Below are positions 1 to 64,000 of a stretch of DNA of 64,000 nt, in pieces. The position numbers and the translations under genes were made by a program. Positions within the stretch are counted from its first letter, which is position 1. Each line of letters starts with the position of its first letter. Source of the stretch: Escherichia phage JLBYU40; the sequence record NC_105514.1; one strand, written 5' to 3'. The notes below the pieces were generated by a model. It did not search any database and had not been told where the DNA came from. It saw nothing but the letters and a program-made list of their open reading frames with translations.

Positions 1-84
1 GTAAGGATTTTGATGTATTCTTACCTAAACGTTTGTCACTTACTACTAATCGAAATACTTTCATTTCGAAATCCTCTATTAAAG

Positions 85-162
85 TGGAAGCGGGTGCAGG
101 AATCGAACCTACCTCTTTCTAGCTTATGAGACTAGCGATCTCTACCAGAGATCTAACCCGCA
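85..162 (-). tRNA. tRNA with CAU anticodon (Met or Ile2/lysidine)
   Basis: Reverse complement folds as cloverleaf: T-arm GTAGG-TTCGATT-CCTGC, anticodon arm CTAGT-CTCATAA-GCTAG, CCA encoded; position 1-72 is a U.U mismatch. Confidence 0.55.
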
Positions 163-168
163 ATTGTT

Positions 169-246
169 TGGTCTCCGTGGGAGGATTTGAACCCCCGACC
201 CTATCGCCCCAAACGAAACGCTCTGGCCAAACTGAGCTACACGGAG
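169..246 (-). tRNA. tRNA-Pro (UGG)
   Basis: Acceptor CTCCGTG/CACGGAG, D-stem GCTC/GAGC, anticodon loop TTTGGGG, T-loop TTCAAAT, CCA encoded. Confidence 0.65.
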
Positions 247-250
247 AATA

Positions 251-409
251 TTATTTCTTTAACCACAGCAAAGATAAGCCCAGCATACTAAAACCGCTAA
301 CTAATCCGATACATTTTTCTTCTATAGTAAAAGTATCTAGATTAAATGCTGTTATAGCTATTGGCATACACCATAATGCCATAAAAACTTGAGATATCTT
401 GTGTTTCAT
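251..409 (-). CDS. small hypothetical protein (about 52 aa, hydrophobic)
   Basis: ATG-to-TAA ORF read by hand on minus strand directly downstream of promoter 431-459; below the 60-aa cutoff of the ORF track. Confidence 0.3.
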   Translation of the reverse strand: MKHKISQVFMALWCMPIAITAFNLDTFTIEEKCIGLVSGFSMLGLSLLWLKK

Positions 410-430
410 TTTGCTTTCCTTCTCTTCACT

Positions 431-459
431 TTATAAAATATATTATACAGATAATAAAG
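431..459 (-). promoter_or_regulatory. sigma70-type promoter (minus strand: -35 TTGCTA, 17 bp, -10 TATAAT)
   Basis: Plus strand shows attata (431-436) and tagcaa (454-459) 17 bp apart inside the conserved AT-rich cassette. Confidence 0.6.
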
Positions 460-620
460 CAGAATAGCAAATGAATTTTTAATAAATTTACTTATTGTGT
501 AGGCCACCTGGAGGCTACCAACCCCACGGCTGACAAAGAAGTTTGCGAGACCTCTCTTAAATGCCAGAATAGACCCGCCGGTCTATCGGAACCTACATAA
601 TAAGTAAACTTTATAGTGTC

Positions 621-740
621 ATTCTAGACAGGACTCGAACCTGTTATCACTTGTGCGGACTTACGAGAACCATTCTTTCACTCGAATCGAACGAGCTTCT
701 GCCCCCGCCAAGCTGGTTTCCCCATCAACCACGCTAGAAT
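621..740 (-). ncRNA. unresolved tRNA-like element (about 120 nt)
   Basis: Perfect 7-bp acceptor pairing ATTCTAG/CTAGAAT, D-like stem TGGT/ACCA, T-arm ACAGG-TTCGAGT-CCTGT, but about 45 extra nt in the middle and no canonical anticodon arm. Confidence 0.3.
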
Positions 741-862
741 GTTTGATTGTTTTCAGTGCAAGAGTCCGAGTCTTGGACACGACCGCTTCGCAAGTACATA
801 GGCGGCTTATCATGAGTCAGCACTTCCGAATTGCTAGCTTCGTGTTCTGCACTGAAATTTTG

Positions 863-1210
863 TTAATTTAATAGTAAAGTACGATCTACTTCACCATTAA
901 TTGTTCGGCATTCTTCTGGGATTGCTGGTGTAGTCTTATATTCCCACCATTCAGAACCATCATATTCACCACGTTCTAACCAAGTTCCATCGGTAAACCA
1001 TACGTTACCATAAAGCAATTGTCCGCCGAAACCAGAATCATATTTAAAGTCTAGATTATCTAGAAAATCTTCAATATCTTTTTCTGTATAACCTACGGGT
1101 AATACCCAAACTTCTTTATCCCCATAATAACCGAATTCTATCTTAATACACTTAACTTCAGAATTAGTATTCTTTAGGGCAAGTAACAATTCTTCTTTAG
1201 CATTAATCAT
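863..1210 (-). CDS. hypothetical protein (115 aa)
   Basis: ORF track; colinear with minus-strand early genes. Confidence 0.5.
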   Translation of the reverse strand: MINAKEELLLALKNTNSEVKCIKIEFGYYGDKEVWVLPVGYTEKDIEDFLDNLDFKYDSGFGGQLLYGNVWFTDGTWLERGEYDGSEWWEYKTTPAIPEECRTINGEVDRTLLLN

Positions 1211-1236
1211 AGCGTATTTCTCGTGCTAGTTTAGTT

Positions 1237-1313
1237 TGGCGCGACCGATGGGATTCGAACCCACATTCTCTCCCGTGACAGGGGAGTACCATTACCAAGC
1301 CAGCCCCGGTCGC
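1237..1313 (-). tRNA. tRNA-Asp (GUC)
   Basis: Acceptor GCGACCG/CGGTCGC, anticodon arm CTCCC-CTGTCAC-GGGAG, T-arm GTGGG-TTCGAAT-CCCAT, CCA encoded. Confidence 0.7.
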
Positions 1314-1322
1314 ATAATTCAT

Positions 1323-1508
1323 TTACTCAGCTTTGAGTTTTTCAATAGCTGCATTAAGTTCCTTAAGAAACTCTTTTCGTACATTAAGACGATTAAGACT
1401 TACTAGTATATCATGTTTAAGTTCTTCGATGTATTTCTTCTCAACTTCAATATTGTTGATAGTGCTATCACGATGAACTTCTAGCTGTGCAATTACGTTC
1501 TTGGACAT
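1323..1508 (-). CDS. hypothetical protein (61 aa)
   Basis: ORF track; helical, charged sequence. Confidence 0.4.
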   Translation of the reverse strand: MSKNVIAQLEVHRDSTINNIEVEKKYIEELKHDILVSLNRLNVRKEFLKELNAAIEKLKAE

Positions 1509-1610
1509 GCTTGTTTCCTCAGTTATTAATGAAAATGGTATCTGTGGCTGAATTCGATGTCAGCAATGATAGCTGGTTGGCTACCGGTTTACTTAACTCT
1601 ACACAGAATT

Positions 1611-1688
1611 TGGCGGTTCCTGCTGGATTCGAACCAGCAACCCTCAACTTAACAAGATGCCGCTCTAACCAATTAGAGCTAAGGAACC
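1611..1688 (-). tRNA. tRNA-Asn (GUU)
   Basis: Acceptor GGTTCCT/AGGAACC, D-stem GCTC/GAGC, anticodon loop TTGTTAA, T-arm GCTGG-TTCGAAT-CCAGC, CCA encoded; anticodon stem has two mismatches. Confidence 0.55.
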
Positions 1689-2183
1689 ATATAAGTCAGA
1701 ACTAGAGTTAATACGTTCTAGATATTTACTAAGATCTCTAGAATTTATACTAAACCACTCATGTTCTTTTAAATCTTTGAAATACTGGTGAATTAGTTTT
1801 TCACCTTTTCGTTTGTCAAACCAAAAAGACCAATGCTCTAACTTATAATCCCTATAAGGGGAATAAGTCTGATATTGAGCTAATCTCTCTTTTGGATTTT
1901 GACTCATACCTATTTTATACTGATTTTTCCATGCAGGATTACTAATACAGTATACAAAACCTTCAGAAATAGGAAGTTTATTTTCCTGCTTAAACTTTAT
2001 AAAGGAAAGTGCAGCAAGTTTTCTCGAATACATAGTATTTGTATTCTTTTTGGTATTACCATTGGTTCCTGAAAGATTTATATATTCTTCCATAAATCTT
2101 TGGATTAGTTCTGCGGTTATATAGAAGGGCTCATTAGTAACAATACCTTTCTTTACCAAACTATCAAAAACTCTTGTATGCAC
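1665..2183 (-). CDS. T5orf172-domain (GIY-YIG-like) protein
   Basis: 172-aa ORF; motif YKIGMSQNPKERLAQYQTYSPY resembles the T5orf172 / MUG113 domain; 3' end overlaps the tRNA-Asn gene. Confidence 0.5.
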   Translation of the reverse strand: MHTRVFDSLVKKGIVTNEPFYITAELIQRFMEEYINLSGTNGNTKKNTNTMYSRKLAALSFIKFKQENKLPISEGFVYCISNPAWKNQYKIGMSQNPKERLAQYQTYSPYRDYKLEHWSFWFDKRKGEKLIHQYFKDLKEHEWFSINSRDLSKYLERINSSSDLYGSLALIG

Positions 2184-2204
2184 TACTTCTTTCCTTTAGT
2201 AATT

Positions 2205-2280
2205 TGGACGACCGCATGAGATTTGAACTCACATAAAAAGGATTTGCAATCCTTCGCCTAAGCCATTCAGCCAACGGTCG
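2205..2280 (-). tRNA. tRNA-Cys (GCA)
   Basis: Acceptor CGACCGT/GCGGTCG, anticodon arm AAGGA-TTGCAAA-TCCTT, T-loop TTCAAAT, CCA encoded. Confidence 0.65.
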
Positions 2281-2328
2281 GTTTATCTTGTTCTGTCATG
2301 TTGCTTCTCCAGTTCAATTTATGTAATT

Positions 2329-2357
2329 ATTATACAGAACTTTTGGAAACTAAGCAA
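2329..2357 (-). promoter_or_regulatory. sigma70-type promoter (-35 TTGCTT, 17 bp, -10 TATAAT)
   Basis: Plus-strand attata 2329-2334 and aagcaa 2352-2357; conserved cassette. Confidence 0.6.
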
Positions 2358-2627
2358 CTACATTTTTAAGAATTTGATGCCTTTCTTTTTCTTCTTATAT
2401 TTCCACGTTAATGGATTCTGCCGATTGTGAACGCTTGAGATCTTCGTCTCGTCAAAGTTCTTCAATATCATGTAATCACAAGATAATTGTTCTAATGGAA
2501 TGTGATCACCGTCAAAAGCATATACATAAGGCTGTTGACTAACACGATAATGATAGACTTTGTTAATTCTACGTTTTAGCGACTTATCAGCGCAGTAAAT
2601 AAAGAAGTTTTCAGGATGCATCAGCAT
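2358..2627 (-). CDS. hypothetical protein (89 aa)
   Basis: ORF track. Confidence 0.4.
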   Translation of the reverse strand: MLMHPENFFIYCADKSLKRRINKVYHYRVSQQPYVYAFDGDHIPLEQLSCDYMILKNFDETKISSVHNRQNPLTWKYKKKKKGIKFLKM

Positions 2628-2641
2628 CTCCTTCGATTTGG

Positions 2642-2713
2642 TGCACCCTGTTCGTATCGAACGAACCTCTCAAGCTCTTCAGGCAAGCGCTAATCCATCT
2701 CAGCTAAAGGTGC
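2642..2713 (-). tRNA. probable tRNA-Phe (GAA)
   Basis: Acceptor GCACCTT/AGGGTGC, D-stem GCTG/TAGC, anticodon loop CTGAAGA, T-arm GTTCG-TTCGATA-CGAAC; anticodon stem weak (two U.U). Confidence 0.4.
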
Positions 2714-2719
2714 AAATTT

Positions 2720-2796
2720 TGGCAAACCTACTAGGACTCGAACCTAGACCGTACGGTTTTGGAGACCGACATGCTGTCCAGTAACACTCTAGGAAT
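2720..2796 (-). tRNA. possible tRNA-Trp (CCA)
   Basis: T-arm CTAGG-TTCGAGT-CCTAG with encoded CCA, anticodon loop CTCCAAA; acceptor pairing imperfect, 5' boundary uncertain. Confidence 0.35.
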
Positions 2797-2804
2797 GCAG
2801 AAAT

Positions 2805-2881
2805 TGGCGTCCTGTGCGGGGATCGAACCCGCAAATCCTACCTTGAAAGGGTAGTGACTTTACCAGTTTGTCTAACAGGAC
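2805..2881 (-). tRNA. tRNA-Glu (UUC)
   Basis: Acceptor GTCCTGT/ACAGGAC, anticodon arm CTACC-CTTTCAA-GGTAG, T-arm GCGGG-TTCGATC-CCCGC, CCA encoded. Confidence 0.7.
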
Positions 2882-2888
2882 TTAAATT

Positions 2889-2979
2889 TGGTGTTGGATG
2901 ATGGAGTCGAACCACCCGAGACCCTTCCGAGTCGGCAGATTTACAGTCTGCTTCGCTACCTCTACGATACTAATCCAAC
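2889..2979 (-). tRNA. tRNA-Tyr (GUA), long variable arm
   Basis: Acceptor GTTGGAT/ATCCAAC, anticodon arm GCAGA-CTGTAAA-TCTGC, about 18-nt variable arm, T-loop TTCGACT, CCA encoded. Confidence 0.65.
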
Positions 2980-3042
2980 ATATTTAAAAGTATTCAAATA
3001 CTAGTTTAAACACTTTTAAATATGTTTCCGAATTAGATAACT

Positions 3043-3071
3043 ATTATATCAAGTTTTAAGGCACTGAGCAA
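3043..3071 (-). promoter_or_regulatory. sigma70-type promoter driving the tRNA operon (-35 TTGCTC, -10 TATAAT)
   Basis: Plus-strand attata 3043-3048 and gagcaa 3066-3071, 17-bp spacer. Confidence 0.5.
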
Positions 3072-3107
3072 GTCAAATTTTAAAGAACTTGCTCAGTGCT
3101 GTATTAG

Positions 3108-3383
3108 TTAGTCGAACTTAGGAGTGACAGTTAAGGAGAACGGAAGTTCGAAAACTTCTTCGCCCTCATTACTAACGGTAACTACACGACCTTTAAGTTC
3201 AGACATTAAAATATCAATATCAGCTTTTGCATCTGGAGCCATGCCAGCTTCAATACATTTAGCTTTAACTTCCGGTAAAAGCTCTACGTTATAGAGATAG
3301 AGCCACTCAATCTCACCTTCCCAGTCTTCCCAGGATTTGCAGATTGCACTTTCAATACCAGTTGCTACAACACGATTTTGCAT
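3108..3383 (-). CDS. hypothetical protein (91 aa)
   Basis: ORF track. Confidence 0.45.
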   Translation of the reverse strand: MQNRVVATGIESAICKSWEDWEGEIEWLYLYNVELLPEVKAKCIEAGMAPDAKADIDILMSELKGRVVTVSNEGEEVFELPFSLTVTPKFD

Positions 3384-3413
3384 TAATTAACTCCTTCATC
3401 AATTTATATAACT

Positions 3414-3443
3414 ATTATACCAGAAATTTAAAGTAAAAGGCAA
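3414..3443 (-). promoter_or_regulatory. sigma70-type promoter (-35 TTGCCT, -10 TATAAT)
   Basis: Plus-strand attata 3414-3419 and aggcaa 3438-3443, 18-bp spacer. Confidence 0.45.
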
Positions 3444-3473
3444 GTACATTTTTAAAAATTCTGTTTGGAGGAG

Positions 3474-3680
3474 CTAAACTCCAGATTTTTCGGCCAAGTC
3501 TAGACTAATAAGAGTTATAGCCATAATTGCTGCACCGTGTTCTTTTTCTCCGGTGTTTTTAGCAGAGTCTATAATATCCTTAATCTGTTCGTAATAACTT
3601 TTTACTTCTTGTTCAATGCCTGCCTCGGCTATCATGCCTTTAGCCATGAATCGTTGCATGGTAATTTCAGGATTAGCCAT
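3474..3680 (-). CDS. hypothetical protein (68 aa)
   Basis: ORF track; start overlaps stop of upstream small ORF (ATGGCTAA). Confidence 0.4.
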   Translation of the reverse strand: MANPEITMQRFMAKGMIAEAGIEQEVKSYYEQIKDIIDSAKNTGEKEHGAAIMAITLISLDLAEKSGV

Positions 3681-3840
3681 GTTGTTTCTCCAGTTTCATT
3701 TTTAATAGTTTACAGATGAAATCAACGTCTTCATCTGTGCCTAAGTCTCTATCCTCAAGGGTCGCCTTGAAGTTTTTCGTCAATTCCATGAGGATGACTT
3801 CCCTAGAACGACGTGTTGGCGGAGGTGGATGTCTATACAT
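3673..3840 (-). CDS. hypothetical small protein (about 55 aa)
   Basis: Hand-read ORF (MYRHPPPPTRRS...) with SD AAGGAAA upstream of ATG at 3840; stop overlaps next start. Confidence 0.35.
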   Translation of the reverse strand: MYRHPPPPTRRSREVILMELTKNFKATLEDRDLGTDEDVDFICKLLKMKLEKQHG

Positions 3841-3855
3841 CTTATTTCCTTAATT

Positions 3856-3932
3856 TGGTAGGGGTGGTGGGATTCGAACCCACAAAACCTGAATTTTAAG
3901 TCCAGTACCTATGCCAATTCGATTACACCCCC
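3856..3932 (-). tRNA. tRNA with UAA anticodon but short variable arm (identity uncertain)
   Basis: Acceptor GGGGGTG/CACCCCT, anticodon arm CTGGA-CTTAAAA-TTCAG, T-arm GTGGG-TTCGAAT-CCCAC, CCA encoded; D-arm poorly paired. Confidence 0.45.
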
Positions 3933-3939
3933 GTGTAAT

Positions 3940-4128
3940 TTAGTCAATTACTTTTGAAGCTTCAAGGTAGTCGATATAGTGTACGTTTTCTACCGTAATC
4001 ATATAATCTGCCACTTTATCCATAGCTTGGGCTTCAGAGGTAGCTCTGGCTAACCTATATCCTTTTTTATATTCATCAGAGTATTCTCTATCTTGAATAA
4101 ACACAACATAAACTACGTATAATTCCAC
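3940..4128 (-). CDS. hypothetical protein (about 62 aa; GTG start inferred)
   Basis: The 111-aa ORF in the track runs into tRNA genes; AGGGGG then GTG at about 4128 gives a tRNA-free CDS. Confidence 0.3.
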   Translation of the reverse strand: MELYVVYVVFIQDREYSDEYKKGYRLARATSEAQAMDKVADYMITVENVHYIDYLEASKVID

Positions 4129-4150
4129 TTGTAACCCCCTAATTAAGTTG

Positions 4151-4225
4151 GTGGCTCCCCGAGGATTCGAACCTACGTACCTTCCGGTTATGAGCCGGGT
4201 GCTCATACCATATGAGCTTGAGAAC
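4151..4225 (-). tRNA. tRNA with CAU anticodon (Met or Ile2)
   Basis: Acceptor GGTTCTC/GGGAGCC, D-stem GCTC/GAGC, anticodon arm CCCGG-CTCATAA-CCGGA, T-loop TTCGAAT; no encoded CCA. Confidence 0.5.
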
Positions 4226-4231
4226 CAAAAT

Positions 4232-4320
4232 CTGGCGGAAGAAGTGGGAATCGAACCCACAAGGCTATATTTCAAACCGACAGATTAGCAATCTGCTGCA
4301 ATACCGTTATGCTATTCTTC
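4232..4320 (-). tRNA. tRNA-Ser (GCU), long variable arm
   Basis: Acceptor GGAAGAA/TTCTTCC, anticodon arm GCAGA-TTGCTAA-TCTGT, long variable arm, T-arm GTGGG-TTCGATT-CCCAC, CCA encoded. Confidence 0.65.
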
Positions 4321-4342
4321 CGAATTTATAAGATATATTATA

Positions 4343-4864
4343 TTAGAAATTTAGCTTCATAGCAAGAAAATTTTTCAAGTTTTCGGTAGACATCTCATCT
4401 ACATCTACAGGAGAAACAAAGCCGTTTAATTTTCTAGCAAATTTTTCACCATCGGGATCATTGTCTCCAACAGCTACCAATTTAAAAGGTAGTAATTTCA
4501 GTTGCTTTAATAACGCTTTTCCTGGAGAAGAACCCAACATTGCTAGGGCTGGATAACCAGCGTTATGTAACGCAACTGCCTTAAATACAGATTCAGCAAT
4601 CAATACTACTTTTTCATCTCCATTGAGAGTTTCTAGTCCCCATACACACTGGGTAGTAGAATAAGTAAAGTATTTAGCTTCAAAGGGGCACTTACCATGA
4701 CCTTTTGGAGCAGAAGGATTATAAGTTTGATAGCCCCTCAACATCCCAGAGAAGTCATACAACGGGACTGTTAGCCATCCTTCTGGACTTAACCAGCAAT
4801 GATATTTATCTGTATCAAATCCCCTAGATAAGAGGTGCTGTGTTAGCTCATCAACATTCATATT
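4343..4864 (-). CDS. Toprim-like domain protein (hypothetical)
   Basis: Motifs IAESVFK and LVAVGDNDPDGEKFARKL resemble a Toprim acidic patch; start moved to MNVDEL. Confidence 0.4.
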   Translation of the reverse strand, partial: NMNVDELTQHLLSRGFDTDKYHCWLSPEGWLTVPLYDFSGMLRGYQTYNPSAPKGHGKCPFEAKYFTYSTTQCVWGLETLNGDEKVVLIAESVFKAVALHNAGYPALAMLGSSPGKALLKQLKLLPFKLVAVGDNDPDGEKFARKLNGFVSPVDVDEMSTENLKNFLAMKLNF

Positions 4865-4891
4865 TGGTTCCTCTCTCAAATTTATAGATAT

Positions 4892-4920
4892 ATTATACAG
4901 AGAATTTAGCATTCAAGCAA
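4892..4920 (-). promoter_or_regulatory. sigma70-type promoter (-35 TTGCTT, 17 bp, -10 TATAAT)
   Basis: Plus-strand attata 4892-4897, aagcaa 4915-4920. Confidence 0.6.
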
Positions 4921-5036
4921 TCAAATTTTTTAACTTTTTAGAGGAAAATCATAGGGCGCTTAAGGGTAACAGATAAGTGGTGAGGACCAAAATTTGTGAC
5001 CCCACTAAAAATCCGGGGGCAATTTTTAAAGACCCC

Positions 5037-5065
5037 TTGACATTTTCGCTGGGGTAGTGTAAAGT
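5037..5065 (+). promoter_or_regulatory. sigma70-type promoter (-35 TTGACA, about 17 bp, -10 TAAAGT)
   Basis: ttgaca at 5037-5042; TAAAGT/TATAT-like -10 about 17 bp downstream; followed by SD AGGAGG. Confidence 0.5.
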
Positions 5066-5127
5066 ATATGTTATGGATGAGTGATCAAAGAGACACACAT
5101 TTTCTATATACTAGGAGGTGTCAAAAA

Positions 5128-6114
5128 ATGACAGAAGAAGTAGCTAAGAGTCCTGAGACCGTCGCTAGCGTTGCAGCAGAACTGCACCGTCACGAGGAAT
5201 CAGATAAGAAAAAGTGGGAGAAGGTCAGAGCCTACGAAGAAAAACATCGTGAACACGATGATGAAGAAGATGACGATGATGAACATTGTCATAAATATGG
5301 AAAACATAAAATGCAAGAACCAGTAAACGTATTCACTAGTGGCTTCCCTGGCCTACTGGGTGGTTACCCAGCAAACGCAGGTGCTTTCGGTGGTGAAGGT
5401 ATGGGACTATTCGGAGCTATCCTAATCGGTGCTCTATTAACAGGTGGATTCGGTGGTTTCGGTGGATTCGGTGGACGTGGTGTAGTTGGTGAAGGTACCG
5501 CAGTTGATGCAGTACTTCAGAACCAAGATACCGCTAGTATTCTAGCAGCTATTAACACTACTCGTACAGAAGCTAATCAGGGTACTGGGGCTGTGTTAAG
5601 CGCAGTTAACAATGGTTTTAGCCAGACATCCCAAAACCAGAGCCGTGATACTCAGTCTGTACTAACTACGATTTATGGTACAGGTGCTAATCTGTCTAAT
5701 CAGATCTGCCAGGAAACTCGCAACGTTATTCAGGGTCAGTTCGATCTTTCTCGCCAGATTGATCAATCTTTCGCAGCTAACCAGATAGCTCGTGCACAAG
5801 ATAAATTTGATTCTGCACAGATCGCTTTCCAGCAGACTTTACAAACTAATAACCAGTTTGCCGCTGTTCAGGCTCAGATGTGTGCTAACCAGAACTCTCT
5901 GGAACGTCAGATCGCTGAATGTTGCTGTGAACTTCAGACTGCGATCGCTGGTGTAACTACTGCGCGTATCCAGGATGAGTTAGATGCATGTCGCCTACGT
6001 GAGGCAATCGCTGCGGGTAATGGTGCTAACGATCAGGTAATTAATCAAATCGCTGTAAGTCTTGGTGCAATCACTCAGACTCTGGCTGGTCTGCAGGCTA
6101 AACTGCCGGCTTAA
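5128..6114 (+). CDS. hypothetical protein: acidic/His-rich N-terminus, Gly-zipper hydrophobic segment, long Gln/Asn/Ala-rich helical region
   Basis: ATG 5128 after AGGAGG; GFGGFGGFGG and GAILIGALLTGG; codons biased to highly expressed E. coli-like usage. Confidence 0.6.
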   Translation: MTEEVAKSPETVASVAAELHRHEESDKKKWEKVRAYEEKHREHDDEEDDDDEHCHKYGKHKMQEPVNVFTSGFPGLLGGYPANAGAFGGEGMGLFGAILIGALLTGGFGGFGGFGGRGVVGEGTAVDAVLQNQDTASILAAINTTRTEANQGTGAVLSAVNNGFSQTSQNQSRDTQSVLTTIYGTGANLSNQICQETRNVIQGQFDLSRQIDQSFAANQIARAQDKFDSAQIAFQQTLQTNNQFAAVQAQMCANQNSLERQIAECCCELQTAIAGVTTARIQDELDACRLREAIAAGNGANDQVINQIAVSLGAITQTLAGLQAKLPA

Positions 6115-6135
6115 TATTAAGGGGAGGAGCCCATT

Positions 6136-6552
6136 ATGAGTAAATATGGTTTTGTAAATAACGGACTTAATCAAAGTATGGGCTCCCAGCAGCCCATTCC
6201 GGGTCTGGATAACCCCTACTTACAACAATTGCAACAGCGTTTAGCAGAAGCGCAACAGATGCAGCAACAACTCCAGCAAAACCCTGGAAGTGTGAGTCCT
6301 ATGCAAATGATGCAGCAAATGAGCGGGCAGTCGCAAATGCCTCAACAAATGCAGCAACAGGTGCCTCAGCAGCAAGTTCAGCAACAAACCCAACAACCGC
6401 AGGTTTCTGCGGAAGGACAGGCAGTACTAGCCCTTTTCGAAGACTTCGCAAAGACAGAGGATGGGAAACAGCTTGTATCACTTATGGGTAAGTTTAATAG
6501 CTTCTGCCAAAGCCAGGTTGCAAAAGCTCAAAATAGTGGTAATAACTCCTAA
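6136..6552 (+). CDS. hypothetical Gln-rich protein (138 aa)
   Basis: ORF with SD GGGGAGGAG upstream; about 35% Gln in the central region. Confidence 0.5.
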   Translation: MSKYGFVNNGLNQSMGSQQPIPGLDNPYLQQLQQRLAEAQQMQQQLQQNPGSVSPMQMMQQMSGQSQMPQQMQQQVPQQQVQQQTQQPQVSAEGQAVLALFEDFAKTEDGKQLVSLMGKFNSFCQSQVAKAQNSGNNS

Positions 6553-6561
6553 GGAGGAATT

Positions 6562-6756
6562 ATGTGTTGCAGAAAATCTGTTTCGTGCTGCCCAATGCCT
6601 GTAGCACGTTGTTGCTCTCCAGCAATGTTTACGCAAATACCGGCGTTCAATCCGTTTGCCTTTAAGCCTACTCTTATCCTGCCCCCTAGAGTAGATTTTC
6701 AGTCAAGATTGGCCTCCCGTATGGGTAGTTGCTGTAACAAGAGTATATGGTTCTAA
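6562..6756 (+). CDS. hypothetical Cys-rich small protein (64 aa, four CC doublets)
   Basis: Strong SD AAGGAGGA 5 nt before ATG; 8 Cys arranged as CC pairs. Confidence 0.4.
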   Translation: MCCRKSVSCCPMPVARCCSPAMFTQIPAFNPFAFKPTLILPPRVDFQSRLASRMGSCCNKSIWF

Positions 6757-6772
6757 GGAACCAAACAATAAA

Positions 6773-6806
6773 GCCCCTAGTCGAAAGACTTAGGGGCTTT
6801 TCTTTT
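6773..6806 (+). terminator. rho-independent terminator
   Basis: GCCCCTA/TAGGGGC stem followed by TTTTCTTTT. Confidence 0.6.
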
Positions 6807-6816
6807 ATCTTAAATA

Positions 6817-6851
6817 CAGAAAAGCCCTGCGCTCTCTAGGAAACGCAGGGC
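6817..6851 (-). terminator. rho-independent terminator for the convergent minus-strand gene
   Basis: GCCCTGCG/CGCAGGGC 8-bp stem; U-tract on minus strand (plus-strand agaaaa). Confidence 0.55.
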
Positions 6852-6876
6852 TTATTTCAGATGTTACATGCGGGTA

Positions 6877-7824
6877 TTATTTATTACGCATATCCATAAT
6901 CATTTGGCCATCATAGCCAGTGCCAACCACAGTCTGCGGTACACCACCTTGGTATTTCTGAGCACGAATCATTTCAACTTCCAGTTGCTTCCAGCGAATC
7001 ATCTCAGGAGTAATGGTACGTTGCAATGCGGCGTTAGCTTCAGCTTCTTTCTTAGCTGCATATAGTTTAGCATCTGCGTCACGTTCATTGGCAATAGCTT
7101 GGTTGTTGCGAGCTTCACGGTCTGCTTCTGCTTGTTTAACTTTTTGCTGTGCTTCCTGTTCAACGCGAGCCAGTTCAGCTTTCGCAGCATTAACTTGCTC
7201 TTCACGAACTTTGGTATTCTGTACCTGTTCCATGATTACCGGTGGCAAAGTAATATCCTGAAGGAATACCTGCTTAACTGTATAACCATATGGGCGTGCA
7301 TACTCTTCAACTTCCTGTTGAATTGCAGTTTGCAATTGAGCCTGAATTTTAGCATCAAACAAATCTTGTGCTTTAGGTACAGACTTACCAAACTCACGAA
7401 TAGTAGACAGTAATTTTTCAGTTACATACTTGTCTAGTGCCTGATCCTGAGTACCTGCGTTAATACGGTTAATTGGTGCCTTAGAACCATCAAACTGCAA
7501 CATAACAGTCAGGTCAACAGTGGATTTAAACTTATCCTGGCTAGGAACCTGAAGTTTATCTAATTTTACAGCAATATCTTTTGTACTAAAAGTGTCGAAA
7601 GATGCAAATGGGTTTACAAGATGGAAACCTGGTAATACTGGGTTAGGATCTACTTTACCCAGAAATGTTTGGGTTTTAACCGTACCATCAGAAACAATAG
7701 TATATGAATTAAAAGCTAGGATTAAACCTGCTAAACCAACTACAGCACCAATACCCCAACGTTTAATAGTACGAATTACTTTCTGCTCAGAAGTCAGTTC
7801 TTTCATATTTTTAGTATTAAACAT
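6877..7824 (-). CDS. SPFH / band-7 (prohibitin/HflK-like) membrane protein
   Basis: N-terminal TM helix (GIGAVVGLAGLILAF), then SPFH-like core and Ala/Glu/Gln-rich coiled coil. Confidence 0.6.
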   Translation of the reverse strand: MFNTKNMKELTSEQKVIRTIKRWGIGAVVGLAGLILAFNSYTIVSDGTVKTQTFLGKVDPNPVLPGFHLVNPFASFDTFSTKDIAVKLDKLQVPSQDKFKSTVDLTVMLQFDGSKAPINRINAGTQDQALDKYVTEKLLSTIREFGKSVPKAQDLFDAKIQAQLQTAIQQEVEEYARPYGYTVKQVFLQDITLPPVIMEQVQNTKVREEQVNAAKAELARVEQEAQQKVKQAEADREARNNQAIANERDADAKLYAAKKEAEANAALQRTITPEMIRWKQLEVEMIRAQKYQGGVPQTVVGTGYDGQMIMDMRNK

Positions 7825-7858
7825 ATATTTCCTTTGTTTTAGTTACAGTTAATAAAAT

Positions 7859-7933
7859 TGGCCGAGGTGACAGGATTCGAACCTGCATAAAGGAATTTAG
7901 AAGACTCCTGCCTCTCCCTTAGACTACACCCCG
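7859..7933 (-). tRNA. tRNA-Arg (UCU)
   Basis: Acceptor CGGGGTG/CACCTCG, anticodon arm GGAGT-CTTCTAA-ATTCC, T-arm GCAGG-TTCGAAT-CCTGT, CCA encoded. Confidence 0.65.
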
Positions 7934-8433
7934 TTTAAGTATTTTTAAGAACTCTCGTAAAAACTCTTAAAAATACAGACGATACCGGGAGAGTCATAGG
8001 TCTCACTCATTAAGTATTTCAAGACAAAATACAGTAACGTCTATTATTTTCCAGTTTAAGTCAGGGTGACTTAGTGGTTATGTCCTGCGGTATATTGAGG
8101 ACTCGGTTAGGCTTGGGGTCATGACTTCCCGCCTTTTGCTGCTACTCAACAGGAGTTATCGCGAATTACCTGTGCTATTGTGCACCATTAGTGACATCTC
8201 TCATGCCAGCATTTCCCACTTTGTGGATAGCTTGAAAAACTACTCCGATATGGAGAAAGAACTTCACTATCCTAGAATACCTTCTAAAGTTCTTCTTTAG
8301 CCTGGACATAGTTAAATCGTAATAAAACTATTCAGCAGACCGGTTGGTTAGTCTGGAACCAACTACCGCGTGGTTTAGGCAGTGCGCAACTAACCTCGGA
8401 AGCTTTTACGTTAAAAGCATCAGTTATCCAGTT

Positions 8434-8508
8434 CTTACCGACCGTAGGATTCGAACCTACATCTTCCACCAGTTACGGCTTGATAATACCAATTATACTA
8501 GGACGGCA
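8434..8508 (-). ncRNA. unresolved tRNA-like element
   Basis: T-arm GTAGG-TTCGAAT-CCTAC and partial acceptor pairing, but no canonical anticodon arm found. Confidence 0.25.
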
Positions 8509-8730
8509 GTGTTACTACATAAGTGATTTCCACACCCCACTATTTATAAATTAGAGAAGAGTTTAGGGAAGAGGTTTCAGACGCCTCATTTTACACGTTC
8601 TAGCCACTAACCGGGATTGCCGCCCCCTGTGTACTAGTTTTACAACTAACCCACCGACTCTATTCAATGCACTCCGGTTGGGATTCTGCACTCAGCGTAA
8701 TCGGCTCGCTGTTCCCTAATTTATGAATAT

Positions 8731-8759
8731 ATTATACAGAATTTATAAGCATTTAGCAA
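8731..8759 (-). promoter_or_regulatory. sigma70-type promoter (-35 TTGCTA, 17 bp, -10 TATAAT)
   Basis: Plus-strand attata 8731-8736, tagcaa 8754-8759; points into the 800-nt non-coding stretch. Confidence 0.6.
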
Positions 8760-8767
8760 ATGAATTT

Positions 8768-9202
8768 TTAGAAAAATTCACTAGCGATCAAAGCAGTTGT
8801 TTTACCGTCATAACGTCCAGGAAATTCTGCCTTAATAGTTTTCATTAATAGAGCTTTGGTAATACCTGGGTTTAATTTAACCAGTTCTGCAAAATACTCA
8901 CGAATTTCAGTTTCAGTCAGTTGACTTGGCTGATACTCTTGCAGCATGGAATAAAGCAGTTGCTCATAGTCTACATCAGTAGGAACTTTCGTACCAACTT
9001 TAATAGCGCGCTGCTTTGCATTTTCTAGAGCCTTAATCTGAGCTTTCAGATAGGCTACAAACTCGGTTCGAGTAACAATGTCTTTATCAATACGTTGCAG
9101 GTCGCCAATCATGGTCTGAAGATTAAGTGCCCGCTCTTTATCACCGTGAGTACGTGCTAGACTAAGCAGTCCACGAAGGGTCATTAGGATATTTTCACCC
9201 AT
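8768..9202 (-). CDS. hypothetical protein (144 aa)
   Basis: ORF track; start overlaps stop of upstream small ORF. Confidence 0.5.
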   Translation of the reverse strand: MGENILMTLRGLLSLARTHGDKERALNLQTMIGDLQRIDKDIVTRTEFVAYLKAQIKALENAKQRAIKVGTKVPTDVDYEQLLYSMLQEYQPSQLTETEIREYFAELVKLNPGITKALLMKTIKAEFPGRYDGKTTALIASEFF

Positions 9203-9370
9203 TATTTCATCCCCAATGCTTGGTTAAAAGATTGTTCTGTCATAACTGCTGAGACTTTGGCGAAATCAAACTTTTTAGGGTTCGTAGTGATTTCAGCAAC
9301 GTTAGAAGTTTTAACAGTTTTCGTAGTACGAATACCGCGAGTGTTAACACCAATAATTACAACTGATTTC
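9202..9370 (-). CDS. hypothetical small protein (about 56 aa)
   Basis: Hand-read ORF MKSVVIIGVNTRGIRTT... with SD GAGGAAG; stop overlaps next ATG. Confidence 0.35.
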
Positions 9371-9403
9371 ATATTTCGCTTCCTCTCATTAATTTATGAA
9401 AGT

Positions 9404-9432
9404 ATTATACAGAAATTTAAGTATTTAAGCAA
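9404..9432 (-). promoter_or_regulatory. sigma70-type promoter (-35 TTGCTT, 17 bp, -10 TATAAT)
   Basis: Plus-strand attata 9404-9409, aagcaa 9427-9432. Confidence 0.6.
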
Positions 9433-9440
9433 GTAAATTT

Positions 9441-9908
9441 TTAAGTTTTAGTGACAACAGGTTTATAAAACGTATGTCCCTTAATCTTAGTTGTTTTCTT
9501 AAACTTCTTTGTCCAGTAAGGTTTATCTTTACCACTATGGAAGTATAGTGCTCCATGTGTAGGATCTTGTGGTAAATCAACGTAGTATATCACTCTAGCT
9601 AAATTCTTAGCGGTTTGCCAAGCCTCATCAGTTTTATCAACTTTTGGTCTCTTAGATACCCAAGAGAACTGGTTAGACTGATATACTACTTTACAGTAGG
9701 AATCTGGGAATTTACCGGAGTTTACACGGTTTTTAGTAACATGTGCAATCGCCGTCATTCCCTTTATGCCCTCACCACGACTTTCGAAATAGATATTTTT
9801 AGCAATGCAATCTATTTCTTTTGCATCGTGCGATGCCTGACTACTAAAGCTGAAGGTAAGGGCAGCTACTAAAAGCAAAGCTGCCTTCATTCTTTTTACT
9901 ACTGCCAA
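9441..9908 (-). CDS. secreted cell-wall hydrolase, SleB-like (Hydrolase_2 family)
   Basis: N-terminal signal peptide (MKAALLLVAALTFSFSSQA); motifs resembling SleB-type cell wall hydrolases. Confidence 0.5.
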   Translation of the reverse strand: MAVVKRMKAALLLVAALTFSFSSQASHDAKEIDCIAKNIYFESRGEGIKGMTAIAHVTKNRVNSGKFPDSYCKVVYQSNQFSWVSKRPKVDKTDEAWQTAKNLARVIYYVDLPQDPTHGALYFHSGKDKPYWTKKFKKTTKIKGHTFYKPVVTKT

Positions 9909-10213
9909 TCATATTCAACACGATTGGGATTTTCTTTATACCCTAAGTCAAGCAAATCATTACGCATATTTTGCTTAGCTACTGGGTTCGAGGTTACTAG
10001 TACCACTTTCTTTGGTCTCTGCCCAAATTCTAAGAGTAAACGAAGAATTTGATAACCTTCCATACCATCTACAGCCAAGTCATTATCCATATAAACGAAA
10101 TGGCCTGTGGTATCAGTTTTATTCAGAAACTCTACAGCGGCTTCTGGGGTTCGAATGATAATGTCCATTCCGTGAAGATTGCGCACGTCATCAATCAAAA
10201 TATGAAAAGTCAT
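9899..10213 (-). CDS. stand-alone CheY-like receiver-domain protein (putative)
   Basis: ILIDD near N-terminus, central YMDNDLAVDGMEG, VVLVTSN, later Lys: pattern of response-regulator receiver domains. Confidence 0.4.
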   Translation of the reverse strand: MTFHILIDDVRNLHGMDIIIRTPEAAVEFLNKTDTTGHFVYMDNDLAVDGMEGYQILRLLLEFGQRPKKVVLVTSNPVAKQNMRNDLLDLGYKENPNRVEYDWQ

Positions 10214-10243
10214 AATAGCCTCGTTTCATCAATTTAAAAATAT

Positions 10244-10272
10244 ATTATACACATAATTTAGTAAATTAGCAA
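10244..10272 (-). promoter_or_regulatory. sigma70-type promoter (-35 TTGCTA, 17 bp, -10 TATAAT)
   Basis: Plus-strand attata 10244-10249, tagcaa 10267-10272. Confidence 0.6.
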
Positions 10273-10655
10273 ATACATTTTTAAATTGTGAAACTAGTAA
10301 ACCGATAAACAGCCTAGAGGCGCCACAGGCCATATCTTATGAGCCATGTACCTTTGATCTAGGGTTTGAATCATCAATGAATACTTTGCATCTTTTAGCT
10401 TTAGAAGTTTAGAAGTTTGAGTTCTTTAAACTTTTCAGCTTTCATACTTAAATGTTGATCTTTGAAGTTGTGTCGGTAATATCAACGACGCTTTGTTTTT
10501 ACGTGTCAGATTAAATGTCTGATGTAATAAACATAATCTCCAATAGATTATACTTTATAGTATGGTCAGCGGTCTTATTTAACCTCGTATTTCAACCGCT
10601 GCTGCGAGGTAAGATGCTTGGGCTTTCGTCTACCGATTTACTAGCTTTTAAATTA

Positions 10656-11294
10656 TTACTCTACTTCAATGAAGGTAGAGGCGTTAGACTCGGACAGAAC
10701 AAAGTCAACATTTGTTGCAAAGTCCTGATATTCCTCGTCATGCTGTTTAATCAGCTTTTCCAGTTCCAGCGGATCAATCAAGAATGGGGTATTCTTGAGT
10801 TCCAGCAGGTTGAGCTGCATTTTAACTTCATCTTCGGAAGTTTTCTTATCGCGGGTAGCCATGCTATCCTGCAAACGCTCATATTTAGCATCAAACTGTG
10901 CTTTCTGCGTATTAAACTTAACCGTAGCGGCATGGAACTGCTTACGCATGTTAGCCAGCAGTTGGGCTTTAAGTTCCATAGAACGCTTAGCTTCAATTGC
11001 TTCCGCAACGGTCATCTTACGAGAGCCAATCTCAACGATTGTTTCAGCATTGCTTTTAATCAGAGCAGCTTTGATACGATCACGCTGGGACATCATATCC
11101 AGGAGAGATTGGAAATCTGCCTTAATACGAGCAGACAGATCGTCTACTTCGATTGCAGCGCCAACTACAACCTTATTTTTATCCTTACCTTCACCAACAG
11201 CGATCAGAAGCTGCTGTTCAGTAGCTTTACGGATTTTAGCTTCCAGAGATTTGATAGTTGCCAGAGCGCGGGTTTTAGAAATACGAGTAGTCAT
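10656..11294 (-). CDS. hypothetical protein (212 aa, helical)
   Basis: ORF track; the two long plus-strand ORFs over it are antisense artefacts. Confidence 0.55.
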   Translation of the reverse strand: MTTRISKTRALATIKSLEAKIRKATEQQLLIAVGEGKDKNKVVVGAAIEVDDLSARIKADFQSLLDMMSQRDRIKAALIKSNAETIVEIGSRKMTVAEAIEAKRSMELKAQLLANMRKQFHAATVKFNTQKAQFDAKYERLQDSMATRDKKTSEDEVKMQLNLLELKNTPFLIDPLELEKLIKQHDEEYQDFATNVDFVLSESNASTFIEVE

Positions 11295-11346
11295 TATTTG
11301 CTTCCTTATATGAAGTTTGAGATTTGAATTTGTTTAAAGTTGGTCT

Positions 11347-11464
11347 ATTACAGACCAATTGCCAGCAGAGTGCGCAGAACAGTATCGTTACTGTTATCAA
11401 TTTTAGGATTAGCACGATTTAGCAGATCAAAGATTTTCTGGACACCTGATTGACGTTCAGCCAT
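11347..11464 (-). CDS. possible small basic protein (frame open upstream without ATG)
   Basis: Frame ...NGKKATRNLGIRRMAERQSGVQKIFDLLNRANPKID... with optimal-looking codons; only in-frame ATG gives 38 aa. Confidence 0.2.
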
Positions 11465-11570
11465 ACGACGGATACCCAGATTACGAGTAGCTTTCTTACC
11501 ATTTTTACGAACATTTTTAGATACTGGCGTATTTGTTTTCCTTTTATTGTTTTCTCAAATTTATGAATAT

Positions 11571-11599
11571 ATTATACAGAATTTTGGGGCCGGAAGCAA
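11571..11599 (-). promoter_or_regulatory. sigma70-type promoter (-35 TTGCTT, 17 bp, -10 TATAAT)
   Basis: Plus-strand attata 11571-11576, aagcaa 11594-11599; cassette nearly identical to 8719-8745. Confidence 0.6.
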
Positions 11600-11600
11600 A

Positions 11601-12302
11601 TCAAATTTTCATTTTTTCGATCATAGCTGCAACACAATAGCTTTCAACTAAGGCATCAAATGCAGGATCATGCTTAACCGGATAGATCCCATAACGAATA
11701 GTGTCCATCTTCTCCATTTTAGCTATTGCCCAGCTAATAGCTTCGGTCTCTAGAGCCTTATAACTGTATCCAGCTTGCATCCAGAGATTACGAAGAGATC
11801 GAACATTACCCAAATTCCAGAATTTCCACGGAACTACCTCTTCATTGGTTCCAGCATGGAACGTGTTTGCAGAGTAGATAGTCATATCAAATTCTGGGCC
11901 ATTGCCATAATACAAAGCATTTTCGCCTAGAGCCAACTCCATAATATTTTGAGCCATAGAGAAGGCAGCATAGTTAGAGCCGAGCTTATTAGTACAGTGA
12001 TGTTTACCATTTTGGAAGGCAATCAGTTTTGGATTACGTTCCTTCATAGCTTCCATTATGTGAATAGCAGAGGGGCTATTTTTAGCTTGATCCATCCAGA
12101 ATGCTAGAGTAGATGCTGTAACTTTGGCACCAGAATTAAGCTGATCCTGCACATCCAAAGTAACAAATACTAAGTCAGGGTCTTTGTCAATCCCATGCAT
12201 AGCCACAAAAGCGAAAGAAGGCATTGCGATATGAGTAGTACCACAATCTCCTGGAGTTCCTAGAGATTCAATATCTAGCATACCAAATGGTTTTACTTTC
12301 AT
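11601..12302 (-). CDS. putative exonuclease (DEDD-like motif)
   Basis: N-terminal LDIESLGT resembles Exo I motif of DnaQ-like 3'-5' exonucleases; otherwise unassigned. Confidence 0.4.
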   Translation of the reverse strand: MKVKPFGMLDIESLGTPGDCGTTHIAMPSFAFVAMHGIDKDPDLVFVTLDVQDQLNSGAKVTASTLAFWMDQAKNSPSAIHIMEAMKERNPKLIAFQNGKHHCTNKLGSNYAAFSMAQNIMELALGENALYYGNGPEFDMTIYSANTFHAGTNEEVVPWKFWNLGNVRSLRNLWMQAGYSYKALETEAISWAIAKMEKMDTIRYGIYPVKHDPAFDALVESYCVAAMIEKMKI

Positions 12303-12330
12303 AACTTATCCTTTATTGTGTAGAAAACTA

Positions 12331-12567
12331 TTAAAGAGCTGTCTCTTTAATAGACTCCCACTTCTTGGGGTCTTTAAAACCAGGAAGCATATCCTCACTG
12401 ACATCCCAGTTCTCTTCCATAGAGAAGTCGGGCCATTCATTCCAGCTACCTTCCAGCTCTTCATAACAGGCATCCATTACCTCATGAATAGAAAGTCGTG
12501 TATAATCCCTAGCTGACTTATGGGTGCTAGCACGGTTAAAATCATTCTTTGCTACAAAATTACGCAT
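12331..12567 (-). CDS. hypothetical protein (78 aa)
   Basis: ORF track; SD GGAGAAA upstream. Confidence 0.4.
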   Translation of the reverse strand: MRNFVAKNDFNRASTHKSARDYTRLSIHEVMDACYEELEGSWNEWPDFSMEENWDVSEDMLPGFKDPKKWESIKETAL

Positions 12568-12576
12568 AGTTTCTCC

Positions 12577-12600
12577 AAATAAGAGGGGCCTTCGCCCCCT
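12577..12600 (-). terminator. hairpin terminator/attenuator between minus-strand genes
   Basis: GGGGC-CTTC-GCCCC stem-loop, U-rich on minus strand. Confidence 0.4.
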
Positions 12601-12608
12601 GATTTAAA

Positions 12609-12824
12609 TCACTTGCCCAGCAGTTTAAGGATATTTTCCATAATAGTTTGGGCAGATTTTTCACTCTTGTTGGTTTCAGCCAACTTTAAAGCGAGTTCTT
12701 CCTGCTGTTTCTGAATATCCGCAGCAATTTTTTGATCAGCCTCAATACGAGCTTGAAGCTCATCAGTGATAGTGGTAAAGGAAGCAACGATTTCAGTAAC
12801 AGAACGTGGTTTCTTAGAGAACAT
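12609..12824 (-). CDS. hypothetical protein (71 aa)
   Basis: ORF track. Confidence 0.4.
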   Translation of the reverse strand: MFSKKPRSVTEIVASFTTITDELQARIEADQKIAADIQKQQEELALKLAETNKSEKSAQTIMENILKLLGK

Positions 12825-12887
12825 AAAAATATCCTTGATTAGTTAGAGAATTAGTAGATTGTAGGGGCTTCTGCCCCTATTTATCTA

Positions 12888-13403
12888 TTACTTCGCTTTA
12901 CGCTTGCGAGCTGGTTTAGCAGATTTACGAGCAGAATCACCCGTGAACTTAATGCCTACACCGTAACACAGAGCACGAACGTTATCTTTGCTATACTCTA
13001 CACCGAAGATATTTGGCTTAACAGAACCAAACTGTCCACGAGTATCACGCAATACATCTGCCGTTGGTTTGCGTTTCTGGTTAACTGCTTTCTCGTAATC
13101 TTTCATGGCCATGCCATTACGAGGGAACAATTCTGCTCCAGCATTGAAACTCAGTGCTACTGGAACAGATTTGTGACCGTAACCCTGTACATAGGTCACA
13201 AGGCGGGCTACAGAACGAGTTGCGTTCTTAGCCTTCGGCTTTTGACGAATCGGAGCCGGACGATTCAGTGCCTGTGCAGCTTGAGCATCAGTAGGGTGCT
13301 TGCGCAGGTGGCGTTCCAGACGAGCTTTGCGGTTAGCCTCAGTCTGAGGGAAAGTTTTAACTGTAGTAGCTGCTTGAGTTTTTGCGTTTTTCTGCTTAGC
13401 CAT
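12888..13403 (-). CDS. hypothetical basic protein (171 aa)
   Basis: Lys/Arg-rich termini; ORF track. Confidence 0.5.
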   Translation of the reverse strand: MAKQKNAKTQAATTVKTFPQTEANRKARLERHLRKHPTDAQAAQALNRPAPIRQKPKAKNATRSVARLVTYVQGYGHKSVPVALSFNAGAELFPRNGMAMKDYEKAVNQKRKPTADVLRDTRGQFGSVKPNIFGVEYSKDNVRALCYGVGIKFTGDSARKSAKPARKRKAK

Positions 13404-13442
13404 TATTTATTTTCCTTTTTGTTTATCAATTTATGAAGTATA

Positions 13443-13470
13443 TTATACGAGAATTTGAAGCGTTTAGCAA
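13443..13470 (-). promoter_or_regulatory. sigma70-type promoter (-35 TTGCTA, 16 bp, -10 TATAAT)
   Basis: Plus-strand attata 13443-13448, tagcaa 13465-13470. Confidence 0.55.
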
Positions 13471-13486
13471 ATGAATTTTTTAAAAA

Positions 13487-13765
13487 TTATCTACCAACCA
13501 TCTTGGCTTGTTCTGCATCGGAAACATATTGATACGCTCCTTTATTATACGCTGGAGCAGTACACATTTTCTTACGCTCAATCTCTTCTTGAGCTTTTCT
13601 TTCGCGTTCAGCTAATTCTTCGTCCAGATAAACTAAACGTTGTTCTGGAGGGGGTGGAAGACGTGTCTCTGGCTCACCAATATTAGCCTTTCTTATTTGA
13701 CGAGGTGATTGTGCACGTTTTCTCAATGGTTTAAATCCTAATGAATTTGAGTTATAAATCCGCAT
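13487..13765 (-). CDS. hypothetical protein (92 aa)
   Basis: ORF track. Confidence 0.4.
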   Translation of the reverse strand: MRIYNSNSLGFKPLRKRAQSPRQIRKANIGEPETRLPPPPEQRLVYLDEELAERERKAQEEIERKKMCTAPAYNKGAYQYVSDAEQAKMVGR

Positions 13766-13792
13766 AAAGCCCTCCTCACTTTCAATATGAAT

Positions 13793-13821
13793 ATTATACT
13801 AAATTAGAGGGCTTTAAGCAA
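13793..13821 (-). promoter_or_regulatory. sigma70-type promoter (-35 TTGCTT, -10 TATAAT)
   Basis: Plus-strand attata 13793-13798, aagcaa 13816-13821. Confidence 0.55.
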
Positions 13822-13841
13822 GAAGATTTTTAATTTATTTA

Positions 13842-14318
13842 TCACATCTCGGCCATTTCAGCTTCAGTAATAACTGTGTTACACAATGCATCTACAGCTT
13901 CATTACCACTAATACCAGAATGTCCTTTAACCTTAATAAAGGTAGGATTAGTATTGTGAAAGTTGATATACTGCTGTGTTAATTTAAATGCTTCCTGCCA
14001 AAGTTCTAGATTAAGAGGGACTTCACCATCTGCTTTCTTCCAGCCTTTCCTTTGCCAAGAAAACATCCAACTTTCCATACCATTTTTGCAATAAGCAGAA
14101 TCAGTATAGATAACAATTGGTCTATTATCTTTTTTAACTGACCAACGTAGAGCCTCTACAATAGCCGTGAGTTCCATCTCATTATTTGTAGTTTTAGGAC
14201 TATATCCAGATTTAGAACCTAAACGATCGTCGTTATCATCATAGACAATAAAACCCCAAGCACCTGGACCTGGATTAGACTTACAAGCACCATCTGTATA
14301 AATGTGGAAAACCGACAT
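13842..14318 (-). CDS. rnh: ribonuclease H (RNase HI family)
   Basis: IYTDGACKSNPGPGAWG and TDSAY motifs; start set to MSVFH after SD GGGAGG. Confidence 0.85.
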   Translation of the reverse strand: MSVFHIYTDGACKSNPGPGAWGFIVYDDNDDRLGSKSGYSPKTTNNEMELTAIVEALRWSVKKDNRPIVIYTDSAYCKNGMESWMFSWQRKGWKKADGEVPLNLELWQEAFKLTQQYINFHNTNPTFIKVKGHSGISGNEAVDALCNTVITEAEMAEM

Positions 14319-14599
14319 TATACCTCCCAACTAATTTTAAGACCCATGTCTACAAAGGCGGCTTCTCGGTAGTATTGTGAGAGATGATACCCCTTATCCG
14401 ATAAGGTTTTTAGTACCGATTTAGCTGCTCCTGGCATTTCTCTAGGATTATATAGCCATCTAGCGTAAGGATTATCTCGAATAATTACTTCTGTATTTCC
14501 AGACTTAGCAGCTTCTACAATCTTTTCTTCTATAAACTTTAGAAATGCGGGTACTTCTGTTAATCCTGCAAGTTCTTGGGCTTCTTTGGCTGAAATCAT
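14318..14599 (-). CDS. hypothetical protein (93 aa)
   Basis: ORF track; stop overlaps RNase H start. Confidence 0.45.
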   Translation of the reverse strand: MISAKEAQELAGLTEVPAFLKFIEEKIVEAAKSGNTEVIIRDNPYARWLYNPREMPGAAKSVLKTLSDKGYHLSQYYREAAFVDMGLKISWEV

Positions 14600-14624
14600 T
14601 GTATACCTCCAATTTATAAAATAT

Positions 14625-14653
14625 ATTATATTTAAATTTCACTAAATAAGCAA
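14625..14653 (-). promoter_or_regulatory. sigma70-type promoter (-35 TTGCTT, 17 bp, -10 TATAAT)
   Basis: Plus-strand attata 14625-14630, aagcaa 14648-14653. Confidence 0.6.
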
Positions 14654-14659
14654 ATGAAA

Positions 14660-14686
14660 TTTAAATATAATAGCCCCGAAGGGCTA
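14660..14686 (-). terminator. hairpin terminator downstream of thyA
   Basis: TAGCCC-CGAA-GGGCTA stem-loop with flanking U-rich tract on minus strand. Confidence 0.45.
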
Positions 14687-14692
14687 TTTAAG

Positions 14693-15532
14693 TTAAGAGG
14701 ACATTTTAGCTTTAAGAGCCGGATGCGGATCATATCCTTCAAGCTGGAAGGACCAAGCTGCCGTATTATTTTCTAATAAATCGTAAAGATCTACAAACTC
14801 TGGCATTACTAGAGTAGGTAAAGCACGAGGTTTACGTTTTACCTGCTCTTCTACCTGTTCCATGTGGTCATTATAGATATGAGTATCACCGCCACTAAAG
14901 ATAAGATAACGAGGTTTTAATCCTGTCAGTTTTGCTAATATGTGCGTTAATAAAGCATAACTAGCAATATTGAAAGGTAAACCGAGGAAACAATCTACAG
15001 AACGTTGGGTCCATTTAAGATCTAGGTATCCATCGTTACTTACATAGCACTGGAAGCCGTAGTGACATGGTGGTAATGCCATTTTATCAAGTTCAGCTAC
15101 GTTCCATGCAGAAACTAGATGTCTGCGGCCATGAGGATTATTCTTGAGTCCTTCAATAAGTTCTATAATCTGATCTCTCCCACCAAAGTTGCGCCACTGT
15201 TTACCATATACTGGTCCTAGATTACCCTTATCATACCCCATACTTATAGCTTGGTCTTCATAATTTGGAGTCCAGATGGTCCACTGTCCTTCGTCACGAC
15301 CAAATGTGAATACACGTAGATCATGGAGATTTGTGGAACCAGACAAGAACCATAAGAGTTCTCCTACTACTGATTTCCAGGCCAGGCGTTTAGTAGTTAC
15401 AGCCGGGAATCCCTCACGTAGGTCGAACTTAGCATAGGAATCAAAAATCGAAACTGTGCCCGTTCCTGTACGATCGTTACGTGGTTCACCTAGTAAAATT
15501 ACATCTGTCAAAATTTTTAAGTATTGTTGCAT
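14693..15532 (-). CDS. thyA: thymidylate synthase
   Basis: 279 aa; active-site region ALPPCHYGFQCYV and typical ThyA N-terminus. Confidence 0.9.
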   Translation of the reverse strand: MQQYLKILTDVILLGEPRNDRTGTGTVSIFDSYAKFDLREGFPAVTTKRLAWKSVVGELLWFLSGSTNLHDLRVFTFGRDEGQWTIWTPNYEDQAISMGYDKGNLGPVYGKQWRNFGGRDQIIELIEGLKNNPHGRRHLVSAWNVAELDKMALPPCHYGFQCYVSNDGYLDLKWTQRSVDCFLGLPFNIASYALLTHILAKLTGLKPRYLIFSGGDTHIYNDHMEQVEEQVKRKPRALPTLVMPEFVDLYDLLENNTAAWSFQLEGYDPHPALKAKMSS

Positions 15533-16065
15533 TAATAAGTAACCAATTCCTGTACAAATCGCAGGCTGTTATCACTGTTTGCGCCAGTTGCGTAAACTAA
15601 ACGAGTAGATTCATAGTTGTAATCTAGAATCGTATTATCCAGATGTACATCTGCCTCTAGTTTTTGATCACTAAAGATTGTGGATACAAAAGCACTTTCA
15701 ATATGTCCATGAATATACATTTCTAGAAGAAGGTTAGCCCCACCTAGAACTACTGTCTGCTGATCTTTCAGAAATGTAGGTAAAGCATCCCCAATCTTAG
15801 AAATTGGAGTGTAAATATCATGTGTAATATCGTCTGGCAGTGGACGATCAGCACGAATAAATAGGTCAGAAGCTCCAATCATACGTTCTCTAACGGCGTA
15901 TGGAAGAGCTAAATAAGTACCCGCACCAATGATGATGTTATCTGGATTCAACACGTCCAGTTGAGAATAGAAAGCATCTAGTTCTTCTTTGAAGGAACCC
16001 CATGGAAGTTTACCGCGGAGGCCGAACTCCCCATTCGGCCCAACTGCATACATTGCTGTAATCAT
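15532..16065 (-). CDS. frd: dihydrofolate reductase
   Basis: 177 aa; N-terminal AVGPNGEFGLRGKLPW matches DHFR signature; stop/start overlap with thyA. Confidence 0.8.
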   Translation of the reverse strand: MITAMYAVGPNGEFGLRGKLPWGSFKEELDAFYSQLDVLNPDNIIIGAGTYLALPYAVRERMIGASDLFIRADRPLPDDITHDIYTPISKIGDALPTFLKDQQTVVLGGANLLLEMYIHGHIESAFVSTIFSDQKLEADVHLDNTILDYNYESTRLVYATGANSDNSLRFVQELVTY

Positions 16066-17207
16066 AAGAAATCTCCAAATTCATTACCTAGATCTTTCAG
16101 AGTATCAGCAGAGGTCTCAGTTACCTGACCTACACGGTAAGCTGCACCAATCTGGATTTCTTGCGGAGCAGGCTGTAGAGAAGTAGTATCCAACCAGTTC
16201 ATGATCCATGGAATAGGGTTTTTGGTGATTACTGGTAAGTGACTAGGCCATTCTACACCGATGTGCATAAATGCATTACGTCCCACAAAGTACAGATATT
16301 CTTCTAGAAGTTCTGCATTCAAGCCAATCAGACTACGACCTTTGAAAATGAAATGACCCCATTCAATTTCAGTTTTCAGAGTTTTCAGGAGCTGTGCTGG
16401 TGCTTTAGCCACTGCTTCATCTACCAGATCTTTGTCAAACTGCTGAAACATAATCTGGATGATTGCTTTGGACATCTGAGTGTGCAGAGCTTCATCTTTA
16501 GCGATTAATTGCAGATTTTTAGCAATACCTTGCAGAATATCGTTCTCTGCTAATGCAAAGGTACATGCAAAGGATGCGTAAAACTGCATTGCTTCCAGAC
16601 CATAGATAGCAAAGTAAGCGTCTAATAGTTTAGCCTGAGTTTCACGTTTAACTTCAGGGAACTCCGTTTCTGGATATGTATTGTCGCCACGATGATCGCG
16701 TACTGCGATGAAATACTGACCTAACTGGTACAGTTCATCGAATAGTTCAACAGAATCAGCGATGCGTGCGAATGCTTCTTGGTTTTTGGTTACAGAATCA
16801 ATAAATTCTGCTGGGTCAGTCAGCACATTACGAATAATATTGCTATAAGCACGACTATGCAGGTCTTCAAAATAGCTCCACTGTTTGAGCATACCTTCCA
16901 ATTCTGGACGACTTACAAGTGGCATAATAGCTGCTTCAGGGGCACGACTGATAAAGGAATCAGTTTGAGTCTGCCATGCTAGGTTCAGGAGTGTAATTTC
17001 CTGAATTTCCCGTGGGAGGTTAGGCCATTGTTTCTTATCTGCTTCCAGACTGATTTCAGTTTCAGTCCAAAATTGAGAGCGTTGCAGAAGTGCCAGACGT
17101 TCTAGTTCTGGATGTGCTACACGTACATAATCTGCGATACCGAGAGAATCTCCCAGGAAAAGGTCAGCATTAGTATGATCCCAATTCAGGTTTAGTAAAG
17201 TAGTCAT
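16062..17207 (-). CDS. nrdB: ribonucleotide reductase class Ia small subunit
   Basis: 381 aa; ferritin-like di-iron ligand pattern; adjacent to nrdA. Confidence 0.85.
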   Translation of the reverse strand: MTTLLNLNWDHTNADLFLGDSLGIADYVRVAHPELERLALLQRSQFWTETEISLEADKKQWPNLPREIQEITLLNLAWQTQTDSFISRAPEAAIMPLVSRPELEGMLKQWSYFEDLHSRAYSNIIRNVLTDPAEFIDSVTKNQEAFARIADSVELFDELYQLGQYFIAVRDHRGDNTYPETEFPEVKRETQAKLLDAYFAIYGLEAMQFYASFACTFALAENDILQGIAKNLQLIAKDEALHTQMSKAIIQIMFQQFDKDLVDEAVAKAPAQLLKTLKTEIEWGHFIFKGRSLIGLNAELLEEYLYFVGRNAFMHIGVEWPSHLPVITKNPIPWIMNWLDTTSLQPAPQEIQIGAAYRVGQVTETSADTLKDLGNEFGDFL

Positions 17208-17238
17208 TGATTTTCCTCTTTCTCACTATTTCAGGAAT

Positions 17239-17268
17239 ATTATAGCAAATCTGGTAGCGATTAGCAAG
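17239..17268 (-). promoter_or_regulatory. sigma70-type promoter upstream of nrdB
   Basis: Plus-strand attata about 17239-17244 and tagcaa 17263-17268, 18-bp spacer. Confidence 0.5.
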
Positions 17269-17276
17269 TAAAATTT

Positions 17277-17306
17277 CAAAGAAAAAGGAGACCCGAAGAT
17301 CTCCTT
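17277..17306 (-). terminator. hairpin terminator after nrdA
   Basis: AGGAGA...TCTCCT stem with U-rich flanks. Confidence 0.45.
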
Positions 17307-17313
17307 ATTTTTA

Positions 17314-19644
17314 TTAAATAGTACAACCGCCTGATGCACAACCGGCTGCTTCTTCTCCTGCACCACCACCATTAGCGGTGTTGAAGTTTGCGTAGTAGAA
17401 AGTCTTCCACCCATACTTAACAGCAGTCATGAAATCACGAACTACTACTGGACCAGGAATGATTTCATTCTCAAACTTGGTGTAGTCATAGTACATATTC
17501 GTACTGATAGACTGACTGAAGAATTTCTGCATAGTTGCTACCCATTTGATCCACTCGATACGATCTACATCATAAGCCAGTTTATAGCTCATTAACGTTT
17601 CCCAATCGGTTGCACCCGGAGCAATTGCAATTACTTTATTCACTGCACTACCCTTGATAGATACAATCTTACGAGGCGGTTCAATAGAGTTAGTAACACC
17701 TAACAGAACAGAAGAACTTTCTCCCGGCATCTGAGCAGTCAGAACAGAGTTACGCATACCATATTTCAGAATATCTGCACGTAGAGACTCCCAATCCATT
17801 TCTAGACCTACGGATACCAGTTCATCAACAGTTTTCTTGTACGTGTCGATTACCAGAATTCCTTTAGATGGTTTAGTACGATCAAACCACTCACATGCAC
17901 CCTGTTCTTTAGCTAGGCGTACAGAGGCTTTATGTAGGAAGTAGGACAGTTTTTCAGCCTCACGGTGAATCCAGTTACGGGCTTCAATACCTTCGTAAGC
18001 CAGACCTTCTGCTGCCATTGCACCTGCTGCGTTCATTAGGCCAATACCAACATTACGACGTTTCTTAGCCGTATATTCCATAGTTGGGAACGGATAATCC
18101 TGAATTTCGATAATTGTATCAACGAATTTCAGAAGGATGTAGCAAGTTTTTTCCCACTCAGCTAGAGATTCCATGCGTCCAAGTACAACACCACCTAAGT
18201 TACACAGAGATACTTCACCAATATCCTCCGGCTTCATTTGATCAAGCTGCTCTTTTGTCTTATACAGCTCTGTAATGTGATGGAATGGGCGTGTAGGCTG
18301 AGTAATCTCAACACAAAGGTTTGTCATACGGATCGGATCAAGGAAATTACCGTGACGATTAGATTCCCCGATGTGATGAGCATACATACGTCCTGTTTCC
18401 ATTCGGATACGTAGCCAAGTATCTAGGATTTCTTTTGCAGAGACTTTAGGAGCTGCAGGAACTGTTTTTCCTTCGTGGTCGATCTTTGTAAGAGATGCCA
18501 CACGTTTCTCCGCTGCCACGTAGATTTCTTCAAATTTAGCCTCGTCATCACTATAAAACGCTTCATGAACTTCTGGAGCATAGAAGTATGACATTAGCGT
18601 AATATCTTCATTTTTCAGATAACGTTTTAACAAAAGATTGTTGAAGCTCAGAGAATAATCCATCTTATCGATTTTATTCTCATCTGTAGCACGTTGTTGC
18701 TTAACCTGCATTAATTGAATGATTTCAGGGTCGAAGTATGGATAAGACACTGTAGCAGAACCACCACGAGTTTGCTGAGTATTGGCCTTTACTGAGCGGT
18801 CAATGTGTCGATAATATGGCAGTTTTCCGGAATGCGGGAATGCCCCATTTCGCACCGGATCAGCAATTGATCGGCTTTCAAGATGATACCCGATTCCCGC
18901 TCTGGCTGCGACCATTTTGAAGACGATGTGCTCGGCGGTGTCGATTGAATCCAACGTGTCAGTGGAATCCACGAGGCAGCAACTAGCAAATCCACGGTCA
19001 CTAGAGCGCAGACCAACCAGTGGCGGCGTAGGAACGTTGATTTTGTGGAGCGACATTGCGTTGTAGAGGTCGATTGCATCTAGAATTGTCCAGTTAGGTT
19101 GAGATAACATCGCCATTGCCATACCCATGTAGGCAAACTGCGGGGTTTCGTAAATTTCACCAGTGGCTATGTTACGACGGGAATACTTATCAAAGAACTG
19201 CTTCAGCCCACCACTAGTAAAAAGACGGTCACGATCATGGTCGATAACCTGATTCAGAGCTTCAAATTGCTCATCGGTAATCCATGCACTCATGTCTTCC
19301 CATGCACCTACGCTAACCATGTGGTCATGGAAGAAGCGTAGAGAAGGTGGTTCGAAAGAGTCATAAAGGCGTTTACGCATTTGCGCAAGACGTAATTCCT
19401 TTGCTGGCACATCGTATGCTGGGTTATCTTTGATAAGACTTTCAGCAGCTTTAATTAATGCGTCCATCAGAGTGTCGGAATCTACAACCCCTTTAGGTAG
19501 AGTTTTTTGAGCAGCCATAGTAATGGCTGACCAGCTTACATCAACTGTTTTGCAACCATACTCTGCCCAACCATTGAGTTTTTCAGGAGCAAAGTCTTCT
19601 ACAGTACCGTCACGTTTAATTACTTTTTCAATGCGATGGCTCAT
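17314..19644 (-). CDS. nrdA: ribonucleotide reductase class Ia large subunit
   Basis: ATP-cone start MSHRIEKVIKRDGTVEDF after SD AAAGGAAAG; radical/cysteine motifs, C-terminal CxxC tail; the longer tracked ORF would include a promoter. Confidence 0.9.
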   Translation of the reverse strand: MSHRIEKVIKRDGTVEDFAPEKLNGWAEYGCKTVDVSWSAITMAAQKTLPKGVVDSDTLMDALIKAAESLIKDNPAYDVPAKELRLAQMRKRLYDSFEPPSLRFFHDHMVSVGAWEDMSAWITDEQFEALNQVIDHDRDRLFTSGGLKQFFDKYSRRNIATGEIYETPQFAYMGMAMAMLSQPNWTILDAIDLYNAMSLHKINVPTPPLVGLRSSDRGFASCCLVDSTDTLDSIDTAEHIVFKMVAARAGIGYHLESRSIADPVRNGAFPHSGKLPYYRHIDRSVKANTQQTRGGSATVSYPYFDPEIIQLMQVKQQRATDENKIDKMDYSLSFNNLLLKRYLKNEDITLMSYFYAPEVHEAFYSDDEAKFEEIYVAAEKRVASLTKIDHEGKTVPAAPKVSAKEILDTWLRIRMETGRMYAHHIGESNRHGNFLDPIRMTNLCVEITQPTRPFHHITELYKTKEQLDQMKPEDIGEVSLCNLGGVVLGRMESLAEWEKTCYILLKFVDTIIEIQDYPFPTMEYTAKKRRNVGIGLMNAAGAMAAEGLAYEGIEARNWIHREAEKLSYFLHKASVRLAKEQGACEWFDRTKPSKGILVIDTYKKTVDELVSVGLEMDWESLRADILKYGMRNSVLTAQMPGESSSVLLGVTNSIEPPRKIVSIKGSAVNKVIAIAPGATDWETLMSYKLAYDVDRIEWIKWVATMQKFFSQSISTNMYYDYTKFENEIIPGPVVVRDFMTAVKYGWKTFYYANFNTANGGGAGEEAAGCASGGCTI

Positions 19645-19682
19645 TTGGCTTTCCTTTTTATAGTTATCAGGATTTAAGGAAT

Positions 19683-19711
19683 ATTCTACTTTATTATCGG
19701 TCATTAGGCAA
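19683..19711 (-). promoter_or_regulatory. sigma70-type promoter upstream of nrdA (-35 TTGCCT, 17 bp, -10 TAGAAT)
   Basis: Plus-strand attcta 19683-19688 and aggcaa 19706-19711. Confidence 0.45.
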
Positions 19712-19786
19712 ATAAAATTTTCTGATAGAAAAGGCCCGAGTATTTTCATACCCAGGCCCTGTATATTACCAGTCTAGCTTTTTAGC

Positions 19787-20008
19787 TTATTCAATTACTT
19801 TAGCTCTAGCTACTTCTTTTAATAGAATATCTATGGAGGTGCTCAGCTCGTTATAATTGAATGGTTTATTTGGATTTGAGGTTACAATTTTCCACGCTAG
19901 GGTTGTCTTAGGACTTTCTTCCCCTTCCTTACGTGTAATCATATTAGCAGCACTCAGTGAAGTACGATGTATTTTAGTTTTACGGCTCAGATGAACGACG
20001 TTTCCCAT
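19787..20008 (-). CDS. hypothetical protein (about 73 aa)
   Basis: Start moved to MGNVVHL after SD GGAAGGTG. Confidence 0.4.
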   Translation of the reverse strand: MGNVVHLSRKTKIHRTSLSAANMITRKEGEESPKTTLAWKIVTSNPNKPFNYNELSTSIDILLKEVARAKVIE

Positions 20009-20009
20009 A

Positions 20010-20771
20010 TTACACCTTCCCCATGTCTTTAAAAATATCATAGAATGCTTTAGACTCAACAGAACGAACGTTATCAATCAATTCGATCATTGAGAAGGGG
20101 GCATTTTCGTATTTCTCATAGACTTCCATAAGGAGTGCTAGACCTGAGTCGCCTTTAATGTCTTTCTGGGCTATATCTCCGCAGATAATTAAACGGCAGT
20201 CTTGTCCTACACGAGTTAGGAGACAAATCATTGCCTCAACGGAAATATTCTGAGCTTCATCGACAATTACATAGGAGTTGTTGAAAGTTCTGCCACGAGC
20301 ATGTTCGATAGCCAAAAATTTAATTTTCTGACGTTCGACATACCCTTTATATGCATGATCGCCAATGGCCCATTTCATACCATCAGCTATTGGCTCCAAC
20401 CAAGGCTCTAGCTTTTCCGCTAGATCACCAGGAAGCATACCAAGAGACTTACCTAGAGGTTCATTAGGACGTACGAGAATCACTTGCTCAATATCTGAGT
20501 GAATGTCTACTAGTTCCTGAGCTGCAAGAACGGACGGAATAAAGGTTTTACCAGTACCTGGCTCACCGATACCCACAGTCACTGTGTTGTTCTTGATCAT
20601 ATTGATATATGATTTTTGCTCGCGGTTTTTACCTACTAGGGATTTAGCAACTGGGTTAGCGTAATCATTAGAAAAATCAGCCTGAATTACGTTATTCTCA
20701 TATTTGTTGCCACGCTTTCTTGAACCATTGCGGTTCTCTCTTTTTTGACGTGCTTTTCCCATAAATAACAC
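20010..20771 (-). CDS. phoH: PhoH-like ATPase
   Basis: Walker A GIGEPGTGKTF and Walker B ...SYVIVDEAQN. Confidence 0.8.
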   Translation of the reverse strand: MLFMGKARQKRENRNGSRKRGNKYENNVIQADFSNDYANPVAKSLVGKNREQKSYINMIKNNTVTVGIGEPGTGKTFIPSVLAAQELVDIHSDIEQVILVRPNEPLGKSLGMLPGDLAEKLEPWLEPIADGMKWAIGDHAYKGYVERQKIKFLAIEHARGRTFNNSYVIVDEAQNISVEAMICLLTRVGQDCRLIICGDIAQKDIKGDSGLALLMEVYEKYENAPFSMIELIDNVRSVESKAFYDIFKDMGKV

Positions 20772-20835
20772 TCCTATAGTGTACTTCGCTAACAGAGGAT
20801 CAACAAAAAGATCTTGTTTATCAACTTACAAATAT

Positions 20836-20864
20836 ATTATACCAATATATACAGTAAAAAGCAA
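20836..20864 (-). promoter_or_regulatory. sigma70-type promoter (-35 TTGCTT, 17 bp, -10 TATAAT)
   Basis: Plus-strand attata 20836-20841, aagcaa 20859-20864. Confidence 0.55.
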
Positions 20865-21056
20865 CTACAATTTTAAATAAGCCTATGATATTGCATTTAA
20901 ATAAAAAATTTGCTTGCTTTTAACGTGAGATGTGTGATACTAGATAATCATTTTATATCGCGTGCACGAGTGCGTGATTATACAATTTTTAATAGAGATT
21001 GGCAAATAAAATTTTTTGACTCAGATCATGTTATAGAACTTTATAGTAAAATATTG

Positions 21057-21085
21057 TTGACATCCGCCCTCGAATGAGTTATAAT
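21057..21085 (+). promoter_or_regulatory. sigma70 consensus promoter upstream of nrdD (-35 TTGACA, 17 bp, -10 TATAAT)
   Basis: ttgaca 21057-21062 and tataat 21080-21085. Confidence 0.65.
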
Positions 21086-21114
21086 AGTAGTCTTAGTTAG
21101 AGAAGGAGGGTGTA

Positions 21115-22989
21115 ATGAATCGTAATGAAGAACTAAAATATAAAGAAATGCAGGCGTTAATTAGAAACTGCAAAGAGATTATCGAAGGGTCAGCAGATGA
21201 AGAGCTGCTGTTTAATAATGCTAATAAACCCTCAGAACGTTTCCCTACACAAAGGGATATGCTTGCAGGTGAATTGAGTAAGTATCTAATTCTAGAAGAA
21301 ATGCCAATTCAGATTCGAAATGCTCATATGATTGGGGATATTCATTTCCATGATGCTGATTATGCTGCATTAGGCATGACTAACTGTTGCCTGGTAGCTC
21401 TGGAAGATATGTTGAAGAATGGTATGAAGGTTGGTAATGCTGAAATTAGCACTCCAAACTCTATCACTACTGCGGCGGCTATTACTGCTCAGATTATCAC
21501 TCAGGTTAGCTCCCATCAGTATGGTGGTACTTCTGTAGATCGCCTTGATGAAGTATTAGCCCCTTATGTTCGTAAATCCTATGACAAAAATCATGCGTTT
21601 GCAAAACGCTGGACTAAGGATGAGGCCAAAGCATCCGTAATGGCTACGGAGATGACTGAAAAAGAAGTCTATGATGCTTGTCAGGGTCTAGAGTATGAGA
21701 TCAATACGATGTTCAACTCTAATGGTCAGAGTCCATTTATTACCTTTGGTTTTGGTCTAGGAACTTCTTGGGAAGCTCGTCTAGTACAGAAAGCAATACT
21801 GAAAGTACGTATGGATGGTTTAGGTATCAATAAACGTACAGCTATCTTCCCGAAACTGGTATTTGTACTTCGTGATGGAGTAAATATGAAACCAGGAGAT
21901 GTTAATTATGACATCAAGAAGTTAGCTATGAAATGTACTGCTGAACGTATGTATCCAGATTATATCAGCTATGACAAAGTTGTAGAAGTTACTGGAGACT
22001 ACAAAGTTTCTATGGGCTGCCGTTCATTCCTAGCTGCTACAGAAGATGGTGAAACTGCAGGTCGTAATAACTTAGGTGTTGTTTCTGTAAACTTGCCTAG
22101 AATTGCTATCGAAGCTGAAGGAAATATTGACCTATTCTTTGATTTGCTTGAGCTACGTGTAGATACAGCATTAAAAGCGTTGGAGTGGAGAGTTGATCGC
22201 TTAAAATACATTCAAGCTAAAGCTGCACCCATCCTCTATATGTCAGGAGCCTTTGGGTTACGCTTAGGGCCTGATGAATATGTATTTGATCATTTCTATA
22301 ACCGTGCTTCTGTATCTCTAGGGTATATTGGTTGCCATGAAATGCTACAGTTCATGTTTGGCAAAGATGTAGACACAATGTCCGAGACCTGCATTAAGTT
22401 TGTTCAGCGTGTATTGCAGTACATGCGAGATAGAGTCGATCAGAAGAAGGAAGAAACTAAGTTAGGTTATAGCCTGTATGCTACACCATCAGAATCCCTA
22501 TGTGATCGTTTTTGTCGTCTAGACCGTGAATATTTCCCGGAGCATGAAGATATTCTGTCTAAAGGATACTACACTAACTCGCACCACCTTGATGTAGAAC
22601 GCAAAGTTGCTCCCAATGTGAAATTTGATTATGAATCTAATTTTACTCCGATTGCTTCTGGTGGGTGCATTTCCTATGTAGAACTACCAGATATGAAACG
22701 ATTCCCAGATGCACTGGAATGGGTTATTAATTATGCTGCTAGTAAAGTTCATTACTTCGGTATTAATACTCCAGTGGATTCTTGTGGTAAATGTGGATTC
22801 TTAGGTGAAACAATAGCATCCGAAGATGGATTTAAGTGCCCTATCTGTGGTAATCATGACCCCGAAACTCTTGAAGTAACTCGTCGAGTTTGTGGGTATC
22901 TTGGAAATCCAGGTGCTCGTCCATTTAACCCGGGCAAACAGCACGAGGTTATGGGCAGAGTGAAACATCAGGATATTCGAGCTAAATAA
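21115..22989 (+). CDS. nrdD: anaerobic ribonucleoside-triphosphate reductase (class III, glycyl radical)
   Basis: 624 aa; C-terminal Zn-ribbon CPICG and glycyl-radical motif RVCGYLG. Confidence 0.9.
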   Translation: MNRNEELKYKEMQALIRNCKEIIEGSADEELLFNNANKPSERFPTQRDMLAGELSKYLILEEMPIQIRNAHMIGDIHFHDADYAALGMTNCCLVALEDMLKNGMKVGNAEISTPNSITTAAAITAQIITQVSSHQYGGTSVDRLDEVLAPYVRKSYDKNHAFAKRWTKDEAKASVMATEMTEKEVYDACQGLEYEINTMFNSNGQSPFITFGFGLGTSWEARLVQKAILKVRMDGLGINKRTAIFPKLVFVLRDGVNMKPGDVNYDIKKLAMKCTAERMYPDYISYDKVVEVTGDYKVSMGCRSFLAATEDGETAGRNNLGVVSVNLPRIAIEAEGNIDLFFDLLELRVDTALKALEWRVDRLKYIQAKAAPILYMSGAFGLRLGPDEYVFDHFYNRASVSLGYIGCHEMLQFMFGKDVDTMSETCIKFVQRVLQYMRDRVDQKKEETKLGYSLYATPSESLCDRFCRLDREYFPEHEDILSKGYYTNSHHLDVERKVAPNVKFDYESNFTPIASGGCISYVELPDMKRFPDALEWVINYAASKVHYFGINTPVDSCGKCGFLGETIASEDGFKCPICGNHDPETLEVTRRVCGYLGNPGARPFNPGKQHEVMGRVKHQDIRAK

Positions 22990-23031
22990 GCTAATCAGCT
23001 GGGTTGCTAGTCGACCTGGCTTTTATTTTAT

Positions 23032-23060
23032 TTGCTTTCAGCCAAAAATTTATATATAAT
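23032..23060 (+). promoter_or_regulatory. sigma70-type promoter (-35 TTGCTT, 17 bp, -10 TATAAT)
   Basis: ttgctt 23032-23037, tataat 23055-23060; AT-rich upstream. Confidence 0.6.
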
Positions 23061-23088
23061 AGATTTATAAATTTGAGAGGAGAAAGCT

Positions 23089-23370
23089 ATGAGCGAGTTG
23101 CTTCCTAAAGTAGATGTCTCCCATCTTGGAGAGCCTAGTGAAGAACGTAAGGCTCTAGATTGGTTGGGTGGATTTGATTATCGTCGTGTTGTTGCAACAT
23201 GGAATGATAAGAAAGTTAAGAAGTTTCGGGTACATTATGTAGGTAAAGACAAGTGGCTCTGGATTGATTATGAAGAATCAAAGGGGTCTACTAAGGCTGT
23301 GAAAATTTATTGTATGTATGGGTATTATTATGCTCACTGTGATAAGAATGAATTTACAGTACAGAACTAA
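23089..23370 (+). CDS. hypothetical protein (93 aa)
   Basis: ORF track; SD GAGAGGAG upstream. Confidence 0.5.
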   Translation: MSELLPKVDVSHLGEPSEERKALDWLGGFDYRRVVATWNDKKVKKFRVHYVGKDKWLWIDYEESKGSTKAVKIYCMYGYYYAHCDKNEFTVQN

Positions 23371-23379
23371 GGAACAAGA

Positions 23380-23583
23380 ATGAAAAACGTAAAACATCTT
23401 AAATATCGCTTAATTTACAACGGACGTATGGAAACAGAAGATCTGGCCCAATTAGCTATTAATTCTAATGAGGTTACGGTGCGTGCTCTGGCAATTGAAA
23501 AGTTGCGTGCCTCTTATGAAAATCGTGTTATGGAACTGGAGGAGAAACTTTATGGACTTCTTGAATCAGAATCTAAAAAGTAA
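23380..23583 (+). CDS. hypothetical protein (67 aa)
   Basis: ORF track. Confidence 0.4.
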   Translation: MKNVKHLKYRLIYNGRMETEDLAQLAINSNEVTVRALAIEKLRASYENRVMELEEKLYGLLESESKK

Positions 23584-23746
23584 TCCAGAAAACATGCTTA
23601 TTGAGCAATGGAACTTTGGTTATAATGCTGGTGTAGCTACTTGTATTGCTAGATTGGATACGCTTATTAAGCAAGAAAAGGTACGCCCTGAGGAAGCAAT
23701 TTTACTCCAAAATATTATCGAAGGATTTAAGCAAGGAATCGTATAG
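23552..23746 (+). CDS. hypothetical protein (about 64 aa)
   Basis: Start at MDFLNQ after SD GGAGGAG; overlaps next gene start. Confidence 0.4.
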   Translation: MDFLNQNLKSNPENMLIEQWNFGYNAGVATCIARLDTLIKQEKVRPEEAILLQNIIEGFKQGIV

Positions 23747-24582
23747 TGCGTAGATTAGTTATTATTAGCGGTGCAGGTTTGAGTGTTGAAAGTGGTGTAC
23801 GAGCTTTTCGTACTGATACTGCTAGTGGTAAAGCATTGTGGGATGATTATGATCTAGAAGAAGTATGTAATATTCATGCCTTTCGTGGTAATTTTTATCA
23901 TAAAACCCATATGTTTTACAACAAACGTCGTGAAGAGCTAAAAACTGTTGAACCCAATCTTGCACATTTGCGTATTGGTGAATGGTATAAACAATATCCA
24001 GGTCAAGTAGTAAACTTGACTACCAACGTTGATGACCTTATTGAGCGTGCTGGCGTTCCACATAGTGACATTCTGCACATTCACGGATATTTAAAAGAGG
24101 TTGTTGTAGCTGATAGCTACAATAGTAGCAATAAACGGATTATTGATGTAGGGTATAATTCTATTGATCCAGATGATTATAAATGGGTTAAACCTAATGT
24201 AATCTTCTTTGGAGAACATGCTCCTGCATACGCAGAAATGTATAATGTTTTTGATGGTATTACCAGTCAAGATATGATCATTGTGGTTGGTTGCTCTAAT
24301 CAAGTAATTAACTTCTACTGGGAATTATTTCCTGTTCTTAATTTGACTGCTGCCAAACTAATGGTAGTTAACTACTATGATAGTGCCATAGCAGCAGAGC
24401 CAGGCTATCAAGGTATGACTCGTAGTGAGATGTACCAACTGGAAGATCGTGGTATTCCTTACTGGAGTAAAGGTGCAGTAGATGCTTTTAGTGACCCTGA
24501 TTTTATTGCTCGTGTGGAAGCCCATTTAGAGGGTAGACCTTATGTGCCGGAGAGAAGGGGAAACAGATATGTCCATAGTTAA
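23746..24582 (+). CDS. Sir2-family (sirtuin-like) NAD-dependent protein
   Basis: N-terminal ISGAGLSVESGVRAFR matches sirtuin NAD-binding motif GAGIS..SGIP.FR. Confidence 0.55.
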   Translation: MRRLVIISGAGLSVESGVRAFRTDTASGKALWDDYDLEEVCNIHAFRGNFYHKTHMFYNKRREELKTVEPNLAHLRIGEWYKQYPGQVVNLTTNVDDLIERAGVPHSDILHIHGYLKEVVVADSYNSSNKRIIDVGYNSIDPDDYKWVKPNVIFFGEHAPAYAEMYNVFDGITSQDMIIVVGCSNQVINFYWELFPVLNLTAAKLMVVNYYDSAIAAEPGYQGMTRSEMYQLEDRGIPYWSKGAVDAFSDPDFIARVEAHLEGRPYVPERRGNRYVHS

Positions 24583-24751
24583 ATCTGTTTATACACATCC
24601 CGATGATATATTTGTATGGGCGGACGGTAGTTGGTGCTATCGCTGTGAGCTGTGGGAAATGGACTATAAATCCGATGACTATGGTGTCATATATGTTGAT
24701 ACGGCTGAGTATGATACGTTCTTAGAAAGGAACAAAAATGGAAATAAGTAA
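24569..24751 (+). CDS. hypothetical protein (about 60 aa)
   Basis: Start at MSIVKSVY after SD; overlapping ORF-track entry trimmed. Confidence 0.35.
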   Translation: MSIVKSVYTHPDDIFVWADGSWCYRCELWEMDYKSDDYGVIYVDTAEYDTFLERNKNGNK

Positions 24752-25244
24752 TACTCCAATTATTTTTCTAGATATTGATGGGGTGCTCAATTCGAGCATC
24801 TCCCACCATCATGCGCCTGATCATGAAAAGATTTTCTTTGGAAGTGACTGGGTTTTCAAACCGCTTCTCAAGGCTTTTCAGGACTTTATTCGTCCTTCTC
24901 CGATAATGATTGTTGGAGTATCCTCATGGTTCCCTGTCAGGAATGAGATGGAGAACGTTCAGATTATGACCGGATTAGGTCTTATCGATCGTTTTCTTGG
25001 TACAACGGATTTTACTGGTGGTGGGCTATCTAGGGGTAATTCTGTTCTTCGCTTCGTTGAAAAGCATAAGCTCAAACATTGGTGTGTGCTGGATGATGCT
25101 GGTGCTATGATGTACCAGTATCCAACGGTTATAGTCAACGGTAGAACTGGAATAAATCTTCAAGATTTAAGAGCTGTTAGCTATATGCTAGAATTTAGCC
25201 CAGATCTTGAAATGTGTAAATCCTTACAACAATTTAAGGTGTAA
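24738..25244 (+). CDS. HAD-superfamily-like hydrolase (putative)
   Basis: N-terminal IIFLDIDGVLN resembles HAD motif I (DxDGV). Confidence 0.4.
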   Translation: MEISNTPIIFLDIDGVLNSSISHHHAPDHEKIFFGSDWVFKPLLKAFQDFIRPSPIMIVGVSSWFPVRNEMENVQIMTGLGLIDRFLGTTDFTGGGLSRGNSVLRFVEKHKLKHWCVLDDAGAMMYQYPTVIVNGRTGINLQDLRAVSYMLEFSPDLEMCKSLQQFKV

Positions 25245-25246
25245 AT

Positions 25247-25675
25247 ATGTTCAATAATGTATTCTCTAAAGAAGCTAACCCAATTTTGGTTAACTTTTGG
25301 CGTACTCTCCCGGCTAGCCTGTATAATGAGGCTATTAACTCCTTGAAAATATGGTGTGAAAATAATGAAATCTCCTTTGCTTTTAAAGATGATATTGATG
25401 AGGCCCCCTGTATTGGTTTAGTTGTGCAGGTAGAGGATGGTCTTGAAGAGATTGTGGGCTGGAAAGAGTTAGACGAAATGGGCTTAGTTTTTGCGTTAAA
25501 TTATAAGCTGTTTATGCCTGCTAAGCATCGCCTCGTTGTTAACCATAAAACTAGTGAATCTCCTGGTTTTCAGGTTAATGAACGTTATGGTTGGTCTTAC
25601 TCACCGGAAGAAGTAAATGAGGGGATTCAGAAACTTCGCCGTTTTGGTTATCAGATTCCGGGTTTAACTGCTTAA
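25247..25675 (+). CDS. hypothetical protein, paralog A
   Basis: Shares conserved blocks with the next ORF (PCIG, MGL..ALN, IPGL). Confidence 0.5.
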   Translation: MFNNVFSKEANPILVNFWRTLPASLYNEAINSLKIWCENNEISFAFKDDIDEAPCIGLVVQVEDGLEEIVGWKELDEMGLVFALNYKLFMPAKHRLVVNHKTSESPGFQVNERYGWSYSPEEVNEGIQKLRRFGYQIPGLTA

Positions 25676-25684
25676 GGAGGCAGA

Positions 25685-26077
25685 ATGGAACAAGTATATT
25701 GGCGTCAGATTGATCCTAGTTTGGTGAAGCGTGCGGAGAAGCTGCTACAACGTTGGTTGGGGGTAAGACAAGCCTCCTTCACTTTTCCGGAGCAGCAAAT
25801 AGACGATCCCTGTATTGGTGTTTTCCTATCAGGCTACGCTAGGGAATGGGAATTGGATTGGAATGAATTGTCTGCTATGGGCTTGATTGTTGCCCTAAAC
25901 TTCTCTTTGTTCCATCCACGTGGTTTGGCCATATGTCGTGTGCCTGATGACGGTTGTTCGCCCCATCTTTTACAGGTGGAAGATGATATTTGGGAGTACA
26001 CTCCAGATATTCTCACAGAAGCTAAAGAACAATTAAATCGTGTTGGGATTTATGTTCCGGGCTTAAATGATGAATGA
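25685..26077 (+). CDS. hypothetical protein, paralog B
   Basis: Tandem paralog of 25247-25675. Confidence 0.5.
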   Translation: MEQVYWRQIDPSLVKRAEKLLQRWLGVRQASFTFPEQQIDDPCIGVFLSGYAREWELDWNELSAMGLIVALNFSLFHPRGLAICRVPDDGCSPHLLQVEDDIWEYTPDILTEAKEQLNRVGIYVPGLNDE

Positions 26078-26216
26078 TTTTTATTAGCTGAAATTTGTAA
26101 TCCGGGCTATTAGTGCTCGGATTATTACATAATCTTTCCAGTCGATTGACAGTCAAAATAAATTGTCGTTGACAATTTGGATGGATTATGTAATAATATA
26201 TGTATTGGAGGTGAGG

Positions 26217-26669
26217 ATGTCATTCACACAGCAAGAACTTTTAGATAACTTCCGATATGAAGATGGTAAGTTATTTAGAACTACAGGAAGAAATGCAGGG
26301 AAAGAATGTTGTGTTTCTACGGGTAACGGATATTATCGTATATCTCTAGGGAATAGGACTATGCTTCGGCATAGAGCAATATTTTTAATGCATCATGGAT
26401 ACTTACCTGATTTAGTAGATCATGTGAATACTATAAAAGGTGATGATCGTATTGAAAATCTTAGAGAGCAGACAGTGTCCGGTAATCTAAGAAATATCAA
26501 ATATAAGAAAGGAATGCATGTTTACCCTTCTGGTAGTAAGAACTGGCAAGTAGTATTTACTATTAACCGTAAACGTATAGTTAAAGGAACATATGACAAC
26601 TATGAGGTTGCATGTTCTATGGCCAAGATGTTTAGAGGTCAATTATACGGTAGGGAATCAATCCAGTAA
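26217..26669 (+). CDS. HNH homing endonuclease (HNH plus AP2-like DNA-binding region)
   Basis: Start MSFTQQELL after SD GGAGGTGAGG; HNH region HRAIFLMHHGYLPDLVDHVN..NLR. Confidence 0.55.
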   Translation: MSFTQQELLDNFRYEDGKLFRTTGRNAGKECCVSTGNGYYRISLGNRTMLRHRAIFLMHHGYLPDLVDHVNTIKGDDRIENLREQTVSGNLRNIKYKKGMHVYPSGSKNWQVVFTINRKRIVKGTYDNYEVACSMAKMFRGQLYGRESIQ

Positions 26670-27204
26670 AATTTCATTTGCAAGGGAGTATTATTTTATA
26701 GTATAATATTCCCATAAATGAGAGACATTAGTAAAAATTGATTTTGCTAATTTTTCTTGTTTACAATCCGCGATACGGAACAGTTAGGCTGCCCCATTAA
26801 GGGTTGTTTTAACTGTTACGTGTTAGTTTTTAAACAAATAGTTAATAGAATACTTAGCGATCTGCGTCCCATAGGAACCCTGGTAAGGCCTCGAAGCAAC
26901 CTAGTATGAGGTGGTTGTGAAGTGAGATGGGAGGAGTGAAAAACTCCGAGACGTGATTCTGTAAGTTATATTGCATCTAGTATGAGCTAGTATATGAAGC
27001 ATTAGGTGAGCAAATCTGGCTTAGCGGCCATCCTCAAGGATTTGTGCGGTATAACAAAGCAGCAGCGCAGCGTGAAAGTGGAAGTTGCCACCCCACTTCA
27101 GTATTTGCGATTAATTTGTTGAGAAATTGACAGTAACAGTTGTTCTATTCTTTCTGAATAGTCCTAAAGAAAACTTATTTCATTTCCAACACAGGAGTAT
27201 TGTT

Positions 27205-29991
27205 GTGTTTTCAATCCTACAAGGTCATGCAGGATTTCATCGCGATTTAGCCACAGGCAATTGGCGAGAAGTTAAAGCAGAAGACTATCTTTTTGCTAAA
27301 AGATTTTCCTCAAAGCATCCTGAAGGTAAACCAGCTTCAATGCCCTTCAAGTTTGATGTAATTGATGAAGTTGATCCTCAAACCCTAGTAGAAATGCTTC
27401 CTCTTATGAGACGTTTAACGTCTGACCCTCATATCGTTGCGGTACGAGGTCGATGTCTTGCACCTAAAAATAATGTGCGACGTAAGAAGGGCAACTTTAA
27501 TGTATCTAACCCAAGTCATATAATTGCAATGGACGTGGATGGTATTGTAGATACAGGTGGTTGTAACAAGTTTGATCTTGTTGGCATGGCCCGACATATT
27601 ATTAGGATGTTAAATAGTATTAGTGAGGATATGTTTCCTCTTGATGCAGGGTTTATCGCTCATGCATCATCTTCGGCTGGGCTAAAACCAGGTATCCGAA
27701 TGCACTTAATACTAGAATCTAATGTTAAAGTAACTCAGGGTCAAATCAAGTTCTTATTTACATCTATCAATGAAAGTAGTAGACAAAAGTATGGCTTTGA
27801 TATTGCCGACTTAGCTTATTACTCTTCCGTACAGCTCCATTATTTTGCAGATCCGTTATTTACAGATGGTATAGTAGATCCGTTTAAAGCGGAGGGTGCT
27901 TCACGTCTGGTATTTGTTAAGGGTTCTAAAGTAAATTTACCCAATAATCTGGTTGACTATGAAACAACTAGAGGCGAGTTTAAAGAGGAGTTTTACTCTT
28001 TACTCGATCAAATTAAAGGTAAAAAAGCCGCCTCCGATAAAGTAGAGGAAACTATCAGCGAACTAGAAGAAGCTGAGGATGGAGTGTATCTACGTATTAT
28101 TCCTAAACTCTATCACAGGGCTTTAGAGGATGGTGTTGATTTTGCATGGCTAGAAAAAGAAATCCGTCCAGCCTTATCAGAGTATATTGCAACTAAAGAT
28201 AATAGTCGTAATATTCAAGACTACTTTAACAACGGTCGTAAGCAGGCTCTGAAAGCGTTTGTTAATAATTCTAAACGTGATATACCGGATGTTTTAAAAG
28301 GTATTCCACTTAAAAAGCTAGAAACTAACTCTCTAGAGACTGATAACTTCTTGAAATTAAATACTGTACCACCAGAAGGTTATATGACTTTTGTAAAAGC
28401 AAGTCTAGGTACAGGTAAAACTACGGCGGTTGTGCGTTGGCTGGATTCAGGAGTTATTAAGGGTAATTTCTTAGCAATTACCAATACTAGGGCACTAGTG
28501 TCTTCAAATGCTAAGAAATTTAGTGCAGGACAATATGATAAGTCTGTAGATATGCTTAATTTTAAGCGCGGTGCTATTGACCGTATGTCCACAACTATTC
28601 ACTCTTTACATAAGTTCAAGAGTTTTATTGGTCAAATTGATGCAATCTTTATCGATGAATGTGATGCTGTAATGAATGACCTATTATTCGCCCCGGTTGT
28701 TAAGCAACGTCGCGAGTGTATTCAGGTTCTTCGGGATATTCTTGCAACTGCAAAAATCATTATATTATCTGATGGTGATATTAGTGCTGAAACAATTGAA
28801 GCATATGGTTCTTTGATTGAGTTTGATAAACCGGTTGCATTTTATAATCATCACCGTAAGATGCTGTCAAAAGCTCATGCTTATGAGTTCCCTGATGAAT
28901 CTAGTATTTGGGTTGCACTTCAGACTTCTCTAGAGATGGGTGAGAAATCTATTCTGGTATCTGACTGTGGGCCGGATGAGCTGAATGAGAAGGGCATGGC
29001 ATTGCGTCATAATACGGGTGCATTAGTTAAGGAAATCCACTCAAACTCTACGTCTGATGTAGATATTAGACGTATCCTGGATTACACAACTAATGAGTTA
29101 ATTGACCAACAAATTGATTGCTTATTATGTAGTCCATCCGTAACGAGTGGTGTTGACTTCAACTATTTTGATAACGTATTCGTTATTACTAGAACCAGTA
29201 ATCAGGCGCCAAACATGCGTTTCCAAGCAATCAGGCGCGACCGTGGTGCTCAGAACATCTATTATTTTATTGATAAATCCACTAGTGGATTCTCCGCAGG
29301 TTCCGAACAATATAATATTGATGAAGGTTGGCTGGAGTTAGCACAGCAATTATACGCACGTCGCAGAGAGCTAGAATCTAGGAACTATACTAGTACTTTA
29401 CGTTATTACTTGCTTGATCAGGGTGCAACTATTGATATTTTCAGCGAAAGCTGGGGAACTATTGAAGGTGCTGGTAAAGAGTACACAGAAGAGCGAATTA
29501 AAGCTATTCTACATTCAACTCCGGATTATTGTGCTCCACGTCATGCGGATGCGTATGAAGCTAAACTACTTCTTGTTCGCTATTATCATCTCGAGTCTAT
29601 TAAAGATGTAACAGTTGAGCATGTTGAACAATATATCAAAGATAAACCAAATGATCGAGCTGCATTCTTCCATAAGATGCATGAGATGTTCTGGGAAGAT
29701 ATTAAGAAGTGTTCAAATGTGACCATTAAACCATTCATAGAAGCTCTGAAAGGTAAGAAGAAGGATTTCTTCCTTAAAACAGGTCAGAGTGCTAACCCAA
29801 AATATGCTAGAATGTATCTTGGTATGATGGGTATTGGTAAGGATATGAACACTGAAAATATTGTAGACTGGTACAGAACCTATTGTAAAATCGAGTGTAT
29901 GCCAATTCCTTTCAAATTCATGACAGAGGAAGAGAAGGCTATGGCAGAAGAAGTAATGTCCGAACTTGGAGCAACCAATGAAGATGCATAA
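27205..29991 (+). CDS. large P-loop ATPase / helicase-like protein (putative replication initiator or origin-binding)
   Basis: GTG start after SD AGGAG; Walker A SLGTGKTT, Walker B IFIDECDAV, SGVDF-like motif; about 928 aa. Confidence 0.55.
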   Translation: MFSILQGHAGFHRDLATGNWREVKAEDYLFAKRFSSKHPEGKPASMPFKFDVIDEVDPQTLVEMLPLMRRLTSDPHIVAVRGRCLAPKNNVRRKKGNFNVSNPSHIIAMDVDGIVDTGGCNKFDLVGMARHIIRMLNSISEDMFPLDAGFIAHASSSAGLKPGIRMHLILESNVKVTQGQIKFLFTSINESSRQKYGFDIADLAYYSSVQLHYFADPLFTDGIVDPFKAEGASRLVFVKGSKVNLPNNLVDYETTRGEFKEEFYSLLDQIKGKKAASDKVEETISELEEAEDGVYLRIIPKLYHRALEDGVDFAWLEKEIRPALSEYIATKDNSRNIQDYFNNGRKQALKAFVNNSKRDIPDVLKGIPLKKLETNSLETDNFLKLNTVPPEGYMTFVKASLGTGKTTAVVRWLDSGVIKGNFLAITNTRALVSSNAKKFSAGQYDKSVDMLNFKRGAIDRMSTTIHSLHKFKSFIGQIDAIFIDECDAVMNDLLFAPVVKQRRECIQVLRDILATAKIIILSDGDISAETIEAYGSLIEFDKPVAFYNHHRKMLSKAHAYEFPDESSIWVALQTSLEMGEKSILVSDCGPDELNEKGMALRHNTGALVKEIHSNSTSDVDIRRILDYTTNELIDQQIDCLLCSPSVTSGVDFNYFDNVFVITRTSNQAPNMRFQAIRRDRGAQNIYYFIDKSTSGFSAGSEQYNIDEGWLELAQQLYARRRELESRNYTSTLRYYLLDQGATIDIFSESWGTIEGAGKEYTEERIKAILHSTPDYCAPRHADAYEAKLLLVRYYHLESIKDVTVEHVEQYIKDKPNDRAAFFHKMHEMFWEDIKKCSNVTIKPFIEALKGKKKDFFLKTGQSANPKYARMYLGMMGIGKDMNTENIVDWYRTYCKIECMPIPFKFMTEEEKAMAEEVMSELGATNEDA

Positions 29992-30496
29992 ACCAATGCC
30001 TCCTATGGCATTTATCCTAGAAAAGCTTAGGTATGACGAAAGTACTGGGGACTTAATTTGGTTATCTGGCCCAAGGAAGGGAAAGATAGCGGGCTCCAAA
30101 ATGAAAACTGGGAGACAGTTAGAGTTTATGATAAATGGAGAGCATACAGCTTACTTAGCCCATAGAATAATCTGGTTTATAAAGACAGGCGAAGATCCTG
30201 GAGATAAAACTATCGACCACAAAGACGGTGATAGTTTAAACAACTTGTGGGATAATTTACGTAAGGCTACCTATTCCGAAAATGGAAAGAATAAGAAGTG
30301 TTCTACTAATTCTACCGGATTCACTGGAGTTGTAAAACGAGGTAATAGGTATATGGCCTACGCTTACTGCAATGGAAAACAGCATATTTTTGGTAGACGA
30401 GATACCCCGGAAGAAGCCCATCAGCTATACCTTAGGGGAGTTAAAGAACTGTTTGGTGAATTTAATCCCTCGGAGAGATATGACAGTGAAGAATAA
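29966..30496 (+). CDS. HNH-AP2 homing endonuclease
   Basis: DHKDGDSLNNLWDNLR (HNH) followed by GFTGVVKRGNRYMAYAYCNGKQHIFGRRDTPEEA (AP2-like). Confidence 0.6.
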   Translation: MEQPMKMHKPMPPMAFILEKLRYDESTGDLIWLSGPRKGKIAGSKMKTGRQLEFMINGEHTAYLAHRIIWFIKTGEDPGDKTIDHKDGDSLNNLWDNLRKATYSENGKNKKCSTNSTGFTGVVKRGNRYMAYAYCNGKQHIFGRRDTPEEAHQLYLRGVKELFGEFNPSERYDSEE

Positions 30497-30713
30497 AAAA
30501 TGGGAAACAAGGAAGTTCCCCGTAAAAGAGCGTAAAGTTCCTGTTTACGATACTTCGGAAAAGCTATGTAGGGTGGTACCGCACAGATTAGCTGGCATCC
30601 CTAACATATCCGAATGGTTACTTAAACAACGGAAAACAAACGTGTCTCTTCGCATCGGCTTTGAGTTAGATAAAGTCTATGCTGAACTTGCTTCTTTGCT
30701 CAAGGAATCGTAA
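30480..30713 (+). CDS. hypothetical protein (about 77 aa)
   Basis: Start at MTVKNKKW after SD GGAGAG. Confidence 0.35.
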   Translation: MTVKNKKWETRKFPVKERKVPVYDTSEKLCRVVPHRLAGIPNISEWLLKQRKTNVSLRIGFELDKVYAELASLLKES

Positions 30714-30721
30714 AAATTTAT

Positions 30722-30750
30722 TTGCTTTCAGGAAAATTTTTCTGTATAAT
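30722..30750 (+). promoter_or_regulatory. sigma70-type promoter (-35 TTGCTT, 17 bp, -10 TATAAT)
   Basis: ttgctt 30722-30727, tataat 30745-30750. Confidence 0.6.
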
Positions 30751-30783
30751 AGATTCATAAATTTGAGAGAGAGGAGTTTAAAT

Positions 30784-31488
30784 ATGGCTGGTTCTCGCAG
30801 AAAGAAACATATCCATGAAATCCCGGATGAAGTCTTTAAAAAAGTTATAGAGCATCTGGAGAACGGTGGTACTAAGAAAGCAGCATGTGAAATGCTTGGC
30901 GTATCATCCAATCCAACTATGGAAAGGATGATTGAAGAATGGCAAGACCGCCAGATTCAAGTTGCCGAGATGAAGAAAAAGAAACGTGGTACACTCATTG
31001 AAGGTATTGAGTTGGCCAACGTTATTGAACAGTATCTATCTGGCGATTCTTTTGAAGAAATTGCCGACCGTAATTACCGCTCTGTAGCAATGGTTAAATC
31101 TGTTCTGGAACGCTATGGTGCTTTGCTTCGTTTGAACGATATTGTAGACCCATTGAATCCTCCAATTATTCCTGATGATGCTGTGGCAGAAGAATTTGAA
31201 GTTGGTGAGCTTGTTTGGGTTCCTGGATACCAGTGTATTGGTGAAATCAAAAAAGCAATGGATAATCCTGTTGGTTGTTACCGTGTTTGGCTTCTATCAG
31301 AAGGCAAACAACAGAACGTCCATTATATGAATTACGAGCTGGCTTCTGTTAAACATCTGGAAAAGTTAGGGGTAGACGTAAAATCTCTAGGGTATAAATG
31401 GACTCGTGAAGAAATTATCACACTGATTAATGAAGCTGTTAAGGCTGCCTTGAAACTTGATAAAGAAAAAGGAAAACGCCGTGAGTAG
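30784..31488 (+). CDS. putative HTH DNA-binding protein
   Basis: Start MAGSRRKK after SD GAGAGGAG; N-terminal HTH-like KKAACEMLGVSSNPTMERMIEEW. Confidence 0.5.
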   Translation: MAGSRRKKHIHEIPDEVFKKVIEHLENGGTKKAACEMLGVSSNPTMERMIEEWQDRQIQVAEMKKKKRGTLIEGIELANVIEQYLSGDSFEEIADRNYRSVAMVKSVLERYGALLRLNDIVDPLNPPIIPDDAVAEEFEVGELVWVPGYQCIGEIKKAMDNPVGCYRVWLLSEGKQQNVHYMNYELASVKHLEKLGVDVKSLGYKWTREEIITLINEAVKAALKLDKEKGKRRE

Positions 31489-31732
31489 ACTAACTGATTT
31501 ACTTAAAGATGGAGAAGTAAAAACTCTGTATCGTAGAAGCTGGGATAATGATAATAATGGCTTAGTGTTACTAACTTTAGATGCTGACTCAGATGTAGCT
31601 ACTCAGCATACCTGGGTAGCCGGTAACTATCCATATAGCGAGGTTGTTTCATTAACAGTATGCGAAGCTATTGCTGACGATTGGGAGGTTGCCAGCATTG
31701 ATGATATGCTCGCTGTTGGCCTGGTGGAGTAA
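31484..31732 (+). CDS. hypothetical protein (GTG start inferred)
   Basis: SD AAGGAAAA then GTG; overlapping ORF-track entry trimmed. Confidence 0.35.
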   Translation, partial: SRLTDLLKDGEVKTLYRRSWDNDNNGLVLLTLDADSDVATQHTWVAGNYPYSEVVSLTVCEAIADDWEVASIDDMLAVGLVE

Positions 31733-31748
31733 CTACTTAAAAATTTCA

Positions 31749-31777
31749 GTTGCTTAATCCTACAATTCTTGATATAA
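31749..31777 (+). promoter_or_regulatory. sigma70-type promoter (-35 TTGCTT, 17 bp, -10 TATAAT)
   Basis: ttgctt 31749-31754, tataat 31772-31777. Confidence 0.6.
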
Positions 31778-31835
31778 TATTCTCATAGTTTGAAAGAACT
31801 ATTCTGTTTAATTCTTAATTAAGGAAATATAAAAT

Positions 31836-32246
31836 ATGACTACTCCAACTCAGTGGACTGATGAACTGTTCGAAAAAATGTCTTCCGAATACGTTGCTCG
31901 TATGGAGCAATTCCCAGAGGATGAACGTCCGGGTGTTAGCATGGAAATTGTTAGCGAAATTGCCCAGGAAAATGGTGTAACTCCGAACGGTTTTCGTATG
32001 AAGCTGACTAAAGCAGGTTTGTATATCAAGAAAGCTGCTGGCTCTGCTTCTAAATCTAGCGCATCTACTGGAGAAAAAGCTTCCGGTGGTTCTCGTACCT
32101 CCAAAGCCCAAGCTCACGCCGATCTTCGCTCAGCATTCTCTGATGCTGGCCTAGCACCAGATTTTCTGGATAATGCAATTATCGACAAACTGACCGGTAA
32201 AGCGGCTGCTCATCTGGCAGAAGCAATCCGAGCTATCACTAAGTAA
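31836..32246 (+). CDS. hypothetical protein (136 aa)
   Basis: ORF track; SD AAGGAAA upstream. Confidence 0.5.
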   Translation: MTTPTQWTDELFEKMSSEYVARMEQFPEDERPGVSMEIVSEIAQENGVTPNGFRMKLTKAGLYIKKAAGSASKSSASTGEKASGGSRTSKAQAHADLRSAFSDAGLAPDFLDNAIIDKLTGKAAAHLAEAIRAITK

Positions 32247-32282
32247 TTTTTAGATAAATCCACCAACAAAAGGAACACAGTT

Positions 32283-32579
32283 ATGACCAAAGCTGAAATT
32301 ATCGCACAATGTGAAAAATTTGGTGAGTTTTATCTTCATTATGAGAAACTTCGTCAGAAAGGAACCACGTACCTTCAGGGTACGATGGAATTTGATCCAG
32401 CCCAAGATAAATATCTAGCTGAGCGTATTAAACGTGAACGTATTCGTAAAGCGAAAGATGATGAGATCCTTGTCTTCTCTCGTACTAATGATAGCTTCCG
32501 TTTTATTCCTGTCGAGAAAGTCCGTCGTGTGACTAGCCTCCAATCAGAGTTAGATCGTGCTTCTCCAGTAGGCCGATAA
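32283..32579 (+). CDS. hypothetical protein (98 aa)
   Basis: ORF track. Confidence 0.5.
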   Translation: MTKAEIIAQCEKFGEFYLHYEKLRQKGTTYLQGTMEFDPAQDKYLAERIKRERIRKAKDDEILVFSRTNDSFRFIPVEKVRRVTSLQSELDRASPVGR

Positions 32580-32629
32580 GAAACCAATTAGCCCCTATAT
32601 GGGGCTTTTTGTGTATTTGGAATATGTAA

Positions 32630-32938
32630 ATGAGCGAACAGGTAAATCAAAACTATGAAGGACACGTTGATGACCAGTCCATCATACTTTGGGAGAAGGA
32701 GGGAGAACAAGTAAGATTAACAGTATCTGAATTTCGTGGGAATCTATACATGGGTATTCGTTACTGGCTTCTTGATATTAATGATGAATGGTTTCCAACG
32801 AAATCTGGCTTCTCTTTTCCTTACACCCTAGAAACAACATCACAGCTTTTCTATGCGTTTACACAGATTCTTAGCGAATCTGAGGTTTTACATGAAGTAC
32901 AGAAACGAGCTGAAGAACTCAAAGCCAAGAATGCCTAG
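32630..32938 (+). CDS. hypothetical protein (102 aa)
   Basis: ORF track. Confidence 0.5.
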   Translation: MSEQVNQNYEGHVDDQSIILWEKEGEQVRLTVSEFRGNLYMGIRYWLLDINDEWFPTKSGFSFPYTLETTSQLFYAFTQILSESEVLHEVQKRAEELKAKNA

Positions 32939-32955
32939 TTCTTGGCTTTTTCTTT
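32924..32955 (+). terminator. rho-independent terminator
   Basis: GCCAAGAA/TTCTTGGC 8-bp stem then TTTTTCTTT; overlaps stop codon. Confidence 0.6.
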
Positions 32956-32965
32956 ATAAATGTAT

Positions 32966-32994
32966 TTGCTTTCAACTCAGTTTTATTATATAAT
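32966..32994 (+). promoter_or_regulatory. sigma70-type promoter (-35 TTGCTT, 17 bp, -10 TATAAT)
   Basis: ttgctt 32966-32971, tataat 32989-32994. Confidence 0.6.
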
Positions 32995-33024
32995 ATTTAT
33001 ATAAATTAATGAGAGGGTTGCAAA

Positions 33025-33297
33025 GTGAAAAAGATAAATATAAGCACACTTAAACCTTTCCCATACATCGGACAGCCTCTTATACTTATGTGGGAGGAGA
33101 AGATTAATGGAGAAAAGTATACTAAAATTAGAAGCGGGTATAAGCTGATTTCACTTCATTACGAAAAAGAAGTATTAACAGCTGAAATATACTCTCCGTT
33201 GTCAGATAGGCTAGTAAAAACTACGTATTTGCATCTCTGCAAAAATTTTACATGGCACGGATCCACTAGACAGCTCACGTACTATGAGGCAGAATAA
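33025..33297 (+). CDS. hypothetical protein (90 aa, GTG start)
   Basis: SD GAGAGGG 7 nt before GTG. Confidence 0.4.
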   Translation: MKKINISTLKPFPYIGQPLILMWEEKINGEKYTKIRSGYKLISLHYEKEVLTAEIYSPLSDRLVKTTYLHLCKNFTWHGSTRQLTYYEAE

Positions 33298-34269
33298 ATG
33301 ACTAATGTAAAAGAATTTATCAAACGTTGCCAAGAAGCGTATTACCAGGGAATGTCTTTAATTTCTGACGAAGAATATGATCGTCTGATTAAAAGATTTC
33401 CGTTAGAAGAAGAGATCGGGCCTAAGGGTGATATTCCACATCTGTACCGTATGTATTCTTTACAGAAAGTTTATTATAACCGTGGGGATAAACCACCATT
33501 TAATCCTTTAGGTCAGGTAGAAACTGATAAGTTAGATGGTTGTGCAATTTCTCTGCTATATATTAATGGCGAATTTGTTCAAGCATTAACCCGTGGTAAT
33601 GGTATTCTGGGGAATGATGTCACAAGCAACGTAAGATTGCTGAACATCCCTAAAAAGATTTCCCAAAAAGTACCTACCCAAATCACTGGTGAAGTTCTAA
33701 TTACAAAGGAAGTAGAAAATAAGCGTAACTTTGCCTCTGGTGCTATTAACCTCAAAGATAGCGATGATTTCGTACAACGTATCGGGGAAGGTGGTTTAAT
33801 CTTCGTTGCATATGGTATCCAGTGTTCCCCTGATTCTGTAGGTATTACAGAATCGTATTTAAAAGATATGCTTTGGCTAGAGAATGAGAACTTCTTAACA
33901 GTTGTTAATGTGCGTTCCTTCTTTAAGTGGATTCCGACGGATGGTAAAGTTGTTCGTATTAATGACAACAACAAATTCTTCCGAGAAGGCTGGACTAATA
34001 AATTCCCCCGTGGAGCATTTGCTATTAAAGAGGATGAAGAAGGCGAGATTACAACTCTTACTAAAGTTGAGTGGCAGGTAGGGGCTTCTGGTAAAGTAAC
34101 TCCAGTTGGTTATTTCGAACCGGTAATTATTGATGATGCTACAATTGTTAAAGCGACTCTTAATAACGTTGATTATATTAACTCTCTCGATCTAGAGATC
34201 GGTTGCCAGATTCGAGTGATTCGTGCTGGTGGTGTAATCCCGTGTATAGTAGAGCGAGTATACGATTAA
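33298..34269 (+). CDS. NAD-dependent DNA ligase, N-terminal (adenylation) part
   Basis: KxDG adenylation motif (TDKLDGCAIS) and NAD-ligase-like N-terminus. Confidence 0.75.
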   Translation: MTNVKEFIKRCQEAYYQGMSLISDEEYDRLIKRFPLEEEIGPKGDIPHLYRMYSLQKVYYNRGDKPPFNPLGQVETDKLDGCAISLLYINGEFVQALTRGNGILGNDVTSNVRLLNIPKKISQKVPTQITGEVLITKEVENKRNFASGAINLKDSDDFVQRIGEGGLIFVAYGIQCSPDSVGITESYLKDMLWLENENFLTVVNVRSFFKWIPTDGKVVRINDNNKFFREGWTNKFPRGAFAIKEDEEGEITTLTKVEWQVGASGKVTPVGYFEPVIIDDATIVKATLNNVDYINSLDLEIGCQIRVIRAGGVIPCIVERVYD

Positions 34270-34412
34270 TACATAACCCTTTGCTACCCATCTACCATAT
34301 CGGAATTATAAAGTGGTTATTGACATTTTCGCCGCTTAGGTATATACTATTATCATTCAGTTGAGGGATAGAAAGTTATGGCGAGGGTAAGCAAAGTTAG
34401 TTAAAATTGTAA

Positions 34413-34441
34413 TTGCTAAATGCTTAAATACTTGCTATAAT
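34413..34441 (+). promoter_or_regulatory. sigma70-type promoter between the ligase halves (-35 TTGCTA, 17 bp, -10 TATAAT)
   Basis: ttgcta 34413-34418, tataat 34436-34441; a second TTGACA/TATACT pair near 34320-34348. Confidence 0.55.
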
Positions 34442-34468
34442 ATTTATATAAATTGATAAGGAAGAAAT

Positions 34469-35251
34469 TTGATGAAAATCGAAATTCCAACACAATGTCC
34501 CTCTTGTGGTTCTAAGCTAGATCTTGTCAACGGACAATTATTCTGTCGTAATAAGTCCAACTGTCCAGCGCAATCAAGTAAGTTAATTGAGAACTTCTGT
34601 ACAAAAATGAAGTTAAAGGGCTTTGGCCCGAAAACTATTGAGAAGCTGGAGCTGACGAAGATTTCAGAACTATTTTACCTAGCCGAAGAAGCTTTGGTTA
34701 GAGCCGTGGGTAGCAAGGTTGCCGCTAAGTTAATTAGCGAATTAAATACTAAAGTTCGCGGAGACATTGACTTTGGTTCAGTTCTCGGTTCTTTAGGAAT
34801 CCCTCTAATTGGAGAGGTTGCAGCAAAGAAATTATCCCAAAATTGCACCAGTTTTCACGATGTGAAGGCTGATGGCAAAGCTGGAGAAAACTATAAAGCC
34901 TGGCTAAATTCCCCACAAGGCAAGGATGTTATCGAATTACCGTGGAAATTCACAACTGGTATTAAAGGTGCTAAAACTGAGGTCATCATCACTGATGGTC
35001 TAGTAGCCCAACCAAATGGAATCACGGTGTGTATTACCGGATCTTTGCAAGATTTTGCAAATCGAACGGATGCAACAAACTATTTAGAAGGTCTAGGATA
35101 TACGGTTAAGAAATCCGTTACCAAAGATGTCAAATACCTAATCTGTGAGGATGAATCAAAACGTTCTTCCTCATCTTATAAGAAAGCCGAAACGAATGGG
35201 ATAGAAATCCTGTCGATTAAAGAACTATTGGAGAAAAATAATAATGTCTAA
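34469..35251 (+). CDS. NAD-dependent DNA ligase, C-terminal part (Zn-finger / HhH / BRCT-like)
   Basis: CPSCGSKL...CRNKSNCPAQ zinc-finger pattern and HhH-like GFGPKTIEKL. Confidence 0.7.
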   Translation: MMKIEIPTQCPSCGSKLDLVNGQLFCRNKSNCPAQSSKLIENFCTKMKLKGFGPKTIEKLELTKISELFYLAEEALVRAVGSKVAAKLISELNTKVRGDIDFGSVLGSLGIPLIGEVAAKKLSQNCTSFHDVKADGKAGENYKAWLNSPQGKDVIELPWKFTTGIKGAKTEVIITDGLVAQPNGITVCITGSLQDFANRTDATNYLEGLGYTVKKSVTKDVKYLICEDESKRSSSSYKKAETNGIEILSIKELLEKNNNV

Positions 35252-36011
35252 ACTGAACTGGAACGTAGAAGGTGTAACCGAGTCTCTGAAAGCAAAAGCC
35301 ACTGCTCTGGGTGTTGCTGTAATCTCTCAAGAACAAGTAGCTGCTATTGCTGCTGAACTGGCTGCTGAAACTGGCAAAGATGTTACTGCTCGCTCTGTTG
35401 GCTCTAAACTGCGTAAAGAAGGTTTCGAAGTACAGAAAGCTAACGAAGTACAGAAATCTCCGTGGACTCCTGAGCAGGAAGCTGAACTGGTTGATTTCCT
35501 GAACGCTCATGCTGGTCAGTATACTTATGCTGAAATCGCTGCTGCTGTAGCTGGTGGTCAATTTGGTGCTAAGCAGGTACAGGGTAAGATTCTGAGTCTG
35601 GAAATGACCGCTTCTGTTAAACCAACCGAAAAAGCTGCTGCTGTTCGTTCCTTCACTCCGGATGAAGAAACTGATTTTGTTAATCAGGTTGTTGCTGGTG
35701 CTACTATTGAAGCTATCGCTGCTCACTTCGGTCGTAATATCAAGCAGATCCGCGGTAAAGCTCTGAGCCTGCTTCGTGAAGGTCGTATCGCCGCTATGCC
35801 GGTACAGGAAACCTCAAGTGCTAAAACTCGTGAAGATCTGTTAGAAGGTCTGGATCTGGTTAACATGACTGTTGCTGAGATCGCTGAGAAAACTGGTAAA
35901 TCTGAGCGCGGTGTTAAATCTATGCTGTCTCGTCGTGGTCTGGTTGCTAAGGACTATGATGGTGCCGCTAAGCGTGCTAAACTGGATGCAAAAGCTGCGG
36001 CTGCTGAATAA
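35244..36011 (+). CDS. putative abundant DNA-binding protein with three internal repeats
   Basis: Three about 55-aa repeats each ending in an HTH-like segment; codons skewed to highly expressed usage. Confidence 0.5.
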   Translation: MSKLNWNVEGVTESLKAKATALGVAVISQEQVAAIAAELAAETGKDVTARSVGSKLRKEGFEVQKANEVQKSPWTPEQEAELVDFLNAHAGQYTYAEIAAAVAGGQFGAKQVQGKILSLEMTASVKPTEKAAAVRSFTPDEETDFVNQVVAGATIEAIAAHFGRNIKQIRGKALSLLREGRIAAMPVQETSSAKTREDLLEGLDLVNMTVAEIAEKTGKSERGVKSMLSRRGLVAKDYDGAAKRAKLDAKAAAAE

Positions 36012-36028
36012 TCTGGTAAATTAAACCT

Positions 36029-36060
36029 AAGGGGAGGGGGCTATGCTCCTTCCCCTTTTT
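36029..36060 (+). terminator. rho-independent terminator
   Basis: GGGGAGG...CCTTCCCC hairpin then TTTTT. Confidence 0.55.
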
Positions 36061-36093
36061 GCATTTAGAAGGCACGAAAGCGTGCAAAGGAGA

Positions 36094-37566
36094 ATGACCT
36101 TGTTTAACGTGCAAGCTGTAGTGTTGAAGATGCTTCTAGCTTCCGAACAGAAGCAAATAGCATTGGAAACATTCTCAAAACTGCATAAAGATCATTTTAA
36201 TGACGCTTTCTCCTCAATTTACCAAGCCGTCCAGAATTATTATAAAAAATATAACACAATGCCGTCCATTGATGCACTGATGCTTGAGGCTAATAGGAAC
36301 GCCCGCCTTTCTCAAGCTCTAGTCGTTTTAGCTAACACTCAAATTCCAGAAGTTAGCATGGAACAGGCACTTGAAGTCCTAGAGGCCGAGTATACACAGG
36401 ATTTATTCCTGAAGCTTCTAGAAACAGACGTGCTTCAAGATTTAACAATGCTGGATCAGGGAGAAATTCTTAACCGAGTTGCCTCCCTTCACTTAAAATT
36501 AGAAGAGAAAGTAACGAATACTGGAAAAGTATTCAACGCAGATAACATGCGTATTTTCCAGAGAGAAGAAGATACCAAACTGAACTTAATCGCTCTTGGT
36601 ATTTGTAATGAGTTCGACGCTCAAATTGGTTTAGCTCGCACAGAAACGTTACTGCTTGGTGGTTGGCGTGGTACTGGTAAATCCATTATCTGTTCAAACA
36701 TACAGGTTCAGCAATATTTGAATGGGGATATTGCTCCATACTTCTCAATTGAGATGAAAGAACATGAAGTATTTAGACGTAATCTAGCCATGTTAGCCGG
36801 TGTATCAGCACTAGCAATGCGTAATAATACTCTAGAAGGTGCAGCTCTGTTGAGATTAGCCAGAACTAGAGCTAGGATGTTTAATGGTGGTGAAGAGCTT
36901 TTCGATAACTTCGTTAAACAGTACACAATGGCTAAGATGAGTGATTTCTACGATATGGAAAGTAAGCTAATAGAAGGATATGAGCTACATACTCCTATGA
37001 TTATTGTTTATGATCCTGAGCTGTCTATTACAACAGTTGACGTAGAATTAAATAAATTAGTTGCTAGATATGGGGATAAAGTTACAGTAGCTTTACTGGA
37101 CTATATTAACCAAACCCGACTTCCAGACTCTAAAACCATTGATATGTATGACTGGAAAGAACAGATGGTTGTTAGCTCGTCTTTCAAATCTATCTGCCAG
37201 AAACATAACGTGGCTGGTGTAGCCCCTTACCAGATTGATCAAGATGGTAGAACACGTATGTCAAAGGGGATTCTTGATTCCGCAGACATGGCTGCTAATC
37301 TTAATGCTGCAAAAGCTGATAATGGTCAAGGTGCTATTATGTTTGACTTCGTTAAGACTCGTTCTTCTGATAGCGTGAAGTTTATGCCTAAAATGAACTG
37401 GGAAACCCTACGGATGGATAACACTACCAACCTAGCAATGGAAGATATATCTCAAATGGAAGCTGAGTTCGTTATCCCTATTGAGAAGGATAAGCCGGCT
37501 CAATCTAAACGTGCTAAGAAAGACAAAGCTGAAAATTCAACGGGTGAACAGGCCAGCGATATATGA
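36094..37566 (+). CDS. DnaB-like replicative helicase (RecA-fold ATPase)
   Basis: Start MTLFNV after SD AAAGGAGA; Walker A GGWRGTGKS, DnaB-like C-terminal domain. Confidence 0.65.
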   Translation: MTLFNVQAVVLKMLLASEQKQIALETFSKLHKDHFNDAFSSIYQAVQNYYKKYNTMPSIDALMLEANRNARLSQALVVLANTQIPEVSMEQALEVLEAEYTQDLFLKLLETDVLQDLTMLDQGEILNRVASLHLKLEEKVTNTGKVFNADNMRIFQREEDTKLNLIALGICNEFDAQIGLARTETLLLGGWRGTGKSIICSNIQVQQYLNGDIAPYFSIEMKEHEVFRRNLAMLAGVSALAMRNNTLEGAALLRLARTRARMFNGGEELFDNFVKQYTMAKMSDFYDMESKLIEGYELHTPMIIVYDPELSITTVDVELNKLVARYGDKVTVALLDYINQTRLPDSKTIDMYDWKEQMVVSSSFKSICQKHNVAGVAPYQIDQDGRTRMSKGILDSADMAANLNAAKADNGQGAIMFDFVKTRSSDSVKFMPKMNWETLRMDNTTNLAMEDISQMEAEFVIPIEKDKPAQSKRAKKDKAENSTGEQASDI

Positions 37567-38453
37567 GTAGAATAACAGAACTACTTGATCTGAAAGGCAT
37601 TGAATATAAAGACACAGGTGGGGACATCCTCATCTGTTGTCTCAATCCAGATCATGACGATAAACACCCAAGTTTGCGTATTGACCCTGAAACAGGTATT
37701 ATGCACTGCTTGAGTTGTGGCTTCGGTAAAGGTATACCGAGCATTTACCACTATTTTAATGAGACTCAGTACCGACAGTCCCCAAGGCTATCGCAAGTAC
37801 GTAAAAAGATTTCAGAGATTAGGAATGGATCAACGAATCTTGCAATTCCTGAATCTGCTTGCCTTTTCGAAGGTGATTTCCGAGGTATAAGTTCTAAGAC
37901 CTTGAAGAAATATTTTGCTTTCCAACACCAAGCAGACTGGGAAGGCAGAATTGTATTCCCAATCACAGATGCTGTTGGACGCAATATCCTATTTTTGGGT
38001 CGTTCTATAAACAGTTCTGCCCCTCCTAAATACTTAGTAAAACCAAAACAAGTTTCACCGCCAATTTTTCCTGTACGATATAATACTCCAGTCCTTATTC
38101 TAGTTGAAGGCATCTTTGATATGCTGAACCTAGAGGATAATGGTATAGACTATGCTTCTTGCTGCTTTGGTACACATCAGTTTACTTCGGATAACATTGC
38201 AGATAAGTTCAGTCCTTATATTATTGCCGGTGTAAAAGTTGTTGTTATCTTACTAGATAATGATGCTTCTGGTAATAAAGCTGCACAAGCATTGGCCAAG
38301 CTAATTCGTACAAAAACGCGTTTAACACCTATAGTTGCTAACTTTCTTCTGCCTGAAGGTAAAGACCCTGGTGACTTAAATAAAGAAGAGATTGATATGT
38401 TAGCAAAACGTATTGAAATTTTAGTTGCTGAATCGCTTAAAGATTTGGTATAA
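37563..38453 (+). CDS. DNA primase (DnaG-like: CHC2 zinc finger plus Toprim)
   Basis: Zn-finger CCLNPDHDDKHPSLRIDPETGIMHCLSCG; Toprim EGIFD...LLDNDASG. Confidence 0.8.
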   Translation: MSRITELLDLKGIEYKDTGGDILICCLNPDHDDKHPSLRIDPETGIMHCLSCGFGKGIPSIYHYFNETQYRQSPRLSQVRKKISEIRNGSTNLAIPESACLFEGDFRGISSKTLKKYFAFQHQADWEGRIVFPITDAVGRNILFLGRSINSSAPPKYLVKPKQVSPPIFPVRYNTPVLILVEGIFDMLNLEDNGIDYASCCFGTHQFTSDNIADKFSPYIIAGVKVVVILLDNDASGNKAAQALAKLIRTKTRLTPIVANFLLPEGKDPGDLNKEEIDMLAKRIEILVAESLKDLV

Positions 38454-38454
38454 T
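38425..38454 (+). promoter_or_regulatory. sigma70-type promoter with extended -10 (TTGCTG, 18 bp, TGgTATAAT)
   Basis: Lies within the 3' end of the primase gene, upstream of the polymerase start. Confidence 0.45.
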
Positions 38455-38515
38455 ATATTGGTAAGTTAGAGAAGAAACACTGAAGTTATACTTGCTTACC
38501 AAGAGGAGATTAAAT

Positions 38516-41083
38516 TTGAAAATCGCAGTAGTTGATAAAGCTCTAAATAACACTCGTTATGATAAACATTTCCAGTTATACGGCGAGGAAGTTGATGTAT
38601 TCCATATGTGTAACGAGAAGTTGTCCGGTCGTTTGCTCAAAAAGCATATTACTATCGGGACTCCGGAAAACCCATTTGACCCGAATGATTATGATTTTGT
38701 TATACTAGTAGGTGCTGAACCTTTCCTGTACTTCGCAGGTAAGAAAGGCATTGGTGACTATACTGGTAAACGTGTAGAGTATAATGGATATGCTAACTGG
38801 ATTGCGAGTATCAGCCCAGCCCAGTTACACTTTAAGCCTGAAATGAAACCAGTTTTTGATGCAACAGTAGAGAATATCCACGATATTATCAATGGTCGTG
38901 AGAAGATTGCAAAAGCTGGTGATTACCGTCCTATTACTGACCCTGACGAGGCGGAAGAATATATCAAGATGGTGTATAGTATGGTTATCGGACCTGTCGC
39001 ATTCGACTCCGAAACCTCAGCATTATACTGTCGAGATGGTTATCTGCTTGGTGTTTCTATATCTCACCAAGAGTATCAGGGTGTGTATATTGATTCTGAT
39101 TGTCTCACAGAGGTTGCAGTATATTATCTCCAGAAAATTCTGGATAGTGAAAACCACACTATTGTTTTTCACAACTTGAAGTTTGATATGCACTTTTATA
39201 AGTACCATCTGGGACTTACATTTGATAAAGCACATAAAGAACGCAGGCTCCATGATACCATGTTGCAGCATTATGTTCTAGATGAGCGTCGTGGTACTCA
39301 TGGCTTGAAATCTCTAGCAATGAAGTACACCGATATGGGTGACTATGACTTTGAACTAGATAAGTTCAAGGATGATTACTGCAAAGCACATAAAATCAAG
39401 AAAGAAGATTTCACCTATGATTTAATTCCGTTTGATATTATGTGGCCTTACGCTGCAAAAGATACCGATGCTACCATACGTTTACACAACTTCTTCTTAC
39501 CAAAAATTGAGAAGAATGAAAAACTTTGCAGTCTGTATTATGATGTCCTAATGCCTGGTTGTGTATTTCTCCAGCGTGTTGAGGATCGTGGTGTACCAAT
39601 TTCTATTGATCGCTTGAAAGAAGCACAGTACCAGTTAACTCATAATCTGAATAAAGCTCGTGAGAAGCTGTATACTTATCCAGAAGTAGTTCAGCTAGAG
39701 AAAGATCAGAATGAAGCATTTAATCCTAACTCTGTTAAGCAGCTACGTGTTCTTCTATTTGATTATGTTGGCTTAACTCCAACAGGTAAATTGACGGATA
39801 CTGGAGCAGACTCTACAGATGCAGAAGCTCTGAATGAACTGGCTACGCAGCATCCAATTGCTAAAACTCTGCTAGAGATTCGTAAGCTGACTAAGCTGAT
39901 CTCTACTTACGTTGAGAAAATTCTTCTGAGCATTGATGCTGATGGTTGCATTCGTACTGGCTTCCACGAACACATGACTACTTCTGGTCGTCTGAGTTCT
40001 TCTGGTAAGCTGAACCTGCAACAGTTACCTCGTGATGAATCTATTATCAAGGGTTGTGTAGTAGCTCCTCCTGGGTATCGTGTAATCGCATGGGACTTAA
40101 CAACTGCGGAAGTTTATTATGCTGCTGTTCTATCTGGTGATAGAAATATGCAACAGGTATTTATCAACATGAGAAATGAACCTGATAAATACCCTGACTT
40201 CCACTCTAACATCGCACACATGGTATTTAAGCTCCAATGCGAACCTCGTGATGTTAAAAAGTTATTCCCAGCTCTGCGTCAAGCAGCTAAAGCAATTACC
40301 TTTGGTATTTTGTATGGTTCTGGCCCAGCTAAAGTAGCTCATTCTGTTAACGAAGCTCTTCTGGAGCAGGCTACTAAGACAGGCGAACCGTTTGTAGAGT
40401 GTACTGTTGCAGATGCTAAAGAGTACATTGAAACTTACTTCGGTCAGTTCCCGCAGCTTAAGCGTTGGATTGATAAGTGCCACGATCAGATCAAGAATCA
40501 TGGATTTATCTATAGTCACTTTGGTCGTAAACGTCGTCTGCATAATATCCACTCCGAAGACCGTGGTGTTCAGGGTGAAGAAATCCGTTCTGGATTTAAC
40601 GCAATCATTCAGTCTGCTTCTTCTGATAGCCTCCTTTTAGGTGCGGTAGATGCAGATAATGAGATCATTTCTCTTGGCCTAGAACAAGAGATGAAGATTG
40701 TTATGCTAGTTCACGACTCCGTAGTTGCTATTGTTCGTGAAGACTTGATTGATCAATACAATGAAATCCTGATTCGTAATATTCAGAAAGACCGTGGTAT
40801 CAGTATTCCTGGCTGTCCGATTGGTATTGATTCAGATTCTGAAGCTGGAGGTTCTCGTGACTATTCTTGTGGTAAGATGAAGAAACAGCACCCATCAATC
40901 GCTTGTATTGATGATGATGAATATACTCGTTATGTCAAGGGTGTATTACTTGATGCAGAGTTCGAGTATAAGAAACTAGCTGCAATGGATAAAGAGCATC
41001 CAGATCATAGCAAATACAAGGATGATAAGTTTATTGCTGTATGTAAAGATCTGGATAACGTGAAAAGGATTCTCGGTGCTTAA
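38516..41083 (+). CDS. DNA polymerase, family A with 3'-5' exonuclease domain
   Basis: TTG start after SD AAGAGGAG gives 855 aa; exo motifs near VAFDSETS; polymerase motifs ...KAITFGILYGSG and LVHDSV. Confidence 0.9.
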   Translation: MKIAVVDKALNNTRYDKHFQLYGEEVDVFHMCNEKLSGRLLKKHITIGTPENPFDPNDYDFVILVGAEPFLYFAGKKGIGDYTGKRVEYNGYANWIASISPAQLHFKPEMKPVFDATVENIHDIINGREKIAKAGDYRPITDPDEAEEYIKMVYSMVIGPVAFDSETSALYCRDGYLLGVSISHQEYQGVYIDSDCLTEVAVYYLQKILDSENHTIVFHNLKFDMHFYKYHLGLTFDKAHKERRLHDTMLQHYVLDERRGTHGLKSLAMKYTDMGDYDFELDKFKDDYCKAHKIKKEDFTYDLIPFDIMWPYAAKDTDATIRLHNFFLPKIEKNEKLCSLYYDVLMPGCVFLQRVEDRGVPISIDRLKEAQYQLTHNLNKAREKLYTYPEVVQLEKDQNEAFNPNSVKQLRVLLFDYVGLTPTGKLTDTGADSTDAEALNELATQHPIAKTLLEIRKLTKLISTYVEKILLSIDADGCIRTGFHEHMTTSGRLSSSGKLNLQQLPRDESIIKGCVVAPPGYRVIAWDLTTAEVYYAAVLSGDRNMQQVFINMRNEPDKYPDFHSNIAHMVFKLQCEPRDVKKLFPALRQAAKAITFGILYGSGPAKVAHSVNEALLEQATKTGEPFVECTVADAKEYIETYFGQFPQLKRWIDKCHDQIKNHGFIYSHFGRKRRLHNIHSEDRGVQGEEIRSGFNAIIQSASSDSLLLGAVDADNEIISLGLEQEMKIVMLVHDSVVAIVREDLIDQYNEILIRNIQKDRGISIPGCPIGIDSDSEAGGSRDYSCGKMKKQHPSIACIDDDEYTRYVKGVLLDAEFEYKKLAAMDKEHPDHSKYKDDKFIAVCKDLDNVKRILGA

Positions 41084-41573
41084 TTTCAAATTGCCCGTCT
41101 ATGCATTACGGGCGTTTGTATCAATTGAGCAAGAAGGTGATTATTCCGTAATTACAACAAGATATAATAAATATGTGCTAGATAACAGGAAGTTGTCTGG
41201 CACGTTTTCTCAACGTAGGCTTATTCTATTTGAGAAACGGAAAGAATTACCATACAAGCTCTATCCTATTAGGGGTAGAATATCAATGTTGTCTCAATTA
41301 GTTGGGTCAAAGCGTAACCAATTTATAGATTCTGATGGAAATCTTATTAATTGGAAGAAAACTACGTTCTATGATGTTGTCACCTCTAAAGTTTTGCATT
41401 CAGCTAGAATTTATAATGGAAAATACCAATGCTATGTGGCTAAAGTTCCTTATCCATTTGTATTATCCTATGTTCCAGCTTATATAAGCTATATTCTGGT
41501 AAATAATAGCCCTGTTATTTATCAAGTCCATCAAGAGGAGCCTGAAATTCCTAGACTTAGAATAAAATTATGA
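41076..41573 (+). CDS. hypothetical protein (start uncertain)
   Basis: ORF track; GTG start overlaps polymerase stop. Confidence 0.35.
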   Translation: MLNFKLPVYALRAFVSIEQEGDYSVITTRYNKYVLDNRKLSGTFSQRRLILFEKRKELPYKLYPIRGRISMLSQLVGSKRNQFIDSDGNLINWKKTTFYDVVTSKVLHSARIYNGKYQCYVAKVPYPFVLSYVPAYISYILVNNSPVIYQVHQEEPEIPRLRIKL

Positions 41574-42922
41574 AGGTTGTTATATCTAATAAAGCCTATT
41601 TCAAGCCCGATGATGAACTTTGGGATTATTGTAGTAAGCAAACCACTTATCACATAGAGACAATGACTAGTAAATACCCTATTATGTATAAGAATAGTGG
41701 TGTTGTTGCCAAAGAGATTAAGTGGATTCCTATTACGCGTCTGGACTTACTGGATGCTAAAGGAGTAAAATACGAATTAGTCGATAAACGCACATTAGCT
41801 CCGGTAGATATACCAAAACCTAAGTTCAAGCTGCGTGAAGAAGATCAACTTCCAATATACGAAGAATGCGATGATACATGTATTATTAATGGTAAGCCTG
41901 GATTTGGTAAAACTATCCTAGCCCTTGCACTTGCGTATAAATTTGGCCAGAAAACGTTGGTAATCTGTACGAATACATCCATTCGTGAAATGTGGGCAGC
42001 GGAAGTTCGTAAATGGTTTGGGTTTGAACCAGGCATCATAGGTTCTGGGAAATACAATATTGATCCACCAATTGTAGTCAGTAATATTCAAACAGTGAAT
42101 AAACATGCAAATACTCTTTCTAAGGTATTCGGTACTGTTATAGTTGATGAAGTTCACCATTGTGTGGCTACAACTTTCACTAATTTCCTAGAAATATCAT
42201 GTGCTCGCTATAAAATTGGACTATCCGGTACACTAAAACGAAAAGATGGTTTACAAGTTATGTTCAAAGATTTCTTTGGATATAAGATATTTAGTCCACC
42301 GGTTAATAATACTGTTGCACCTACAATCCATAGGTACTCCGTGCCTGTTGAGCTATCAGGAAACCAAAACGTACCGTGGGCGTTACGTGCTAATGATGTA
42401 TACAATCATCCTGAATATCGAGAGACTATTATAAATCTAGCACATTTATACGTGAATATGGGGCATAAAGTACTCATTGTAAGCGATAGAACAGAGTTAA
42501 TCCAAACAGTACTAGAAGCTCTTGCACAGCGTGGTGTTACAACATATGAAATTATAGGGGCAACCCCCTTAGATGACCGATTAAAAATTCAGGAAGATAT
42601 AGCAAAAGGTGGGCCTTGTGTACTTGCAGCAGCTCAAAGTATCTTCTCTGAGGGTATTTCCCTTAATGAGCTATCTTGTTTAATAATGGGAAGCCTCATT
42701 AATAATGAATCTCTCATTGAACAGCTTGCAGGGCGTGTTCAACGTATTGTCGATGGTAAACTCGACCCCATTGTTGTAGATCTAATTATGAAAGGTGGCA
42801 CTGGACTAAGACAGGCTTCGGGACGTATGGCAGTATATCGTAACAACGGGTGGAAAACTATTACTATGACTCCGGAGAAAGCAGTTCAATTAGCTAAAAT
42901 TGCATTTGGCAACAGCTTATAA
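41570..42922 (+). CDS. SF2 DNA helicase (DEAH-like)
   Basis: Walker A NGKPGFGKT, Walker B IVDEVHH, helicase C-terminal motifs. Confidence 0.8.
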   Translation: MKVVISNKAYFKPDDELWDYCSKQTTYHIETMTSKYPIMYKNSGVVAKEIKWIPITRLDLLDAKGVKYELVDKRTLAPVDIPKPKFKLREEDQLPIYEECDDTCIINGKPGFGKTILALALAYKFGQKTLVICTNTSIREMWAAEVRKWFGFEPGIIGSGKYNIDPPIVVSNIQTVNKHANTLSKVFGTVIVDEVHHCVATTFTNFLEISCARYKIGLSGTLKRKDGLQVMFKDFFGYKIFSPPVNNTVAPTIHRYSVPVELSGNQNVPWALRANDVYNHPEYRETIINLAHLYVNMGHKVLIVSDRTELIQTVLEALAQRGVTTYEIIGATPLDDRLKIQEDIAKGGPCVLAAAQSIFSEGISLNELSCLIMGSLINNESLIEQLAGRVQRIVDGKLDPIVVDLIMKGGTGLRQASGRMAVYRNNGWKTITMTPEKAVQLAKIAFGNSL

Positions 42923-42934
42923 ATGATGTATAAT
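42906..42934 (+). promoter_or_regulatory. sigma70-type promoter (TTGGCA, 17 bp, TATAAT)
   Basis: ttggca 42906-42911, tataat 42929-42934. Confidence 0.45.
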
Positions 42935-43005
42935 ATATACATAAATTTGAGAGAGAAAGTTTCGGGTTGATAAGAAAGTCCGAAGCAGAAAAATAAAAAT
43001 TTTAG

Positions 43006-43035
43006 TTGCTAAATTCTCTCGAAATCTAGTATAAT
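43006..43035 (+). promoter_or_regulatory. sigma70-type promoter (TTGCTA, 18 bp, TATAAT)
   Basis: ttgcta 43006-43011, tataat 43030-43035. Confidence 0.5.
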
Positions 43036-43142
43036 ATATACATAAATTCGAGGAGAAAACAAAAATTAAATTCTTCGATTATGAAAAGCTATACTTACTA
43101 GCTAGAGGAAATTCCGACTTAATTATTAAGCTATTCAAAAGA

Positions 43143-43427
43143 ATGCTTACAGAGCCTGATGCTCACCAATTATTGGTCGGTTCCTCATTCATTTTGAATG
43201 AATCAACAATAGTTGATAATCCAAATAAATTGTCTAATAGACAACTGGCAGAATATCTAGGAATTTTAAGTCTACGAAATTATGCCGAATACAAGTTTAC
43301 AAACGATCCTAGTTTGGACATACAATATGTTCCAGTATGGATACCACGGTTAGTAATCGACACTAACCCACTAATCGCAATTAACAAATCGAAATTAATC
43401 TTTAAAGAGGAAATAAAATATGGCTAA
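43143..43427 (+). CDS. hypothetical protein (94 aa)
   Basis: ORF track. Confidence 0.4.
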   Translation: MLTEPDAHQLLVGSSFILNESTIVDNPNKLSNRQLAEYLGILSLRNYAEYKFTNDPSLDIQYVPVWIPRLVIDTNPLIAINKSKLIFKEEIKYG

Positions 43428-44193
43428 GTCTTGGGGCGAAACTACTGGCGGTTCTAACGATAAAATCGAATTCCTGAAGTTCAACAACGGTATCACTCGT
43501 GTTCGTATCGTTTCTGGTGTTCTTCCACGTTATGTCTATTGGCTGACTAATAAAGAGGGTAGCGTAGCTCCTTTCGAATGTCTCCGTTTTAACCGCGACA
43601 AAGAGAGCTTTGTTCGTGGTAAAGCTGATCCGGTTCATGAGATGGGCTTCTTTGAGAAAGAGCTGGATAAAGATGGTAATCGAGTTCCGCTGAAACCGAA
43701 GAAAAACTATATCGCTTTTGTTATCGACCGTTCTGATAACAAACTGAAAGTAATGGAAGTCAAAGCTACTATTCTGAAAGGCATCCAGTCTATCATGAAG
43801 CAGTTGAATCTGGCAACTCCGTTTGATATTGATATTTCTATTGAGAAAAAAGGCAAAGGTTTCGATACTGAGTATGATGTACAGCAGATTGCTGCTATGC
43901 AGTTCCAGATTAAGCTGCAAGATCCTAACAGTGCGGAATCTAAGCAATATGCTGCGGATGTAGATCTGATTGGTGAAGCTATGTGTGATGAAGATGGCGA
44001 CATCATTAAGTTCGAAAAAGTTCCTTCTCTGGAGCAAACATATCCGGTTCCTACCTATGAAGAGCAGAAAGAAGCAATTCAAGCCTTCATGGAAGGTCGT
44101 GAGAATAAAGATGATGATGCCAAATCTGGTAACAGCAATGCTGGTTCCCAGAAAGGTATTGACCAAGAAGCTGCAAGCGATCTGGACGACTAA
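43420..44193 (+). CDS. abundant acidic-tailed protein, possible ssDNA-binding protein
   Basis: Strong SD AAAGAGGAAA; optimal codon usage; acidic C-terminal tail ...DQEAASDLDD. Confidence 0.45.
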   Translation: MAKSWGETTGGSNDKIEFLKFNNGITRVRIVSGVLPRYVYWLTNKEGSVAPFECLRFNRDKESFVRGKADPVHEMGFFEKELDKDGNRVPLKPKKNYIAFVIDRSDNKLKVMEVKATILKGIQSIMKQLNLATPFDIDISIEKKGKGFDTEYDVQQIAAMQFQIKLQDPNSAESKQYAADVDLIGEAMCDEDGDIIKFEKVPSLEQTYPVPTYEEQKEAIQAFMEGRENKDDDAKSGNSNAGSQKGIDQEAASDLDD

Positions 44194-44199
44194 TAAATA

Positions 44200-44220
44200 G
44201 AGGGGCTTCGGCCCCTTTTC
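44200..44220 (+). terminator. rho-independent terminator with UUCG tetraloop
   Basis: GGGGC-TTCG-GCCCC followed by TTTTC. Confidence 0.65.
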
Positions 44221-44230
44221 TTATATCTTT

Positions 44231-44708
44231 ATGATTACACAAGATAGACTTAAAGAGCTATTGGACTATGATCCTCTAACTGGTGTATTTAGATGGAAAG
44301 TCTCAAGGGGAAGAGTATCAAAAGGCTCCATAGCAGGGACGGAAGTATGGGTATCTGATAACTATATCAGATTGGAAATCCGAATTGATGGTAAAAGGTA
44401 TAAAGCACATCAGCTAGCTTTCCTATATGTGTATGGATACATTCCAGAAGAAATCGACCATAAGGATAGGAATCCATTAAATAATGCCATAGATAATTTA
44501 CTAGACTCTTCTAAGTCACGCAATCAGTTGAAATAGAAACAGGAATAGTAATAAAGAATTACCAAAAGGTGTTTTCTTAAAACATTCAACTGGTAGGTAT
44601 TTTGTTCAAATTAAAGGTAAGCATTATGGATATACAGATTCCATACATGAAGCAGAGACTGTAGCAAATGCAGTATATGATAGTCTATTAAGTGAAAATA
44701 CTATTTAG
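44231..44708 (+). pseudogene. frameshifted HNH-AP2 homing endonuclease
   Basis: HNH part in one frame to TAG at 44534-44536; AP2-like part (...LPKGVFLKHSTGRYFVQIKGKHYGYTDSIHEAE...) continues in another frame from about 44532 to TAG 44706-44708 without a start codon. Confidence 0.5.
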
Positions 44709-45669
44709 TGCTGATCATCATATTAAGCTGGGCCAAGATAAAATACCCAAAGAATGGCAGAAGCGTCGCTTCCTGATGCTAGGAGAACGGTTAAATGATA
44801 TATTCCATAATCATAACTGTGATCTTCATATTGCTGGTGGTGATATACTTGATGTTGCCGATCCGTCGTCAGAAGAAATAGAGCTGCTTGAACAGTTCAT
44901 GTCAAGACTCGACCATCCAGGCAAAATCTTTACTGGAAATCATGAAATGTTAACTAAAACCATTTCATGTCTATATCATTATGCAGGAGTTATTAATAAA
45001 GTAACGAGTGGTAAGTGGGAAGTAATTACCAAACCATATCGTTCCCCTGAATTTGATATTGTTCCATATGACGAAATCCATAAATCTAAGTGGAAACCAT
45101 CTGAATCAAAACTATGTTTCACACATGTTCGTGGTGAAATCCCTCCACATGTAAAACCAGAAATTGATCTAACTAAATATAACTGTTATGATACTGTAAT
45201 TGCTGGCGATTTACATTCTTATACTAATAGCCAGACTATCGGATCTACTAGACTTCTCTACCCAGGGTCTCCATTAACTACATCGTTCCATAGAGAACGC
45301 ACAAAAGGTACAAATGGTTGCTTTATCATTGATACCGACACATTAAAAGTAGAATGGATTGAACTCGGTGATTTACCACAACTGATTCGTAAAACAATCG
45401 GAGCTGGTGAAGAGATGGAACCTAGTGATTACGATCGTGTAGTATATGAAGTTACTGGTGACGTTGTTCAGTTAAAGTCAATCAAAGACTCTGATTTATT
45501 AGATAAGAAAATTAACCATCGAGTTACTAAAGACGCTAAGTTAAATCTTGTTGATCTTGATATGCTAGGCGAACTTGAACTTTACTTCCGTGAAGTCGAG
45601 AAGCTATCTCAAGGCGACATTGATAGAATCTTGGCTAGAGCTGCGAAATATGTCAAAGATTACAATTAA
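44692..45669 (+). CDS. SbcD/Mre11-like nuclease
   Basis: Calcineurin-like phosphoesterase motifs (DHH, GNHE); GTG start as in ORF track. Confidence 0.75.
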   Translation: MKILFSADHHIKLGQDKIPKEWQKRRFLMLGERLNDIFHNHNCDLHIAGGDILDVADPSSEEIELLEQFMSRLDHPGKIFTGNHEMLTKTISCLYHYAGVINKVTSGKWEVITKPYRSPEFDIVPYDEIHKSKWKPSESKLCFTHVRGEIPPHVKPEIDLTKYNCYDTVIAGDLHSYTNSQTIGSTRLLYPGSPLTTSFHRERTKGTNGCFIIDTDTLKVEWIELGDLPQLIRKTIGAGEEMEPSDYDRVVYEVTGDVVQLKSIKDSDLLDKKINHRVTKDAKLNLVDLDMLGELELYFREVEKLSQGDIDRILARAAKYVKDYN

Positions 45670-47488
45670 GACACTAAAATTTAGTAACGTTATGTCTTAC
45701 GGTAAGGACATCGTAATTCATTTCGATAAGAATCCAGTTACTCAAATAATTGGTGGCAATGGGCTAGGGAAATCCACCATCGCTACGGTTATCGAGGAAT
45801 TGTTTTATAACAAGAACTCACGTGGTATTAAGAAGGATGCTCTGTTCTCTTGGGCTTCTCCGAAAAAAGAGTATGATATGCACGCTTACTTCTCGAAAGA
45901 TGAAGATGAGTACGAATTGCATAAAGTAGTTAAGTCAACTGCTAAAGTAACTCTTATTAAGAATGGAGAAGATATTAGTGGACACACGGCAACTCAAACA
46001 TACAAGATGATTGAAGAGATTATGGGTGGTGACTTCCAAACATTCACCAAACTGATTTATCAATCGGTGGGTTCCAATCTAGATTTTCTAAAAGCAACGG
46101 ATGCAACACGTAAGGCTTTTCTTGTCAATTTGTTCAATCAAGAACAGTATAAAGAAATGTCAGAAACTATTAAGGCTGACCGTAAAGAAATAGCAAATAC
46201 CTTAAATAATTTGCAGGGCCAAATGGCTGTAGTTACGAAAATCCTTAATGGAAAAAATAATCTAGGAACTTTGCAGGAACCTGTAGAAGTACCGGAGTTT
46301 GATGAAGAGCCATTAGCACAAGAACTTACTGAATCGAAAATTAAGGCGGCATTAGCCAAGTCTCAAGAGGCTAATATTACTAAGTTGCGTAATTTGGACA
46401 AAGCTGTACAAGTTGCCGAACAATCTTTCGAGCCTTTCAAAAATTTGCCTGCGCCCACTGACCAAAATGAAGAGATCTCAAGTGTTACGCGTGACCTAAC
46501 GATTGTGACCTCACGTGCGGGCGAAGTTAAGAAACGTTATCAGAAGTTCAAGCAAGAGGCTTCAAATACTGAATGTCCTACTTGTGGTACTCATCTGGAT
46601 ACAACTGCTGCTCAAAAAGCAATGGATATGGCTAGAACAGAATATGACCCTCTGTTCAAAGAGAAACAATCTCTTGAAGCTAAGTTAGAACAGTTGAAGA
46701 AAGAACAACTTGAGTACACTACATATATTAGAGCAAAGGATGCTTTGGATAAAGCAGTAGCAGCTAGAGACGAGTTCAAAAATTCAATGAGTGATGCTTC
46801 TTTTGAAGAACTCAATGTGCAAAACCTACAGGTGCAAATCCGACAATTAGAACAGGAAATCGCTAATGGCCGTTCTAAGGTTGCAATTGCCAAAGAGCAT
46901 AATGCAAATGTCGAATTAGCCAATGCAAAATATAAAGCGAAACTAGAACAGATTGAGAAAGCTGAGGCAGAAATGTCTGAGATTACTTCCAAACTGGATG
47001 AGGTATCAGAAGCTGTTGCTGATCTCGATATTCTGATCGCTGCATTAAAGAATCTAGTAGGATATAAACTAGAGCATAGTGTGAAAGTATTTGAAGAGCT
47101 TATCAATAAATATCTTTCCATTATGACTGGAGGTAAATTCGCACTTGGATTTGAACTTGATGAAACAAAATTACAAGTAGTAATCTTCAATGATGGAAAC
47201 CGTACCAGTATGGAGAACTGCTCTACTGGTCAGCAAAGTCGAATTAATCTAGCAACCCTATTAGCTATTCGAATGCTATTAACATCTATTAGTAAAGTTA
47301 ATATTAATCTTCTGTTCCTTGACGAAGTAATTAGCTTTATTGATACGAAAGGACTTGATACCCTAGTTGAACTATTAAATGAGGAAGAAAGTCTAAATTC
47401 TATCATTGTTTCTCATGGGCATACGCATCCATTAGCTCATAAGATTACTGTCAAAAAAGATGCAGAAGGATTTTCCTACTTAGAATAA
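45650..47488 (+). CDS. SbcC/Rad50-like ATPase
   Basis: Start MSKITIKTLKF; Walker A GGNGLGKST, coiled-coil middle, C-terminal LLFLDEV. Confidence 0.75.
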   Translation: MSKITIKTLKFSNVMSYGKDIVIHFDKNPVTQIIGGNGLGKSTIATVIEELFYNKNSRGIKKDALFSWASPKKEYDMHAYFSKDEDEYELHKVVKSTAKVTLIKNGEDISGHTATQTYKMIEEIMGGDFQTFTKLIYQSVGSNLDFLKATDATRKAFLVNLFNQEQYKEMSETIKADRKEIANTLNNLQGQMAVVTKILNGKNNLGTLQEPVEVPEFDEEPLAQELTESKIKAALAKSQEANITKLRNLDKAVQVAEQSFEPFKNLPAPTDQNEEISSVTRDLTIVTSRAGEVKKRYQKFKQEASNTECPTCGTHLDTTAAQKAMDMARTEYDPLFKEKQSLEAKLEQLKKEQLEYTTYIRAKDALDKAVAARDEFKNSMSDASFEELNVQNLQVQIRQLEQEIANGRSKVAIAKEHNANVELANAKYKAKLEQIEKAEAEMSEITSKLDEVSEAVADLDILIAALKNLVGYKLEHSVKVFEELINKYLSIMTGGKFALGFELDETKLQVVIFNDGNRTSMENCSTGQQSRINLATLLAIRMLLTSISKVNINLLFLDEVISFIDTKGLDTLVELLNEEESLNSIIVSHGHTHPLAHKITVKKDAEGFSYLE

Positions 47489-47491
47489 AAC

Positions 47492-47974
47492 ATGGCTGTA
47501 GATAGTAGAGAGAAAGGTAAACGTGGTGAATATCAGGTAAGAGATATTCTACGTGAGCGTACAGGTCTTGAGTGGGAACGTGTTCCTGGCTCTGGTGCTT
47601 TTGGCCAGAGCCATGGACTAAAAGGTGACATCTACCTTCCACCACAAAGCGGACACATTAGTAAATACTGCTTCGAAGTTAAGTGGTATAAAGATGATAA
47701 TATATCAAGTAATTTATTTAATGTTGGTGAATCCACTCTAGAGAAGTGGTGGCAGCAGTGCTCACGTGAAGGTGAGCAGATGAACTCCAAACCTGCATTA
47801 ATATTCAAAAAAGACAGAGGACAGTGGTTAATAGCTTTGGATAGCTCAGACCCGATGGTTGACAACTTAATGAGTCGTACCCATATGGTGTTAAATAAGA
47901 AAGACATGGAAATCGTAATTGGCTTATTTGAGCCGTGGCTACATCATGCATCTGTTGAGGACTTAATTAAATAA
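47492..47974 (+). CDS. hypothetical protein, possible PD-(D/E)xK-type nuclease
   Basis: 160 aa; D...E.K-like pattern (GDIYL...FEVKWYK); weak assignment. Confidence 0.4.
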   Translation: MAVDSREKGKRGEYQVRDILRERTGLEWERVPGSGAFGQSHGLKGDIYLPPQSGHISKYCFEVKWYKDDNISSNLFNVGESTLEKWWQQCSREGEQMNSKPALIFKKDRGQWLIALDSSDPMVDNLMSRTHMVLNKKDMEIVIGLFEPWLHHASVEDLIK

Positions 47975-48849
47975 TGAGTAAATCCTGGGGAAAATTTATT
48001 GAAGAAGAGGAAGCTGAAATGGCTTCCCGTCGTAACCTAATGATTGTCGATGGAACTAACTTAGGCTTTCGCTTCAAACATAACAATAGTAAAAAACCAT
48101 TTGCCTCAAGTTATGTTTCCACTATTCAGTCTCTTGCAAAATCTTATTCTGCTAGAACTACAATAGTTTTAGGAGATAAGGGGAAGTCTGTATTCCGCTT
48201 AGAACATCTCCCCGAGTATAAAGGGAACCGAGATGAGAAATACTCGCAGCGTACGGAAGAGGAGAAAGTATTAGATGAGCAGTTCTTCGAGTATTTGAAA
48301 GATGCTTTCGAATTATGTGAAACTACATTCCCAACTTTCACTATTCGTGGTGTAGAAGCAGACGACATGGCAGCTTATATTGTTAAGCTCATTGGGCATC
48401 TATATGATCACGTTTGGTTGATTTCTACTGACGGTGACTGGGATACCTTATTAACTGATAAAGTTTCACGCTTCTCTTTCACAACACGTCGTGAATATCA
48501 TCTTCGTGATATGTACGAGCATCATAATGTTGACGATGTAGAGCAGTTTATCTCTCTGAAAGCAATTATGGGTGATTTAGGGGATAATATCCGTGGTGTT
48601 GAAGGTATTGGGGCAAAACGCGGATATAATATTATTCGTGAATTTGGTAACGTTCTGGATATTATTGATCAACTTCCACTGCCTGGAAAACAGAAATATA
48701 TACAGAATTTAAATGCTTCGGAAGAATTGCTTTACCGAAATCTAATTCTGGTTGATTTACCTACCTACTGTGTGGATGCTATTGCTGCTGTAGGTCAAGA
48801 TGTATTAGATAAGTTCACAAAAGATATTTTGGAGATTGCAGAACAATGA
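47974..48849 (+). CDS. flap endonuclease / 5'-3' exonuclease
   Basis: 291 aa; N-terminal LMIVDGTNLGFRF and H3TH region GDLGDNIRGVEGIGAKRG. Confidence 0.9.
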   Translation: MSKSWGKFIEEEEAEMASRRNLMIVDGTNLGFRFKHNNSKKPFASSYVSTIQSLAKSYSARTTIVLGDKGKSVFRLEHLPEYKGNRDEKYSQRTEEEKVLDEQFFEYLKDAFELCETTFPTFTIRGVEADDMAAYIVKLIGHLYDHVWLISTDGDWDTLLTDKVSRFSFTTRREYHLRDMYEHHNVDDVEQFISLKAIMGDLGDNIRGVEGIGAKRGYNIIREFGNVLDIIDQLPLPGKQKYIQNLNASEELLYRNLILVDLPTYCVDAIAAVGQDVLDKFTKDILEIAEQ

Positions 48850-49292
48850 TTAAAATTAAATTAACTCACCCAGATTGTATGCCTAAGATTGGTTCCGAAG
48901 ATGCCGCAGGTATGGATCTGCGAGCATTCTTTGGTACAAACCCTGCCGCAGATTTACGTGCTATTGCGCCAGGCAAATCCCTAATGATTGACACTGGTGT
49001 CGCGGTAGAAATTCCGCGAGGTTGGTTCGGTTTGGTGGTTCCTCGTAGCTCTTTAGGTAAGCGCCATTTGATGATTGCAAACACCGCAGGGGTGATCGAC
49101 TCAGACTATCGTGGTACTATTAAGATGAACCTCTATAATTACGGTTCTGAAATGCAAACTCTGGAGAATTTCGAGAGACTTTGTCAGCTAGTGGTACTCC
49201 CACATTACTCAACTCATAATTTTGAAATCGTTGATGAGTTAGAAGAGACTGTACGTGGGGAAGGAGGATTTGGAAGTTCAGGAAGTAAGTAA
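48846..49292 (+). CDS. dut: dUTPase
   Basis: 148 aa; conserved dUTPase motifs (GVIDSDYRG, RGEGGFGSSG). Confidence 0.9.
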   Translation: MIKIKLTHPDCMPKIGSEDAAGMDLRAFFGTNPAADLRAIAPGKSLMIDTGVAVEIPRGWFGLVVPRSSLGKRHLMIANTAGVIDSDYRGTIKMNLYNYGSEMQTLENFERLCQLVVLPHYSTHNFEIVDELEETVRGEGGFGSSGSK

Positions 49293-49317
49293 TCTACATA
49301 TAAAATAAATAATAAAC

Positions 49318-49351
49318 CCCAGTGGACAAAATCCACTGGGGTTTTCTTTTA
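49318..49351. terminator. bidirectional rho-independent terminator at the early/late boundary
   Basis: CCCCAGTGGA-CAAAA-TCCACTGGGG 10-bp stem with T-tract on the plus side and A-tract on the other. Confidence 0.7.
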
Positions 49352-51118
49352 TTGTGATACTAATTGTACCTTTAATTGCTCAAGCTCTTTCTCTAGATCT
49401 TCAATCCGTTTAATAAGATCTTGCACAACATGCATAGTGTCAAGAAGCATTGGAGTTGTATCTAGTTCCTTTTGCTCCTGCTCTATTCCGTCATCATTAT
49501 AAAATTTTCTAGTTTTTACATAAAGTGGTTCTATAGTCTCTACTTGCTGAGCAATAACCCCACGTCGGACACGAGATTTTTCATCGTTATTATATACAAA
49601 GGATTGGAATTCTAATCCTTTTAATACCTCGATGGACTTAGTTGCGTCTATAGCCTTAATATCATGCTTTAAGCGAGAATCAGATACAGCATTTAATTGC
49701 AAAGTATAGGTTGCTGAAGCACCTGGCCACCAAGAATAAAAATAAATACTATTATTATTCGGCTGAATTTTTAAACGCACACCAAATTTATTATCATCAT
49801 CTCCCGCTACCTGCCAACAAGAATCTGCAAATGAGCCTAAGTCATTATGAATTAATCCAAAATGTGCAGATGTCTTATACCCTGCGGAAGAAGACTGGGA
49901 ACCGCTCAATATACTATAAAAGTTAAATGTACTACCTATATTGACCTCGTTCTGAGAAAGAGTACCTTGTACCCGGCCAGTCTGAGACCACGCCATGCCA
50001 GTAACTAATCTAGCTTTAAAACGATCCGTTACAAAATCCCCATTATCTACAAGCTGGGCGGAATTCGATTTACCGGTAGATTTATTGTCTATTAGTAGTT
50101 CAGTAGAGTAGGTGCCACCAATAGTAGCTTTAGCTCGTAGTGTACTTACAGCCTCACTACTAGTACCTACTTTATACTCAGATAGTACACTCCCTCCATA
50201 AACAGTAGTACCAGTATTAGGTTTGACAACACCACCACTAATAACACTCCACGAAGTCTTTGCAGCCACGAACCCACCAGAAGCACGGATTACCCAGACA
50301 CCTATAAAGCTGTTTGGAATAATAGTACCTTTTATTCCATAACGCCCATAAACAGGGTCCGCTAAGTTTGCATCAAAACTAAATCCGTATTGGTTATCAG
50401 GATTAACTACGGCAAATGATTTAGATGCACCTCCAGGAGCGGCACCTAAGCCGTTTTCACCACCAATCGCCCCAATAAGACCAAATCTAGATGAATATCT
50501 ATTAAGCGCTTCTTCATATGCACCAGCAATAGCGCCAGGAAAACTACCAGTAATATTGGGTGCTGCAGCTTCTGATATTGAACCAGCTTGACCAGCATCT
50601 CCCCCACCGTCACCACGAGCGAATAACCCTTTGATTGAATCTAGTTGCACACCATTACGATCTGGGACGCGGAAAGTAGTGGTACCATCTCCCGTAGAAT
50701 ATTTCCCACGTTGTTTGATATCAGACACCCAAATGTCATCACTAATTGCCCCCACCATTTGAGCGTAAGCCCAAAGCTCCGGCCAGTCAGCCCTGTTAAG
50801 AAGCTGCCCATCAGAAACTACCTCATAAGGTTGAATATACGCACGGCTATCTCGAAGATGAAAATCCCCCACCCCGTAGTTCATAACACCATTCATTGTG
50901 GGTCCTACTGTGCCAGTATTAAGTTTGTTCTCCACCCAACGCTTAGTTGCGGCATCATAGTCCCCAACAGGATCCCCCGCAAGAGGGGTGGACCCAATAG
51001 GACGCACATTTAACCATGCTGCTGCACGGTCTGCTAAGTCACTTAAATTATTATTCTTGTTAAGTGACTCATTTTTAAGTTTTGTAATATCCGTAGGAAT
51101 TACTGTTTTAGTTACCAT
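49349..51118 (-). CDS. tail fibre protein with C-terminal intramolecular-chaperone (S74-like) domain
   Basis: C-terminus ...SDSRLKHDIKAIDATKSIEVLKGLEFQSFVYN...GVIAQQVE matches autoproteolytic chaperone of phage fibres. Confidence 0.7.
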   Translation of the reverse strand: MVTKTVIPTDITKLKNESLNKNNNLSDLADRAAAWLNVRPIGSTPLAGDPVGDYDAATKRWVENKLNTGTVGPTMNGVMNYGVGDFHLRDSRAYIQPYEVVSDGQLLNRADWPELWAYAQMVGAISDDIWVSDIKQRGKYSTGDGTTTFRVPDRNGVQLDSIKGLFARGDGGGDAGQAGSISEAAAPNITGSFPGAIAGAYEEALNRYSSRFGLIGAIGGENGLGAAPGGASKSFAVVNPDNQYGFSFDANLADPVYGRYGIKGTIIPNSFIGVWVIRASGGFVAAKTSWSVISGGVVKPNTGTTVYGGSVLSEYKVGTSSEAVSTLRAKATIGGTYSTELLIDNKSTGKSNSAQLVDNGDFVTDRFKARLVTGMAWSQTGRVQGTLSQNEVNIGSTFNFYSILSGSQSSSAGYKTSAHFGLIHNDLGSFADSCWQVAGDDDNKFGVRLKIQPNNNSIYFYSWWPGASATYTLQLNAVSDSRLKHDIKAIDATKSIEVLKGLEFQSFVYNNDEKSRVRRGVIAQQVETIEPLYVKTRKFYNDDGIEQEQKELDTTPMLLDTMHVVQDLIKRIEDLEKELEQLKVQLVSQ

Positions 51119-51127
51119 TATAAAACC

Positions 51128-51406
51128 TTACGCCCACTCTCTAAGAGGCTGTTCCAACTGAACTATAAAAGGCTCAAAGTATTCATAAGTAAAGGATTCA
51201 CCAAGAATCCTTACATTAACATAGTATCCTTCATTACGGGTGTATCTAGGTTCCTCATCGCCTGGTGCGGAGATTTCAGTATAAGTATAGCCAATCTCGT
51301 CCAGGAGAAACATATCTCGTAACTCTTCATTTTCTTGCCAGTTTATTCCAACTAAGAAATTTTTATATTCGTTCTTGTCTTTAAATTTTAATATTATATC
51401 TTTCAT
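51128..51406 (-). CDS. hypothetical protein (92 aa)
   Basis: ORF track. Confidence 0.4.
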   Translation of the reverse strand: MKDIILKFKDKNEYKNFLVGINWQENEELRDMFLLDEIGYTYTEISAPGDEEPRYTRNEGYYVNVRILGESFTYEYFEPFIVQLEQPLREWA

Positions 51407-53775
51407 ACAGACTCCCTCATTTGACGATCCGTTAATTCTTTATGCCAGATTCTAAAATTTCTGACATGCCCGAAAAGATGTTTCCCACCATCTGCACTTA
51501 TGCCGCCGATACGAAGATTTTTAGATAAACCAGCTTTCCATGTTGTTTTCACAGGCGCACCGAACACAGCGTTTGTTACGCATCTTAATTCTGAGCTTTT
51601 GTTGCAAACAAAACCCGTCACCATTTTCCCGCTTGTTTTTGTTGATACTGGCGTAAATGACTGACTGACCCCCAACTGAGAATAAGGCAGCGGCTCTACT
51701 GTATCGCTTGATGGAACCCTGAAAGCAACTAATAACTGGTCTTCTGGTGCATTTGCTACATGTACTATCCTTGGTGCTGAGTTTGGGGCTATATCCCAAT
51801 TTCTATTTACCTCAACAAGTAGACTTAACGGTATAGAGGATGGTTGATTGCAATCAGTTGGTATTAGGACCATGTCACTAGCTCTTGTGGCGGGCGTACT
51901 GCTTGTAATTATGAACGATGAAGCGCATGACCCTTTTTCAATTTGCGGAGTAGTCACCTCAACAAAACTAGAATCATCATAAGTGGCATCGGCTTTTTGC
52001 ACAATCTGAATTCCACCGTTAATATATGCTGAGTTATCTGTAACTTTATAAACAACCTCTATAGCAACCCATTCACCATCCTGAACAACATTTTTCACAG
52101 TGATGTTAGACGCATCCTGCCCGGACGTGAATGTAGCTAGCGTGTCGCTGTCAATAAAAAGAACAGCAACAGTAGCAGGTGTTTCTCCTTTGCTAAATCT
52201 AGCAACAAATCTTAGATTATGTCCTCTTGCCCTAAACGATAGTGTAACTGCGTCATCTTTAACTACAGATATATTGTTTTGCGAGTTACCTAATATAATC
52301 CCATATGTACCAGTAGAGCCAGAGTAAACACCAGGCCCGAACGTTGCATATTTAAAACCACGATCATCGGTTTTTGTTTCACTTTTGCTTAGCCCTGAAT
52401 TCGAGTTCCATAATTCTGGCGCGTTTGAATTCGCAAAATAGTTAGTTCTCTGACCTTCAATAAGCAGACCTTCTTTTTCAAAACGTGGCTCATTAATTTC
52501 TGCAATGGTAAGAGCGCCGGACTTATTAATATATGTCGCAGTTGATGCACGGGTAAAGCTAACAATCTTGTCGCTAGGCAGTGTTATTTCCTCATCACCG
52601 ACTGTTATTTTTTTATAGCCTGGTGCAAAGCCGGTGATCATATCTAGAGAATCATTAAACGGTATCCATACATCTGGAAGAGGTTGAATGTCGGGGGTAG
52701 AATTAGCAGCAGCTTCTGATCTATCAGCCTCAGTTTTTGAACGGTCGGCTTCAGTTTTAGCAGTATTAGCACTATTGGCAGCACTAGTAGCTTGTTTTCC
52801 TGCTTCAGTAGCAGAATTGGCAGCACTAGTTGCAGAAGTTGCAGCTTGGTTTTTTAGCGCGGTAGTTTCTGTTATCGCGCTATTTTTAATGCCTTGTGTA
52901 TCTGTTTTTAACTGCGCAACATCTGCCTTTATAGCTGTTGTCTCTGTTACAGCACTGTTTTTAATGGCCTGAGTATCTGATTTTAGTTGCTCAACATCTG
53001 ATTTTAAGCCTTGAATAGTAGTTACTGACTGACTAGCTGAAGTTGCGGAACTAGCTGCGTTAGTCTCACTAGCTTTGGTTTTAGTCTCACTAGCTTTTGC
53101 ATTAGTCTCACTAGCTTTTGCATTAGTTTCAGAGGTTTTTGCAGCAGAAGCTGATGTAGCAGCTTGTGTAGAGAATGTTTCCGCCTCATTCCTAAAACCA
53201 CTGGAATCCGCAGCGGAAGCGGCAGCATTAGTCTCACTGACCTTTGCATTATCCTCACTAAGTTTTGCCGCTGCAGCCGAAGCAGTAGCATTAGTTTCAC
53301 TAGCCTTAGCATTAGTCTCGGAGGCCTTAGCTTTGGTTTCACTAGACTTTGCATTAGTTTCTGATGTTTTTGCATTAGTCTCGGAGGTTTTAGCCTTAGT
53401 TTCACTAGCTTTCGCATTAGTCTCGGATACTTTAGCTGCTGCGGCTGATTCTGCAGATTTATCCGCTGATGCAGCAGATTGAGTAGCAGATGTAGCAGAC
53501 TGAGTAGCAGAAGCTTCTGAAGCTCCGGCAGAAATAGCAGCTTCCTGCTCCGAATTCTTAGCATTAAGCTCTGAGGTCTTAGCTGCTATCTCAGAATCTT
53601 TTGCAGCTGCAGCAGATTTAGCAGCGGCCTCTATAGAAGATACTAACTCACTAGCAGTAATAGAACTAATAGAATTTCCAAGAATTACTGTATATCTAGG
53701 AAATTTACTAGCAGTAGCTTTCGTATCATCTATATTCAGTATTTGTTGCACAATAATTTTAGTAGTTACCGCCAT
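51403..53775 (-). CDS. tail fibre protein (proximal part) with tandem heptad-like repeats
   Basis: 790 aa; long run of SETNAKA/SETKAKT repeats then beta-rich C-terminal domain. Confidence 0.65.
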   Translation of the reverse strand: MAVTTKIIVQQILNIDDTKATASKFPRYTVILGNSISSITASELVSSIEAAAKSAAAAKDSEIAAKTSELNAKNSEQEAAISAGASEASATQSATSATQSAASADKSAESAAAAKVSETNAKASETKAKTSETNAKTSETNAKSSETKAKASETNAKASETNATASAAAAKLSEDNAKVSETNAAASAADSSGFRNEAETFSTQAATSASAAKTSETNAKASETNAKASETKTKASETNAASSATSASQSVTTIQGLKSDVEQLKSDTQAIKNSAVTETTAIKADVAQLKTDTQGIKNSAITETTALKNQAATSATSAANSATEAGKQATSAANSANTAKTEADRSKTEADRSEAAANSTPDIQPLPDVWIPFNDSLDMITGFAPGYKKITVGDEEITLPSDKIVSFTRASTATYINKSGALTIAEINEPRFEKEGLLIEGQRTNYFANSNAPELWNSNSGLSKSETKTDDRGFKYATFGPGVYSGSTGTYGIILGNSQNNISVVKDDAVTLSFRARGHNLRFVARFSKGETPATVAVLFIDSDTLATFTSGQDASNITVKNVVQDGEWVAIEVVYKVTDNSAYINGGIQIVQKADATYDDSSFVEVTTPQIEKGSCASSFIITSSTPATRASDMVLIPTDCNQPSSIPLSLLVEVNRNWDIAPNSAPRIVHVANAPEDQLLVAFRVPSSDTVEPLPYSQLGVSQSFTPVSTKTSGKMVTGFVCNKSSELRCVTNAVFGAPVKTTWKAGLSKNLRIGGISADGGKHLFGHVRNFRIWHKELTDRQMRESV
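53040..53460 (-). repeat. tandem imperfect 21-nt repeats encoding Ala/Ser/Thr-rich heptads inside the tail-fibre gene
   Basis: Plus-strand unit gcattagtctcactagctttt recurs back-to-back; creates long antisense ORF artefacts. Confidence 0.7.
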
Positions 53776-54197
53776 TATTTAGTTACCCCATCACTGATAA
53801 ATACTTTACCCTCCATTATACGAAAGGAGCTAATAGCTGATCCTATGACATCTCGTGTCATAATTATATCATAGTATCCTGCAAAACGTTGGCGAGGATT
53901 ATATTTATCTCTTTCTTTGGTGGCTTTGGCACCAATATTCTCTACCGCCTCTATGGGCAAACTTATGGCTATAGCACCTTGAGCAGCATCAATAATTTTA
54001 GTAGTAAAAGATGCCAAAGTCTCCGCATTCTCATCAAGACTGGCCTTTATAGTACCTCTTAGAGAATACCCTGTTAAGTTAACAGGGGTATTTGTAGGTG
54101 GATAAGTACTATCGTCAACATCTAAGAACTGCATCATTAGACCATAAGGTACTTTTTCATCTATTACTAAGTCTATAACTCTATTTTCAGTACTCAT
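53775..54197 (-). CDS. tail structural protein (collar-like, 140 aa)
   Basis: Size and position between fibre and baseplate genes match the T5 collar protein by synteny; inference only. Confidence 0.45.
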
Positions 54198-54203
54198 TAT
54201 TTA

Positions 54204-56276
54204 TTACCTTATATGGATATACCCACTATTTAGGTCTATCTTCATCTTGTAGTATGCCTCAGGGTTTCCCGATAATGCAGCATTCCTATCATAAATGATG
54301 TTAACACCGATCTGAGATAAGAAAGCATTTCCTGCTACAATTTTATCTGCCGTCACCGTTCCGTTAACAATCATGTTTCCGTGGAGAACCATTGCAGGGT
54401 TAACCCAACCAGACCCATTCCATTGCCTTGTAAATGCTGATTGTGGGGCATTACTATTAAATTCAGTTAATACATCGTATTTAACTGGTGGAGAACCGAA
54501 GTTACTTTGAAAGAAGGAATTAGCTTGTCCATCATCCCAACCACCTAAACCTGCTATACCTACAGAATACATCCCAGGACCACGTTGTCCATCATGCCCT
54601 ATAGTACCTTCAGTACCACTCCACTGAACTACATCCGACCAGCTAGTACCCTCTAATAACCTATTAGTAACTGGATCAAGCGTACCTGTAGTGGCATAGA
54701 TATTTTGTGTCATATCTGTACGGTTAGGTGGAGTTTTTGACCAACCAGGAGGAGGATAATCTTGTTCTAGTGGTTTAGCAGGTAGAGATGTTGCTAACTT
54801 ATAAACAAATACTGTTTGCTTACCTTGCATACCAGTACCAAGATCTACATCGCCATTAGGAGTTCCAATAACTACCCCACTAGAAATACGTAGCACATCA
54901 CCATCATAACGAATCCACTGTGTGGCATTACCAATGTCTAATTTAGCTTTGGCAGAGGTATTATCCATACCCATCCAAATACCAGAGTTATTATCCCCCC
55001 AAGATTTACCTTGAGTGTAAATTGCTGGATTATCCTTACCAGATAAGTTAGTCATGATAAAGTTCGCAGCATTAATATCTCTAGTAATTACTTTACCATC
55101 AACGTTAACAACACGGTTTATGGGGTCAAAAGAAATAGGTGCTTTTCCTTCTTCGTCTAGCAGACCAATGTTAATAGCACCAGTAGCTGCGTCGATTAAG
55201 AATGTCTGTCTCCAGATTTCTCCATCTTTCATGCTGCCCTTAATAAAGGCATAATTAACATCAATACCCGTCTCATTGACAAAGCTGTTGTCTAGGGGAG
55301 TATCTTCATTAAGTATAAACGTTACAGGAGCTGATTCTGTTATATCTTGCTTATTTGGTCCCCAGGCAATTGATGATACCTTAAAAGTATGCTCAACTTT
55401 CCACGGGAATGATATAATCGTTGCAGCTCTAGCAGCCCCAACGTTTATCTTTTGAGCTTTAGCCCAGCCAGTCTTAGCGTATTCTTCAGAGTTTATATAA
55501 GTAACCAGAAATTCACGGACATTAGCACCCGCACCACGTTCCCAGTCCCACTCTATTCTGACATCATATCGTTCCTTACCATCTGCAATTCGTGCAGCTT
55601 TAAAGGCAATGTTAGTAGGTGCAGTAGGTGGTACAAAATTATAAGCTACAGTGAAAATGCTCGGATATTCATAATAACCAGATGAGTCAACTGTAATACC
55701 ATCTGGCATCGTAACTTGACCAGATATTCTGATCTTATAGTCGCCAACAGGAACACCACCAAATTTGATAGTAGGTCCCAATGCGCCTATATAATATTTA
55801 ACCCATTCACTATCTTCTGATGCAGTACTTTTTAATTCAATAGTGCAGTAACTAGCTTCACCAGCAGTCTCTACAACAACTATTGGAGCACCAACACCAA
55901 CGTCAACGGGTTCTGATTCAGATCTTGCTGTAGTAATTATTGGCTTTTCCTTTGTTCTAAAGTTAGTTTCATTAGAGAGGTTGATACCAATCTTAGCTTC
56001 CAGTAACTCTGAGTCAATAATTGAGTCATAGAAAGCCCCCTGAATCTCATAGGAGGTAGAGGGGGTTAGATTATTAATCATTACGAAGAAAGTATCTATA
56101 CCGGTGTAATCACGTCTATCTATACTTTCTCCTATTTTTAACCAAAAAGATCTACCAATAACATCATAATCAGTATAAATGGAGTGCTGGACATAAGCCA
56201 AAGTATATCCAGTCATTATACTATTTAAGACCATTTTGGCTGGTGCATTATTTGAAATCATTAAATGGATGCCCAC
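54204..56276 (-). CDS. tail tip / baseplate structural protein (690 aa)
   Basis: Beta-rich, Gly/Thr/Asn-rich; position upstream of the fibre genes. Confidence 0.5.
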   Translation of the reverse strand: MGIHLMISNNAPAKMVLNSIMTGYTLAYVQHSIYTDYDVIGRSFWLKIGESIDRRDYTGIDTFFVMINNLTPSTSYEIQGAFYDSIIDSELLEAKIGINLSNETNFRTKEKPIITTARSESEPVDVGVGAPIVVVETAGEASYCTIELKSTASEDSEWVKYYIGALGPTIKFGGVPVGDYKIRISGQVTMPDGITVDSSGYYEYPSIFTVAYNFVPPTAPTNIAFKAARIADGKERYDVRIEWDWERGAGANVREFLVTYINSEEYAKTGWAKAQKINVGAARAATIISFPWKVEHTFKVSSIAWGPNKQDITESAPVTFILNEDTPLDNSFVNETGIDVNYAFIKGSMKDGEIWRQTFLIDAATGAINIGLLDEEGKAPISFDPINRVVNVDGKVITRDINAANFIMTNLSGKDNPAIYTQGKSWGDNNSGIWMGMDNTSAKAKLDIGNATQWIRYDGDVLRISSGVVIGTPNGDVDLGTGMQGKQTVFVYKLATSLPAKPLEQDYPPPGWSKTPPNRTDMTQNIYATTGTLDPVTNRLLEGTSWSDVVQWSGTEGTIGHDGQRGPGMYSVGIAGLGGWDDGQANSFFQSNFGSPPVKYDVLTEFNSNAPQSAFTRQWNGSGWVNPAMVLHGNMIVNGTVTADKIVAGNAFLSQIGVNIIYDRNAALSGNPEAYYKMKIDLNSGYIHIR

Positions 56277-59110
56277 TCCACAGACTGTTCTCCATCATCC
56301 CCTTCAGCTCTAATACGAAAATACAATTTTCTATTTATACCTAGAGCACCGCTGTTCTGGAGAGCAAAATCTGCCTTATTATACGTTAATAAATAGTCAT
56401 AAGTATACTGATTTTCAATACGTACACTTCTTAACATCCTATTTTGTGAATCGTGTATTTCAAGGGTATAAAATATACTCTCTATTATATCTTCTTCAGG
56501 TATTCTATCCCAGGCTAGTTTCACATCTGGGCCAACAAACTCAGTTACATCTCCGGAAGCAGTATTAGTTACCCTAAAATTAGATACTACACTAAGGTTT
56601 TTAGCAGAGTTAAGTTCTATAGACAGAGTCACCGGGGAACTTCTTCTACCATTAATATCTACTGCTCTTATCTCAAATATAGCCAGACCTGCTGGTTCTC
56701 CAATTATTTCTTGGATCATACGTTCGTTAGGGTTGGTCTCTAACTGTTGTACTATGTAAGGTTCGGCATGACCTGAGTGCACAATAGAGTAATAAACTAC
56801 ATTATTGGTTAGACTCGGAAGCCAGGATAACTCACCATTTTTACCTATAGAGCCTACTAAACCACCAGGAGTAGGGGTATACTTAAAGTCTCTAGGAGGA
56901 AGGACATTATTACTAATATCGGGAATATCATTACCGCTATTATCAACCTGCTCAGAGTTGATGAATACATCTTTTCCATACTCCTGTAGAGTAACATTTA
57001 TCTTTCCTTCTCTAGAGTTTTCCACTTCGTCTACTAGGAAGTACTTCTTATCCCACCCATAACGGTCGTATGTAAATGCAATAGCATCATTAGGCTCAAT
57101 ACCAATGAATTGATATGGCAATGAGAAAGAAAGTGTTCTTGAGTATCTAGATTTCTTAAGTTCCCTATCAGCAAAACTTCTTGCAGTATAGTAATTAGTA
57201 ATATTAGCAAAAGATAGTTGTAATTTTTTATCTAGGTTCTTGTCCTGTTCCTTATACTTGGAATTATAGAACGTAATGGAATTAGTTTTCCAGCTAAGGG
57301 CGGGATCTACGATAGATGCTTGAACTGAGTTGAATTTATTTCTACCAGTAGTATCTGATAGCTCCAAATCACCGTAAGTATCTAGAAAATTAATCTCTAA
57401 CGGAGTATTAGAGTATTTTTCTACAGTAACTCTATACTGGCCAGATAAATTGTTAATAGCCCCACCGTAGGACTCTAATAAACCTTGCACATTTTTAAAT
57501 ACTGATTCAGATGTATCCAGAATAGTATTCATTTGTACTATTTGTCTATTTTCTGCTAGTGGATCAGTCCACCCAACGTATCTCCAATATGGCTGCCAAG
57601 ATACCTGATAGGATTCATCTATAATATCTAAAATAGCTGCTTCCTGTATTAGTTGCTGAAGAGGGAACTGATCAATGGTAATATCAGCACCATATCTATC
57701 AGAGGTTAAGTAATCAAGTGTTTGCCAAATACCATTTAAGCTAGTACTATTAGCAGTTACTCTACCATCAGAATGATAGACTTTTACTTTTTTACCTTGA
57801 ATTTCAGCACTAACTTCTGGAATCTCAGTCCTATTTTCATTAATAGTGAAGCGCACCACTGCGTATGCAGTATCTAGTAGCTTATACCTAGCATCCCAGT
57901 ATTCAGGGCCATTGCCATTCATATTTTGAAGATAGAATCCGCGGTTTTTAGCGATGTCCACTAATACATCCGAGGCCGTTTGATCAGATTTTCCGTGATA
58001 CGTCCAAATCCTTATATCACCATTACCATCATTATATTTATATTCCTGACCATGCACAGAAGGACTACTGGAAGATATTCCTGATGCTATTCTTTGCATG
58101 GTGTCTCCGGCTACTTTTTTAACACCGAAACAGGTTCTAGCAGAGCTATCATTAGAATCCATACAAATCATGGGGTTATCACCAAAGGAGAAATCAAGAA
58201 AACCATCAATCTCCCCTTCAGCAAAGGCGTATACGACATAAACTATGTTGGGATTGTGTAGTTCTGTATCAGCAAAAATTGGTATTCCTGGTATTTTCTG
58301 TACGCCATAAACTACTGTGATATATTTAGCAGCAAGGTTAAAATCTATATCTACTTCCTTAGTGACAGTTTCATAGTATTTTTTAAGGCTGTAGCTTCTA
58401 GATAAGCCAAATAGTTTTTTCTTTGATTTTAGCTTATACCTTTCTTCCTGTACTTGGTACTTTGCTAGTATAGATATACTCTTATTAGAATGAAAGAACC
58501 CATAGTCTTCTTGGTACTCAGGTCTTTTAGCACCGTTAGATGGTACTAACTGTCCAGCTACAACTTCAAGTCCCCTATGGGAGGCGTCATCAGTATATCT
58601 ACCATTAACTCTATCAAAGTCATAGAATTGGTTAGAACAATTCCAGGTAATTGTAGAGGTTCCTACTCCAGAGGTACTAATATTATCTTTAATGCCCCCT
58701 CCAGTAATCCTCCCCCTAAAGTATAGTAGAGGACCATTTGTATCTGGGTCTACTGGTAGAATAGAACCATCTTCGGTAATAATTGCTTGATGAATTGATA
58801 CGGTTCTATCTAAGAAGGATACACCATTTTGCACTAGTTTTAGTACTTCATCCTGTGCTGTACCAGTAATAGTAAAAGATAGACTACCAATAGATAAATC
58901 TCTATTTTGTTTGTGTGTGCTAATAGACTTAACTTTACCCGCCTGGTATAGAATGCCATTATATAGTACATCCCTAAAATAATCAGTTAAATAAATAAAA
59001 GCAGTACTAGTACCAGTAGAGCCAGGTAACTCTAGAGAAATTAGACTAGCAGTTTTTATTTTGCTATTATTTTTTAAGTAGTTTCTAGCACTATCTAGTA
59101 TTTTTTTCAT
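56261..59110 (-). CDS. baseplate hub / tail tip protein (949 aa)
   Basis: Large structural protein immediately downstream of the Dit-like gene; size and order fit a T5-type hub. Confidence 0.55.
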   Translation of the reverse strand: MKKILDSARNYLKNNSKIKTASLISLELPGSTGTSTAFIYLTDYFRDVLYNGILYQAGKVKSISTHKQNRDLSIGSLSFTITGTAQDEVLKLVQNGVSFLDRTVSIHQAIITEDGSILPVDPDTNGPLLYFRGRITGGGIKDNISTSGVGTSTITWNCSNQFYDFDRVNGRYTDDASHRGLEVVAGQLVPSNGAKRPEYQEDYGFFHSNKSISILAKYQVQEERYKLKSKKKLFGLSRSYSLKKYYETVTKEVDIDFNLAAKYITVVYGVQKIPGIPIFADTELHNPNIVYVVYAFAEGEIDGFLDFSFGDNPMICMDSNDSSARTCFGVKKVAGDTMQRIASGISSSSPSVHGQEYKYNDGNGDIRIWTYHGKSDQTASDVLVDIAKNRGFYLQNMNGNGPEYWDARYKLLDTAYAVVRFTINENRTEIPEVSAEIQGKKVKVYHSDGRVTANSTSLNGIWQTLDYLTSDRYGADITIDQFPLQQLIQEAAILDIIDESYQVSWQPYWRYVGWTDPLAENRQIVQMNTILDTSESVFKNVQGLLESYGGAINNLSGQYRVTVEKYSNTPLEINFLDTYGDLELSDTTGRNKFNSVQASIVDPALSWKTNSITFYNSKYKEQDKNLDKKLQLSFANITNYYTARSFADRELKKSRYSRTLSFSLPYQFIGIEPNDAIAFTYDRYGWDKKYFLVDEVENSREGKINVTLQEYGKDVFINSEQVDNSGNDIPDISNNVLPPRDFKYTPTPGGLVGSIGKNGELSWLPSLTNNVVYYSIVHSGHAEPYIVQQLETNPNERMIQEIIGEPAGLAIFEIRAVDINGRRSSPVTLSIELNSAKNLSVVSNFRVTNTASGDVTEFVGPDVKLAWDRIPEEDIIESIFYTLEIHDSQNRMLRSVRIENQYTYDYLLTYNKADFALQNSGALGINRKLYFRIRAEGDDGEQSVEWASI

Positions 59111-59721
59111 AAACTTTCCCGTAAATTTAATGAGATGCCGGAATATGTTCCGTTATTATTTAATGTAGATCCGAAAGCATCACCATTCATGAGTTTTGTC
59201 CTAAATAGTATCCCATTAAATACTGGTTTTTCAGCTCCAGTAGTAGTTACAAATAAATCAGGATATACGTTAATAGACCATGAATTACCTGACTTGTTAA
59301 ATGATGTTATTTTATATACTTTTGGGTGGTTAGACAGCTTAAATAGATCCCCCGGTTTTGGAGTACCTGTAAGAAGTCCTTTTGTATCCATAGTTATATT
59401 AGAACCCTTCTGTCCAGCAGGTATATTTACTAGACTAGTATTACCTCTAACTCTAAAAGCTTCGTATTGGGGTAATATAACATCTATATAACCACCAGTC
59501 CTTTTGTATTCTAGAATAAAAGCATCTAGAACACCATATTCATCTGGAAATAATTCTGGATAAGAAATATTTATACCCCAGTATTGAGCAGATACTTTAA
59601 CTTCGTTAACTTTACCATTTGGTAACTCATCACGAATTACTGGGTCATTATCAATCAGGTTAACACTTTCGAATCCTAAGCCTGAAAGTTCTGGATTCGT
59701 GTATGGGTCTGGTAATCTCAT
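59107..59721 (-). CDS. distal tail protein (Dit-like, 204 aa)
   Basis: Synteny: directly downstream of tape-measure gene; size typical of siphovirus Dit. Confidence 0.5.
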   Translation of the reverse strand: MRLPDPYTNPELSGLGFESVNLIDNDPVIRDELPNGKVNEVKVSAQYWGINISYPELFPDEYGVLDAFILEYKRTGGYIDVILPQYEAFRVRGNTSLVNIPAGQKGSNITMDTKGLLTGTPKPGDLFKLSNHPKVYKITSFNKSGNSWSINVYPDLFVTTTGAEKPVFNGILFRTKLMNGDAFGSTLNNNGTYSGISLNLRESL

Positions 59722-59748
59722 AGTTAATTTCTCCTCTTTAATAACAAT

Positions 59749-59777
59749 ATTATAATAGTATTAGAAAATTTTATCAA
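59749..59777 (-). promoter_or_regulatory. sigma70-like promoter upstream of the Dit-like gene (TTGATA, 17 bp, TATAAT)
   Basis: Plus-strand attata 59749-59754 and tatcaa 59772-59777. Confidence 0.4.
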
Positions 59778-59792
59778 GAAATTTTTATTTTT

Positions 59793-59826
59793 CCATAAAG
59801 AAAAGGAGGACTCAAAGTCCTCCTCC
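59793..59826 (-). terminator. hairpin terminator after the tape-measure gene
   Basis: GGAGGAC-TCAAA-GTCCTCC stem with U-rich tract on minus strand. Confidence 0.5.
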
Positions 59827-59830
59827 AGTT

Positions 59831-62800
59831 TTAAGAATTTCCTAATGTTTTCAGACTAGCACCGTTCTCATTCAGAGCTAATTCTACTGCGTCTCTTAGA
59901 GCACCACTATTACTAGAAGCAAACTCTCTAAAACTTGCAGCATCCATAGCACTAATATTCAGGATGATAGGTCTTCCTGAAGTTGAGTTAGACGAGGTTT
60001 TTAGCTCATCATTAGGTGTAGCTTTCATAGGAACCATAGGGGTAACTACTTCTGTACCATGCTCACCCATTTGATAGCTAACCCCTGGATACATATTACC
60101 ACCCTCAGCACGAGGAACGAAAGAGTTGGCACTACCTATACCTTGATCGCCACGAATATAAGATAGTTCACCTGCATTAGCAGACATGGACACATCTATA
60201 TTCTTCTGACGCTCTCCTAAGGTTAAGTAACTAGTTGTATCCGCCCCAGAATCAGCAATACTTGACATACCAGATGCAGAAGATGCTTGTGCTAATGCCA
60301 ATGCACCCGCTAAACCTGCCGCAACCATTAAAGGAATAGAGAACGGGTATGGTACAGCTGTTGCCGCTTGCATTACAGCTACTGCAGTTTGGATGATAAT
60401 CTGCTTCTTAGCTGCGTCTTGTTGAATCTTCAGCTTTTCAGCTTCCAACTTCTTCAACTTAGCTTTAGATGCTTCTGATTTACCATCACGTTTCTGCTCC
60501 GCTGCGATAGCTGCATCAATAGCACTAACCTGTTGACTAGTACTATACTGAATCATAGAAGATACAGTTTGCATGCCAGAAGCAATCAAGGAGGTAGTAT
60601 CTAGGGATCCCTGAGAGAACTGAATCATAGCGTTAGTTAAGTTACCCATACTTTGAGCCACAGCGGTTGCTTCAGAATTTAATTCAGATAGTTTAGAGAT
60701 TGCCTGATCATAAGAAGCCATTCTATTTTGCATATCAGCAAAATCTTTATCCTCCCCAGATAGTCCAGTTGTAGGAGTATATACAGCACCTACAGAAGAT
60801 CCCACCTGTTGCTGCATCTGGATATCTCTCTGTTTTCTAAGCTGCTCTAAGGCCGCCGAAGTTTTATAAATCTCATTACGATATTTAATTTCTTCCTCAG
60901 TATTGCCCTTAGACAGCTCCAGCTGTTGCTGCAGAATGGATAATCTTTCAGTAAGAATTTGAGATTGACCAGTAACATTCCTCTGCGTTTGGCTGACCTC
61001 TAGCGCATCCATGAGAGCTGATACATGTGAGGCAGTTGCCTGTTTCTCCGCTTCCCATATTTCTCTGCTTATTTGTGCTTGAGCACGTCTAGACTGTTCT
61101 GCCTCTTTCTGTTTGTCCGCTTGTTTTGTATACCATTCGTACTTCTCTTTCTCTATAGTTAGTTCTAGTTTTAGCTGAGCTAATCTATATTGAGTAGTAG
61201 TCATAGTGCGGTCATTCAGAAGAGCTATCTCACGATCTACACCCAGGATTTTATCTGTATAATCCTTAACCTTCTTCTGGGCCTCCATACCCTGATTGGT
61301 AAGTTTAAGTTTCTCCAGCTGAATTTTTTCAATTTCTTTCTCAACAGCTTTATTTCCCTGGTTTGTTTGAAGAACACGGCGTAAAGCAGCTTCTTGCTCT
61401 TCTAACTGTTGCAACTCTAAACGTCTACCAGCTTCCTGAGCCTTTTCCTTATCCTTAGTTTGATTATACACATCGGCTATTTTCTGTTGAACTGCTAACT
61501 GATTTTTAGTTTCATTACCAGTTAGTTTAACATACTCGGACAAGGCCTGAGAAGCAGTTTTCATCTCAGATAACGTATTATAGCCTAAATTAAGATTTTT
61601 AACATACTCATCTGCACTTTTACCCGTACCTAGAGATAGAGATTCTATGTTTTTTATAGCATCTGCTAACGTAGCACTAGTTTTAGCAGCAGTATCTGTA
61701 TTCTGAGCAACGTTCTGTATATCATTAGCTAAGTCACTAGCAGTTTTCTTAGTCTGATTGTACGCTTTCTGCTGCTCAGTTAGTCCTTTTAATACAGTAG
61801 AGTTAAAATCGTATACAGCATCAGGATCAGTAGTATCTCTCTGTAGATTAATTTGCTTCTGAAACTCGGGGTTAGCTTTTGCAGCAGCAGCTCCAGCAGC
61901 TTGATACGCTGATTTCCAAGCATTGAGGTTTTCAGTAGAATCCTCTACTTCTTTACCAAGTCTAGTTACTTGTAAACCCATAGCTGCAGTTTCTGCTACA
62001 AATTGCTTATTGGCCTCCGAAGCACCTGCTGCTGCAAGACCAACAGGAATACCTTCACCAACTTGACGTATAGCTAGTTTTGTATAGAAATCTGCTTGTT
62101 CCATTCGTTTATCGAACTCAGATTTTAGCTTATTACGCTTATCAAGAGATTCCTTATACATATCTAGAGCTTTATTATAGCCTTCTTCAGAAGCAGCTAA
62201 ACTTAAAGCAACAGCACCAACGTTGGTAGGGTCTATCTGTCTATTAGTTTTTTCTTGAGCTCTAGCTGCCTCAGCAGATATAGAAGCCTGAGATGTATAA
62301 AATACTGTGTTGATAGCATCAATTACTGGCCCTAAATACTTAGCAGCAGCTTGTTGTATTTTTCTTAGCGCAGCATCTGCATTAGCAGCAAATTGCTCCC
62401 ATGGAGTTGCACGTAGTACTTCATCTAGGTAGCCAAACCGCTTAGTAGATTCAGCAATTACCGCGTTAGCGTATGCTTGTTGTTTCTGGAAAGTGGTAAG
62501 ACTATTAACATTATATGTTATACCTGTGTTTGCAGCATTTAACTGTTTAACATAATCAGCGTATGCGTCATTAAGACGTATGGTGACACCAAGTTCATCC
62601 AGAAGTTCGATTTCTTGTTTAGATACACCCTTAATTACACGGTTAAGTGCGTCAGTCATATCAACGCCAAGAACAGCAGCAGCACGACGAGCTACTAAAC
62701 CAAATTTATTAAGTTGTTCGGCATCAAATCCATAAGCAGACGCTGAAGATGCCTGTCTCATTGCTTCTTCAAAAGAAATAGCATATCCAGCAGCTTCTTG

Positions 62801-63511
62801 TAGTGATCTAGCAAGGGACTGAACAGGAGTACCTGTCTGAGTACCTACTATAACACCAAATTTTTCTAGACGATTTAGCTGATCACCTAGTTTAAGCTGT
62901 TCGAATGCAGATTGCAAAACGAAGATGTTGGAAGCAAGAGCTGCATACATAATAGGTAAACTACCACCGATTTTAGCCATTGCCGCAAAATCACGAGTTG
63001 CACCACGTGCTGAACCAGAAGTATTACCAATAGCTCTAGAAGCTCTACCAGCGGCACCAGCAGTATCATTAAAACCCCTAGCTGTGCCACCTAATGCTCT
63101 ATTAGTATCATATAATCTATCCTGGACTTTTTCTGTTGCAGCTGCAACATCATTACCCATTGTTTTAACAGATCTAGAAACTCCATCGAATCCAATTTCT
63201 AGTTTATCTGTTACTTCAATAAGCTGGATAGCCAGGTAGTCTAGCTTATCACCAATACCATCAATGGATTTAGTGATACCAGCCATACCCCTACTAGCTT
63301 GCATTTTAGTAAGACTTTTCGCTGCTCTGTCTGCTGCCCTCTCAATGGAATAAAGAGTTCTGGGCATTTTACCTAACTGCTCATTTGTCAGTTCGGAAGC
63401 AGCAGCAGCATTTTCCAACGCATCAGATACGTTTTCAATAGACTTTGCAGTACGAGTTGCCCCCTTCTGTTTAACGTCTATTAGTAATTCTCGTATTAGC
63501 TTATCAGTCAT
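59831..63511 (-). CDS. tail tape-measure protein (1226 aa)
   Basis: Very long, Ala/Gln-rich helical protein with hydrophobic C-terminal segment and C-terminal metallopeptidase-like region; position before Dit. Confidence 0.75.
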   Translation of the reverse strand: MTDKLIRELLIDVKQKGATRTAKSIENVSDALENAAAASELTNEQLGKMPRTLYSIERAADRAAKSLTKMQASRGMAGITKSIDGIGDKLDYLAIQLIEVTDKLEIGFDGVSRSVKTMGNDVAAATEKVQDRLYDTNRALGGTARGFNDTAGAAGRASRAIGNTSGSARGATRDFAAMAKIGGSLPIMYAALASNIFVLQSAFEQLKLGDQLNRLEKFGVIVGTQTGTPVQSLARSLQEAAGYAISFEEAMRQASSASAYGFDAEQLNKFGLVARRAAAVLGVDMTDALNRVIKGVSKQEIELLDELGVTIRLNDAYADYVKQLNAANTGITYNVNSLTTFQKQQAYANAVIAESTKRFGYLDEVLRATPWEQFAANADAALRKIQQAAAKYLGPVIDAINTVFYTSQASISAEAARAQEKTNRQIDPTNVGAVALSLAASEEGYNKALDMYKESLDKRNKLKSEFDKRMEQADFYTKLAIRQVGEGIPVGLAAAGASEANKQFVAETAAMGLQVTRLGKEVEDSTENLNAWKSAYQAAGAAAAKANPEFQKQINLQRDTTDPDAVYDFNSTVLKGLTEQQKAYNQTKKTASDLANDIQNVAQNTDTAAKTSATLADAIKNIESLSLGTGKSADEYVKNLNLGYNTLSEMKTASQALSEYVKLTGNETKNQLAVQQKIADVYNQTKDKEKAQEAGRRLELQQLEEQEAALRRVLQTNQGNKAVEKEIEKIQLEKLKLTNQGMEAQKKVKDYTDKILGVDREIALLNDRTMTTTQYRLAQLKLELTIEKEKYEWYTKQADKQKEAEQSRRAQAQISREIWEAEKQATASHVSALMDALEVSQTQRNVTGQSQILTERLSILQQQLELSKGNTEEEIKYRNEIYKTSAALEQLRKQRDIQMQQQVGSSVGAVYTPTTGLSGEDKDFADMQNRMASYDQAISKLSELNSEATAVAQSMGNLTNAMIQFSQGSLDTTSLIASGMQTVSSMIQYSTSQQVSAIDAAIAAEQKRDGKSEASKAKLKKLEAEKLKIQQDAAKKQIIIQTAVAVMQAATAVPYPFSIPLMVAAGLAGALALAQASSASGMSSIADSGADTTSYLTLGERQKNIDVSMSANAGELSYIRGDQGIGSANSFVPRAEGGNMYPGVSYQMGEHGTEVVTPMVPMKATPNDELKTSSNSTSGRPIILNISAMDAASFREFASSNSGALRDAVELALNENGASLKTLGNS

Positions 63512-63594
63512 GTTTTATTTTTCCCAATAAAAAAGGCTCTGGGCAAATCACCCAGAGCCAAGCCTCATCGTGGAACGCCCATTGGAGGAAACTT

Positions 63595-63963
63595 TTACCG
63601 TGCACGAGATCTAGCATGTGGCTTAACGTTAGGAATCCTTCCGTTTTGCGGTTTATGCTTCTCAGCACGTTTACGTGCAGCATCTACAGCTTTAGCATCA
63701 AATATATTGATAATGTGTAGAACAAATTCTTTCTCTATAGGATCAGTAATCCCATAAATATCAAATAAAACACCTAGAGCAGCCTTATCTTTACCTATAA
63801 AGATAGGAAAGTCACCTGGTATGAAGCAGTCAATTAGACTGTTATAAATATTCATACTAATAGATACAATAGGTGGAAAATCTTCGAGTTCAACAGGCAT
63901 AGCCTTAGGATCAGGTTCTATACCCATTGACTCACAAAGTATTAAATATTGTTGTTTGGTCAT
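63595..63963 (-). CDS. putative tail assembly chaperone (122 aa)
   Basis: Small gene immediately upstream of tape-measure gene; positional inference only. Confidence 0.35.
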   Translation of the reverse strand: MTKQQYLILCESMGIEPDPKAMPVELEDFPPIVSISMNIYNSLIDCFIPGDFPIFIGKDKAALGVLFDIYGITDPIEKEFVLHIINIFDAKAVDAARKRAEKHKPQNGRIPNVKPHARSRAR

Positions 63964-64000
63964 TTTAGATGCTGAGCTTTTAATACATTTATCTGCAAAA

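What the first reader, a model, noticed from the sequence alone, without database searches (positions are those of the whole stretch)
5037..6806. Self-contained opposite-strand module encoding three low-complexity proteins (Gly-zipper membrane protein, Gln-rich protein, CC-doublet peptide)
Within an otherwise minus-strand early region, a plus-strand unit has its own TTGACA promoter, three ORFs with strong Shine-Dalgarno sites and its own terminator, and faces a convergent terminator from the neighbouring gene. The products are unusual: the first has an acidic His-rich head, a glycine-zipper hydrophobic segment (GFGGFGGFGG) and a long Gln/Asn-rich helical region with a CCC triplet; the second is about one-third glutamine; the third carries eight cysteines as four CC pairs. 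Codon usage looks tuned for high expression. I cannot assign any of them to a known family, so this is the strongest candidate here for an undescribed host-takeover, membrane-acting or anti-defence module.
Basis: partly seen in the sequence, partly recalled or inferred. Interest (0 to 1): 0.7.

Follow-up and report, generated by a model that had tools for sequence, protein, structure and literature searches.

The report
Mobile three-gene phage membrane cassette
This is a real, self-contained three-gene operon of T5-like phages (the copy of T5 genes T5.077-T5.079) that encodes a probably membrane-anchored rod-like protein and two small cysteine-bearing proteins, is dispensable in the laboratory, also occurs in unrelated phage families, and has no known function.

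Summary
Window 5037-6806 is the orthologue of the phage T5 unit [quoted passage not shown]. It has a conserved sigma-70 promoter, three ORFs with strong ribosome-binding sites under purifying selection, its own terminator and a convergent one.

None of the three proteins matches a characterised family in Pfam, NCBIfam, PADLOC, PDB sequence profiles or Foldseek.

New here:
- The trio travels as one cassette. It is also found in an N4-like contig, lambdoid-type contigs and Pseudomonas phages RSP/KPP23. There it is accompanied by a divergent zinc-ribbon gene.
- The large protein belongs to a superfamily of at least 565 uncharacterised phage protein clusters, defined by an almost invariant "AECCCE" motif. 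Members occur in crAss-like, Seuratvirus and Firmicute phages.
- The cassette is accessory. It lies in T5's deletable st0 / tRNA-rich region beside the anti-retron gene Rad. It is reported missing from BF23 and is present in about half of close T5 relatives.

Function is not established. My best guess, at low confidence, is an early-expressed, cysteine-linked complex at the cell envelope used for phage competition or envelope protection. Anti-defence, virion-fibre and lysis-accessory readings stay open. Host takeover is unlikely.

The parts
5021..5065 (+). Promoter: A/T-rich upstream element (AATTTTTAAAG), -35 TTGACA (5037-5042), 17-nt spacer, -10 TAAAGT (5060-5065). Orthologue of T5 promoter P12.
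   Evidence: 10/12 match; -35 invariant, -10 and upstream element largely conserved in six T5-like loci, including two with P1 about 43% identical; T5 annotation.
5066..5127 (+). 5' leader with Shine-Dalgarno AGGAGG (5113-5118), 9 nt before the ATG.
5128..6114 (+). P1 (328 aa), orthologue of T5.077 / T5p075 and member of PHROG 8119. Conserved N-terminal helix (aa 12-45), acidic/His-rich linker (aa 36-61), conserved MQEPVNVFT motif, glycine-zipper hydrophobic segment (aa 91-116), then about 190 aa of Q/N/A/T-rich helix carrying the invariant CCC, and a highly conserved C-terminal helix (INQIAVSLGAITQTLA).
5398..5475 (+). Codons for the glycine-zipper / fusion-peptide-like hydrophobic segment GMGLFGAILIGALLTGGFGGFGGFGG (aa 91-116), the presumed membrane anchor.
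   Evidence: G110 and G112 invariant; mean Kyte-Doolittle 1.72 over 19 aa; short helix 95-104.
5920..5928 (+). TGT TGC TGT: the CCC triplet (aa 265-267), invariant in the P1 subfamily and the hallmark of the whole superfamily (motif Q-I/L-A-E-CCC-E-L-K).
   Evidence: C265-267 at least 90% conserved in 29 distant members; 93 of 105 sequences carry CCC.
6136..6552 (+). P2 (138 aa), orthologue of T5.078 and member of PHROG 7894. Conserved N-terminal helix (YLQQLQQRLAEAQ), variable Q/P-rich linker, conserved C-terminal domain (EGQAVLALFEDFAKTEDGKQLVSLMGKFNSFCQS) with one invariant Cys. Mislabelled 'cAMP-dependent protein kinase catalytic subunit' in some records.
   Evidence: (no kinase domain).
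6562..6756 (+). P3 (64 aa, net charge +7), orthologue of T5.079. Begins MCC, has a second conserved CC, an NPF motif, and is Pro/Phe-rich. No signal peptide or lipobox visible in the sequence.
   Evidence: homologous ORFs.
6770..6806 (+). Intrinsic terminator of the unit (hairpin plus TTTTCTTTT). It also folds on the minus strand. Orthologue of T5 'efficient bidirectional rho-independent terminator' (ter1).
   Evidence: (-20.2 kcal/mol, z -5.5; minus strand -19.8).
6822..6853 (-). Convergent terminator of the neighbouring SPFH/band-7 gene (6877-7824, minus strand). It bounds the unit but is not part of it.
   Evidence: (-22.9 kcal/mol, z -4.7).

Best explanation
It is an autonomous, horizontally mobile accessory operon (a 'moron') of T5-like phages, the orthologue of T5 P12-T5.077-T5.078-T5.079-ter1.

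Shown:
- A conserved promoter with a consensus -35 hexamer, so host RNA polymerase should transcribe it without phage factors. T5 records call it an early promoter.
- Three translationally well-signalled genes under purifying selection, and a private terminator.
- Co-transfer of the three genes as a block between unrelated phage groups.
- Dispensability for growth in laboratory E. coli.

Inferred:
- P1 is held at the inner membrane by its glycine-zipper segment and oligomerises.
- Its roughly 190-residue Q/N-rich helical rod is locked through the invariant CCC, either by disulfides or by a metal-thiolate cluster.
- P2 and the basic MCC peptide P3 are its partners. They have no signal peptide and each carries its own invariant cysteines.

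Speculative, but my preferred mechanism: the complex remodels or occupies the envelope of the infected cell soon after infection. It would either exclude or compete with other phages, or protect membrane integrity. It would not take over host metabolism.
For: Autonomy of the unit: plus the T5 annotation.

Coding status: dN/dS 0.06-0.29.

The three genes stay together in the same order in:
- distant T5-like contigs;
- Pseudomonas phages RSP/KPP23;
- lambdoid-type contigs, between the Q antiterminator and the lysis genes, with a bidirectional terminator after P3;
- an N4-like contig.
In all but the Pseudomonas phages the unit runs against its neighbours on both sides.

Foreign-looking composition: module GC 45-47% against 35-42% in the flanks.

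Accessory and dispensable:
- inside the st0 deletion of T5;
- spontaneous deletions of about 8 kb in this region in T5n and SP15m;
- reported absent from BF23;
- about 221 records against about 443 with a closely related polymerase.

Architecture:
- invariant G110/G112, C252, CCC265-267 and the C-terminal helix;
- AlphaFold model with 105 sequences, mean pLDDT 67: helix 12-45 (pLDDT about 90), short helix 95-104, long helices 135-169 and 175-325;
- hydrophobic periodicity 3.6-3.67.

Cysteines are conserved in all three proteins. P1 has a high CAI of 0.44. T5-likes already carry a canonical holin, endolysin and spanin cassette elsewhere.
Against: - No experiment or homology links the cassette to any function.
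- Membrane insertion is only predicted, and the hydrophobic segment is borderline.
- Topology is contradictory. The K/R-rich N-tail (12 K/R) argues N-in, so a single pass would place the rod in the periplasm. Yet many superfamily members have no hydrophobic segment or signal peptide, and neither P2 nor P3 has a signal peptide. That argues for a cytoplasmic CCC domain.
- Physical interaction of P1, P2 and P3 is inferred only from co-inheritance.
- Superfamily members in crAss-like, SPP1-like, eiAU and Seuratvirus genomes sit in or beside structural gene blocks, which favours a virion role.
- No hit in PADLOC.
- No superinfection-exclusion phenotype has been reported for this region.
Confidence: 0.35

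Rival explanations
1. Anti-defence (counter-immunity) cassette: the three proteins neutralise a host defence system, possibly one that acts at the membrane, as part of the T5 'anti-defence island'.
For: - It lies directly beside Rad (window 4343-4912), the Toprim protein reported to inhibit retrons. It is inside the roughly 8-kb tRNA-rich region whose loss lowers plating on retron-carrying hosts and, in the preprint, on AVAST type 2. The AVAST determinant was not mapped.
- It is accessory, mobile and variable in occurrence, like known anti-defence genes.
Against: - The retron phenotypes mapped to other fragments: tRNA-Tyr, ORF75/Rad and ORF71-73. Nothing has been assigned to this cassette.
- No similarity to any characterised protein.
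- An abundant, probably membrane-anchored coiled-coil protein is unusual among known anti-defence proteins (my own knowledge).
Confidence: 0.2
2. Dispensable virion component: P1 forms a cysteine-cross-linked coiled-coil fibre or decoration, or an ejected membrane-inserting protein, and P2/P3 are assembly partners.
For: - Superfamily members sit within or next to structural gene blocks: between TerS and the capsid genes in crAss-like genomes, between portal and scaffold genes in an SPP1-like contig, and just after tail genes in eiAU and Seuratvirus.
- crAss-like records label them 'spike protein/glycoprotein' or 'outer capsid protein/viral fiber'.
- In one gut-phage contig the next gene weakly matches the BclA C-terminal knob (E 8e-5, below the Pfam cut-off).
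- P1 has a long rod and a high CAI.
- The heat-stable st0 mutant, a standard T5 laboratory strain (my own knowledge), lacks the region, so virion studies done on it would not have seen P1.
Against: - In T5-likes the unit is in the early region, behind a promoter with a consensus -35 hexamer that T5 records annotate as early, and is oriented against its neighbours.
- In KPP23, a record that labels a nearby gene 'virion protein', the three genes are 'hypothetical'.
- The st0 deletion mutant, which lacks the region, is viable.
- A glycine-rich hydrophobic segment is odd for a fibre.
Confidence: 0.15
3. Lysis accessory: P1 acts like a holin or antiholin (one hydrophobic segment plus a large extra-membrane domain, as in T4 T) or like a spanin-type fusogen (fusion-peptide-like segment plus coiled coil). 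P3 would be a small cationic envelope-acting peptide.
For: - In the lambdoid-type contigs the cassette abuts the holin-lysozyme-Rz genes.
- The superfamily profile's best, non-significant, PDB hits are class I fusion proteins: influenza HA2 and coronavirus S2, E 0.02-0.3.
- P1 contains GLFGAI, the first six residues of the HA2 fusion peptide (my own knowledge).
- P3 is small and strongly basic.
Against: - T5-like phages have a complete holin, endolysin, i-spanin and o-spanin cassette elsewhere.
- The promoter type implies early expression, which would be lethal for a holin.
- P3 has no signal peptide or lipobox, and there is no C-terminal membrane anchor.
- Deletion mutants lyse and plaque.
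- The PDB hits look compositional.
Confidence: 0.1
4. Metal-handling module: His-rich, Gln-rich and CC-containing proteins bind Ni, Zn or Cu, as the H. pylori proteins Hpn and Hpn-like do.
For: - Composition: HHYHHHHHEH tracts in some P1 orthologues, the Q-rich P2, and CC pairs in P3.
- Invariant cysteines in all three proteins.
Against: - The His-rich tract and the Q-rich linker are the least conserved parts and are missing in the distant cassettes.
- No match to any metal-binding family.
- No obvious benefit to a lytic phage.
Confidence: 0.05

Closest known systems
Phage T5 transcription unit P12 - T5.077/T5.078/T5.079 (T5p075-077; ORF072-074 'kapc' in AY587007) - terminator ter1
   Same: Direct orthologue. 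Same order, strand, promoter, terminator and neighbours: Rad/Toprim upstream, SPFH gene and a major nick site downstream. P1 is 81% identical to T5, and P3 differs from T5's at a single residue.
   Different: Nothing substantive. The T5 unit is itself uncharacterised: all products are 'hypothetical', and one carries a spurious kinase label.
Phage 'morons' (accessory units with their own promoter and terminator, such as lambda bor and lom)
   Same: Own promoter and terminator. Inserted in varied places in unrelated phages, against both neighbours in all contexts but RSP/KPP23. GC content differs from the host phage genome. Dispensable.
   Different: Classic morons are mostly single genes in temperate phages, expressed from the prophage. 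This is a three-gene (elsewhere four-gene) block found mainly in virulent phages. No hit was found in one-per-species bacterial genomes.
Early membrane-level superinfection-exclusion proteins of virulent phages (T4 Imm and Sp; T5 Llp) - functional analogy only, from my own knowledge
   Same: Early, dispensable, envelope-located accessory proteins of lytic coliphages.
   Different: No sequence or fold similarity. No exclusion phenotype is known for this cassette. This is three proteins, one with a long coiled-coil rod.
Spanins (lambda Rz/Rz1) and class I viral fusion proteins (influenza HA2, coronavirus S2)
   Same: A hydrophobic or glycine-rich membrane-active segment followed by a long coiled coil with conserved cysteines. 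Sub-threshold profile hits to HA2 and S2.
   Different: E-values are not significant. There is no lipoprotein partner, no C-terminal anchor and no lysis-cassette position in T5. T5-likes have their own spanins.
Uncharacterised 'CCC-motif' phage superfamily (PHROGs 8119, 9288, 16490; crAss-like genes labelled 'spike protein/glycoprotein' or 'outer capsid protein/viral fiber')
   Same: P1 shares the glycine-rich hydrophobic segment, the Q/N-rich helices and the AECCCE-LK...RLRDEL core.
   Different: Only the P1 subfamily has the conserved N-terminal helix and is linked to P2 and P3. The other members have different neighbours, and many have Cys/Pro- or Gly/Tyr-rich C-terminal tails.

Membership tests
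T5 P12/T5.077-079 unit (orthology) | Same three genes, order and strand, between the Toprim (Rad) gene and the SPFH gene, with the promoter and bidirectional terminator. | tested here: met
PHROG 8119 (P1) and PHROG 7894 (P2) | Full-length profile match. | tested here: met
   E 7.8e-203 over 1-328, and 3.6e-80 over 1-138. P3 matches no PHROG.
Phage moron | Own promoter and terminator, insertion at varied positions in otherwise unrelated genomes, dispensable, atypical composition. | tested here: met
Two-component spanin (Rz/Rz1) | o-spanin: signal peptide with a lipobox cysteine. | tested here: not met
   P3 begins MCCRKS, with no hydrophobic signal sequence visible in the sequence.
Two-component spanin (Rz/Rz1) | i-spanin: N-terminal membrane anchor directly followed by a periplasmic coiled coil; gene in the lysis cassette; needed for lysis. 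| tested here: not met
   P1 has a roughly 90-aa charged N-terminal domain before the anchor. The unit is far from the T5-type lysis cassette, which has its own spanins. Deletion mutants are viable.
Class I viral fusion protein (HA2/S2-like) | Significant sequence or fold similarity; fusion peptide plus HR1/HR2 plus a C-terminal transmembrane anchor. | tested here: not met
   Best PDB profile hits have E 0.02-0.3 with compositional alignments. Foldseek E > 2. No C-terminal anchor. The fusion-peptide-like segment is a resemblance only.
Holin (T4 T-like or pinholin) | Late expression; lethal hole formation; membrane topology. | not testable with these tools
   Indirect only: a promoter with a consensus -35 hexamer, annotated as early in T5 records. 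No Pfam holin match.
Pfam glycine-zipper families (Gly-zipper_Omp, _YMGG, _OmpA) | Profile match above threshold. | tested here: not met
   No such hit even at E <= 1. Only a 9-bit PDB hit to SlyB.
Protein kinase ('cAMP-dependent protein kinase catalytic subunit', the GenBank label for P2 orthologues) | Protein kinase catalytic domain. | tested here: not met
   No kinase domain in Pfam or NCBIfam. P2 is 138 aa and 27.5% Gln.
Known anti-phage defence proteins (PADLOC) | Profile match. | tested here: not met
   no hit for P1, P2 or P3.
Known anti-defence proteins | Rescue of phage plating on a defended host. | not testable with these tools
   Published fragment screens assign the retron phenotypes to other genes of the region. 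I found no library of anti-defence profiles to search.
Apolipoprotein A1/A4/E-type amphipathic repeats | Pfam PF01442 above the gathering score. | tested here: not met
   Long superfamily members reach at most 40.5 bits against a cut-off of 90. P1 itself has no hit. Its 3.6-3.67 periodicity is compatible but not specific.

The most novel reading that the evidence does not exclude
The cassette, and more broadly the CCC-motif superfamily of at least 565 clusters spread over T5-like, N4-like, lambdoid, crAss-like and Firmicute phages, is a previously unrecognised class of phage membrane-active machinery. In this reading a glycine-zipper, fusion-peptide-like segment drives a cysteine-locked coiled-coil rod into or across the host envelope. 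P2 and the MCC peptide P3 are dedicated partners. The machinery is used early in infection to exclude rival phages or to blunt envelope-based immunity.
Probability: 0.2. Interest if true: 0.8.

Novelty: categorically new. Interest (0 to 1): 0.55.

Why it matters
- T5 is a model phage, yet this well-delimited unit, whose largest gene has codon usage typical of highly expressed genes, has stayed 'hypothetical' for twenty years. It sits in the region now known to hold counter-defence genes (Rad, tRNA-Tyr).
- The three genes move together between unrelated phage families. That makes them a defined, testable functional unit rather than three orphan ORFs.
- P1 is the T5 representative of a very large uncharacterised superfamily that includes conserved genes of human-gut crAss-like phages. 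Its function could therefore be worked out in E. coli and then transferred to phages that are hard to study.
- The invariant CCC and MCC motifs point to unusual protein chemistry: a disulfide knot or a metal-thiolate cluster.

Tried and rejected
- Pfam, NCBIfam and PADLOC on all three proteins: nothing above noise.
- PDB sequence-profile searches with the P1 subfamily, the superfamily and P2 alignments: only weak hits that look compositional, such as DnaJ G/F region, SlyB, HA2, spike and designer PPR.
- AlphaFold model of P1 with 17 sequences (pLDDT 47) and with 105 sequences (pLDDT 67). Foldseek against PDB gave E > 2 both times, and the top hits (Vipp1/PspA) are generic long helices.
- P3 as a detached version of the Cys/Pro-rich C-terminal tail of gut-phage P1-like proteins. 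An HMM of 54 tails scores the real P3 sequences no better than shuffled ones, so I rejected this.
- Prophage origin. A scan of one genome per bacterial species found no relative of P1. IMG/VR returned only T5-like contigs.
- Positive-inside analysis across 105 superfamily members. K/R counts on the two flanks are nearly equal (0.41 against 0.52), so topology stays undecided.
- Literature searches for T5.077-079, T5p075-077 and BASEL locus tags found no paper. I found no T5 transcriptome covering this region. [quoted passage not shown]
- Rfam on 4300-9000: no RNA family in the unit.
- Chance ORFs: rejected on dN/dS and cross-lineage conservation.
Full report
**What the window is.** The 2-kb stretch around the finding is 98% identical to many Tequintavirus genomes (Salmonella phage Kenya-K37, Escherichia phage BUCT632, Shigella phage SSP1). 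236 phage records match it. The surrounding window carries 12 tRNA genes on the minus strand, so this is the tRNA-rich early region of a T5-like phage.

**Checking the observation.**
- *Promoter.* The plus strand has TTGACA-17-TAAAGT at 5037-5065, a 10/12 match. Promoter-like matches are not enriched in the region as a whole (4 found against 7.9 expected in shuffles).
- *Promoter conservation.* The -35 hexamer is invariant, and most of the -10 hexamer and an upstream TTTTAAAG element are conserved. This holds even in two T5-like contigs whose P1 is only about 43% identical.
- *ORFs.* Three follow, each with a strong Shine-Dalgarno sequence: P1 5128-6114 (328 aa), P2 6136-6552 (138 aa) and P3 6562-6756 (64 aa).
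- *Terminators.* A hairpin plus T-run at 6770-6806 folds at -20.2 kcal/mol (z = -5.5). A second hairpin at 6822-6853 on the minus strand (-22.9 kcal/mol, z = -4.7) ends the convergent SPFH gene.
- *Protein composition.* The description is accurate, with minor corrections. P2 is 27.5% Gln. P3 has four CC pairs. P1 has GFGGFGGFGG and CCC at 265-267.
- *Codon adaptation.* It is high only for P1: CAI 0.44 against a window median of 0.25. P2 is 0.245 and P3 is 0.22.

**It is already annotated in T5, but not understood.**
- The T5 records AY734508 and NC_005859 annotate exactly this unit: promoter P12, T5p075-077 (= T5.077-T5.079, all 'hypothetical protein'), then an 'efficient bidirectional rho-independent terminator'. 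A major single-strand nick follows.
- AY587007 calls the promoter 'putative early promoter T5P21'. It splits P1 into two ORFs and labels P2 'kapc, cAMP-dependent protein kinase catalytic subunit'. That label is spurious, because no kinase domain is present.
- AY734508 also places the unit inside the st0 deletion (33667-41891 of wild type). The unit is therefore dispensable for growth.
- Spontaneous deletions of about 8 kb in the same tRNA-rich region are described for T5n and SP15m.
- BF23 is reported to lack ORF071-075, which covers Rad, this cassette and the SPFH gene.
[quoted passage not shown] I did not verify that it removes the cassette.
- P1 is found in 221 phage records. About 443 records carry a DNA polymerase at least 80% identical to the window's. 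The cassette is therefore accessory, present in roughly half of close relatives.
- I found no paper that mentions these genes.

**The three ORFs are genes and form a unit.**
- Pairwise dN/dS against T5-type and STG2-type relatives is 0.13-0.17 for P1, 0.06-0.23 for P2 and 0.09-0.28 for P3.
- The trio keeps its order in several settings:
  - distant T5-like contigs, with P1 at 43% identity;
  - Pseudomonas phages RSP and KPP23 (63 kb, GC-rich, next to the terminase genes);
  - lambdoid-type contigs, between the Q antiterminator/NinG genes and the holin-lysozyme-Rz genes;
  - an N4-like contig carrying the virion RNA polymerase.
- In the T5-like, lambdoid-type and N4-like contexts the unit runs against its neighbours on both sides.
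- In the lambdoid context a bidirectional terminator again follows P3 directly.
- In the three non-T5 contexts a small zinc-ribbon gene lies 80-110 bp upstream on the other strand. The copies are homologous to each other and absent from the T5-likes. It may be a fourth member, perhaps a regulator.
- The module's GC content (45-47%) exceeds that of its flanks (35-42%).
- These are the properties of a mobile 'moron'.
- No relative of P1 was found in one-genome-per-species bacterial genomes.

**Anatomy of the proteins.**
- *P1 regions* (alignment; AlphaFold with 105 sequences, mean pLDDT 67):
  - a conserved N-terminal helix (aa 12-45, pLDDT about 90);
  - a variable acidic/His-rich linker;
  - a conserved MQEPVNVFTNG motif;
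  - the glycine-zipper segment GMGLFGAILIGALLTGGFGGFGGFGG, followed by a conserved Arg;
  - two long helices (135-169 and 175-325).
- *P1 conserved residues.* C252, CCC265-267 and much of the C-terminal helix INQIAVSLGAITQTLA are invariant.
- *P1 helix character.* Hydrophobic periodicity is 3.6-3.67 residues, which fits amphipathic or hendecad helices rather than a classic heptad.
- *P2.* It has a conserved N-terminal helix, a variable Q/P-rich linker, and a conserved C-terminal domain of about 40 aa with one invariant Cys.
- *P3.* It is basic (+7) and Pro/Phe-rich. Only Met1, Cys2 (Cys3 in most lineages), a second CC pair and one Phe are conserved.

**A large hidden superfamily.**
- A profile of the P1 subfamily finds 105 representatives at E <= 1e-3 among 1.84 billion cluster representatives. 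A broader profile finds 565 clusters at 90% identity.
- Members share the core '...LQAC.NQNAL.RQIAECCCELK..I......RLRDEL..'. 93 of the 105 sequences I aligned carry CCC.
- Most have the GGFGGFGG-type hydrophobic segment near the N-terminus. Some have neither a hydrophobic segment nor a signal peptide.
- They fall in PHROGs 8119, 9288 and 16490, all of unknown function, and none has a Pfam domain.
- They occur in:
  - 90-100-kb crAss-like genomes, between the TerS and capsid genes, labelled 'spike protein/glycoprotein' or 'outer capsid protein/viral fiber';
  - a Bacteroides phage;
  - an SPP1-like contig, between the portal and scaffold genes;
  - a Firmicute temperate phage, between the lysin and integrase genes;
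  - Edwardsiella phage eiAU and Seuratvirus STP-SP5, just after tail genes.
- The Seuratvirus block ends with a 69-aa 'MCGNACC...' Pro/Phe-rich peptide that recalls P3.
- Only the P1 subfamily is linked to P2 and P3.

**What it is not.**
- There is no significant match to any solved structure by sequence profile or by fold.
- The best sub-threshold profile hits are influenza HA2 and coronavirus S2 (E 0.02-0.3). The alignments look compositional.
- The resemblance is real at the level of architecture: a glycine-rich hydrophobic peptide, here even 'GLFGAI', followed by a Q/N-rich coiled coil. It is a lead, not homology.
- It is not the phage's spanin pair. T5-likes have a complete lysis cassette elsewhere, and P3 has no lipobox.
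- P3 is not a detached copy of the Cys/Pro-rich tails seen in gut-phage members.

**Most likely mechanism, and its limits.**
- *Shown:* an autonomous transcription unit with a conserved consensus-like promoter; three co-inherited, selected genes; mobility between phage groups; dispensability.
- *Inferred:* P1 is anchored at the inner membrane, oligomerises through its glycine zipper and long helices, and is locked at the CCC. P2 and P3 are partners.
- *Open:* topology.
  - The N-tail has 12 Lys/Arg, which argues that it stays in the cytoplasm. With a single pass, the rod would then be periplasmic and the cysteines would form disulfides.
  - The signal-less, anchor-less relatives and the signal-less P2 and P3 argue instead for a cytoplasmic CCC domain, a hairpin anchor and a metal-thiolate cluster.
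  - Flank-charge statistics across the superfamily do not decide.
- *Preferred function:* I favour an early envelope-level accessory role, either exclusion of competitors or membrane protection. Four properties point that way: the unit looks early, is probably membrane-associated, is accessory, and is useful to very different phages.
- *Confidence:* about 0.35 for this explanation as a whole.
- *Rivals that remain open:* anti-defence (position next to Rad), dispensable virion fibre (contexts of the superfamily, high CAI of P1), lysis accessory, and metal handling.

**Novelty and value.**
- The unit's existence is not new. Its mobility, the zinc-ribbon companion, the conserved MCC/CCC chemistry and P1's membership of a very large uncharacterised superfamily are, as far as I could find, undescribed.
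- Nothing characterised resembles it, so I cannot place it in any known kind of system.
- Its biological importance is unproven, so interest is moderate.

Noticed in passing
window 4343-4912 (minus strand): 189-aa Toprim 'primase-like' protein divergent from the cassette. It is the orthologue of T5.076 / SP15 ORF75, reported as Rad, an inhibitor of retron defence. It weakly matches a PADLOC DRT 'RTasDnaG-like' model (E 1e-5).
   Followed up: partly
L009 4716-4919 (-), L011 4756-4911 (-), L004 5263-5409 (-), L015 3328-3513 (-): A small zinc-ribbon protein (48-67 aa, CxxC...CxxC plus a basic tail) is encoded divergently, 80-110 bp upstream of P1, in the lambdoid-type, N4-like and Pseudomonas-phage copies of the cassette. 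The copies are homologous to each other (E 1e-6 to 1e-17) and absent from T5-likes. Possibly a regulator and fourth cassette member.
   Followed up: partly
window 6822-6853: The convergent terminator hairpin contains TGCGCT. The equivalent T5 position is annotated as 'major single-stranded nick 3, 32.6%' (consensus Pu-GCGC). A programmed DNA nick therefore probably lies just outside the cassette.
   Followed up: no
window 6877-7824 (minus strand): SPFH/band-7 membrane protein (315 aa), variously annotated 'lipoprotein', 'protease regulator' or 'membrane protease'. Its CAI is high (0.43), and it is reported deleted together with the cassette in BF23.
   Followed up: no
window 8436-8507 (minus strand): Rfam finds a tRNA-like element (35.5 bits) that ARAGORN did not report. 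T5 record AY587007 marks a pseudo-tRNA here, and NC_005859 annotates the whole stretch after tRNA-Arg as stable 'RNAX' of unknown function.
   Followed up: no
window 5128-6756 compared with T5 (L028): Synonymous divergence from T5 is uneven across the cassette: dS is 0.49 for P1 but only 0.10 for P2 and 0.08 for P3. This suggests a recombination breakpoint inside the unit.
   Followed up: no
GenBank records of T5-like phages (for example AY587007 'kapc', HMD-P4, ESCO40): P2 orthologues are propagated as 'cAMP-dependent protein kinase catalytic subunit'. There is no kinase domain, and the label probably stems from a glutamine-rich low-complexity match.
   Followed up: yes
L037 4810-5214; L012 5926-6342; L039 5009-5458: In gut-phage contexts the P1-like gene is followed by a roughly 135-150-aa protein that looks beta-rich. 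One copy matches the BclA C-terminal (exosporium hair knob) domain at E 8e-5, below Pfam's cut-off. This hints that some superfamily members build fibre-like structures.
   Followed up: partly
L016 2934-3640 (Salmonella phage STP-SP5): The CCC-family gene appears split between two frames: the glycine-rich N-terminal part is in one ORF and the CCC part in another. This is either a sequencing error or a frameshift.
   Followed up: no
window 35244-36011 (plus strand): This 255-aa ORF has by far the highest codon adaptation in the window (CAI 0.71). It is presumably a very abundant early protein. I did not identify it.
   Followed up: no

What the first reader, a model, noticed from the sequence alone, without database searches (positions are those of the whole stretch)
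6877..7824. Phage-encoded SPFH / band-7 membrane scaffold protein
SPFH proteins organise membrane microdomains and regulate membrane proteases in bacteria. A phage copy with an N-terminal TM anchor and coiled-coil tail, sitting beside the unusual plus-strand module, may modulate host membrane protein turnover or act in superinfection exclusion.
Basis: partly seen in the sequence, partly recalled or inferred. Interest (0 to 1): 0.4.

Follow-up and report, generated by a model that had tools for sequence, protein, structure and literature searches.

The report
Phage T5 SPFH membrane-scaffold gene (T5.080)
This is a real phage gene for a membrane-anchored SPFH/band-7 scaffold protein, the already catalogued T5.080 of coliphage T5; it is dispensable in the laboratory yet kept by nearly all T5 relatives, and nobody knows what it does.

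Summary
Confirmed, but not new. The ORF at 6877..7824 (minus strand, 315 aa) is the ortholog of phage T5 gene T5.080 (99.4% aa identity). It is a full-length SPFH/Band-7 protein: Pfam Band_7 scores 64 bits against a cut-off of 23.6. The AlphaFold model (pLDDT 79) shows an N-terminal TM helix, an alpha/beta SPFH domain and a ~95-residue helical stalk, followed by a conserved but low-confidence C-terminal tail. All 50 top PDB fold hits are SPFH cage proteins (erlin, prohibitin, HflK/C, stomatin, QmcA, flotillin, vault). The common "lipoprotein" label is wrong, because the protein has no cysteine. It has no NfeD partner and no second SPFH paralog, and it is not coupled to the neighbouring plus-strand module. 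It is dispensable in the lab: "Not Fit" in the T5 CRISPRi-ART screen, removed by the viable T5 st0 deletion, and internally deleted in natural phage NG_S8. Yet about 99% of close T5-likes keep it under strong purifying selection (dN/dS 0.01–0.11). Homologs occur in T4-like, N4-like and T7-like phages. It sits next to the anti-retron gene Rad, in T5's deletable tRNA-rich / anti-defence region. It most likely forms a homo-oligomeric inner-membrane cage, probably facing the periplasm, that gives a conditional benefit. The client and role are unknown. The FtsH and superinfection-exclusion ideas remain untested.

The parts
6877..7824 (-). CDS of the SPFH/Band-7 protein (315 aa plus stop); ortholog of T5.080
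   Evidence: ORF listing. Pfam Band_7 64.2 bits. 99.4% aa identity to the T5 NC_005859 locus T5.080.
7696..7758 (-). Codons for the N-terminal signal-anchor TM helix (about residues 23-43), preceded by a K/R-rich cytoplasmic stub (residues 1-22: 6 K/R, 2 D/E)
   Evidence: Kyte-Doolittle maximum 1.79 at residues 25-43. AF2 helix 12-38. Flank charges favour N-in.
7249..7704 (-). Codons for the alpha/beta SPFH domain (residues ~41-192)
   Evidence: AF2 strands and helices 41-192, block pLDDT 77-89. The Pfam match covers residues 52-225. Foldseek matches to SPFH domains.
6955..7242 (-). Codons for the helical stalk (CC1 helix 195-270, CC2 helix 273-290)
   Evidence: AF2 secondary structure. A/E/K/Q/R-rich composition. 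Aligns to the CC regions of QmcA and prohibitin.
6880..6954 (-). Codons for the conserved C-terminal tail (residues 291-315; Y291, G293, P296, T298, G301, D311 and R313 nearly invariant); candidate cap-forming segment
   Evidence: Conservation in alignment A1. Low monomer pLDDT with short strands. The cap role is an inference from solved SPFH cages.
7830..7834 (-). Shine-Dalgarno sequence AAGGA, 5 nt before the ATG
   Evidence: Upstream sequence read directly.
6822..6853 (-). Rho-independent terminator ending the transcription unit; its 3' arm carries the T5 major-nick motif GA|GCGC (nick predicted at 6833|6832)
   Evidence: Terminator scan. T5 annotation of the nick at 39746/39747, and of the nearby separate bidirectional terminator. 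Motif mapped.
7859..7933 (-). tRNA-Arg(TCT) 34 nt upstream of the CDS, probably on the same transcript
   Evidence: ARAGORN. Rfam tRNA 49.3 bits. T5 annotation.
8731..8759 (-). Sigma-70-type promoter (TTGCTA-17-TATAAT), at the position T5 annotates as early promoter P16-17; the likely promoter for RNAX, tRNA-Arg and SPFH
   Evidence: Promoter scan, 10 of 12 matches. T5 annotation. Co-transcription is inferred; no consensus promoter lies between the tRNA and the CDS.

Best explanation
The ORF is the T5.080 ortholog of a T5-like phage (Tequintavirus) and a genuine full-length SPFH/Band-7 protein. Shown here: it has a short K/R-rich N-terminus, one signal-anchor TM helix, an alpha/beta SPFH domain, a ~95-residue two-helix stalk and a conserved C-terminal tail. 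It is a single gene with no NfeD or paralog partner. It lies in the early region as the last gene of a unit that runs promoter P16-17, RNAX, tRNA-Arg, SPFH, terminator. It is dispensable for lytic growth on laboratory E. coli, but almost all close T5-likes keep it under strong purifying selection. Inferred: like every structurally solved SPFH protein, it homo-oligomerises into a ring or dome anchored in the inner membrane of the infected cell and encloses a patch of membrane with client proteins (p about 0.75). Its SPFH dome probably faces the periplasm, with N-in topology as in HflK/C (p about 0.7). Its biological role is a conditional one that does not matter on defence-poor lab strains. It probably keeps the infected cell's inner membrane functional until programmed lysis by caging a host inner-membrane client. 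My ranking of clients and roles: the FtsH-type membrane protease, i.e. an HflK/C-like action (about 0.2); a membrane-acting abortive-infection or defence effector, i.e. counter-defence, suggested by its place in T5's deletable tRNA-rich / anti-defence region (about 0.2); holin or lysis timing (about 0.15); exclusion of superinfecting phage DNA entry (about 0.1); something else (the remainder).
For: Family and fold: Pfam Band_7 E=2e-17. The AF2 model has pLDDT 79 with a TM helix, SPFH domain and long helices. Foldseek against the PDB returns only SPFH cage proteins in the top 50, most aligned over ~260-318 columns: erlin1/2 1.9e-14, PHB1/2, HflK/C, stomatin, QmcA, flotillin, vault. PDB sequence hits are QmcA 1.8e-6 and prohibitin-2 8.6e-5. 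Single gene: no NfeD and no second SPFH copy in the window, and no NfeD in the neighbours in three other phage lineages. Topology: the N-flank has 4 K/R against 2 in the C-flank, and the N-flank is richer in 21 of 27 family members; cytoplasm-facing QmcA and YqiK have zero K/R N-terminal to their TM. Dispensable: T5 CRISPRi-ART gives T5.080 7 guides, p=0.85, 'Not Fit' (PMC11879866 supplement). The T5 st0 deletion removes window ~1340-9197. NG_S8 has an internal deletion of window ~7000-7805. Retained and constrained: SPFH at >=80% identity in 437 records against DNA polymerase at >=80% in 443; dN/dS 0.009, 0.071 and ~0.11. Neighbourhood: Rad, the anti-retron protein T5.076, lies 2 kb away, and the ~8 kb region was described as an anti-defence island / tRNA-rich region. 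In three T4-like lineages the order is tk, rI antiholin, DUF5856, SPFH.
Against: No oligomer was modelled or observed. The C-terminal tail has low confidence in the monomer model. The positive-inside count is only moderately discriminating: HflK and QmcA come out ambiguous on net charge. There is no hit to any PADLOC defence model and no NCBIfam hit. No paper found tests any phage SPFH protein. Guilt by association is weak: the T5 region is also simply the phage's main deletable region, and the tk-rI region of T4-likes is a known plastic region. I could not confirm that the fragments tested by Azam et al. include this gene. Sequence similarity to HflK/C is marginal (HflC 19.6 bits, HflK none).
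Confidence: 0.8

Rival explanations
1. HflK/C mimic. The phage cage surrounds or replaces the host HflK/C around FtsH and changes the degradation of membrane or regulatory substrates.
For: Two of the four E. coli SPFH proteins are tied to FtsH-linked quality control; this is established knowledge (HflK/C-FtsH structures 7vhq, 7wi3, 9cz2 appear among the fold hits). The predicted N-in/periplasm-facing topology matches HflK/C rather than QmcA or YqiK. HflC is one of only two host paralogs detected by the family profile.
Against: HflK/C is an obligate heteromer of two paralogs, whereas the phage has one gene. Similarity to HflC is marginal (19.6 bits) and there is none to HflK. No benefit of FtsH control to a strictly lytic phage has been shown. 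Knockdown has no fitness effect in the lab.
Confidence: 0.2
2. Counter-defence factor. The cage sequesters or neutralises a membrane-acting abortive-infection or defence effector, so it matters only on hosts that carry that system.
For: Lab-dispensable but near-universally retained and strongly constrained, which is the typical profile of anti-defence genes. It lies in the st0-deletable region, 2 kb from the anti-retron gene Rad and next to tRNAs that cancel the retron-Eco7 defence. Deleting the region in T5n also lowered EOP on AVAST 2, and that effect is still unassigned to a gene.
Against: Purely associative. The same region is simply the non-essential part of the genome. The AVAST 2 effector is not known to be membrane-bound. 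In T4-like, T7-like and N4-like phages the gene sits in other contexts. I could not verify that the gene lies within the fragments those authors tested.
Confidence: 0.2
3. Lysis-timing or membrane-integrity factor acting on the holin/antiholin pathway.
For: In three T4-like lineages (SPFH 55-78% identical to this one) the gene directly follows the rI antiholin and DUF5856 genes. In an Aeromonas T4-like, a 'lysis inhibition' gene lies 3 kb away. In this window a signal-peptide-bearing cell-wall hydrolase (T5.083 homolog) lies 1.6 kb upstream.
Against: tk-rI is backbone synteny in T4-type genomes (own knowledge), so the adjacency may only mark a permissive insertion site. There is no such neighbour in the T5, T7-like or N4-like contexts. 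No lysis phenotype has been reported for T5 st0.
Confidence: 0.15
4. Superinfection exclusion. The cage blocks inner-membrane passage of DNA from later-arriving phages.
For: It is an early-expressed inner-membrane protein, as are T4 Imm and Sp (own knowledge). It is dispensable in single-phage lab infections.
Against: No evidence in the sequence or context. T5 already has Llp for receptor blocking (own knowledge). Known Sie proteins are small and unrelated to SPFH.
Confidence: 0.1
5. Lipoprotein, as labelled by PHROG 200 and many RefSeq records.
For: The annotation label only. One distant family member (P0115, Morganella phage) has an I-G-S-C motif at the end of its hydrophobic helix.
Against: The protein contains no cysteine at all, and 24 of 27 family members have none, so lipidation at a lipobox Cys is impossible.
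Confidence: 0.01

Closest known systems
T5.080 of Escherichia phage T5 (YP_006908.1) and its orthologs across Markadamsvirinae
   Same: 99.4% aa identity (100% to phages EC100 and SA001). Same position between tRNA-Arg and the nick/terminator, convergent with T5.077-079.
   Different: Nothing of substance; this is the same gene in a close relative. DNA identity is about 98% to phage slur09.
E. coli HflK/HflC (FtsH-regulating SPFH cage)
   Same: N-terminal TM helix, SPFH domain, CC helices and C-terminal tail. Full-length fold match (7vhq, 7wi3, 9cz2). Predicted N-in/periplasm-facing orientation.
   Different: A single gene rather than a heteromeric pair. About 18% identity. The profile scores HflC at only 19.6 bits and does not detect HflK. 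FtsH binding is untested.
E. coli QmcA-YbbJ (SPFH-NfeD complex, PDB 8z5g)
   Same: Best sequence match in the PDB (E=1.8e-6) and similar length (305 vs 315 aa). Presumably a homo-oligomer.
   Different: No NfeD partner in the window or in other phage contexts. QmcA has no K/R before its TM and faces the cytoplasm, whereas the phage protein has a K/R-rich N-terminus.
Eukaryotic prohibitin and erlin cages
   Same: Top structural matches (erlin1/2 1.9e-14, PHB1/2 4e-13). Some phage orthologs are named 'prohibitin family' or 'PHB domain' protein.
   Different: 14-19% identity. Those are organellar heteromeric complexes with different clients.
Other virus-encoded SPFH proteins (Vibrio, Rhizobium and Streptomyces phages; Marseillevirus, Tupanvirus, Pandoravirus, Mimiviridae)
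   Same: Same full-length architecture by fold search in BFVD (31 hits at E<=1e-3). All are uncharacterised.
   Different: Only 13-22% identity to most of them. The T5-type clade is a distinct family that, in every context I checked, is phage-borne: T5-like, T4-like and N4-like phages, plus a T7-like prophage.

Membership tests
SPFH / Band-7 superfamily (Pfam PF01145) | Match to the Band_7 profile above Pfam's gathering score | tested here: met
   64.2 bits against a cut-off of 23.6, E=2e-17, residues 52-225 covering profile positions 13-176 of 176.
SPFH / Band-7 superfamily | Alpha/beta SPFH fold | tested here: met
   AF2 model, pLDDT 79, with block pLDDT 77-89 over residues 41-192. All top-50 Foldseek PDB hits are SPFH proteins, probability 1.00.
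SPFH / Band-7 superfamily | N-terminal membrane anchor | tested here: met
   A single hydrophobic stretch at residues 23-43, KD mean 1.79. AF2 helix 12-38. Conserved in all 27 aligned members.
SPFH / Band-7 superfamily | Long coiled-coil helices (CC1/CC2) after the SPFH domain | tested here: met
   Helices 195-270 and 273-290. They align to the CC regions of QmcA and prohibitin.
SPFH / Band-7 superfamily | Assembly into a large ring or cage closed by the C-terminal segments | not testable with these tools
   Only single-chain prediction is available. The C-terminal tail is conserved but has pLDDT <50 in the monomer, which is compatible with an inter-subunit element but is not proof.
HflK/HflC-type FtsH regulator | Two paralogous SPFH genes forming a heteromer | tested here: not met
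   The only tblastn hit of the protein against the 64-kb window is itself. It is a single gene in all phage contexts examined.
HflK/HflC-type FtsH regulator | N-in topology with a periplasmic SPFH dome | tested here: inconclusive
   N-flank 4 K/R against C-flank 2, and the N-flank is richer in 21 of 27 members. The same count is ambiguous for HflK itself.
HflK/HflC-type FtsH regulator | Physical association with FtsH | not testable with these tools
   Needs pull-down or cryo-EM.
SPFH-NfeD operon (QmcA-YbbJ / stomatin-STOPP type) | Adjacent NfeD-family partner gene | tested here: not met
   tblastn of YbbJ against the window gives nothing below E=4.9. Pfam scans of the flanking genes in T4-like, N4-like and T7-like contexts find no NfeD. 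The neighbours in T5 are a tRNA and a terminator.
Bacterial lipoprotein (PHROG 200 / RefSeq label) | Lipobox with an invariant Cys at the signal-peptidase II site | tested here: not met
   Zero Cys in the protein and in 24 of 27 family members.
Known anti-phage defence proteins (PADLOC-DB) | Match to a defence-system protein model | tested here: not met
   No hit at E<=0.01.
Phage anti-defence genes | Demonstrated neutralisation of a defence system | not tested
   Only the location supports this: it lies within the st0-deletable region near Rad and the tRNAs. No published test of this gene was found.

The most novel reading that the evidence does not exclude
The T5-type phage SPFH protein is a new kind of counter-defence or lysis-control device. 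It would be a phage-built periplasm-facing membrane cage that physically encloses a host inner-membrane effector (a membrane-disrupting abortive-infection protein, FtsH or a holin), keeping the infected cell energised until the phage is ready. That would explain why the gene is useless on lab strains yet almost never lost in nature, and why unrelated phages and giant viruses carry SPFH genes.
Probability: 0.15. Interest if true: 0.7.

Novelty: already known. Interest (0 to 1): 0.25.

Why it matters
As a finding, this re-identifies a catalogued gene, so it changes nothing on its own. The residual value is twofold. First, the widespread 'lipoprotein' label (PHROG 200, RefSeq) is demonstrably wrong and should read 'SPFH domain membrane protein'. 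Second, virus-encoded SPFH proteins are common in T5-, T4-, N4- and T7-type phages and in giant viruses, and none has an assigned function. T5 offers an unusually tractable entry point: a ready-made viable deletion strain (st0), a genome-wide knockdown data set, and a gene that is lab-dispensable but strongly constrained, which points to a host-dependent role that could be screened on defence-system and wild-strain panels.

Tried and rejected
1. Lipoprotein annotation: rejected, because the protein has no Cys.
2. NfeD partner: searched for in the window by tblastn and in the neighbours of three other lineages by Pfam; none found.
3. Functional coupling with the plus-strand module T5.077-079: rejected. 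T5.077 is in 221 records against about 437, it is absent from SPFH-bearing T4-likes, and the two were deleted independently in NG_S8.
4. Defence-system models (PADLOC) and NCBIfam: no hits.
5. Recent capture from the host: rejected. Only QmcA (about 31 bits) and HflC (about 20 bits) are detectable among the four E. coli paralogs.
6. A cellular origin for the one 'bacterial' member (Bacterioplanoides WP_419810795): it sits in an integrated T7-like prophage.
7. Literature searches for any functional study of a phage SPFH protein or of T5.080: none found. One 2026 paper says the reason such genes are in phage genomes is unclear.
8. The exact boundaries of the T5n/SP15m deletion and of the nine tested fragments relative to this gene are not given in the text of either version of the paper. 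I used the T5 st0 record instead.
10. Rfam finds no known family for the RNAX region apart from a tRNA-like element.

Full report
OBSERVATION. The window contains an ORF at exactly 6877..7824 on the minus strand: ATG start, 315 codons plus stop. An AAGGA Shine-Dalgarno sequence lies 5 nt before the ATG. A strong rho-independent terminator (13-bp stem, T-run) at 6853..6822(-) follows the stop. The window is a T5-like phage genome (Tequintavirus). The 4-kb region around the ORF is 98% identical to Escherichia phage slur09 and matches 457 phage records. The protein is 99.4% identical to T5.080 of phage T5 and 100% identical to proteins of phages EC100 and SA001.

FAMILY AND FOLD. Pfam Band_7 (PF01145) matches residues 52-225 with 64.2 bits against a gathering score of 23.6, E=2e-17. 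PHROG 200 matches end to end, E=1.7e-86. I built an alignment of 27 diverse homologs (A1, 56-88% identity to the query, 61% mean column identity). The AlphaFold2 model built from it has mean pLDDT 79. It shows helix 12-38 (TM), an alpha/beta domain at 41-192, a 76-residue helix at 195-270, a second helix at 273-290, and a low-confidence C-terminal tail with short strands. Foldseek against the PDB returns only SPFH-family cage proteins in the top 50: erlin1/2 (1.9e-14), prohibitin 1/2, HflK/C with FtsH, stomatin, QmcA-YbbJ, flotillin and major vault protein. Most of these alignments span 260-318 columns, so the match covers the whole architecture and not just the core domain. Sequence searches of the PDB give QmcA (1.8e-6) and prohibitin-2 (8.6e-5), and HflC only with the family profile (3e-3).

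WHAT IT IS NOT. Many RefSeq records and PHROG 200 call this protein a 'lipoprotein'. The protein has no cysteine, and 24 of the 27 aligned family members have none either, so it cannot be lipid-modified at a lipobox. It has no NfeD-type partner. tblastn of E. coli YbbJ finds nothing in the window. Pfam scans of flanking genes in T4-like, N4-like and T7-like contexts find none. There is no second SPFH paralog in the window, so it is not an HflK/HflC-type pair. No PADLOC or NCBIfam model is hit. It is not a recent host capture: of the four E. coli K-12 SPFH proteins (HflK, HflC, QmcA, YqiK) only QmcA (about 31 bits) and HflC (about 20 bits) are detectable.

TOPOLOGY (inference). The 22 residues before the TM helix hold 6 K/R and 2 D/E. 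In 15-residue flanks the N-side has 4 K/R and the C-side has 2, and the N-side is richer in 21 of 27 family members. E. coli QmcA and YqiK face the cytoplasm (established: Chiba, Ito and Akiyama 2006), and they have no K/R N-terminal to their TM. HflK and HflC, which face the periplasm, do have them. The positive-inside rule therefore predicts N-in with a periplasm-facing dome, as in HflK/C. The count is ambiguous for HflK itself, so I put this at about 0.7.

GENOMIC CONTEXT. In T5 the gene is the last in a unit annotated as early promoter P16-17, RNAX (a stable RNA of unknown function), tRNA-Arg and T5.080. This is followed by the major 32.6% single-strand nick and a bidirectional terminator, and is convergent with T5.077-079 transcribed from promoter P12. 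The window has the same elements: a promoter-like site at 8759..8731(-), tRNA-Arg(TCT) at 7859-7933(-), the terminator at 6853..6822(-), and the nick motif GA|GCGC at 6833|6832(-). The ORF at 4343..4912(-), two kilobases away, is the ortholog of T5.076/ORF75. The preprint named this protein Rad (retron anti-defence), and the CRISPRi-ART paper annotates it as an anti-retron protein. The surrounding ~8 kb was described as an 'anti-defence island' and later a 'tRNA-rich region'. Its loss lowers plating on retron-Eco2 and retron-Eco7, and for T5n also on AVAST 2.

DISPENSABLE IN THE LABORATORY. Three independent lines support this. (i) In the transcriptome-wide CRISPRi-ART screen of T5, T5.080 was targeted by 7 guides, had mean fitness -4.28 with p=0.85, and was classed 'Not Fit', as were T5.077-079 (PMC11879866 supplement). 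(ii) The genome of the viable laboratory mutant T5 st0 (AY692264, 113,238 bp) carries an annotated recombination site. Mapping the window onto it shows that window ~1340-9197 is absent, which includes the whole SPFH gene, RNAX, tRNA-Arg, the plus-strand module and Rad. (iii) The natural Epseptimavirus NG_S8 retains only the last 42 codons: window ~7000-7805 is missing while both flanks are present. The plus-strand module (window ~4972-6724) was removed there by a separate, clean deletion.

YET KEPT IN NATURE. tblastn finds the protein at >=80% identity in 437 phage records. The DNA polymerase of the same window is found at >=80% identity in 443. Roughly 99% of close T5 relatives therefore carry it; this is approximate because the two record sets were not matched one to one. 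Nei-Gojobori dN/dS is 0.009 against T5, 0.071 against Salmonella phage Stitch, and about 0.11 between more distant pairs. A gene that is useless on lab strains but strongly constrained and almost never lost fits a host- or environment-dependent function.

DISTRIBUTION. Homologs at 74-78% identity occur in T4-like phages of Klebsiella, Enterobacter and Cronobacter. There are ~60% homologs in Aeromonas T4-likes and ~35% homologs in an Aeromonas jumbo phage and N4-like Vibrio phages. An exhaustive profile search finds 346 clusters at E<=1e-10. The only member assigned to a bacterial chromosome (Bacterioplanoides) lies in an integrated T7-like prophage, between Thy1 and a 5'-3' exonuclease, with T7-type primase-helicase, DNA polymerase A, connector, capsid and tube genes around it. 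In three T4-like lineages the order is thymidine kinase, rI antiholin (PF24205), DUF5856, SPFH. A fold search of viral proteins shows that SPFH proteins are widespread and routinely annotated in other phages and in giant viruses. SPFH domains in T4-like phages RB43, 44RR and Aeh1 were already tabulated in 2006 (PMC1524935), and the T5 record itself notes the similarity to those ORFs.

THE PLUS-STRAND MODULE. T5.077 (phrog_8119), T5.078 (phrog_7894) and T5.079 have no Pfam domain. T5.077 is present in only 221 phage records, nearly all T5-likes (a few Klebsiella records and a partial match in three Pseudomonas phage records are the exceptions). It is not among the annotated neighbours of SPFH in the T4-likes examined, and it was lost independently of SPFH in NG_S8. 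There is no evidence that it works with the SPFH protein.

MECHANISM. Shown: family, architecture, single-gene status, context, dispensability, retention and constraint. Inferred from what is established for every solved SPFH assembly (HflK/C, QmcA, prohibitin, erlin, stomatin, flotillin): the protein homo-oligomerises into a membrane-anchored ring or dome that encloses a membrane patch and its client proteins. The stalk helices form the wall and the conserved C-terminal tail forms the cap. Here the dome is probably on the periplasmic face. The client is unknown. I rank the candidates as follows: an FtsH-type protease (precedent from HflK/C; about 0.2), a membrane-acting defence or abortive-infection effector (location and evolutionary profile; about 0.2), holin or lysis timing (rI adjacency in T4-likes; about 0.15), and superinfection exclusion (about 0.1). 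None of these was tested, and none can be tested with sequence tools. No functional study of any phage SPFH protein was found, and a 2026 paper states that the reason for its presence in phage genomes is unclear.

VERDICT. The gene is already known and annotated as T5.080, 'SPFH domain / Band 7 family protein', in several records. The added value here is the correction of the 'lipoprotein' label, the evidence against an NfeD or HflK/C-pair arrangement, the predicted orientation, and the contrast between lab dispensability and strong natural retention. Interest is low to moderate: a specialist would not be surprised, but the function of viral SPFH cages is an open and now easily testable question.

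Noticed in passing
window 6822-6853 (-), nick motif at 6829-6833: The rho-independent terminator directly after the SPFH stop carries, in its 3' arm, the conserved motif GA|GCGC. In the T5 reference this marks the major single-strand interruption (nick) at 39746/39747, the '32.6% nick'. The nick site and the terminator hairpin therefore overlap.
   Followed up: partly
window ~7934-8730 (-): The ~0.8-kb ORF-poor stretch between promoter P16-17 and tRNA-Arg corresponds to T5 'RNAX', a stable RNA of unknown function. Rfam finds only a tRNA-like element at 8436-8507(-), 35.5 bits, which ARAGORN does not call. Other records label it tRNA-OTHER.
   Followed up: partly
window 4343-4912 (-): A Toprim-domain protein (PHROG 'DNA primase') is the ortholog of T5.076 / SP15 ORF75, which counters retron defence (named Rad in the 2023 preprint). 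It was 'Semi-Fit' in the T5 CRISPRi-ART screen.
   Followed up: partly
window 5068/5128-6114 (+), 6136-6552 (+), 6562-6756 (+): The convergent plus-strand module (T5.077-079) encodes low-complexity proteins with no Pfam domain. One has an acidic/His-rich N-terminus, a Gly-rich hydrophobic stretch, a Q/N-rich body and a CCC motif. One is a Q-rich 138-aa protein. One is a Cys-rich 64-aa peptide. All were 'Not Fit' in the CRISPRi-ART screen. T5.077 is present in only 221 phage records, and the module is cleanly excised in phage NG_S8.
   Followed up: partly
window 9441-9908 (-) and 9899-10213 (-): There is a SleB-type cell-wall hydrolase (Pfam Hydrolase_2, 2.4e-25; T5.083 ortholog) with what looks like an N-terminal signal peptide. 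The adjacent gene has a cREC_REC 'cyclic-phosphate processing receiver' domain (3.7e-15; T5.084 ortholog). Both are 'Not Fit' in the T5 screen, and neither is T5's main endolysin.
   Followed up: no
window 8768-9202 (-): A YqeY/GatB-like protein (PHROG 'tRNA amidotransferase'; T5.081 ortholog; Pfam YqeY below its cut-off). The right-hand end of the T5 st0 deletion falls inside this gene.
   Followed up: no
L003 2774-4439; L013 2739-4400; L016 1260-2914: In three T4-like lineages the SPFH gene directly follows an rI antiholin homolog (PF24205) and a DUF5856 gene, downstream of thymidine kinase. This gene order is conserved even though the three SPFH proteins are only 55-78% identical to the one in this window.
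   Followed up: partly
L015 (Bacterioplanoides sp. 4.0-Mb contig, 694210-711127): A T7-like prophage or integrated element carries an SPFH homolog between Thy1 and a 5'-3' exonuclease, with T7-type primase-helicase, DNA polymerase A, ribonucleotide reductase, connector, capsid and tube genes around it. An integrated T7-type phage is unusual in itself.
   Followed up: no
L007 (T5 st0, AY692264) against window 1-12000: The st0 deletion maps to window ~1340-9197. Besides SPFH it removes Rad, at least eight tRNA genes (by comparison with the slur09 annotation of the same stretch), RNAX and the plus-strand module. Phenotypes of st0, such as reduced plating on retron or AVAST 2 hosts, therefore cannot be assigned to a gene without complementation.
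   Followed up: yes

What the first reader, a model, noticed from the sequence alone, without database searches (positions are those of the whole stretch)
7934..8730. About 800-nt ORF-free transcription unit downstream of a strong promoter, containing a tRNA-like element
The promoter at 8731-8759 fires leftward into roughly 800 nt with no convincing ORF on either strand before tRNA-Arg at 7859-7933. The stretch contains a T-arm-bearing tRNA-like element (8434-8508) that does not fold as a canonical tRNA, plus several GC-rich inverted repeats. This looks like one or more structured non-coding RNAs (aberrant tRNA, ribozyme or regulatory sRNA) rather than spacer.
Basis: seen in the sequence. Interest (0 to 1): 0.6.

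Follow-up and report, generated by a model that had tools for sequence, protein, structure and literature searches.

The report
T5 RNAX: large tRNA-like-bearing noncoding RNA
The ORF-free stretch is this phage's copy of "RNAX", a roughly 790-nt non-coding RNA already annotated in phage T5 with unknown function. Comparison with relatives shows a conserved multi-domain fold that carries a tRNA-shaped domain without a working anticodon loop.

Summary
A strong sigma-70 promoter (8759-8731, minus strand) reads into about 790 nt with no conserved ORF, then tRNA-Arg(UCU) (7933-7859), an SPFH gene and the first intrinsic terminator (6853-6822).

The window is a T5-like phage. The homologous interval is already annotated in T5 RefSeq and in DT57C as misc_RNA rnaX, "stable RNA with unknown functions". 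The finding is therefore a rediscovery.

- **Not coding.** Substitutions show no codon periodicity, whereas both flanking genes do. Frameshifts and a 149-nt indel break every candidate ORF in relatives.
- **Structured.**
  - A terminal helix P1 encloses the 149-nt insert that T5 lacks.
  - A core has a 12-bp covarying stalk carrying a tRNA-like domain (8507-8436; Rfam tRNA 35.5 bits; ARAGORN calls nothing).
  - Several covarying hairpins follow, ending in a 17-bp hairpin 5 nt before tRNA-Arg.
- **tRNA-like domain.** Its acceptor, D and T arms covary, but the anticodon arm differs freely between relatives. Some relatives replace the whole domain. It is a structural module, not a decoder.
- **Distribution.** A covariance model of the core finds it in a Pectobacterium T5-like phage of another subfamily.
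- **Databases.** No Rfam family other than tRNA matches.

The function is unknown. The closest analogy is GOLLD and ROOL, large phage RNAs found next to tRNA islands.

The parts
8731..8759 (-). Sigma-70 early promoter: -35 TTGCTA (8759-8754), 17-nt spacer, -10 TATAAT (8736-8731). The start site is predicted near 8724 and has not been mapped.
   Evidence: Consensus scan, 10 of 12 matches. Homologous to T5 'promoter P 16-17'. Conserved in all relatives, including Klebsiella and Pectobacterium T5-like phages.
7939..8727 (-). The RNAX homologue as a whole: a non-coding, multi-domain RNA running from the transcription start to the 3' hairpin.
   Evidence: 91-98% identical to T5 misc_RNA rnaX over 654 of its 719 nt. 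No codon periodicity (97/105/99 variable columns, p=0.84), against p=1e-13 and p=5e-59 for the flanking genes.
8709..8729 (-). 5' strand of terminal helix P1 (UAUUCAUAAAUUAGGGAACAG).
   Evidence: 21-nt inverted repeat with 8541-8561, 86% complementary (I1). RNAalifold gives 13 pairs, a few of them with compensatory changes. In T5 and DT57C the same helix is closed by a short loop.
8541..8561 (-). 3' strand of terminal helix P1 (CUCUUCUCUAAUUUAUAAAUA).
8564..8712 (-). Module B, an insert of about 149 nt in the P1 loop. It includes the invariant leader hairpin CAGCG...CGCUG (8711-8693). It is absent from T5 and DT57C and present in most other relatives.
   Evidence: BLAST block maps. Leader hairpin, 5 bp, present in 17 of 17 sequences that cover it. 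A B-like module is kept in Pectobacterium phage DU_PP_V.
8396..8541 (-). Conserved core: GUGGGGUG box, stalk, tRNA-like domain and hairpin H.
   Evidence: Covariance model R1 scores 174 bits here and 85.1 bits (E=1.6e-18) in DU_PP_V. The structure is 94.4% paired against 84.5% in shuffles (0 of 500 reach it) and 33-46% when partners are slid.
8514..8527 (-). 5' strand of the 12-bp interrupted stalk that encloses the tRNA-like domain.
   Evidence: 100% paired in 22 distinct sequences. 5 of 12 pairs change on both sides (helix 1). The stalk has the same shape but a different sequence in DU_PP_V (read directly).
8419..8432 (-). 3' strand of the stalk.
   Evidence: helix 1.
8436..8507 (-). tRNA-like domain.
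- **Acceptor stem:** 6 bp plus a U.U mismatch at 5:68. Position 1:72 is G.U here and G/A in many relatives.
- **Canonical tRNA positions kept:** U8, A14, G18G19 and A21, with T arm GUAGG-UUCGAAU-CCUAC.
- **Anticodon arm:** degenerate, a 3-bp stem with a 6-nt loop GUAACU.
- **3' end:** no encoded CCA.
   Evidence: Rfam tRNA 35.5 bits against a gathering score of 29. Not called by ARAGORN. The acceptor, D and T stems covary. The anticodon arm varies freely among relatives. The sequence folds as a four-way junction.
8402..8418 (-). Hairpin H (GCUUUU-AACGU-AAAAGC), directly 3' of the stalk.
   Evidence: Compensatory changes seen: GCUUC/GAAGC, GCUUAU/AUAAGC, GGUUC/GAACC (helix 5).
8341..8361 (-). 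Hairpin GUUGGUU-CCAGACU-AACCAAC, preceded by the conserved CUAAACCACG motif (8377-8368).
   Evidence: Read from the sequences. GSW6 and SB13 have GUUGAUU/AAUCAAC, a G:C to A:U change. The AAACCACG motif recurs in all architecture types.
8192..8208 (-). Hairpin UGGCAU-GAGAG-AUGUCA.
   Evidence: De novo stem scan on the window-anchored alignment: 6 bp, 99.6% canonical, 3 pairs with changes on both sides.
8082..8102 (-). Hairpin GUCCU...AGGAC.
   Evidence: 5 bp, 100% canonical, up to 4 pair types per position.
8058..8072 (-). Hairpin E, AAGUC-ACCCU-GACUU. It is an island conserved as far as Klebsiella T5-like phages.
   Evidence: Conserved island. The basal pair switches between A:U and U:A.
7977..8042 (-). 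3' sub-domain closed by a short stem (AGACG 8042-8038 with CGUCU 7981-7977) just before the terminal hairpin. It contains the CUUAAU motif.
   Evidence: Every architecture type has a 5-7 bp stem at this place with a different sequence: CUGACGG/CCGUCGG, CUGACAG/CUGGCGG, UGACUAG/CUAGUCA (read directly).
7939..7976 (-). Hairpin F: 17 bp, AT-rich, UACG loop, 5 nt upstream of tRNA-Arg, with no U-tract after it. It is the likely 3'-end protector or processing site of RNAX.
   Evidence: no chance matches in the shuffles. Single copy in each of 497 phage records, including Klebsiella and Pectobacterium T5-like phages. Compensatory U:A to C:G in Klebsiella phages. The G.U pairs exist only on the transcribed strand.
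7859..7933 (-). tRNA-Arg(UCU), co-transcribed downstream.
   Evidence: ARAGORN and Rfam, 49.3 bits.
6822..7824 (-). SPFH/Band 7 gene (7824-6877) and the first intrinsic terminator of the unit (6853-6822).
   Evidence: Pfam Band_7, E=2e-17. Terminator scan: 13-bp stem followed by a T-run.

Best explanation
The interval encodes this phage's orthologue of T5 RNAX.

**Transcription and ends**
- RNAX is an early, non-coding RNA of about 790 nt.
- It is transcribed from a strong sigma-70 promoter as the first part of a unit that continues into tRNA-Arg(UCU) and an SPFH gene.
- Inferred: RNase P cleavage at the 5' end of tRNA-Arg, 5 nt after a 17-bp hairpin, would release RNAX with a hairpin-protected 3' end. 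That would explain why it accumulates as a 'stable RNA'.

**Fold (shown by comparison)**
- A terminal helix P1 has a loop that carries an optional 149-nt module.
- A core has a covarying 12-bp stalk and invariant linkers (AACACU and AAGA) that present a tRNA-shaped domain.
- Further hairpins follow, then a closed 3' sub-domain.

**The tRNA-shaped domain (shown)**
- It keeps the acceptor, D and T arms, so it keeps the tRNA 'elbow'.
- It has no conserved anticodon loop and no free CCA end.
- It therefore cannot act as an adaptor in translation.

**Mechanism (inferred, low certainty)**
RNAX acts as an RNA in its own right. It would be a structured scaffold or decoy that displays a tRNA elbow to a tRNA-binding partner such as RNase P or another elbow reader. 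This would resemble the large GOLLD and ROOL RNAs that other phages encode beside tRNA islands.

**How the confidence splits**
The stated confidence of 0.7 covers identity, non-coding nature and the core fold, which I put at about 0.9. I put the proposed mode of action at only about 0.25.
For: **Identity**
- T5 RefSeq and DT57C annotate the homologous interval as misc_RNA rnaX, 'stable RNA with unknown functions', downstream of promoter P 16-17 and abutting tRNA-Arg.
- The window matches T5 rnaX at 91-98% identity.

**Non-coding**
- There is no codon periodicity (p=0.84), against p=1e-13 and p=5e-59 in the flanking genes (per ORF).
- A 1-nt deletion in T5 (read from the sequences) and the module B indel break the candidate ORFs.

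**Structure**
- The stalk is 100% paired with 5 of 12 compensatory pairs. The whole core is 94.4% paired, against 84.5% in shuffles and 33-46% when partners are slid.
- P1 is supported.
- Hairpins H, E, F, 8102-8082 and 8208-8192 covary.

**tRNA-like domain is not a decoder**
- The anticodon arm takes several forms: a 6-nt loop GUAACU, CUUCACC, a long extension, or a 6-bp stem with a triloop.
- The whole domain is replaced in Eps7 and GSW6, while the stalk and linkers stay.

**Breadth**
- Covariance model R1 scores 85.1 bits (E=1.6e-18) in Pectobacterium phage DU_PP_V, subfamily Mccorquodalevirinae, which has the same layout.
- Hairpin F is single copy in 497 phage records.

**Unit architecture**
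- The first terminator lies after the SPFH gene.

**Analogy**
- GOLLD and ROOL are encoded in phages near tRNA islands, and tRNAs sometimes sit in the GOLLD linker (PMC12286853).
Against: - The 'stable RNA' status rests on a database annotation. I could not trace the experiment behind it in the searchable literature.
- The ends of the RNA are not mapped. The annotated T5 5' end lies 14 nt after the -10 box rather than about 7.
- The global folding energy is ordinary (z = -0.64).
- The RNA is mosaic. Modules are gained, lost or swapped. T5 lacks 149 nt. One metagenomic contig has lost the D arm. No single part other than the core flanks and hairpin F is therefore universally required.
- Much of the 3' half varies too little among the available sequences to test its helices.
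- A predicted long-range helix (GUGGGGUG with hairpin E) is not supported in DU_PP_V.
- There is no evidence at all for a binding partner or for oligomerisation.
- Rfam's GOLLD and ROOL models do not match.
Confidence: 0.7

Rival explanations
1. Decay product. The stretch would be a graveyard of degenerating tRNA genes and homing-endonuclease scars in the recombination-prone tRNA region. It would be transcribed only because it lies between a promoter and tRNA-Arg, with no function of its own.
For: - The architecture is highly mosaic, with insertions, deletions and swapped modules.
- An HNH-AP2 homing endonuclease gene is inserted in some relatives.
- The tRNA-like element has a degenerate anticodon arm, and one contig has lost its D arm.
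- The folding energy is unremarkable.
Against: - The stalk flanking the tRNA-like domain is 100% paired with compensatory changes. A decaying tRNA gene has no reason to keep this.
- The linkers and core flanks are invariant while the interior varies.
- The layout and core are retained in a different subfamily at low sequence identity.
- Hairpins H, E and F and helix P1 covary.
- Hairpin F is about 90% identical across genera whose proteins are 50-67% identical.
Confidence: 0.1
2. Cis-acting leader. The 790 nt would be a long 5' untranslated or processing leader that controls maturation of tRNA-Arg or expression of the downstream SPFH gene, not a trans-acting RNA.
For: - There is no terminator between the promoter and the end of the SPFH gene.
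- Hairpin F sits 5 nt from tRNA-Arg in Tequintavirus and in DU_PP_V.
Against: - In Epseptimavirus and Klebsiella relatives, ORFs of 200-500 nt, or about 1 kb of other sequence, lie between hairpin F and tRNA-Arg or the SPFH gene. The RNA still keeps its own 5' and 3' boundaries.
- The T5 annotators treated it as a separate stable species.
Confidence: 0.12
3. Functional tRNA. The tRNA-like element would be a working, unusual tRNA, for example a suppressor, and the rest would be spacer.
For: - It scores above the Rfam tRNA gathering threshold.
- In some Epseptimavirus relatives ARAGORN calls a tRNA with anticodon UCA, which would read UGA.
- The canonical elbow nucleotides are kept.
Against: - In this window the anticodon stem has 3 bp and the loop has 6 nt, and ARAGORN calls nothing.
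- Relatives carry a triloop or a long extension in place of the anticodon loop, or lack the domain altogether.
- No CCA is encoded, and both flanks are locked in a conserved 12-bp helix.
- It scores 26.6-38.3 bits, against 49-74 bits for the neighbouring genuine tRNAs.
Confidence: 0.03
4. Small proteins. One or more of the short ORFs of 42-60 aa in the interval would be real genes.
For: - Several gene callers annotate 'hypothetical proteins' here in other records.
- The ORF at 8469-8332 is partly retained in T5 and some Epseptimavirus phages.
Against: - No ORF or frame shows codon-position bias.
- T5 carries a 1-nt deletion that truncates both 8309-8175 (minus) and 8121-8300 (plus).
- The ORF at 8691-8563 lies in a module that T5 lacks.
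- The ORF at 8469-8332 starts inside the T stem with GTG and changes its residues through RNA-compensatory substitutions.
Confidence: 0.03

Closest known systems
Phage T5 RNAX (gene rnaX, locus T5s08, NC_005859.1 40848-41566), and the same feature in DT57C
   Same: - Same position: between promoter P 16-17 and tRNA-Arg, downstream of the YqeY-like gene.
- 91-98% nucleotide identity over the shared parts.
- Same core, tRNA-like domain and 3' hairpin.
   Different: - The window's copy carries a 149-nt module (8712-8564) in the loop of helix P1 that T5 and DT57C lack.
- It lacks a 64-nt insertion that T5 has near 8071-8049.
- The function is unknown for all copies.
GOLLD and ROOL RNAs (large ornate RNAs of phages and prophages)
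   Same: - Phage-encoded, several hundred to about 800 nt.
- Located beside or inside tRNA islands.
- Multi-domain, with a variable part. In GOLLD the variable part sometimes contains tRNAs.
- Function unknown (PMC12286853).
   Different: - No detectable sequence or structure similarity. Rfam models give no hit at E up to 10 on the window, or E up to 1 on eight variants.
- Oligomeric cage formation is untested.
- RNAX is much more mosaic.
- Its embedded element is a tRNA mimic, not a functional tRNA.
Other T5 'stable RNAs' of the tRNA region (RNAI, RNAIII, RNAIV, RNA1, RNA2, RNA3), and by recollection the T4 species 1 and 2 RNAs
   Same: - Non-coding RNAs of unknown function encoded among phage tRNA genes.
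- Some are annotated as tRNA-like.
- Homologues of rnaIV, rna2 and rna3 are in this window.
   Different: - They are 73-172 nt long, whereas RNAX is 5-10 times longer and multi-domain.
- There is no sequence similarity.
- The T4 comparison comes from memory and was not tested.
RNAs that embed a tRNA mimic in a larger RNA (tmRNA, bacterial Y RNA-like YrlA, viral 3' tRNA-like structures). This is from general knowledge.
   Same: A tRNA-shaped module with the elbow intact but no decoding function, used to engage tRNA-binding machinery.
   Different: - In tmRNA and viral tRNA-like structures the mimic includes the free, chargeable 3' end. Here both ends are buried in a stalk and no CCA is encoded.
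- ARAGORN finds no tmRNA.
- Rfam finds none of these families.

Membership tests
T5 RNAX (rnaX) | Sequence homology to the annotated T5 and DT57C misc_RNA | tested here: met
   91.3% identity over 516 nt and 97.8% over 138 nt of the 719-nt T5 feature. 96% identity to DT57C over 714 nt.
T5 RNAX (rnaX) | Position: from promoter P 16-17 to the 5' end of tRNA-Arg(UCU), on the same strand | tested here: met
   Searches compared.
T5 RNAX (rnaX) | Accumulates as a stable RNA in infected cells | not testable with these tools
   Only the database note 'stable RNA with unknown functions' is available. No paper describing the experiment was found.
Canonical tRNA | Scores above the Rfam tRNA gathering threshold | tested here: met
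   35.5 bits against 29. Neighbouring genuine tRNAs score 36-61 bits in the window.
Canonical tRNA | 5-bp anticodon stem with a 7-nt loop (U33, purine 37) | tested here: not met
   The window has a 3-bp stem and a 6-nt loop GUAACU. The Rfam alignment skips these 18 nt. ARAGORN calls nothing. Relatives have a triloop, a long extension, or CUUCACC with C37.
Canonical tRNA | D and T arms with the elbow nucleotides (G18, G19, T-loop UUCRA) | tested here: met
   AAUUGGUA D loop and GUAGG-UUCGAAU-CCUAC T arm. Both stems covary.
Canonical tRNA | Free acceptor end with CCA (encoded or addable) after removal of leader and trailer | tested here: not met
   No CCA is encoded: the 3' side reads GGUCGGU-AAGA. 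Leader and trailer form a conserved 12-bp helix. Whether processing occurs cannot be tested here.
GOLLD / ROOL | Match to the Rfam covariance model of the family | tested here: not met
   No hit at E up to 10 on 7900-8790. No hit at E up to 1 on eight variant loci.
GOLLD / ROOL | Phage-encoded, next to a tRNA island, several hundred nt, multi-domain | tested here: met
   Twelve tRNAs at 85-7933 of the window. About 790 nt. Domains supported. The family description is from PMC12286853.
GOLLD / ROOL | Self-assembly into a homo-oligomeric RNA cage | not testable with these tools
   This needs cryo-EM, SEC-MALS or native gels on the transcript.
tmRNA | tRNA-like domain formed by the 5' and 3' ends, plus a tag reading frame | tested here: not met
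   ARAGORN reports no tmRNA in the window. Rfam gives no tmRNA hit.

The most novel reading that the evidence does not exclude
RNAX would be the founding member of an undescribed class of large, modular, structured phage RNAs specific to T5-like phages (Demerecviridae), absent from Rfam. In this reading it does the same kind of job as GOLLD or ROOL beside tRNA islands. It would use a stalk-mounted tRNA mimic to capture a host or phage tRNA-binding factor, or to assemble into a higher-order RNA particle. It would also be directly testable in E. coli with T5.
Probability: 0.3. Interest if true: 0.75.

Novelty: already known. Interest (0 to 1): 0.45.

Why it matters
Large structured RNAs encoded next to phage tRNA genes (GOLLD, ROOL) have spectacular structures and no known function. 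They mostly come from poorly tractable hosts.

RNAX is a comparably sized, conserved, multi-domain RNA in the classic coliphage T5 and in hundreds of its relatives. It has been annotated for years but never explained, and it is not in Rfam.

If it is a functional RNA, two things follow:
- T5 with E. coli would be an easy genetic system for asking what such RNAs do.
- The stalk-mounted tRNA mimic gives a concrete handle for pull-downs, point mutants and deletions.

If it is only a processed leader, the result still corrects many phage records that call the element tRNA-Sec, tRNA-Ser, tRNA-Pro or 'hypothetical protein'.

Tried and rejected
- **Rfam scans.** E up to 1 over 1-12000, E up to 10 over 7900-8790, and E up to 1 over eight variant loci gave only tRNA hits plus noise (Hrs13 19 bits, SpF41, SNORA57). 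No GOLLD, ROOL, tmRNA, ribozyme or riboswitch matched.
- **Global folding.** z = -0.64, not informative.
- **Long-range helix.** RNAalifold predicted GUGGGGUG (8540-8533) pairing with CACCCUGAC (8068-8060). I rejected it as unsupported. Both sides are invariant. The partner is itself a local hairpin. DU_PP_V has CGGGGUG but no complementary partner.
- **De novo stem scan.** It produced many weak candidates that I did not adopt.
- **Hairpin F as a repeated signal.** It occurs once in the window and once per genome.
- **Collection scans.** Patterns from the core flank recovered only T5-like phages in viral contigs and metagenome contigs, plus chance matches in unrelated contigs.
- **Host search.** The core has no match in 5,426 complete E. 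coli genomes.
- **Literature.** Searches for RNAX or T5 stable RNAs found no paper describing it.
- **Aeromonas phage AhP_Mru1.** This Shenzhenvirus shows no comparable ORF-free gap in the annotated stretch beside its endolysin, and model R1 gave no hit there.
- **Pre-F stem.** MAFFT plus RNAalifold on the 3' domain failed to put this stem in register. It is supported only by direct reading of each sequence type.
Full report

The region is 99% identical to many T5-like phages (Tequintavirus).

On the minus strand, a near-consensus sigma-70 promoter lies at 8759-8731 (TTGCTA, 17 nt, TATAAT). It is followed by about 790 nt in which the longest ORF on either strand is 60 aa. tRNA-Arg(UCU) follows at 7933-7859.

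The Rfam tRNA model matches 8507-8436 at 35.5 bits, above the gathering score of 29, but it skips the 18 nt of the anticodon arm. ARAGORN does not call the element.

Two points need correcting:
- The most conspicuous inverted repeat is an AT-rich 17-bp hairpin (7976-7939), not a GC-rich one.
- The transcription unit does not end at tRNA-Arg. The first intrinsic terminator is at 6853-6822, after an SPFH/Band 7 gene.

**It is already annotated**

In the T5 RefSeq record the homologous stretch (40848-41566, minus strand) is a misc_RNA: gene rnaX, locus T5s08, "RNAX, stable RNA with unknown functions". It lies directly between "promoter P 16-17" and tRNA-Arg. DT57C carries the same annotation.

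The window matches T5 rnaX at 91-98% identity over 654 of its 719 nt. T5 annotates eight such stable RNAs in its tRNA region.

I found no searchable paper that describes RNAX. The "stable RNA" status therefore rests on the database note alone.

**It does not code for protein**

I projected 54 distinct homologous sequences onto the window and counted variable columns by codon position:

| Region | Position 1 | Position 2 | Position 3 | p |
|---|---|---|---|---|
| RNAX | 97 | 105 | 99 | 0.84 |
| Flanking YqeY-like gene | 38 | 17 | 91 | 1e-13 |
| Flanking SPFH gene | 45 | 19 | 229 | 5e-59 |

None of the five individual ORFs shows periodicity.

Further points against coding:
- T5 carries a 1-nt deletion (CTAGGATAGTG to CTAGGTAGTG) that truncates both 8309-8175 (minus) and 8121-8300 (plus).
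- The ORF at 8691-8563 lies in a 149-nt module that T5 and DT57C lack.
- The only substantial ORF found in this position in any relative is a 160-aa HNH-AP2 homing endonuclease. It is inserted between the promoter and the core in some Epseptimavirus genomes.

**It is a modular, structured RNA**

BLAST block maps against 16 annotated relatives, about 30 viral contigs and about 12 metagenomic contigs show conserved islands separated by swapped or missing modules.

*Helix P1.* The first about 20 nt of the transcript (8729-8709) pair with 8561-8541 (I1; 13 pairs with some compensatory changes). In T5 and DT57C this helix is closed by a 6-nt loop. In the window and most relatives, its loop carries module B (8712-8564), which begins with an invariant hairpin at 8711-8693.

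*Core (8541-8396).* An invariant GUGGGGUG box is followed by a 12-bp interrupted stalk (8527-8514 with 8432-8419). The stalk encloses the tRNA-like domain through invariant linkers (AACACU on the 5' side, AAGA on the 3' side). Hairpin H follows at 8418-8402.

On 22 distinct sequences:
- The stalk is 100% paired, and 5 of its 12 pairs change on both sides.
- The whole core structure is 94.4% paired. Column shuffles give 84.5% (0 of 500 reach the observed value). Sliding the partners gives 33-46%.

*Further hairpins.*
- 8361-8341 (read).
- 8208-8192 and 8102-8082.
- Hairpin E at 8072-8058, which covaries at its base.
- A short stem closing a 3' sub-domain. It is present with a different sequence in every architecture type.
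- Hairpin F, which has a compensatory U:A to C:G change in Klebsiella phages. Its G.U pairs exist only in the transcribed strand.

*Caveats.* The global folding energy is ordinary (z = -0.64). I reject a predicted long-range helix between the GUGGGGUG box and hairpin E, because a distant relative does not support it.

**The tRNA-like element is a structural domain, not a tRNA**

It keeps U8, A14, G18G19 and A21, the T arm GUAGG-UUCGAAU-CCUAC and a 6-bp acceptor stem. These stems covary. For example, the acceptor is GCCGUCC/GGUCGGU here, GCCGACC in T5 and GCCGAUC/GAUCGGU in DT57C, and the D stem is GUAU/UUAU here but AGUU/GACU in Klebsiella phages.

The anticodon arm is not conserved:

| Phages | Anticodon arm |
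|---|---|
| This window and T5 | 3-bp stem with a 6-nt loop GUAACU |
| Some Epseptimavirus | CUUCACC; ARAGORN calls "SeC/tca" |
| Sugarland-like Klebsiella phages | Extension about 14 nt longer |
| Pectobacterium phage DU_PP_V | 6-bp stem with a triloop |

In Eps7, GSW6 and others the whole domain is replaced by an unrelated hairpin between the same stalk and linkers.

No CCA is encoded, and both flanks are locked in the stalk. The element scores 26.6-38.3 bits in the tRNA model across relatives, against 49-74 bits for the genuine tRNAs beside it. This explains why public records label it variously as Pseudo-TAA, OTHER, Sec, Ser or Pro.

**Distribution**

- A covariance model of the core (R1) scores 85.1 bits (E=1.6e-18) in Pectobacterium phage DU_PP_V of subfamily Mccorquodalevirinae. 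There the same layout recurs: promoter, P1, B-like module, stalk plus tRNA mimic, hairpin H, hairpin F, tRNA-Arg.
- Hairpin F occurs exactly once per genome in 497 phage records, covering Escherichia, Salmonella, Klebsiella and Pectobacterium T5-like phages.
- Pattern scans of viral and metagenome collections recovered only T5-like phages.
- The core has no match in 5,426 complete E. coli genomes.
- Rfam 15 has no family for it.

**How it most likely works**

Shown:
- The RNA is non-coding.
- Several of its helices are under selection.
- It has its own conserved 5' boundary (P1 and the leader hairpin) and 3' boundary (hairpin F), even where other genes separate it from tRNA-Arg.
- It presents a tRNA elbow on a stalk.

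Inferred:
- RNase P cleavage at the 5' end of tRNA-Arg, 5 nt after hairpin F, would release an RNA with a hairpin-protected 3' end. This fits the annotated "stable RNA", whose 3' end abuts tRNA-Arg.
- RNase P might also nick at 8507/8508, leaving the two halves held together by the stalk.
- The most plausible role is a trans-acting scaffold or decoy that engages a reader of the tRNA elbow.

The general analogy is to GOLLD and ROOL. They are phage-encoded, lie near tRNA islands, reach about 600-800 nt, sometimes carry tRNAs in a variable linker, and have unknown function (PMC12286853). Membership in those families was tested and failed. The analogy is one of context and size only.

Rival explanations:
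- **Decayed tRNA array.** Contradicted by the covarying stalk and the conservation across subfamilies.
- **Cis-acting leader.** Weakened by the retained boundaries where the downstream genes differ.
- **Functional or suppressor tRNA.** Contradicted by the anticodon arm, the missing CCA and the stalk.
- **Small proteins.** Contradicted by the periodicity test and the frameshifts.

**Verdict**

This analysis adds four things:
- A domain map with covariation support.
- The demonstration that the "pseudo-tRNA" is a stalk-mounted mimic with a freely varying anticodon arm.
- The finding that the window's copy carries a 149-nt module that T5 lost.
- The wider distribution of the family in Demerecviridae.

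Interest is moderate. This is not a new discovery. It is an uncharacterised, tractable, large phage RNA that is absent from Rfam.

Noticed in passing
window 4149-4226 (-): The Rfam tRNA model hits here at 40.3 bits, but ARAGORN misses it. It is 97% identical to the T5 gene annotated tRNA-Ile2(CAU). The window therefore holds at least 13 tRNA genes, not 12.
   Followed up: partly
window 496-598, 617-741, 1536-1608 (-): These are homologues (96-100% identity) of three other T5 'stable RNAs of unknown function': rnaIV, rna2 (annotated tRNA-like) and rna3 (annotated putative tRNA-like). They are further uncharacterised non-coding RNAs in the same tRNA region.
   Followed up: partly
window 8768-9202 (-): The gene directly upstream of the RNAX promoter is annotated 'tRNA amidotransferase' in relatives. 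It has only a weak Pfam YqeY match (20.9 bits, below the cut-off of 27). From general knowledge, YqeY is related to the tRNA-binding tail of GatB, so the protein is a speculative partner for the tRNA mimic. It is adjacent in Tequintavirus and Epseptimavirus but not in Sugarland-like Klebsiella phages.
   Followed up: partly
L007:1773-2255 (-); also L016, L060, L084: A 160-aa HNH endonuclease with an AP2-like DNA-binding domain is inserted between the promoter and the RNAX core in some Epseptimavirus genomes, replacing module B. This suggests that homing endonucleases drive the mosaic structure of this locus.
   Followed up: partly
L085 (metagenome contig OLXE01000031.1), around 714-850: One T5-like contig has a 10-nt deletion that removes most of the D arm of the tRNA-like domain. 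The cause is either a viable natural variant or an assembly error.
   Followed up: no
L007, L008, L016, L084 (Epseptimavirus and a metagenome contig): In these relatives the tRNA-like domain has a 7-nt loop CUUCACC, and ARAGORN calls it tRNA-SeC(tca), a UGA-reading anticodon. Position 37 is C and the 31:39 pair is mismatched, so it is probably not functional. A suppressor role was not excluded experimentally.
   Followed up: partly
window 8761-8780 (-), overlapping the stop codon of the upstream gene and lying just upstream of the -35 box: An AT-rich inverted repeat (UGAAUUUUU-CU-AAAAAUUCA, I8) lies at the end of the YqeY-like gene, immediately before the RNAX promoter. It may be a 3' stem-loop of the upstream message.
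   Followed up: no
window 9395-9440 (-), and other sites in relatives: The RNAX promoter belongs to a family of near-identical T5 early promoters. There are 77-87% matches over about 55 nt at two or three other positions in each relative. One such copy sits upstream of the 9202-9372 gene in this window.
   Followed up: no
L087:5620-5770 (Pectobacterium phage DU_PP_V): DU_PP_V has an extra 5' hairpin domain (CAUAAAUUAAAG...CUUUAAUUUAUG, enclosing about 72 nt) ahead of a second P1-like helix. The 5' helix therefore appears duplicated there.
   Followed up: no
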